Of a stretch of DNA of 32,360 nucleotides, positions 1-32,360 are shown in pieces (the first letter of the stretch is position 1; every line of letters starts with the position of its first letter). The notes under the pieces are model-generated. The model saw only the letters and a program-made list of their open reading frames with translations. It did no database searches and was not told the origin of the DNA. The stretch covers positions 4,190,104 to 4,222,463 of the forward strand of contig NC_057760.1 of assembly GCF_004010195.1 (NCBI RefSeq), given 5' to 3'. Position numbers and translations under genes: made by a program. Source of the stretch: Chiloscyllium plagiosum. Taxonomy: Eukaryota.

Positions 1-48
1 TCACACATAAATGCATACACAGACACACACATATACACATACTCTCTG
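1..48. repeat. Degenerate (CA)n/(TA)n microsatellite
   Basis: tcacacataaatgcatacacagacacacacatatacacat. Confidence 0.7.
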
Positions 49-129
49 TCTTAGTTACTCCCTTTCTATAAGATCTACATTCCTTTTCCATCCCTCTGCA
101 TCAGGCAGAAGGAGGTAAAAGATCTACTC

Positions 130-728
130 GGATTGCTGTGTAAGTGGCTTGTCTGGCCGAATGGCTTCGGTCTGTTCCTTCTTCACAAGCTTGATGGGCT
201 GAGTGTCCTTCTCATGTTCCCCTGTCACGGTCTCAGGTACCTGATTGTCTCGCTCTTGTTCTTGAGTAAGAGGTCCTCCTCCTGCTGCTGTTAAAGAGGC
301 TTCAGGGTTTATGGAATCTACCTGTTGCTGTGCAATAGTTTGAGGGATTGAAGGGCTTCATCATGTTATTCCATTCCAGGATTGGGAAATATTGAATGGC
401 CTCCAACGCCCCTGAAATGGTTTTGACTGTGTGATTCGTCTTCTCATGTTCATTTACACCAAACATGTGGCTGAATTAACTTCTCATTTCCAACAAAATG
501 TCTGAATGGGCTCAATGGCCCTTCTTCAATCCCTTTGTGACCTCTCACATTATCTGTATTGCAGATTTTAAAGGCTGAATGGTTTGATTCAGTTGGTGTG
601 TAACAGGAAATGGTTGCTGCATGACCTACTCCTGGTCCACTGCTATAGGCTTGAGGGATTGATTGAACTCTTGTAACTGCTTGTCAAGCTCAAGAGGCTG
701 AATATCCTTGTTCAGTTGTGTATATAGG
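130..728. repeat. Degenerate ~42-bp tandem array A (unit resembles AACAGGCTCGAGGGGCTGAATGGCCTCCTCCTGTTCCTGTGT)
   Basis: GAATGGCC-like anchors at 159, 201, 243, 350, 394, 433, 473, 513, 577, 619, 661, 700; collinear similarity to 10500-11020. Confidence 0.75.
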
Positions 729-1808
729 GTCAACAAATTAGAGAAAACCTTCAAGACCATCAATAATACTCTTGCTGGCATTAAATTCACTAAAGAGGAG
801 GAAAACAACAACAAACTGCCATTCCTAGATGTCACAGTAGGGCGAAAAGCCAATGGGGAACTTCAAACCGGCGTCTACAGGAAAAGAACACGTATGGACA
901 AAATATTGAACTATGGAAGCAATCATCCCAACATCCACAAGCCAAGCTGCATCAGAACATTATTTCAACAAGCCAACACACACTGAAACACAGAGAAACT
1001 ACGCAGAGCAGGAGAAAATTACCTGTACAGTGTATTCAAAAAGAATGGGTACCCAATGAACACAGTCTGCCTATGTCTCAGCAACAAATCCAAACAAATA
1101 GATGAAACATGTCCAGACACCCTAACCACTCTCCCCTACATCAAAGGCATCTGGGAAATGACTGCCAGACTACTCAGACTCCTTGGCATCATGGTAGTCC
1201 ACAAACCCACCAACACACTAAAACAGCAGCTAGTGAACTTGAAAGACCCTATACAGACAACAAGCAAAACTAATGTCATTTACAAAATACCGTGCAAAGA
1301 CTGTAACAAACACTACATTGGACAAACAGGCAGAAAACTAGCCACAAGGATACATGAACATCAACCAGCCATAAAACAACATGACCCTCTCTCACTAGTA
1401 TCCTCAGATACAGATAAGAAAGGACACCACTTCGACTGGGACAACATATCCATCCGAGGACAAGCCAAACAACGACAAGCACGAGAATTCCTAGAATCAT
1501 ATCATTCCATCCAGAACTCTATCAACAAACACATCAAGTTAGACCCCATCTACTACCCTCAAGAAAAAGAACAGGAAGTGACATCACCACAGAAAATGAC
1601 ATTACCACAGGAAATGACATTGCCATCCCGAAGAAACTCAAACATATAAATAGAAAGCAGGAACTATCAGCAGTGATTCGCCTGAGGCTCACTGAAGATG
1701 TTACCTCGTAGGGTGATGAAACATCTGGAAATTAACCTTCCAGCTCAGCGAGCAGACCTACATGCCGAACCTCAAACTAACCTACAAATCTTCTCAAAAC
1801 TCGCTAAC
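729..1808 (+). mobile_element. Penelope-like element (Poseidon-like), 5'-truncated: RT C-terminus, GIY-YIG endonuclease and 3' pLTR
   Basis: ORFs 708-986 (IKFTKEEENNNKLPFLDV..VYRK) and 1056-1649 (NVIYKIPCKDCNKHYIGQTGRKLATRIHEH); ends TTCTCAAAACTCGC. Confidence 0.92.
1692..1722 (+). ncRNA. Minimal hammerhead ribozyme core in Penelope pLTR
   Basis: CTGAAGA-t-GTTACC-tcgtag-GGTGAT-GAAAC (core boxes plus stem II). Confidence 0.7.
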
Positions 1809-2990
1809 ACCAGATTTATTAGGAAGCACTAGATTTCGGGGCACTGCTCCTTTAGCAGGTGGTTGTGGAGAAAAGGACCATAAGACACAGAATTTATTAC
1901 AAAAGGTTACAGTGACATGTCACTGAAATGATATATTGAATAAACCTGAAAAATTTTGAATGGGTTGCAGGTTTCAGTTATTTTGGCATGTGAATCCCAG
2001 AACTTCTTTTAAGTCACCTTCTCTGGATAATGTAAAGTTTTGTAATAAAAGGTGACATCTTAGCTCAGGCAATGCATAAAAGGTGTAAGGTTAATTTGTC
2101 TGTTTCCCAGTCTTGAGTCAGACTGGTTCTATTTCCAAAGTGTAATTCAGAAAATATTCATGAACTGATTGGCTGCATTGACTGCCTGCACATTGTACAT
2201 TTTTGAGCAAAACAAAATATATCTGCAAATATAATTCTGCAAATACAAATTCATGCCATAGACTTACATTTGTGTGCGTGTGTGAATGTGAGTGCACGTG
2301 AGAAAGTATATGTTTGAGTGTGTGAAAGCTTGGTAATGTGTGTGTGCAAGTGTGATGGAGTATAAGCCTTTGAGAGGGTGTGTGCGTCGGTGTGAGCGTG
2401 GGAGTGTATGTGTATGAAAGAGAGAGTGTGTATGAGAGACAGTCTGTGTGAGTGTGATTATGTAAGAGTGTGAGTGTATGTGTGCTTGTGTGTGTGTAAG
2501 TGTGTGTGTGTGAGTGTATAGTGCAGTTCGGTCACCTGTAGTGTGACATGAGCCCAAGGTCCCGGTTGAGGCCATCCCCATGGGTAACAAACTTGGTTAT
2601 CAGCCTCTGCACGGACAATTTGCATTGTTGCCTGTCCCGAAGTCCACCTTGAAGGATGGTCATCCGGAGATCCGAGACTGAATGTCCAGGACAGCTGAAG
2701 TGTTCCACAACTGGGAGGGGAACACGCCTGTCTGGTGATTGCTGCATGGTGTACATTCACGTCATAGCGCCTGCTTGGTCTCGCCAGTGTACCATGCCTT
2801 GGGGCATTTGTGCCTGCTATGTATGTGATAGACAACGTTGTCCGAGTTACATGAATACCTGCCATGGACACGGTGGTTGGTGTCCCCACAGGTAATGTCT
2901 TCCAGTGGTCGACATGAGAGCGTTGTACCGTGTTGTGTTCGATGTTCTGAAGGCTGGGCAGTTTGCTGCAAACATGCTCACCAGTATCCT
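1809..2990 (-). mobile_element. Penelope-like element 3' part (GIY-YIG endonuclease, TG-rich 3' UTR, pLTR)
   Basis: Frameshifted minus-strand peptides SCNSDNVVYHIHSRHKCPKAWYTGETKQ and EHFSCPGHSVSDLRMTILQGG..QRLITKFVTHGDGLNRD; degenerate HHR near 1833-1859. Confidence 0.85.
2270..2520. repeat. (TG)n-rich low-complexity tract within the Penelope 3' UTR
   Basis: Interrupted gtgtgt/gagtgt runs. Confidence 0.85.
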
Positions 2991-2994
2991 TCCA

Positions 2995-3648
2995 TATAGA
3001 TGTCCCCCTACACAATAACAGCAAAGAGGCGAAACGAGTGGAGATTGTCAAGCTCCTAGGAGTGGTCATCAACAGCAAGCTTTCTTGGACTCTTCGTTTG
3101 GACACATGGTTACAACAACATCCCTTCTTCCTCAGACAGCTGAGAAAATTTGGCATGACAATGAATACCCTTGCCGACTTTTATATATGTGCTATCGACA
3201 GCATTCTGTCTGGATGTATCACTACCTGGTATGGCAACTGTACCATTCAAGATCAGAGACGGCTACAGAGAGTGGTGAACTCGGCCCAGACAATCACAAA
3301 GACCAACTTTCCATCTGTAGAATCCATTAACCAGGCTCGCTGTCAAGAAAAGGCTGCCAGCATTCTCACAGATCCATCCAACCCTGGCAATGTTTTTCTA
3401 CGGCCTCTACCATCGGGGAGAGGGTACAGAGGCCTGAACGCAAAAGTTTCTACCCTACTGTTGTTAGAATACTGAATGGACTCACAAACTCTTAGCATTT
3501 GCCTGTACCTGTATTTTTGTTTTTGCTGCTGTTTACCTATTATTTACTTATCTATGCTACTTAAACTGATCCGCCTGTATTGCTCACACGACCAACCTTT
3601 TCACTGTGCCTCGATACTCGTGACAATAAATTCAATTCAATTCAATTC
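2995..3648 (+). mobile_element. Rex1/Babar-type LINE 3' end
   Basis: ORF 2963-3475 (KLLGVVINSKLSWT..FFLRQLRKFGM..FYICAIDSILSGCITTWYGNC..LPSGRGYR); AATAAA then (ATTCA)n tail at 3625-3648. Confidence 0.85.
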
Positions 3649-3659
3649 AGGTGAGGAAG

Positions 3660-3990
3660 TGCATCACTTTTCTGGGCCAACACATTCATCCTAGGACTAG
3701 CCAAACAGAGACACACTCAAGACTTCCTAGAAGCATGGCATTCCAATCAGAACTCTATCCACAAACACACCGATTTGGACCCCATCTACCACCGGCTGAC
3801 AAAAAGAACAGAAAATGACATCACCAACCCAAGGAAACTTAAACACATAAATAAAAAGCGGGACACAACACTGAAAGCTCACTGATGATGTTAAATAATG
3901 GTGATGAAATGTCTGAAAATGAACCTTTCAGCTCAGCGGGCAAACTTACATCCAAAACCAAACCTGACCTACAAATCTTCTCAAAACTCA
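3660..3990 (+). mobile_element. Penelope-like (Poseidon-like) 3' fragment with HHR-like core at 3882-3909
   Basis: Homologous to 1425-1805; CTGATGA..GAAA; ends ACAAATCTTCTCAAAACTC. Confidence 0.85.
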
Positions 3991-5760
3991 TGGACTTATC
4001 ACTCCACATGTTTTTCCAAATTTCCAGCACATCTTCCTGCTTAACATCAACCAGTTCGAGCTTATCAGTTTGTGTCACACTGTTCTACAGATGGCAAGGT
4101 CTGTCTCACTGGTGGAAGCTGAAGCAAAGTATTCATTAGGAACCTCCCCTACACCACCTCGGACCCCACGCACAAGTTCCCTCAGATATCCCTGATCGAC
4201 CCTCACTCTGACCATCCTCTTGTTCATCAAATAAGTGTAGAATGCCTTAATTCTACATGCCAAGGCTACTTAATTCGCCCTTTTTGCTCTTCTAAGTTCA
4301 TTCTTCAGTTAATTCCTGGCTTCTGTGTTACTCTCTGGAGCCCTGTTTGATCCATCCTTCCTCAAAATTAAGGAAGCCTCCTTCTTTCTCTTGACTAGAT
4401 GTTCCACATCTCTTGTCATCCAAGGTTCCTTCAATCTACCATCACTTTCCTGCCTAAATGAAACAAAGCTATCCAGCACACGCAACAAGTGCTCCATATA
4501 AACAACCTTCATATTTCTGTCATGCTTTTCTTTGACAATATCTGTTCCCAAATTAAGGTCCAGAGTTCCTGCCTAATAGCAGTGTAATTGTCCATCCACC
4601 AATTGAATACTTTCCCTTTCCACCTGCTCCTATCCCCCTCCATGAAGATAGTAAAGGTCAGGGAGTTGTGATCACTATCACCAAAATGCTTTTCCACCAA
4701 GAGATCTGACAACTGAACTGGTTCATTGCAAAGCATTAATTATAATGTGGTCTCCCCTCTAGTCGGCCTAATGACAGGTTAAGTCAGGAATCCTTTCTGG
4801 GCACACCTGACAAATTCTGCTTCATCCAAACTATTTGCACTAAGGAGGCTACAAACAATATTAGGGAAGTTGAAGTCCCCCATTGCAACAATCCTGTTAC
4901 TTCTGCAACTTTCTAAGAACTGCCTCCCAATCGGCTCCTCCGTGTCACCATTTCTATTGGGGTGTCTACAGCAAACTCGCAAAAAAGTGACTGCTCCTTT
5001 CCTGTTTCTGATCTCCTTCCATAACGACTCAATAGACAAACCTTCCTTGACGACCTCCCTTTTTGTAGCTGTTATAATATCAGTGAATAGCAATGCCACT
5101 CCTCCACCTCTTTTACCTCGATCCCTATTCCTTTTGAAACATCTAAACTCTAGAATATCCAACGACCATTCCTGCCCTGTGGTATTCAAGTCTCCATAAT
5201 GGCCACAACATCATAACTCTGAGCACTGATCCATGCTCAAAGTTCATCGCTCTTATTCCTGACACTTCTTGCATGAAAGTAGCTACACTTCAACTAATCA
5301 CACTGATTGCAAATTTGCCCTATCAACTGTCAATCCTTCCTCACAGACTGTTTTCAAGCTGTATTTTCCAGTTCACCAGTTATACCCATCCTCTGATCTT
5401 TAGCTCCGATTTCCCCAGCCAAACTAGGTTAAACCGTCCCAAAGAGCTCTAACAAACCTCCCACCCCTCTGTTGGTACCCCTCTAGTTCAGGAGCAATCC
5501 GTCCTCCTTGTACACATCCCACCTTCACCACGAGGTATCCCAATGATTCACATTTATGAAACCATTCCTCCTACAACAGCTCTGCAGCCAAGTCTGTTCC
5601 GAGCTTCACCAGCATGTGGCACCGGTAACAATCCTGAAGTTGCTACTCTGATAGTCCTGCCTTTTAGCTTCCAGCCTGTATTCACTTTTCGGGTCCTCAT
5701 CAGTTTTCGTAGCTATTTCATTGGTACCAATAATCTTAACCCCCGTTAAGAATCCTGTCA
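3991..5760 (-). mobile_element. Decayed CR1 LINE (APE endonuclease region and end of ORF1)
   Basis: Minus-strand peptides RGKRGGGVAL, MGDFNFPNI, HFGDSDHNSL, EPWMT, NEYFAS. Confidence 0.88.
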
Positions 5761-5929
5761 ACTCAAATGCAGGCAACCCTGACTCTGGGAGCTGGGAGTC
5801 ATTGAATATTCATGAGGCTGAGGCAGACATTCGCATGATGAGCACCAGGGTCAAAGGTTTTTGTGCATGGATGGGGAAATTTGGAACTGAGACAACAATT
5901 ATATCCTCCATGGGTCTTATTGAACATTT

Positions 5930-6763
5930 CAGCAAGTTCAAGGACTGAATGGCCTACTCATGCATGTTATCCGCCTTTTCCTAGTTTGTAACAATCTAGC
6001 TCTCCTCCTATCTCTATGCAATAGTTCGATGGAGGCTAACAGACCTGCTGGAGTTCCAGGGTCAGAGTTCCTCGGGGGAGGGGGGGAGGGGGGGGGTGCG
6101 AATGAACTCCATCTTGCCTATGATTTCTGTTGAAGCGGTTGAGTATCGTTGTCCAGCCCACTTTCACCAGCTTTGAGAAATAAATTTGGAAAGGGATGGA
6201 AGGACAGAATGCCTTCAATATTATTTTGCTCTTTGGTTGCCATCGGAATTAATCCTTGCTCCTGATTTCAAGAAACATTCTTAAGGAACTTTATGTCTTC
6301 CTTGCTTTTGATCATTATTAGACCAACATGAGAGGCTGAACCTCTCTTGCTCCGATGTGACATGTCCTGCAACTGAACGGAGTCTGGCTGGCCCTGTAGA
6401 AAGGTCAGAGGGGTTTACTGGCGTCATCATGTTCCTGTTCAACAGTTTTGAGAGGCCGATTGGCCTTCCCCTGCTCCTCTTTAACATGCTGGAGAAAATT
6501 AATGGCTCTCCCATCCGTCTGTAACATGTCCGAAAAACTAAAGGACAAAACAATGCTAGAATGATGAGCAATGTTAAACTGTATCTGATGGAAGTCCCTC
6601 CCTTCTACATTACGGAAACCCAAACAACACAATATACTGCAGGGCTGTCCTCTCCCTAATACTCTAGTTTTGAATGTTCCCTTAGAAAAATGTTCCAACA
6701 TTCCAGCTTTCCACCTCTTCAAGTGTGAATAGGCTGGAGTGAATTAAATGGCCTCCTCCTGTC
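5930..6763. repeat. Degenerate ~42-bp tandem array C
   Basis: Anchors GAATGGCC 5947, TACTGGCG 6416, GATTGGCC 6458, TAATGGCT 6500 (42-bp steps) and AAATGGCCTCCTCCTG 6746. Confidence 0.65.
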
Positions 6764-7465
6764 ATAGAGCATAGAACAATACAGTGCAGAACAGTCCTTC
6801 GGCCCTCGATGTTGCACTGTGAACTAACCTAAGCTCATCCCCCTACACTATCCCATCATCATCCATGTGCTCAACCAAGGATTGTTTAAATCTCCCTAAT
6901 GTGGCTGAGTTAACTACATTGGCAGGCAGGGCATTCCATGCCCTTACCACTCCCTGAAAAAAGAACCTGGCTCTGACATCTGTCTCATATATATCACCTC
7001 TCAATTTGTAGCGATGTCTCCTTGTGCAAGCTGACATCATCATCCTAGGAGAAAGAGTTTCACTGTCTACCCTATCTAATACCCTCTTAACCTCTTCTTT
7101 CTAATGAGAACAGACCCAAGTCTCTCAGCCTTTCTTCATAAGAGCTTCCCTCCAGACCAGGCAACATCCTAGTAAATCTCCTCTGCACCTTTCCCTATGC
7201 TTCCACTATCTTCCTGTAATGGGGCCACCAGAACTGTGTACAATATTCCAAGTGTGGCTGCACTAGCGTTTTGTATGGTTGCAGCATGACATTATGGCTC
7301 CAGAACTTAATTGCTCTATCAATAAAACCTAATACACCGTATGCCTTCTTCACAGCACTACCAACCTGGGTGGCAATTTTCAGGAATCTGTGTACATGGA
7401 CTCAAAGATCCCTCTGCACATCAACATTACCAAGAATCTTTCCATTGACCCAATATTCTGCCTTT
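6763..7465 (-). mobile_element. CR1/HER1-type LINE 3' end
   Basis: Tail CATAGAGCATAGAACAATACAG..TTCGGCCC on + strand; minus peptide TRRHRYKLRG..RARFFFQGVVRAWNALP. Confidence 0.9.
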
Positions 7466-8044
7466 AACAGGCAGATTGGGACAGATTTACTTCATCCTTT
7501 CATGAACAGCGGTCTCGAGCTCTGAATGATGTCTCAAGGTTATGAAAGGATTTGATAACGTGGCACGAAAAATTAACAGTGGTATTATACAAATGCAGTG
7601 AACAATAAATATATTACCCTGATTTATGGTGTCGAGAACTTGCCCCACCAGTCATTTTATGCAGTCAGTCTGTTATTTTAGCCCTGCCTCCTTTCAGAGT
7701 GGAAGATAAAAACCCAGTACCATTCTGGCACTACTCCCACATACAAGGAATGAAGACATAAAGGTTTAAATGACTTACAGTCCATCCTTATCAAACCCCA
7801 TATATTCCAGTCAGACAAAATGAATGTTTCCTTTTGTTGTGATATGTTGTACCAAAGGGGTTAACAGTATTTGTTTGTTCGGTGACTGTGCTTAATGTCA
7901 GTCTCCATGGGTTCTAATTATCTCAGTGGAGGTTGCCATCTTTACATGATAAATAGGCTACGTTCAATGTGTTATCCTGTAGAATGTGTGGTAGCATCAC
8001 CGACAGCACTAACAGGAAAGAGCAGCTCCAGAGGAAGGAAGAGG

Positions 8045-8149
8045 AGAGATCAGAATCTGAGAGCAATAGACTAGAATGTTACAAGAATGGATCAGAATCT
8101 GAGAGCGATAGACTGGAATGCTGCTACAATGGACAGGAGTTTGTCCTGG
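8045..8149 (+). repeat. 21/42-bp tandem repeat spanning the GPCR start codon
   Basis: GATCAGAATCTGAGAGC at 8048 and 8090; heptads RDQNLRA/ID*NVTR/MDQNLRA/IDWNAAT/MDRSLSW. Confidence 0.85.
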
Positions 8150-8267
8150 TTTGTTTGGTATTTTTCTAAAAACCATGATAAAAGGCCATTGACATGGCGG
8201 ATCACGTATGTACTTTACATATTTAAATATTTTTATTTTCCAATCATGGTTATCGTTGGTGTTCCTG
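8087..8267 (+). CDS. gpr139-like: First coding exon of a GPR139-like class A GPCR (N-terminus plus first half of TM1)
   Basis: MDQNLRAIDWNAATMDRSLSWFVWYFSKNHDKRPLTWRITYVLYIFKYFYFPIMVIVGVP followed by a phase-1 donor G|GTAAGT at 8267/8268; strong Kozak (aagaATGG). The F/Y-P-I-x-x-I-V-G-V-P end, with an intron before the TM1 Asn, matches GPR139/GPR142-type genes as I recall them. Confidence 0.72.
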
Positions 8268-8969
8268 GTAAGTCTTACTGTCAAGTTACTATTCCTATAA
8301 ACCATGCATAATTGTATAACTGTTCTTTTTATATATTCTGCAGTCATTCCCGTTGTTAATTTACCTGCACACTGTCATCACAGGAGGGACAGAAAGATTC
8401 ATATTAAAGTTAGAAACAGACAATTGATTAACTGAGCCACGTCGGCGAAACAAGGGGGAAAAAACGGGGGAGTGGGATGATCTTGAGGAACAAGAACTAG
8501 TGGGTGTAATCACAAGAATGAGAAAACTGAATAAAGACAGATTAGCTGAAATGGTTAGTTACATCAAATTCTCAATATATCTTACAGTACCGGTCCATTT
8601 ACCAGAAACTGGGAATAGATGACAGCCCATGGATCATGCCAGTTCCATGCTCGGTCAACTAGATTATCTGCCCAGCATGGGAAACATTGCAAACTTTAGC
8701 AGTATATTGGTACTATGCTTGCACTTGACAACTGCTTAGCATGGGGAAATTTGAAGCCAATGTTGTGAGTGACAGTAAAAGGGTCTCTTAGAAATTTATT
8801 TCTCTATTTCTCCATTGCACCATAACAAGTCAGGCAATCTTTTTTTCTGGCAGTGGTAGGTGTGCTGGGATGGGGGTAATGGCCGATGTGTGAATCAATG
8901 TTAGAGAGAGAACACACAGGGGGGAAATCAACTTTAATCTGAATAACTGGCAGGAGTTTCTGTAATTGA

Positions 8970-9030
8970 CAGAGAGAGAGAGGGGGAGAGAAAGGGGGGA
9001 AGAGAGAGAGAGAGAGAGAGAGGGGGAGAG
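8970..9030. repeat. (GA)n/G-rich microsatellite
   Basis: agagagagagagggggagagaaagggggga... Confidence 0.85.
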
Positions 9031-9624
9031 ACGAAGGGACATTTAATTTCATGGACAGATTAGATGATGTGCTTGAGAATATTAAAATAATGGTATTGAT
9101 AGACCCAATAACTATATAGATCAGTGTGCATAGGAATAATGGATGGATGGGATTTTGGTGTGAGTTCAGATCTGAGCCGCAGAGGACCAACTCAGGTTTG
9201 TTTTATGCAGTTTAAAGCTGGGAGTGTCAACAGTAGATAATTGACATCATTAATGCTGTTATCCATTGATCAGGTTTCAAATAACAGATTGCATGAGCCA
9301 GTCAGGTATATTCTGGAGATGTTAGTGTTAAAGTTAGGAGCGCATGAGGAACTGGAGAAACTCTCACTCCATTAATGTCACAGTGTGCCCATGCACAGTA
9401 CATCATGTTGGTGAATACCCACTGTCATGACAGCAACACAGCCTCTTCATTCAGAAGCATTCAGCCATTCTCATTGTGTTTGGGTCTCCCTATTAGGAAA
9501 AAACAATGGAATCATGGATAAAGGCTGCCCACTTGATGGTTATTTCAAAATATCCTCTCACTCACCAATCCCCATCCCCAACCATAAGCATCAAAATATC
9601 CCATGTGTACTGAGACCAATTGAA

Positions 9625-10270
9625 CCATTGGGAACATCAGGGAACAGGCCATTTAGATAATAAGTTGTCTTTCTGCTCTGCTGGCCAGAATGGATAACTC
9701 TAAACCTATCCATGTTAAGTTTCATTTGTCACATGCTGGCCCATTCACCTAACCTCTCCATATCCATTTGTAAATCTTATACATCTTCATTGCAACGCAC
9801 TTTTCTCTGTATTTTAGAGTTATCTGACAAATTGGCTGTAGTATTTTCTGTCCCCTCACCTGAGTGATAATATAGAATATGAATTGTTTAGGCCTGAGGA
9901 TTGAACTTCATGGCATCCAAAACGTTGCCAACCAGAAAATGGTCCATCGATTACAAATCACCGCATTTTGTTTGGTTCACCAAACCTCTATCCAAGCTAT
10001 TAAACTGATTAATTACTGCTGACACTTTGCCGTCTTATTTTGCAGATTTATCTTTTGTACAGCACCTTATTAAATGCCTGCTGGAAGTCTACATATTCTA
10101 CATTTACAGGATCCCCACAAATCACCTTGCTTTTCCCATCTTTAGAGAACTCGAGAAAATAATTCAAACACCACTTTTCCTTCATAAAAACATACTGACT
10201 CTGATGGATTCTGGTTTGTCTTTGCAAATGTCTTGTTATTAATTCCTTGTTGATGGATTCTAACAATTTG
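9625..10270 (-). mobile_element. Decayed CR1 fragments (tail and RT region)
   Basis: Minus ORF 10048-10266 IHQSQYVFMKEKWCLNYFLEF..VEYVDFQQAFNKV. Confidence 0.8.
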
Positions 10271-10389
10271 ACTTGAATCCCAATAGTTCACTAGTTTTTT
10301 TATTCCCTAGTGAAGATAATTATTTTAAGATCTTCCCTTTCTTCCCTTTAAGATCTTCCCTTTCTATAATCTCCCTGTTCACTTTCCAA

Positions 10390-11110
10390 TTCCTGTGTAA
10401 TGGGCACAAGGCCATAAAGAATTTGCTCCATTTGCTGTGTAAGAAGCATGAGTGGCTGCATGGACTCATTCTGTTCCTAGAGCAGGAGGCTGAAGGTCTG
10501 CTTGTCCTCCTCCTGTTGGTGTGTAAGAGGAATGGGATCTTGTGGAGTCTTCCTGTTGCTGTTCAACAGTTTGACGAGATGAAGGGTCTCCTCATATGTT
10601 TCCAAAATGGAATTGAGATGCCAAATATCTTCCTGCTGCACCCTTGAAATGGGATTTAGGGAGTGATTTGTCTTCCCCCCCTTTCCATAAAAGAGACACG
10701 TGGTTGAATTACCTCCTCCTTCCTCATAAAATGTCTCAAATAGTTTTGTATCCTTCCTCAATTCCTTTGTTATAACTTCGATTGGCTAAATGATCTTCTC
10801 ATATTCCAGTGTACCTATCTCCAGCCACTTTGTAACCTCTTCCAGTTCCTGTTTTGAAGATTGTGGAGGATGAATAGGCTAACACTGTTGCTGTTCAACA
10901 GGATACCGGTGTTGCAAGGCTTAGTCTATGCCCAGTCTTAGAGGTTCGAGGAGCTGATTGGCCTCCTCCTGTCACTTTATGTCAAGCTCCAAAGCTGAAT
11001 AGATTTGTTCTATGCTGCTGTAACAGAGTCGAAGGCTTGAGTATATTTTTACTGTTCCTGTTTAACAAGCAGGAGACGCAGAATGGATTATTCTATTTGT
11101 TGTACAATTG
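10390..11110. repeat. Degenerate ~42-bp tandem array B (paralogue of array A)
   Basis: Anchors at 10458, 10500, 10581, 10665, 10706, 10788, 10830, 10872, 10914, 10956, 10997, 11039, 11081. Confidence 0.8.
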
Positions 11111-12321
11111 GCTTCTGTTGCTTACTACTTCTGATCTTCTATTTAAAGTAAGATCATCTTTCGTTCTTGTAAATTCCAATGTGTATTGGGTCAATCTGTT
11201 CACTCTTTTGTTTCAAGCAAACACCTTGATTACATGAATCAATTGAGGGAACCACCCTTGAGTTGCTTCCAATGTAACAATATTCTTTCTTCAGTGAGGA
11301 GACTAAATCTGGAGTCACGACTCCAGATGTGATCTCACTAAGATCCTTTACAGTGACAGCTGCACTTTTGCAGTCTGCTGTAGGATTTCCACCCAGGTTA
11401 TGCACGGCATTGTTGAAAGATCATAGTCTTTCTCTATTCCACCAGCATAACGGGAGATCTAGTGAAAATGTCATAATGACATAGAAACATACAAACGTAG
11501 AAGATAGGATAAGGAGGAGACCATTTGGCGCCCCGATGCTGCTCCACCATTCAGCACGATCATGGCTGATCATCCAACTGAATCACCTAATCTGCTTTAT
11601 ACCCATAACCTATAGTGCCTTTCATCCCAAGTGTTGTATCCCACTGCACTTGAATACATTTAATGTTTTAGCATCAACTACTTCCTGTGGCGATGAACAC
11701 CACAGGCTCACCAGTTTTTGTGTGAAGAAATGTCTCCACATCACCGTCCTAAATAGTCCATCCAAAATCCTCAGACTGTGACCCCTGGTTCTGATGCACA
11801 AAGCATCGGGATCATCTTCCCTGTATCAACCTGTTCTGGTTATAATTTTAATAACTTCCCCTAAGATTAATTCTCATCCAGCAAAAACAATCTTAACGGC
11901 ATCAATCTCTTCTTATATGTCAATCCTGCCGTCCCCAGAATTAGCCTGGTAAACGTGTGCTGCATTCCTTCGAGAGTAAGAGTGTCCTTCCTCAGAAAAG
12001 CGGACCAAAACTGCACACACTATTCTAGATGTGGCCTCACCAAGGCCCTGTATAACTGAAACAAGACATCCCTGCTCCTGGATTTGAAACTTCTCACAAC
12101 AAAAGCCAACATACCATTTGCCTTCTTTACCGCGTGCTGTACCTGCAAGCTTACCTTCAGCAACTGGTGTACAAGGGCCCCCAGGTCACACTGCACACTC
12201 CCCTCTCCCAATTTACAGCCATTCAGGTAGTAATCTGCCTTCTTGTTTTTGCTTCCAAAGTGAATAAATTCGCATATTTTCAAATTATATCGCATTTGCT
12301 ATTGATTTGCTCTTCTTAACC

Positions 12322-12452
12322 AATTTGATGAAGGGGTCCTGCCCAAAACGTCGATTTTCCTATCCCTCAGATGTTGCCTGACCTGCTGTGCTTTTCCAGC
12401 ACCACTCTAATCTTGACTCTAATCTCCAACATTTGCAGTTCTCACTTTCGCC
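12322..12452 (+). mobile_element. Penelope pLTR-derived short insertion with degenerate HHR
   Basis: TTGATGAAGGGGTCCTGCCCAAAACGTCG..CTCACTTTC; reverse complement of the 21281-21470 type terminus. Confidence 0.8.
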
Positions 12453-13585
12453 TACTCACCCAACCTGTCCAGATCATGCTGAAGCATCTCTGCATCCTCG
12501 TGACAGTTTACCCTCCCACCCACTTTGGTATCATCTGCAAAATTTGAGGGGTTACATTTTTTTCCCTTATCTAAACCATTAATACATATTGTGAATAACT
12601 GTGATCGTAGCACCCATCCCATGACACCCACTGGCTACTGCCTGCCAAATTGAAAAGGACCCATTAATTCCTCTCGTCCAATCAGTTTTCTATCCATCTC
12701 AATACACTTCCGCCAATCCCATCCACTTTAATCTTGCACAATAATCTAATATTCTGGATATTGTCAAAGGCTTTCTGAATGTCCACGTATGCCATATTGA
12801 CTGGCTGCAAACTTGTCAACTCTACTCGTTGTGTCTTTATGTCATTCCAACAGATTTGTCAAGCATGATTTCCCCTTCATAAATCGTTGCTGATTCTGTC
12901 TGATTCTGCCATTGCTTTCTCAATGCTCTACTTTAAAGTCCTTGACAACAGATTCGCAAAAATCCCCCACTATCGATGTTCACCTTACTGGTCTATAATT
13001 CTCTGATTTCTGTCTACCTTCCTTTTTGGAACAATCCACAGACCTATTGCTTTTTCTTGGCTAATCTGTATACTTCTCCCTTGGATTGGATATTCTCTCT
13101 AGTTTCCTTGTAATCTATGGATTGGCTCTCTTACCCATTTTGTTCTGAACCGGAATAAACAGTGGTTTAACCCCCCCCAAGCGTTAATTGAACATTTGTG
13201 ATTGTCTATCCATTGTCGTCCCATTATGTAATACTCCCTAATCTATCAAAACCAACTCGTGTCTCATATATTCCTAGTTTCCTTTATCAAGATCCAGCAC
13301 CCTAGTCTCTGAATTAGTTTTTCTTACTCTCCAACTTTATAAAAATGTCTATCATATTATGCTCCCTTATCCCGAAGGGGTCTTGAACATCTAGATTGGC
13401 AAATATTCCCTTCTGACTAGATAGTACCCAGTCTATGATGACCTGTTCTCGTTGGTTCTTCCACAATGTGGTCAGGAGACCATTCTGTGTACACTCCAAG
13501 AATTCCTCCTCGACGGCATTGGGGATAATTTGATTTTCCCAATCTGTGTACAGCTTAAAATCATCCATGATCACCAAAAATCCCC

Positions 13586-13697
13586 AAAAATCACCAAAAT
13601 TCCCATTCCTGAAGAAGGGCTTATGCCCGAAACGTCGATTGTCCTGTTCCCTGGATGCTGCCTGACCTGCTGCGCTTTTCCAGCAACACATTTTCAG
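13586..13697 (+). mobile_element. Short Penelope pLTR-derived insertion with intact hammerhead core and 11-bp TSD
   Basis: CTGAAGA-a-GGGC-ttat-GCCC-GAAAC at 13609-13633; CAAAAATCCCC at 13575-13585 and 13698-13708. Confidence 0.85.
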
Positions 13698-15329
13698 CAA
13701 AAATCCCCTTATCACCTGCATTTCGAATATCCTATTCCATTCCATTCCCAACATCACCACTGCACTATGCTGGTCTATATTGACACCAAATAATGTTTGT
13801 TTGCCCATGGCGTTTCTCAACTCGAACCATACATACTCCAATGTTGTCAGAGCTATTATTCTTTCTCAGTATTGTGTTAATTTCATCTTTAACGAGCAAT
13901 GGTATTCCACCACATTTTCATTTGTACTTGTTTATCTGTCTTTCCTAAATACTGAATACCCTGAGAAATTCAGTTGCCATTCCTGCTCACCTTGCAGTCA
14001 TGCCTCCCCAATCCTAATTAGATCATACCCGCTTAAATCTGTCTGCGTGATTTGTTCATCCACGTTATTTCGAATGCTTCATGCCTTTAGATGCCAAGTC
14101 TTCAAATTTGTTCCACTGGGAAATTTCCATACTTCTATACAATTCTTTGGTGCATAAAAATATTCACCTGTTCTGTCCGTTACCTTTATAGTTTGGTAAC
14201 GATATGCCACATTGCTAACCAGCACTCTTACTTCTTCCTTTAATTTGGATATTCTAACTTTCCCTATAACTGTAACCCCGCACCACCTATTTATTTTAAG
14301 ACCTGTCTACAGCCCTGGTTATGTGATTCAGTTGGACTCTGGTGCCAGCAAGATTCAGATGAAGACCGCTCCATCCAAACAGATCCCTTCTTCCCCAGTA
14401 TTAGCACCAAAGGCCCGTGAATTCAAAATGATTTCTCTCCCATCAGCCTTTGAGCTATGCATTTACCTGATTAATACTATTGACCTTTTGCCAAATCGTT
14501 CGTTTCTCAGGTAGTAATATAAAGATTCATCCTGTTTTGGTTCTGTCTTTTAATTTAGCTCCTAGCTGTCCATATTAATTTAGCAGAACCTCTGCTCTAA
14601 TTTTATCTGTGCTGTTGGTACTTATGTGAATCAGTCACTGGAACTTTACCCTCCCATTCCAAGTTCACGTTCAGTCCAGATGAGATATCCCGAACCCAAG
14701 CTCCAGGCAGGCCACACAACCTTTGGGACCCTCAAACTTGTTCACAGAGAACAGTCAACCAGCTCTCAAAACATGCAGGAACAATACATCACCTGACTCT
14801 CCATCTTTGTTTTGGATTAGTTTTGGATTTGTAACTTTTTCTTTATCTCTGTGTGTCTTCTAAACCTAAACACACATTGTAACCAATAATTAACAAGGTG
14901 TAATTTAACGCAGACTCATTATTAGCCAATAAATCACAGCTTTCCTGTAATATCACCTTTCAGTTTCCCCTACTGTCAAACCTCAGAACCTTTCCCAGGT
15001 TGTTTTCCGTTTGCTCCTGGTCAGCTTCATTCCCGAAGTGGAGGCTCCAAATCTCCAAGGTCAGTTTTCATATGACTTGCCTTTCAAGGTAGCTCTCCAT
15101 TCACTCTCGTTCAGCTCCATTTCCAGAATGAAGGCCGCAAATCGCCAAGGCAAGTTTTTAACCTTTGAGAAGAACGATAATGATATGGCGAAATTAAGTC
15201 AACGTCGAGATGGGCCCTAACAAATATCTCTCTGGAGACTATGTCACTCAAATTTCACTCAAACTGCTAAAGTGGACTTTAGAAACATCAAGGAGAAACA
15301 AACGTTGATAGGAGTTAAATATCAATGTC

Positions 15330-16200
15330 ATACAGCATGTTATAAAATAGGAAATCAGATATGCAGGTTTGTGGGTACTGCAGTAATGATGGATGAATTC
15401 AAGTTGCTCCTAAGCTGTGTTAACCCAAGTGAATGCTAGTGGTGGGAAAATGGATTTCATGAGCACGTATGAAATGGTTTGCTTTAACAGTATGTTGAGC
15501 ACCAGGCTATAGATCAGAATTTTTTGGAATTAGTTTTGTGTGATCAAAAGATCTGACTGGAAATCTTGTTGTAAAGGAGCCTTTGGGAGCAGTAATCACA
15601 AGATATTGAATGTTGAATGACATCTTATTAGAAAACAGTTTTTAAAAAAAATTATGGTTATGAACTTTACTCATGCAAGCCATGAATGCATGTACGACAG
15701 TTGGCTTTAGTGAATTGGAAAACTACATGTGAAAGATTTGATAGGCAATGTCGTTATTTAGATAAACACTGTAAGATAGACAATATACATCTAACCCTCC
15801 AAGTTGCAAACAACAAAAAGAGAAGGTGATTCAACGATGGTTAACAAAAGAAGTTGAAGTTTCCATTAAATCAGAGGAAGTGGCTTAGAGAAATGCCAGA
15901 TATTGTGGTAAGAGAAATGTAGGACTCAGCAAAGACAGACCAAGAACTAATAAGGAAATCAAAAAGAGAACAAGAATGAAAATTATCAATAAATATAAAA
16001 TTTGTTGAAAAGCCTCTATCGATATGTGAAAGGAAACAAAAGGTCAAATATGAACCAGTGAATGCGTGGACAGGATAATTTATTGTAAAGAATTGAGAAA
16101 TCATGGGGAAACTAAACAGTTACTTTGTCTTCATGGAGTAAGATACTGAAAATCTGTCAGAAATACCAAATAACTATGAAAGTGGTGTAACCACAGACTA
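15330..16200 (+). mobile_element. Decayed CR1 LINE endonuclease/linker region
   Basis: Nucleotide remnants of QYV..P, EPLGSSNH and KLNSYF motifs. Confidence 0.65.
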
Positions 16201-16213
16201 AATCATTGATATA

Positions 16214-16980
16214 CGTAACGGGGTCATAATTGAAATATAGCTGGTTGAAGCACTGATAGGTCTAACGGAGCAGATCTACTTCATCGCAGAAGTTTGGAGG
16301 AAGCAGGAAAAGACACTTTGAATGCATTGGGGATCACTGTATTGCGTTCCTCTCCATTCTGCAAAGGCAGGAAGCCATTTTGGAAACTGGAAAGGTATCA
16401 ACGAAATATGACCATTAGGAAGTGAAGAAGAGGGTGTGAAGACGTTCTGGCCTCTAGAGGTGTATTTTGATCTGATTTTGAAGAAAAGTTGTAATGCAGA
16501 GGTGCTGATCCATGTACAAAAAAACCGACAGAGTAAACAGCTTGTGAGGATGTGTGTTTTATTTTTGAGTTGGAACAATGGAAGCAGCATGAATAAGCGT
16601 GGACATCTCTTATTGATCAGGATTTCTGAGCTTTGGCTGCCCAGAAGCATCAGAAGCTGTTGGGTTCTGTCCAGAGTTGGATCCTTCAGCAAATGTCTCA
16701 TTGCTGCAACTCTCTCTAAATTTTCTCTCCATTTTTTCCCTCCTGGAAGGGAGAAATATATGTGAGAATGATTTTGCATTACTTTCCAAGGCCTATGCTT
16801 AGGTGATGTTAATATAGCGGGACAGTTAATTAGTAATAGTTACTGTACCCGTCATTCCATTAGGTTTCCAGTAGAGTTAAGTTATTCTAACTTCTTTATT
16901 TTATTTGTATTTTAACTCGTATTTAAATAAACTGTATTTTGCTTAACGTCGAGTAGTTTGACCACTCCATTGCCTTTGGA
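16214..16980 (+). mobile_element. Probable LTR-like segment interrupting CR1 sequence
   Basis: Starts (C)GTAACGGGG; non-coding; AATAAA at ~16926; CR1 sequence resumes at 16981. Confidence 0.4.
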
Positions 16981-18320
16981 GTTAAGAAGAATCCTAAAGC
17001 ATTTTATACATACATTAAAAGCAAGAGTATAAGTAGGTGAAGGTAGGGTTTCTCGATGATATGAAAGGGAACTGGTGCTTGGAGACAGATGCTGTCAGCG
17101 AAATTCTAAATGAGTACTTTGCATCTGCAACCAGGAGAAGGACAATGAGAATAGTGTAAGGCACGCTTATAAGCCAGGGCATTTTGAAATCAAGAAAGAA
17201 GTGGTGTTGGATTTCATGAACAGCATAGGATTTATGGACATTTGGAAAACCATGCCCTAATTAGGGACAAGCAGCATGACTTTGTAAGGGGCTGGTCATG
17301 TCTTACTAACTTGATTGACTTTTCCGAGCAGGTGACAAAGGTGGTTATGAGGGTAGAGCATTAGATGTTGTCTATATGTATTTTAGAACGATTTTTAACA
17401 ATATCCCCCATGGTAGGCTTAACCAGAAGCTTCAGATATATGCAATCCTTGATGACTTGGCTGCGTGATTTCAAAATTGGTTTGCATACAAAAGGCAGAT
17501 GGCAGTGGTAGAACTGTATTTTTTCAGGCTGGAGGTCTTTGACCAGTTGGTGTTCCACAGGGATCCATACTGGAACCTCTGTTGTTTGTGATATATACAA
17601 ATGACTTTGATGAAATTGTAAATGTGTGCATTAGAAAGTTGCAGAGGAAACAAACACCAGTCACTGAACGTGTATTGCATGAACAGAAAACAGTGAGGAA
17701 GATAAATGTCGTGTGTACTTCACTTCGAGGAGATTTAAGTACAGGATTTTAGTTATTCTTACTGCAGATGAACAGGGCCTTGGTGAGACCTCATGTCAAA
17801 CATTGTGCAGTTTTGGTTTCCTTATCCATTAAAGGACGAACCTGGCATTGAGGGAGTGCAGCAAATGATAGCCAGACTGATTTCTGGTATGACAGGCTTG
17901 TTTTGTGAGCAGAGTTTGGGTCGATTGGGCCTGAATTCCACGATGGCTAGGAAGACAGGTGGAGATCTCAGTGAAATATATAGAATTCTGACAGGGAGAG
18001 ACAGATTGAAAGCAGAGATTATCATTTCCCTGGCTGGGGCATCCAAAACAAGTGGCCACAGCATTAGGTACAGGTATACCACTCTGCATTGTGATGAGAA
18101 TAAATGGCTGCATTCTGACACTTGTGAAACTGGAGAATTTCCGACCACATCAGGCAGCAGAATTCAAGGCACTGAATATAATTAAGGACTTGTAGCCTCT
18201 AAAGGGTTGGGGAGAGAGCAGGTGTACAGTGTGGACTCAGAAGATCAGCTTTCTTTATACTTAATGGGGAGCAAAATTGATGGACCGAAGGGAAACTGCA
18301 CTTCCTATTTTATATTTCCC
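16981..18320 (+). mobile_element. Decayed CR1 LINE, RT region to 3' tail
   Basis: VKKNPKAFY, QHDFVRGWSCLTNL, GVPQGSILEP and VQFWFPY..GDLSEIYRILTG remnants; tail at ~18270-18318. Confidence 0.85.
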
Positions 18321-19040
18321 AATTGTTAAACACATTAAGGGATTTGTGCATCGTGTGGGAAATGTGCACTAAGGAGATGATTAGACATGAACTAGTTTGG
18401 TTTAATCCCTTAAGACCTCAGAACAGATTAATACAATTATGAGTCCTGCTGGACCATTTCAGAGACCATTGAAGATGCATTTATTAATTGCGTGAATGTC
18501 TGGGATTGCTTTTCGGCCAGACCATGTAAATACGATAGATTAGCTTTCTGAAAATTCTTTGGTGCAGCAAGTTGATACTTACAATCAATATTGGCTTCAA
18601 GAACTGTATTACTGACAACAACAATTCGATCGCAATATTTTATTAATTGTTTTTAACTTTCACCAGCTGTCAGAGCATTAGTCTGGTCTGGATTTAGTAA
18701 TCCAGTGACATTTCCACAAGAACAGCATTTCCACATTTGGACCAATTGGAAATCACAACGAACAGGTTAGTTCTGTGCTGTTTGGCAAAAACCCCACGTT
18801 TCCACCAATGACACTATCTCACTGAGACTTATGACGTGATAATTTGTCAGACTGGAATTAACTTCTGGATAGGGGATTGTACATAGTTGAGCAATTTTCC
18901 ACATTGCCAGGTAGACGTCCGAAATGAAACAGCATCCTCAGCAGCACGGCTTATTGTGCAGCACAAGTTTTCTGCCCTGGTGCAGGAATGGTCGCAGGGC
19001 TCATTGCTTTTTTGATATCTACTGTGCTCAGCTATTTCTT

Positions 19041-19998
19041 TTTTTTTCTCTTTTTTTTTATATATTTTTTTTCTTTTTCCCTACACTACCACCGAAGTGT
19101 GGTAGTGCTTATTTTTTTTCCCCAGCACCCATGGTGTGTGTGTGCAGGTGTGAGACACAGTGAAAGACACAAAGTGCACAAATCTTTATTCAAATTCCAC
19201 CACCAGGAAGATAGGAAAACACCCGGGTGGCCAGTGACAAACACTGCCCTTCACAAAGGACAGTGCTGTGTGATCAAAAACAGTGAAGGGGAGGGTAGGG
19301 ACTAAATCAAAATAGAGTTGGAGGGAGAAATGATGCACTCCACTCTCTGCGGCGCTCACCTCTCCCTGAACTCCTCCAGGGTGTTGGTGGACACCACGTG
19401 CTCCTTCTCCAAGGACACCCGGGCTCTAACGTAACCGCGGAAGAGGGGCAGGCAGTCGGCTCTAACGACCCCCTCCATGGCCCGNNNNNNNNNNNNNNNN
19501 NNNNNNNNNNNNNNNNNNNNNNNNNNNNNNNNNNNNNNNNNNNNNNNNNNNNNNNNNNNNNNNNNNNNNNNNNNNNNNNNNNNNNNNNNNNNNNNNNNNN
19601 NNNNNNNNNNNNNNNNNNNNNNNNNNNNNNNNNNNNNNNNNNNNNNNNNNNNNNNNNNNNNNNNNNNNNNNNNNNNNNNNNNNNNNNNNNNNNNNNNNNN
19701 NNNNAAGGGAACAAAATTAAAATTCCGGAGGTGGCTCAGGTTGTGGGGCACAGGCTCCCGCGGGAAGTATGGGACCTTGGGGCCAATGTGAAATTCCGTC
19801 CGGGCTGGGGTGAGCGCGGACGGGATCCCACCGCACACCTGAGCGTCCTCCAACTGGTGCACTACGTCGGGTCCGAGCACCGCCGTTTTGAGGCGTCGGA
19901 TGGCGGTGGCCACGTACTGGACGTCTACCGCTGCCCTGCCTGCTATGTCCTGCGGCAGCGTCCAGCCCAGGCCCCCGGCACCCAGCACGTCCCCGACC
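19041..19998 (-). mobile_element. Young 5'-truncated Tx1/L1-clade LINE with 14-bp TSD
   Basis: Poly(T) at ~19035-19078 on +; minus ORF ending ..DCLPLFRGYVRARVSLEKEH; CTCAGCTATTTCTT at 19027-19040 and 19999-20012; GC- and CpG-rich. Confidence 0.85.
19485..19704. other. Assembly gap (220 N)
   Basis: Run of n. Confidence 1.
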
Positions 19999-20154
19999 CT
20001 CAGCTATTTCTTGATGTCACATGGAGCAAATCCAGTTGGCTGAAGACTGACATCTGTGATTCTGTGGACATTATGTATCATCAACTCAAAATATCTGGCT
20101 GAGGATGTTGCAGATAATGTATAGCATCAAAGAGTAATACATCATGGAAACAGG

Positions 20155-20985
20155 CTCTTCAGCTGAACGACCAGTCCTCAGTAAAGGCCTTACCTTCATC
20201 ACCCTCAGCTCCCAGATCAACGAATTCAAGACCTGTTGTGACTTCTTCAGCCGACCCTGCCTCTGTGCTTACTTTTTCAATCAAGACTCCTGCCCACCTT
20301 CCAAGGACCCCTTCACCCGCCTCCAACACACCCCAATATTCTGGGCATCCCGTGCCGGTCTGTTACCCACCCTCAACCTCTTCATTTCCAGCTGCTGCTG
20401 GGACACTGGCCACCTGAACCTGTCCACCCCCGTTCACCCACTCCAACCTCTCACGCTCACAATGCTCAGTCCTCCATTCCCTCCGCTCCAACCCCAACCT
20501 CACCATCAAACCAGTGGACAAGGGTGGTGCTGTGGTAGTTTGGTGCACTGACCTCTACACCGCCGAAGCCAGGTGCCAACTTGGGTTCACCTCCTCCTAC
20601 CGCTCCATCAACCACGACCTCACCACCCATTACCAAACCATCGTTTCCCAGACCATATACAACTTCATCACATCAAGGGATCTCCTACACACAGCTTCCA
20701 ACCTCATAGTTCAGGAACCCCACACTGCCTGGTTCTACCTCCTACCCAAGATCCACATGCCTGACTATCATGGCTGACCCATTGTCTCAGCCTGCTCTGC
20801 CCGAATGAATTCATCTCCATATACCTCGATACTGTCCTATCTCCCCTGGTCCAGGATCTTCCCACATAAGTTCGGGATACCACCCATGCCCTCCAGCTCC
20901 TCCAAGACATTTGTTGCCCTCGCACCCAACGCATCAACTTCACAATGGACATCCAGTCCTTTTGCACCTCCATCCGCCATGAACA
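20155..20985 (+). mobile_element. Penelope-like (Neptune-like) RT N-terminal fragment
   Basis: VLSKGLTF, DKGGAVVVW and FYLLPKIH peptides; inverse homologue of ~22990-23820. Confidence 0.88.
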
Positions 20986-21016
20986 ATTTCAGACATTTTA
21001 GTCTTTCAACAATGAA

Positions 21017-21079
21017 GAGAGAGGGAGAGAGACAGAGAGAGAGAAAGAAAGAGGTAGGTAGATAGATAGATAGATAGAC

Positions 21080-21110
<31 letters not shown>

Positions 21111-21112
21111 GA
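21017..21112. repeat. (GA)n plus (GATA)n microsatellite
   Basis: gatagatagatagatagacagatagata... Confidence 0.95.
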
Positions 21113-21116
21113 GAAC

Positions 21117-21185
21117 AGGGGCATAAGTGGTTAGAACTATTGCCTAACAGAGCCAGCGACCGGGGTTTGATTCTGGCATCGTGAT
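21117..21185 (+). mobile_element. tRNA-derived SINE head fragment (HE1-like)
   Basis: AGTGGTTAGAACTATTGCCTAACAGAGCCAGCGACCGGGGTTTGATTCTGG, with degenerate A-box and B-box. Confidence 0.6.
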
Positions 21186-21279
21186 AACCCACAAACCTAT
21201 CAACACGCTTAAATAGAACTAATGAACCAAAAGGATTAATTAAATGTGACCAGCAAAATTAACGTCATTTACAAAATGG

Positions 21280-24200
21280 CGAAAGTGAGGATTGCAGATG
21301 CTGGCGATCAGGGTCAAGATTAGAGTGGTGCTGGAAAAGCACCACAGGTCAGATAGCATTCAAGCTGTGCAGCAGCAGTCTATACAGGGCCCTCCTTTTT
21401 ATATCTTTGAAGGATAGCATTCAAGCAGCAGAAAACTTGACATTTCGGGCAAAAGCCCTTCATCAGGAACAAGGCAGGGACCCTCCAGGGTGGAGAGATA
21501 AATGGGAGGGCGTGAGGCTCGGGGGAGGCGAGCTACGAGTGCAATAGGTGGATCGAGGTGGGGATGCAGATGATAGGTCGGAGAGGAGGGTGGAGTGGAT
21601 AGGTGGGAAGGAAGATTGGCAGGTAGTACAGGTCATGAGGATGGTGCTGAGCTGGCAGGTTGGAACTGGGGTAAAGTTGGGGAAGTGGAAATGAGGAAAC
21701 TGGTGAAGTCCACATTGATGCCCTGGGGTTGAAGTGTTGCAAGGCAGAAGTTGAGGTGCTCTTCCTCCAGGCGTCAGGTGGTGAGGGAGTGGCAGTGGAG
21801 GAGGCCCAGGACCTGCATGTCCTCGGCAGAGTGGGAGGGGGAGTTAAATGTTCGGCCACGGGCAGTGGGGTTGATTGGTGCAGGTGTCCTGGAGATGTTC
21901 TCTGAAGCACTCTGAAAGAAGGCATCCAGTCTCCCCAATGTAAAGGAGACCGCATCGGGAGCATTAGATACAATAAATGTCATTTGTAGATGTGCAGGTG
22001 AAACTTTGATGGATGTGGAAATCTCTTTTGGGGATGGAGGTGAGGGGGAAGGTGTGGGTGCAGGTTTTGCAATTCCTGCGGTGGCAAGAGAAGGTGCCAG
22101 GAGGGGACAGTGAGTTGTTGTGGTGCATGGACCTGACCAGGTAGTTATGGAGGGAATGGTCTTTGCGGAAAGTGGTGGGGCGGGAAATAGATCCCTGGTG
22201 GTGGGGTCCATTTGTAGGTGGCAGAAATGTCGCCGGATGATGTGGTTTATGTGGAGGTTGGTGGGTTGAAGCTGAGGACAAGGGGTGTTCTGTCCTTGTT
22301 GCGGTTGGAGGGGTAGGGTTTGAGAGCAGAGGTTCGGGACGTGGATAAGATGCATTGGAGGGCATCTTCAACCATGTGGGAAGGGAAATTATGATCTTTA
22401 AAGAAGGAAGCCATCTGATGTGTTCTGTAGTGGAAGTGGTCCTACTGGGAGCAGATACGGTAGAGGAGGAGGAATTGGGAACATGGGATAGCATTTTTGC
22501 AGGAGGCAGGGTGGAAAAAGGTGTAATATAGGTAGCTGTGGGAGTCGATGGGTTTGTAAAAAATGTCAGTGTTGAGTCGGTCGTCATTAATGGAAATGGA
22601 GACGTCCAGGAAGGGGTGGGAGGTGTCAGAGATGGTCCAGGTGAATTTAAGGTCGGGGTGGAATGTGTTGGTGAAGTTGATGAACTGTTCAACCTCCTCG
22701 CGGGAGCATGAGGTGGCATTGATGCAGTCATCAACATCAGGAAGACGTGGGGAGCAATGCCGGTGTAAGTACAGAACTTGGACTGTTCTACGTAGCCAAC
22801 AAAGAAACAGGCATAGCTGGGGCCCATACGGGTGCCCATGGCTACCCCTTTGGTCTGGAGGAAGTGGGAGGATTCAAAGGAGAAATTGTTGAGCGTGAGG
22901 ACCAGTTCAGCCAAACAAATGAGAGTGTCGGTGGAAGGGTACTGGTGGGGACGCCGGAAGAGGAAGTAAAGGAGGGCATGGAGGCCCTGGTCATGGTGGA
23001 TGGAGGTGTAGAAGGATTGCATATCCATGGTGAAGATGAGGCGTTGGGGGCTGGGGAAATGGAAGTCTTGGGGGAGGTGGAGGGCATGGATGGTGTCTCG
23101 AACATATGTGGGGACTTCCTGGACTAGGAGGGATAGGACAGTATCGAGGTAGGTGGAGATGAATTTCATGGGCAGGATCAGGCTGAGACAATGGGTTGGC
23201 CGGGGTGGTCAGGCTTGTGGATCTTGGAAAGGAGGTAGAATCGGGTGGTGTGGGGTTCCTGAACAATGAGGTTGGAATCACATAGGTGGGAGATCTCCTG
23301 AGCCGATGAAGTTGTGTATGGTCTGGGAGATGATGGTTTGGTGATGGGGAGGTAAGGTCATGGTCGAGGGGGTGGTAGGAGGAAGTGTCTTTGAGTTGGC
23401 ACTTGGCTTCAGTGTTGTCGAAGTCATTGCACCAAACTACCACTGCACCCCTTCATTCGCTGGTTTGATGGTGAGGTTGCGGTTGGAGAAGAGGGAATGG
23501 AGGACTGCGCGTTCTGAGGGTGAGAGGTTAGAGTGGGGGAGGGGGTAGACAATTGAGGCAGTTAATGTCTCAGCAGCAGTTGGAAATGAAGAGGTTGAGG
23601 GTGGGTAATAGGCTAGCACAGGGTGTCCAGGTGGATGGAGTGTGTTGGAGGCAGGTGCAGAGGTCCTCGGAAGGTGGGCAGGAGTCTTGATTGAAAAGGT
23701 AAGGTCAGAGGTGGAGGCAGTGAAAGAAGTGTTCAACGTCATGACGCATTTAAATTCATTGATGCGTGGATGGAGGGCGATAAAGGTAAGGCCTTTGCTG
23801 AGGACTGATCGTTTGTCCTCAGTGATGGAGAGTTCTGTGGTGGATGATGAAAACTCGGCAGGGTTGTGAGCTAGGACCTGCAGTAGGTGTGGAGCTGGAA
23901 GTGGGAGTGGAGCCTGTAACTGGAGTGGCAGTGGGTGGCAGGGGAATGGGGGGAGTCATCAGCAGGGGTGATGTTCCCCTCAGGGTTCTGGAGGGTGGAG
24001 ATTGTGACAGTGGGATCCGTGGGTGGTGTGTCAGCAGTATGCAAGTGATTGGCGTTGGTGGGGCGGAAGTGGTGGCGAACATGGACGTGAAGGGCGGAAA
24101 TGATATCACGCGTGGTGCATGCAAAATCATTAAGTGTGGAAGTGGCTACGGAAGAGGCCATGATGGGGGCGGACGTGATGCCACCGATCGCTGTGGGGAT

Positions 24201-24801
24201 GGTGGCTCTACCGGCCTCGTGGCTAATGGCAGCCAAGCAGTTCCGGAGGCTGGGGGGAAGCTTCTGGAATGTTTCAGGAGTGCTGGTTATGGAGGTGGGT
24301 ATATAAAAGTTTGTTGTACTTACAGTTTTTCATGTTTGAGATGGTGTGGAAACCCTGTTTGTTGAGAGTATGAATTCTTCTTAGGATATAGTACAGAAGG
24401 GGTCCTGTGCAGTTCTAAGAGTGTGTGGCCCTCAGTTGAGGCATAGCTGACTGGAGAGAGGTTTGGTGGCGGTGCATTGATGCAAGCGTGGAGTGGAGGA
24501 TCCTGTAGGAGAACCGTAGCTGCTGGTTTTGAATTTGTAGTATGTACTGGTTATCCTGTTTGGATCCAAACTGCGCTGTTTTCTGGAATCCATGTGGGAT
24601 TGGTTGGTTGTGCAGGCAGGCAGTGAGGAGCCTGTTTAAGGACATGGTTGAGGAGCTTCAGGGCAGAGAAGATGAGCTGGGGGTTGCAGTGAGAGAGAGA
24701 GAGAGAGAGAGACTCACAGATCCTTGTAGAGAGAGGAGGTGAACTTCTTCAAGGTAGACAACCTGGCAAGAAGATTCACAGTCAGGTTAAAATCAACCAG
24801 G
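21280..24801 (-). mobile_element. Near full-length Penelope-like element (Neptune-like), frameshifted
   Basis: RT motifs TMDMQSFYTSI and KGVAMGTRMGPSYAC; Cys linker CHRRNCKTC; endonuclease start FTCTSTNDIYCI; pLTR with HHR at 21443-21466. Confidence 0.93.
21443..21466 (-). ncRNA. Minimal hammerhead ribozyme core
   Basis: Minus strand CTGATGA-a-GGGC-tttt-GCCC-GAAA. Confidence 0.78.
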
Positions 24802-25715
24802 TGAAAGTGTGGACTGCAGACACTGGAGATCAGAGTCAAGATTAGAGTGGTGCTGAAAAAGCATAGCAGGTCAGGCAACATCCGAGGAGCAGGAAAATTG
24901 ATGTTTCAGGCAAAAGGAATGAGGCAGGGACCCTCCGGGTGGGGGGGAGAGATAAATGGGAGGGTGGTGGGGCTGGGGGGAAGGTAGCTAAGAGTGCAAT
25001 AGGTGGATGGAGGTGGGGATGAAGGTGATAGGTTGGAGAGGACGGTGGAGCAGATAGGTGGGAAGGAAGATTGGCAGGTAGGACAGGTCATGCGGATGGT
25101 GCTGAGCTGGTAGGTTGGAACTGGGGTAAGGTTGGGGGAGGGGAAATGAGGAAACTGGTGAAGTCCACATTGATGCCCTGGGGTTGAAGTGTTGCAAGGC
25201 GGAAGATGAGGTGTTCTTCCTCCAAGTGTCAGGTGATGAGGGAGTGGTGGTGGAGGAGGCCCAAGACCTGCATGTCCTCGGCAGAGTGGGAGGGGGAGTT
25301 AAAATGTTCTGCCACAGGACAGTGGGGTTGTTTGTTGTGAGTGTTATGGAGATGTTCTCTGAAACGCTCTGAGAGAAGGCATTCTTCTCCCTAATGTAAA
25401 GGAGACCGCATCGGGAGCACCAGATACAATAAATGACATTAGTGTATGTGCAGGTGAAACTTTGATGGATGTGGAAGACTGTTTTGTGGCCTTGGGTGGA
25501 GATGAGAGGTGGTGTTGGCGCAGGTTTTGCAATTCCTGCGGTGGCAGGGGAAGGTGCCAGGAGGGGAGGGTTGGTTGTGGAGGGCGTGGACCTGACCAGT
25601 TAGTCACGGAGAGAACGGTCTTTGCAGAAAGTGGAAAGGGGTGGGGAGGGAAATATATCCCTGGTGGTGGGGTCCATTTGGAGGTGGCGGAAATGATGGT
25701 GGATGATGTGGATTA
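24802..25715 (-). mobile_element. Upstream partial tandem copy (endonuclease plus pLTR) of the same Penelope element
   Basis: Direct repeat of ~21280-22250, e.g. TCAAGATTAGAGTGGTGCTG; HHR partly deleted at ~24904-24916. Confidence 0.92.
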
Positions 25716-25717
25716 TG

Positions 25718-26155
25718 CAGCATTTACGAAATGCCATGCAAGAACTGTAAAAAACACTATATCGGACAAACAAGCAGGAAATTTGCCACCAGAATACATG
25801 AGCACCAACTAGTCACCAAAAGACACGACCCATTATCACTAGTTCTCATGCATACAGACAAAGATGGACACCACTTTGACTGGGACAAAACACACATCCA
25901 CGAACAGGCGAAGCAAAGGCACGCACGGGAATTTTTCGAGTTATGGCATTCCAACCAGAACACCATCAATAAACACATCAACTTATATCCCATGTCTTCC
26001 CTTGAAAAAAAGAAATGACATCACCCGCCTTAAGAAACCAAGATCTGTAAATAGAGAGGTGGGACATACCAGCAGCGCTTCACTAGAGACTATCACTGAT
26101 TATGTTATCTAGTCATCATAACAAACCATCTGAAAACAAACCTTCCAGCTCAGAG
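25718..26155 (+). mobile_element. Poseidon-like Penelope GIY-YIG/3' fragment
   Basis: ORF 25731-26018 PCKNCKKHYIGQTSRKFATRIHEH. Confidence 0.9.
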
Positions 26156-26688
26156 AACATTCTTGTGTTAAGGCGTTATGCAAATCCCAGCTATTATCGC
26201 CCGCAGTGAGTGAATGCAATTATCATTCTAAGCTATGGAGGTTCACATTGTTCAGGTTTGATTTCCTCAACGCTCGTCAATGCTGTAATTTTGACTCATG
26301 CTCTGTTTCAATTCTGGACATTAATATTTCTAACGTTATGGTTTTTTTGATCAGAAGTCATTTGTGTTTGACTGAGAGCTGTGCTGCTGCTCTGCTGTTG
26401 GCTCCATTGGTACTCGGTTGGCTAAGTTCATGCCTCACATACTGTGTTGCATACTTGCTCCATGGATGTCCAGCACAGAGATGAGCCATATTTTCAACAT
26501 ATTCTGTGCTGCTGTTTATGTTCCAAATGATCCTGCTGTCAGCAACTTCATCTGGAACTATTAGAAATTTGTATTCTTTTCTCTTTCAGATACTGGTAGC
26601 GATTCCCTGTCAAAACGTCATCATAGTGCTGAAGAAGGCTATCCAGCCCATTATGTCTCTATTGGCTATATACTTGTAAAGTCTACTT

Positions 26689-27329
26689 CTGAGAAGATTT
26701 GCAGGTCTGGATGTAGTTTTGGTCGCTGAGCTGGAAGGTTCATTTTCAGTCGTTTGTCACCATACTAGGGAACATCATCAGTGAGCCTTCGGACGAAGCA
26801 CTGATAGTATGTGTTTAGGTTTCCTTGGGTTGGTCCTGTGATGATGTCATTCCACAATTCTTACAAGAACTGTAACAAACACTATGTTGGACAAACACGC
26901 AGAAAGCTAGCCACCAGGATACATGAACATCAACTAACCACAGCAAGACAAGACCCATTCTCACTAGTATTCTTACATATAGATGAGTAAGGACACCACT
27001 TCGACTGGGACAACACATCCATCCTTGGACAAGCCAAACAGAGACACACATGATGATTCCTAGAAGCATGACATTCCAACCGGAACTCTATCAACAAACA
27101 CATTGACTTGGACCCCATTTACCACTAGCTGAGAAAAAGAACAGGACATGACGTCACCGCAGGGAATGACATCACCACAGGAAATGACATCACCAACCCA
27201 AGGAAAGCTAAACACATGAATAGAAAGCAGGCCATACAACCAGTGTTTCATCCAGAGGATCACTCATGATGTTGGTAACAGAACATCTGAAAACGAATCT
27301 TCTAGCTTAGCGAGCAAACTGACATCCAA
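26689..27329. mobile_element. Poseidon-like Penelope insertion with inverted pLTR (minus 26689-26850, plus 26860-27329)
   Basis: Left part is the reverse complement of the 3' end seen at 27180-27329; TCTACTT flanks both sides (26682, 27330). Confidence 0.82.
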
Positions 27330-27824
27330 TCTACTTTCTTTGCTCCATGCAGTAGCAAGCTCCACTTCCTGACCTCTTTATCTGCAAATAGTTTTCTTGC
27401 GATTGTCTCATTGCTTTTATTAATAATTACTATTCATTGGCAACCCCTACTCCCAACATGTGGATAACAGCTTCTCTACATCTGCCTGGCCCCCAATCCA
27501 CTTGTTAAATTTAAAGTACGCATTCCTTCGCTTCTGGATTTTATCTTTTCTAGAGGAAAGTGCCTCACAGTGACCAGTCATTGTGTAAAAAGTCAGAGCT
27601 TCTCAGTTTTTGGTGTCATCTTTTAAAATCTTCTTTGCAATCCGTGTAATATTCTCATTTCCAATTCGTCAAGCCAGACCTGCATACACATCTCCCAGTA
27701 AGATCTGATGATTCAATGAGAGTGAACAACCTGTTCTGCAGTAACATGTAGGATCCAAATCAGAGACTTCTCTGTTACTTCATTTCCCATACACAGTCAG
27801 CTGTACATTCCGCTATCTGCAGAG

Positions 27825-28232
27825 CTGTTGATAGATTGCTGATGTTAGGTCTGTATTGCTTGGACAAGCGAAAGTTGAGTGGTGGTTTCATGGAGGTGCT
27901 CGAAATCATTAGAGGCCTGGACAATGTAGATAGAGAAGAACAGTTCCATTGATGAAAAGATGGAGAATAAAAGGCCACATACTGAGAGTAATTGTCAAAA
28001 GAAGCAATCGAGACACAAGGAGACATGTTTTATTGCAGAGAGTGTTTAAAATCAGGAATGCTCTGTTGGAGAGGGCAATGGACGTGGTTATATTTGAACA
28101 AGAATGGATTATTTTCTGCAAAAAGAAGAATGTGCAGGATTACTGAGAGTGGCAGGAGATGAATCGCTTATTAGGAGAGTCAACAGAGGAACGAGAAAGT
28201 GAAGGGCCATCTCCTGTGCTGTAACAATCTGT
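27825..28232 (+). mobile_element. Decayed CR1 3' end
   Basis: KGHILRV..RHVLLQRVFKIRNAL peptide; tail GAAGGGCCATCTCCTGTGCTGTAAC. Confidence 0.8.
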
Positions 28233-28764
28233 TTTATATGCCCGACGAAGGGGAGGGATTAGTTTAAGAAGTTAAAGTCAGAACAAGTTATGTTCAGTCT
28301 GCAGTGGGTGGAAGGGGTGGGGGTGAAAAACACGAGTGCAGAACGCATTTCGTTTAGTATGTGACATCAGTCTGTGACTTCAAGACAGCAAAAGTAGATT
28401 TCCTTCATCCTGTAAATTGTACATAGAGCAGCACGGCTGCCACTTTCCTGCGCTTTGGAATTTTGTTTCCAAGAACTGAACTGATAAGTTGCCCTACTCT
28501 ACGGACAAAACGAAGCGCCCCTTGGGAAATGGTACCTGACAAATATACCATGAATGCATGGCTTTCTAGCATCACAAGTGATGCCTGGCAAACAGCGTGC
28601 CTATGACTTTATTGGAATGTTCAGGATGGTTAGGAAACGTAGAGAGGTTGTTTCTCTTTGTGGCAGATTCTGGGACCAGACAGCTGAATCACAGAATAAG
28701 TAGTTGTTCATCAAAAACAAGGAAGAGGAGGATATTTCTCCCTCTCAGAGGCCAGTGAACCTGT

Positions 28765-28990
28765 TTTGGGGGTTCAGTTCACTCACTTGGCTGGCTGAAC
28801 GGTTTGACATGCAGAGGGATGACAACAGCAAGGTGTCAATTCTCTTACTTGCTGAGATTTCCGTAAAGGACTCCAAGTCTCAACTCTTTGCCTTGCCTGA
28901 GGCGTGATGATCATCCGTTTCTACCAGACCAATCATCTCTCTCCAATGTCAGTACAAACCTATGATCCGGCGGGACTATGTAAACGTTAC
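28765..28990 (+). mobile_element. Probable old SINE inserted in a CR1 remnant
   Basis: tRNA-like head remnant; ends GGGACTATG..TTAC; CR1-like sequence on both sides (28620-28760, 29220-29420). Confidence 0.45.
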
Positions 28991-29203
28991 TGAAATAACT
29001 CTAAAGAGGCCAGTAACCTGTCACCAAATTACCGTTTATTTAAACATGTAGAGTCATTGCTGCTGACCCAGTTCCCTCAGAGCCAGCTCTCAGAGTGAAC
29101 AGTTCCTCCTGTTTATATCTGTCAGCCAGGGCTCCATGATTGTCCCAGATTAACAGCCTCATATTCGGAGTTCCAGCTGGCTGGCCTCATTCCAATTACT
29201 ACA
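28991..29203 (-). mobile_element. Short solo LTR
   Basis: TG..CA termini; near 5-bp TSD GTTAC/TTTAC; TTTATT and TTTATAT (poly(A) signal and TATA on minus strand). Confidence 0.6.
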
Positions 29204-29429
29204 TTTACCTTGAGTAATTCTTTGGCATTCCACATCACAGAGGGCTGTTGGAGCTGGTTCATTAAGTACATTCAAGACTGACATGGACAGATTTTTAATC
29301 AGTGAGAACCAAGGAGAAAATGGAGGAAAAGAGACTTGTGGGTTATCAGATCAGTCACAAGTGGTGGATCAGATTCATTTAGCTGACTGGCTGACTTTTT
29401 CTCCTTTGTCCTATGACTTTATCCTTAGC

Positions 29430-31770
29430 AACATTATGGTGAATCTCCTCTGTCCCCATTCCAGTGCACTCAGATCCCTCCAAGACTGTGGTGGCCAGAA
29501 CTGCATACAGTAATCAAGCTGTGGACTGACCACAGATCTGAACAGCTCAAAAAAACCTCCCCATTATTATTAATCAATGCCTCGATTACTCAAGTGGCTT
29601 GCATGCGTTCTTAAATATTTTACTAAACTGTCCTGTCACTTTCAAGGATTTTTCCTTCGATACCTCACACCCTCCACAACATGACCTGTACTTCCATCTA
29701 TCTTTGTGTCATCTTCAAGCTTACCAACAATGGCCTCAGCTCTTTCGTCCAGATCGTTCATGTACAGAGTGAACAGTTGTGATTGCGACACTTACCTCTA
29801 CCTAACTCTGCTCTTGGCTAGTGCCATCCTGAAAAATATCATTTTTTATCCCTCATCGCGGCCTCCTGCAAGTGAGCCAATCCTGCATGCCTGTCATTAT
29901 CTTGTCCCGAAAGCCATGGGCTCATATGTTATTCAGCAGCCTGCTGTGTGGTACCTTATCAAAGGTCTTTCATAAATCCGGAGATCACATGCACTGGCAC
30001 CCCGTTGTCCAACGTGTTTGTTACTGCCTCAACCAATTCTAACAAAATCACTAGGCACGTCATCTGAATGATTAAACCATGCTGACTTCGACCTATTTTC
30101 CATTCACTTCCAAGTACTCCGCAATCTCATCCTTAATAATAACCATTGAACGAGATCAGCCTAAATATTCCATAATTCCTTGTCATCTGTCATTCTCCTG
30201 TCTTAAACAGGGGTGTTACAGGAGCTACTTTTCCTGCCTTCCCTCTCTTTCCTCTTAGAATGTGTTTTATTCCTTGGAATGTATTCCTGCTGTGCCTCCA
30301 GAAACTACAGCCGTTTGAGTTCTGCCGACTTACTTGATCATCTCTCCTTCCACTCCACTCCTCTGTCATGCCACTTTTAGTAGTATCAAAAGTAATATCA
30401 GATCTAATTCCAGCCTCTCATTCTCAAACTGCAGGGCAATATTGATCATATTGCAGCCACTGCCTCCCAAAGCTCCTTCAACTTCAACTCCATAATCACA
30501 TGTGTGTCATTTCACGACACCAAATCCACATTGCCTATTTCCCACTGGGTTCCACCATAAGCTGGTCCCAAATAAAATCTCAAATATATTTCACAAATTT
30601 ATTTCTTGGGATCCATTATGAACCAATTTTCCCAGTCAACCTGCAGATAGAAATTCCCGATGATTATTGTAATCGTGGTTTTCTTGCATGGCTTTTCTAA
30701 TGCGTGATTTATTTCTTGCCTCACATTCTGAATCCACTCGGAGGCCTGCATCCAGTTCCCACAAGGAGTTGTGTTTTCCCCTTTGTGGTTCTTCACATCC
30801 GCCCACACAGATTCTGCACCTTCCAATTAGAAATCACTCCTTGCTATTGTTGTGGAGGAAACACTCAAAATTCTATAAAAAAAAACCCAGGAGACACAGA
30901 AAATCCTTCACGAAATTAAACTTTAATCTTGCAAAATCAATTCATTTAGTGTTACGCTTTACTGATAGATTATCCCTGTCCACTCTGCCTATCTTGGAGA
31001 AAGTGAGGACTGCAGATTCTGGAGAGTCAGAGTGTGGTGGTGGAAAAGCACAGGAGGTCAGGTAGAATACACAGAGCCGCTGAGTCTACATTTCAGATAT
31101 AAGTGCTTCACCTCGATTTTTCCATTCTTTGGATGCTGCTTGACCTCCTGTGTGCTGCCTATGTGCCTGTTCTTTTCATATGTTCTTAGATATTTATTTC
31201 CCAGTCCTGATTCCCTTGCAGCCACGTCTCTGTGATACCCATAACATTCACTTCACACACACAATCTGAACTGCAAGCTCATTTATCTTGTTTCGTATAC
31301 TGTGTGCAGTTAAATGCAGCAGCCTCAGTGCTGCGTTATCTCCCTTCTAATACAGATCTGCTGTGCCTGGCGTTAGGTTATTGACCTGCTTCCTACTCTC
31401 TCTCTTATTAGTTGTTGTGGAAACGTTCGAAACATCTCCTAAACCCTCACCTCTACTAACTATTTTCCACTTTTTCTGATCACACTATTTAACCTTCCTG
31501 CTCGAATCCTGGTCTCAGATCGGTACAGGTGGAGTCCATCCCAATGGTCCATTTCCTTTCTGTCCCAATACCGATGCCAGTGCCCTAGGGAACGGAGCCC
31601 CTCTTTCCTGCATCGCTTCTTTGGTGACATGTTTGCTTCCTAAAATTTGTTCTTTCTGTGCAAACTTACATGTGGCTCAGGAAATTATCCAGAGATTCTA
31701 ACACTTGGGGTTCAACTCTTTAATTTTGTTCCTAATTCTAGATACTCCCTACACACAACCACTTGTTATA
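29430..31770 (-). mobile_element. Heavily decayed CR1 LINE (RT to ORF1 remnants)
   Basis: Peptide AESVWADVKNHKG..IIIGNFYLQVDWEN (30599-30826); ORF1-type sequence at 31500-31740 similar to 14330-14570. Confidence 0.72.
30999..31165. mobile_element. Penelope pLTR fragments in inverted orientation
   Basis: GAAAGTGAGGACTGCAGA terminus; perfect 12-bp inverted repeat 31049-31060 / 31141-31152. Confidence 0.7.
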
Positions 31771-32130
31771 TTGCATGATAAGGCTAGGGAATAGAGGCTA
31801 TCATTTGGTAAATAGAATGACCACAATTACTAATAAAAAGTGAACCTTGATGCCTATAAAATGACTGTATATGTTTGATTGTTGTGTAAAATCCTTTTGA
31901 GCTTATATTAAAGTTTAAATCTGATAGAATATATTGTTTGCTGAGTCTGTACTCATGCAAAATGGGTCCTGTAGAAAAGCTGAATAAAAATTGTCTGAAT
32001 GTAGCATTGTCCGTGACAGGAATCGAGGGGATTGAATAATTGAAATTTCCTGTAACACGGAGCTCAGGACACAATCCAAATTATGGAATGGTGAAACAGG
32101 TGTGAAAGGCTGTATGGCCTCGTGATAGAC

Positions 32131-32360
32131 TTGAAAATGTGTTGCTGGAAAAGCGCAGCAGGTCAGGCAGCATCCAAGGAGCAGGAGAATCGACGCTTCG
32201 GGCATGAGCCTTTCTTCAGGAATGAGGAAAGTGTGTCCAGCAGGCTAAGATAAAAGGTAGGGAGGAAGGACTGGGGGGAGGGGCGTTGGAAATGCGATAG
32301 GTGGAAGGAGGTTTAGATGAGGGTAATTGGCGGGAGTGGGGGTGGGGGCGGAGAGGTCTG
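32131..32360 (-). mobile_element. Penelope-like element 3' end, running off the window, with HHR-like core at 32195-32219
   Basis: Reverse complement of the 13605-13697 sequence; minus CTGAAGA-aaggc-tcat-gccc-GAAGC. Confidence 0.85.

Follow-up and report, generated by a model that had tools for sequence, protein, structure and literature searches.

The 32,360-nt stretch of Chiloscyllium plagiosum DNA analysed here, hereafter the window, carries decayed tandem arrays built, head to tail, from copies of the terminal ~42 nt of a CR1-type LINE tail. We favour, at a probability of roughly 70%, the reading that these arrays are a neutral, LINE-derived minisatellite which decays like ordinary junk DNA and does nothing. 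Two of the arrays, A and C, go back to a single array, already decayed when it was copied.

Period and extent of the arrays

Array C (10357..11146, plus strand) lies inside a presumed intron and contains 18-19 units (starts 10366, 10400 ... 11107), among them a run of six of exact length. Its periodicity is strong: autocorrelation over 10390-11110 reaches 0.408 at lag 42 against 0.260±0.017 (z 8.7, 0/500 shuffles), with signal also at lags 84 and 126. Array A (59..728, plus strand) has 16 decayed 42-bp units, starting at 61, 101, 143 ... 684, which show 65.5% identity to the consensus and 48.6% among themselves. Here the periodicity is moderate (130-728: z 3.4 at lag 42 and 4.0 at lag 84, the best period being matched by 4/200 shuffles). 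Array A is ended on the right by a Penelope-like (GIY-YIG) insertion (729..1802, plus strand, bounds approximate), whose Pfam GIY-YIG match (E=0.0027) is weaker than the curated cut-off and which has paralogues at 3645-3989, 25721-26159 and 26844-27325.

A first-pass annotation of this DNA had proposed three phase-conserved arrays. Those at 130-728 and 10390-11110 are indeed periodic, but 5930-6763 is not a single array: its best overall period is 51, matched by 26/200 shuffles, and it comprises a LINE-type tail, two doubtful units, a non-periodic stretch, a core of five units and one isolated unit. Directly before this region lies a probable LINE 3′ end (5780..5965, plus strand), consisting of a weak 3′-region match followed by a tail-like unit at 5937-5963. 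At the DNA level it matches 29243-29320 with a score of 1578 (null maximum 1394, 0/100), its tail piece is 81% identical to the unit consensus over 26 nt (0/200), and BLASTP with two of its frames gave no match. The two doubtful units that follow (5980..6063, plus strand; profile scores -2.0 and 1.6) show a borderline match to 35-144 (score 1889 against a null maximum of 1797). Only the array B core (6318..6523, plus strand, 5 units) carries the 42-bp period in this region (z 5.0 over 6310-6540), and it is colinear with neither A nor C. The isolated unit (6729..6762, plus strand) is well kept and is cut by a minus-strand LINE relic at about 6762-7470.

The anchors named in the earlier annotation are in register, and its two best-preserved pieces were located at 6731-6762 and 10943-10972. 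Phase, which it had described as conserved, is kept only locally; exactly 42 bp separates the units in just 19 of 38 spacings overall (7/16 in array A, 10/17 in array C and 2/5 in the B core), with a net drift of -49, -7 and -4 bp, respectively. Among the off-length spacings of these arrays, 1/19 differs by a multiple of 3.

TRF reports none of arrays A, B and C, and Rfam gave 0 matches in the window. No further arrays were found in the window, only single tail-like matches at 28185, 32096 and 11542 (minus strand), and autocorrelation detected no periodicity at 14300-14700 or 31950-32130. In being short and head to tail (period 42; 16, 5 and 18-19 units) the arrays agree with TE-derived minisatellites. 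Homogenised satellite DNA was considered and rejected, since the arrays are <0.8 kb, their units are 46-49% alike and neighbouring units are no closer than others.

Origin of the unit in a LINE tail

The proposal that the unit stems from a LINE 3′ tail is supported by alignment of the consensus to tails. Of nine tail regions compared with the consensus dimer, four scored beyond all 200 shuffles, three were reached by 1-2/200 and two gave no match. At 11500..11545 (minus strand) a CR1-type LINE relic has a 3′ tail that is the single-copy counterpart of the unit and shows 70% identity to the consensus dimer over 44 nt (0/200 shuffles). Moreover, the loose-end consensus at 11539 (414-441 contigs) agrees with the unit at 26/30 letters, counted by eye. 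Upstream of this tail is a FADD motif (12452-12634, minus strand). The source element is characterised by this motif and by a very high copy depth, and its fragments are named by neither Pfam nor PDB; judging by ORF2 motifs, it is a putative CR1. The unit may be identical to the HE1/HER1 tail. A hairpin like that of the tail can form in the best units, but it is weak (z -1.5 to 0), no more stable than in shuffles.

Duplication of a decayed array

Unit for unit, the segments 10357-11010 and 59-713 are colinear duplicates. The two align with 68.7% identity over 595 columns, and their score of 14340, compared with 5056±899 for shuffles of unit order, was reached by 0/500. Within each array, adjacent units are about as alike as all pairs (0.47 against 0.49 in A, 0.46 against 0.46 in C). 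Being duplicates, arrays A and C are not independent evidence, and the three arrays of the first-pass annotation cannot be counted as such. Array B was rejected as a third colinear copy, as unit-order shuffles did equally well or better in 487/500 cases against C and 238/500 against A. No homology that would prove a segmental duplication was found between the A and C flanks in the window, a point against the minisatellite reading.

On the minisatellite reading, one LINE tail would have been doubled, either because the reverse transcriptase re-primed at the 3′ end or through DNA slippage, and then expanded to about 18 units via slippage or unequal exchange. Homogenisation may then have ceased and the units decayed, after which the decayed array would have been duplicated as a block, the copy keeping its orientation at a distance of 10.3 kb. 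Both copies were presumably cut later by insertions and deletions.

An alternative that we consider unlikely is that tandem LINE tails formed a non-autonomous retroelement, of which A and C would be two insertions. Its master array, with a unit order fixed and diverged beforehand, would be transcribed and spread by the CR1 enzyme through recognition of the tail. In favour, the same unit order, derived letters and indels occur in A and in C, which begin to resemble each other at about the left edge of the array. Each unit is a tail region, the best ones forming the tail-like hairpin, if weakly, and the repeat is present at an unrelated basking shark locus. There is also a precedent for sharing of a tail, listed in PMC3747384, between the shark HE1 SINE and the HER1 LINE. 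However, B is colinear with neither A nor C, and abundant copies at least 86% alike were not seen over the middle and right of C (depth 7-102, bins 10566-10674 and 11002-11110). Moreover, neither a target-site duplication nor a promoter was identified, and two copies in the same orientation 10 kb apart fit local duplication. We also regard as unlikely a hitherto undescribed, ancient group of shark retroelements consisting solely of tandem CR1 recognition tails, which the CR1 enzyme would copy in fixed higher-order blocks, with A and C both inserted from one master.

Very unlikely, in our view, are stacked insertions, in which short 5′-truncated LINE tails landed successively on an earlier tail so that the array grew by retrotransposition and not by slippage. 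The star-like relationships of the units and the apparent beginning of region B at a LINE 3′ end would suit this. However, tails truncated independently would be expected to differ greatly in length, whereas the units measure 40-43 bp, later deletions aside, and no spacers or terminal microsatellites lie between them.

Indels, substitutions and constraint

The first-pass annotation had inferred from the kept period that indels were unusually few and that length or frame might once have been constrained. Neither part held. By the test which that annotation itself proposed, the indel:substitution ratio between A and C is 11/186, compared with 101/1951 in TE relics (p=0.61). The latter figure pools 15 pairs within the window, which are not independent, from 18 aligned; two of ≤40 columns and one pair (29400/17000) barely above the null were excluded before pooling. 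Against our reading, part of the divergence in these TE pairs arose under coding constraint, and the three highest have 0.074-0.090 indels per substitution, about twice the arrays. In like-for-like simulation, the 23 indel events per 565 mismatches in the arrays fit 0.03-0.045 indels per substitution, with simulated rates of 0.06 and 0.09 lying about 2 SD above the real events. On the neutral reading, the 42-bp period survives because neutral DNA here gains about one indel per 22-33 substitutions, fewer than one per unit.

Some observations lean towards the earlier view. Array C has 7 indel events (0.026 per mismatch) and array A has 13; simulations in which the lower of the two had ≤7 made up 50% at a rate of 0.03, 14% at 0.045 and 1% at 0.06. 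One unit column is 97% conserved, a level that 0-4% of simulations reach, and this counts against a neutral reading. As for coding, stop codons (11/507) and the synonymous share (70/209) both match neutral simulation, no codon-position effect was found after base adjustment (p=0.30), and GC drops from 57% to 43-49%. A constrained or coding repeat was thus rejected, as no frame-keeping indels, stop deficit or synonymous excess were found.

Orthologous DNA gives the same picture, for array C only, in two related organisms and with low power for indels: divergence slower than in the flanks was not found. Differences in array versus flank were 41/857 versus 72/about 1890, 13/411 versus 50/1588 and 10/439 versus 51/1728 in three orthologues (p=0.25, 1.0 and 0.52); for contig X18 the flank records sum to 1874, and net lengths imply no fewer than 9 flank indel events. 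In organism C the array of the orthologous contig contains a single gap letter (p=0.13), which again leans towards the first-pass annotation. A 376-bp stretch (10848..11223), flanked by CCT at both ends, is missing from contigs of organism B in two studies and present in organism C; its loss takes about seven units. One RNA run (2% read) yielded only partial matches of <95%, from other repeat copies, and is neutral as to transcription.

Selection on length or frame, whether for regulatory spacing near the exon or in a former 14-residue coding repeat, is accordingly the least credible of the alternatives and is largely refuted: the few indels of array C, the single gap letter in organism C, the open consensus frame and a basking-shark gene model that reads four units as protein speak for it, but off-length spacings are rarely multiples of 3, codon position, stops and synonymous share look neutral, orthologous divergence is neutral with the 376-bp loss besides, and the shark model is partial, uncharacterised and without a homologue among 557 candidates.

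Candidate exon between the arrays

A candidate first coding exon lies at 8087..8267 (plus strand). It has an open frame with in-frame ATGs at 8087 and 8129, a hydrophobic end whose hydropathy averages 1.75 across 19 residues, and a phase-1 donor, GTAAGT, at 8268; GGTAAGT occurs nowhere else on the plus strand of the window. Its label as a GPCR first exon gained no database support: word-based protein, Pfam, Atlas and PDB searches gave no usable match, and a second exon (TM2-7) was not recognised in the window. It may be the first exon of a class A, GPR139-like GPCR.

Occurrence beyond the window

The 42-bp repeat probably belongs to a wider shark family. A basking-shark gene model, at a locus unrelated to that of the window, ends in four translated copies better kept than the window arrays; at the protein level 10, 7, 9 and 10 of 14 residues are identical to the translated consensus. 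The model is the sole member of its cluster, and a word-based protein search for homologues of its repeat, with 557 candidates, returned only itself. The second of two profile matches (P0003) was rejected as a leucine-rich look-alike, repeating every ~55 residues and not every 14. A tandem motif scan of metagenome contigs gave 0 hits, a peptide scan of the same gave one locus (L001) that has no array and was attributed to chance, and a word-based protein search with the array frame found nothing. No 42-bp CR1-tail repeat of sharks was found described in the literature searched; Repbase, Dfam or repeat table S2 of bioRxiv 2025.06.08.657570 could include one.

Tandem repeats that arose from the 3′ end of a LINE are a known kind, to which the window arrays add another case. 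The chicken HinfI (SCR1) repeat (Li and Leung 2006), as described in the reviews PMC9659126 and PMC6947457, likewise goes back to the 3′ portion of a CR1 LINE, but it is a satellite that includes the 3′ UTR and part of ORF2, whereas the unit here is the last ~42 nt only, in heavily decayed arrays of <1 kb. Minisatellites derived from Alu in human and from B1 and MaLR in mouse (PMC6947457) also have a short unit taken from a retroposon present in many copies; they were enlarged through slippage or unequal exchange and dispersed, as may hold for the window repeat too. Here the source is a shark CR1-type tail, and the arrays are very old, one having been duplicated after decay. The 3′-terminal part of a non-LTR element also gave rise to the common cetacean satellite (3′ end of L1) and to a satellite of Drosophila (3′ region of HeT-A; PMC9659126), but these are large satellites from other LINE clades. 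HE1 and HER1 of sharks and rays (PMC3747384) show reuse of a LINE tail in another repeat; HE1, however, combines a tRNA-derived head with a single tail, and no head is seen in the window arrays.

These arrays bear on repeat annotation, as TRF misses them and false leucine-rich repeats of 14 residues can enter shark gene models. A tail-only retroelement, if that reading were true, would represent a new route for minisatellite spread, whereas the arrays as we read them are one more LINE-tail repeat. They also show that selection is not needed for a period to stay clear when units have diverged by about 50%.

Results

The 42-bp repeat unit runs on the + strand in array A (130-728), array C (10390-11110) and the core (6310-6540) of region B (5930-6763), and no further array of it was found within the window. 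Scored against 500 dinucleotide shuffles, period 42 was strong in array C (z = 8.7; 84 and 126 also present), moderate in array A (z = 3.4, with 4.0 at 84) and present in the core of region B (z = 5.0). Region B as a whole was not periodic at 42 bp, its best period being 51 (matched in 26/200 shuffles), and a control intron lacked periodicity in the identical test. Training of a cyclic profile on the window's sequence converged on a single 42-mer consensus, to which units are 62-66% identical; unit against unit the figure is 46-49%, and adjacent units are no more alike than distant ones. The first-pass annotation had reported conserved phase across all three stretches. Its anchors do keep register, but they represent the best stretches, and spacing is exactly 42 in only 7/16 (A), 10/17 (C) and 2/5 (B) cases; one of 19 off-length spacings differs from 42 by a multiple of 3. 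A short tandem duplication (10324-10349) lies immediately left of array C.

The unit originates in a LINE 3′ tail, as first proposed. A consensus dimer matches the tail (~11500-11545) of a minus-strand LINE relic at 70% over 44 nt, with 0/200 shuffles as good. Independently of this alignment, contigs running off the relic at 11539 (414-441 per run) yield a consensus matching the unit at 26/30 letters, counted by eye. Among nine LINE tail regions tried against the dimer, four scored above all shuffles, three were equalled by 1-2/200 and two gave no match. The relic carries a FADD motif and, going by its ORF2 motifs, may be assigned to CR1; Pfam and PDB gave the LINE fragments no name. The start of region B may be a LINE end of similar type, with a weak DNA match and no protein match.

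Arrays A and C are two copies of one array. BLASTN recovered three colinear blocks (67-68%), and the full alignment spans 595 columns at 68.7% identity (K2P 0.41). Along the diagonal, corresponding units have 3-9 departures from the consensus in common, as well as indels, and shuffling unit order lowers the score from 14340 to 5056±899 (0/500 reach the real score). Given that units diverge from the consensus by ~0.49, slightly more than half of the decay predates the duplication. Flank homology was sought and was not demonstrable, because array A sits against the edge of the window and an insertion has cut it. Region B, tried as a further colinear copy, failed the unit-order shuffle test.

A past constraint on length or frame had been suggested from an apparent scarcity of indels; this is not supported. 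A against C gives 11 gap events to 186 mismatches, compared with 101 to 1951 in pairs of transposable-element relics (15/18 pairs pooled; p=0.61), or 0.045 indels per corrected substitution against 0-0.09, a ratio that in the relics may be biased low through coding history. The 23 real events agree with like-for-like simulation, which gives 21.1±4.7 at 0.03 indels per substitution and 27.0±5.2 at 0.045, whilst rates of 0.06-0.09 yield 34-36, ~2 SD above the real count. The open frame of the arrays has 11 stops in 507 codons (neutral expectation 0.024-0.026±0.008) and a synonymous share of 70/209 (neutral 0.335), with no significant codon-position effect (p=0.30). G and C in the units have decayed faster than A and T. 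Besides the possible bias in the relics, two observations count against a neutral reading: array C by itself has only 7 indel events, and one unit column is 97% conserved (column 25, a T, kept more often than in 96-100% of neutral simulations run at a uniform rate).

Contigs from three DNA runs of two related species, organisms B and C, were aligned to 9040-12300, where array C is the sole array covered. Divergence looks neutral: array and flanks differ by 4.8% vs 3.8% in organism C, and by 3.2% vs 3.1% and 2.3% vs 3.0% in organism B, none significantly. Gaps in organism C amount to one letter across the array, vs at least nine events inferred for the flanks (p=0.13). In organism B (two studies), 10847 is joined to 11224, removing about seven units, among them the best-kept unit and three of the five anchors of array C; a 3-base repeat sits at each end of the absent segment. 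Since the first four absent units have copies in array A, this is a loss; it is read from contigs, and another allele may retain the segment. One organism B run also lacks 23 bp at the tandem duplication left of the array. At ~9650, contigs of organisms B (two studies) and C depart from the window and continue with at least 800 other letters, which is either an insertion there or a deletion in the window's genome.

Between region B and array C lies an open frame that starts with the ATG at 8087 or at 8129 and closes with a hydrophobic stretch at a GTAAGT donor (8268). We presume a likeness to first exons of shark GPR139-like receptors; database searches gave this identity no support, and no second exon was recognised in the window. 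Distance is the sole link of the arrays to this candidate exon. A 42-bp (2 x 21) duplication unrelated to the arrays (8048-8133, 86% matched) overlaps its start and supplies the second in-frame ATG at 8087.

The window as a whole is vertebrate DNA rich in repeats; the GIY-YIG, reverse-transcriptase and endonuclease fragments in it all score below Pfam cut-offs. A Penelope-like element has several copies within 6 kb (20166-20985/22988-23813; 21418-22251/24879-25717); likeness is 80% and 88%, and the copies of one pair are inverted. An 18-bp three-copy repeat occupies the equivalent spot in two GIY-YIG element copies (1571-1625, 27141-27195). One short repeat is present as six pieces with 71-93% likeness (12326-12453, 13600-13696, 21278-21352, 24799-24916, 30995-31109, 32132-32229), inserted in older elements. 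GC-rich sequence unlike its surroundings borders a 220-base assembly gap (19486-19705). CR1-group elements are given as 22-34% of shark and ray genomes in PMC13343379.

Discussion

Our best reading, at a probability of roughly 0.7, is that a LINE tail doubled and expanded into a minisatellite, which would then have frozen and decayed; the decayed array was duplicated, and decay continues. Birth and expansion are the inferred steps; the data show the origin of the unit, the duplication and a decay that looks neutral. Template slippage at a LINE end is described in PMC3747384, and PMC6947457 and PMC9659126 cover minisatellites derived from transposable elements by slippage and unequal exchange, and CR1-derived repeats in chicken. 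That the arrays are instead a tail-only retroelement seems improbable; a homogenised satellite and a coding repeat were rejected as classes. In both workings and class the arrays are a minisatellite derived from a transposable element.

In their accessible text, two shark genome papers (PMC10620051; bioRxiv 2025.06.08.657570) treat tandem repeats solely in bulk, and no published description of this 42-bp repeat was found in the literature searched, repeat databases being outside its scope. A profile of nine translated stretches had two matches among 1.84 billion proteins, one set aside as its period differs. The other, XP_078393440.1, is a partial, uncharacterised protein of the basking shark Cetorhinus maximus and points to a shark as the source of the window. 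It closes with four copies of 14 residues, of which 10, 7, 9 and 10 are identical to the translated consensus, compared with 5-9 for 18 window units. From the protein, we read this end as what may be a better-kept array read through by a gene model, in which case the repeat may form a wider shark family. The feature in C. plagiosum is real, and its kind ordinary.
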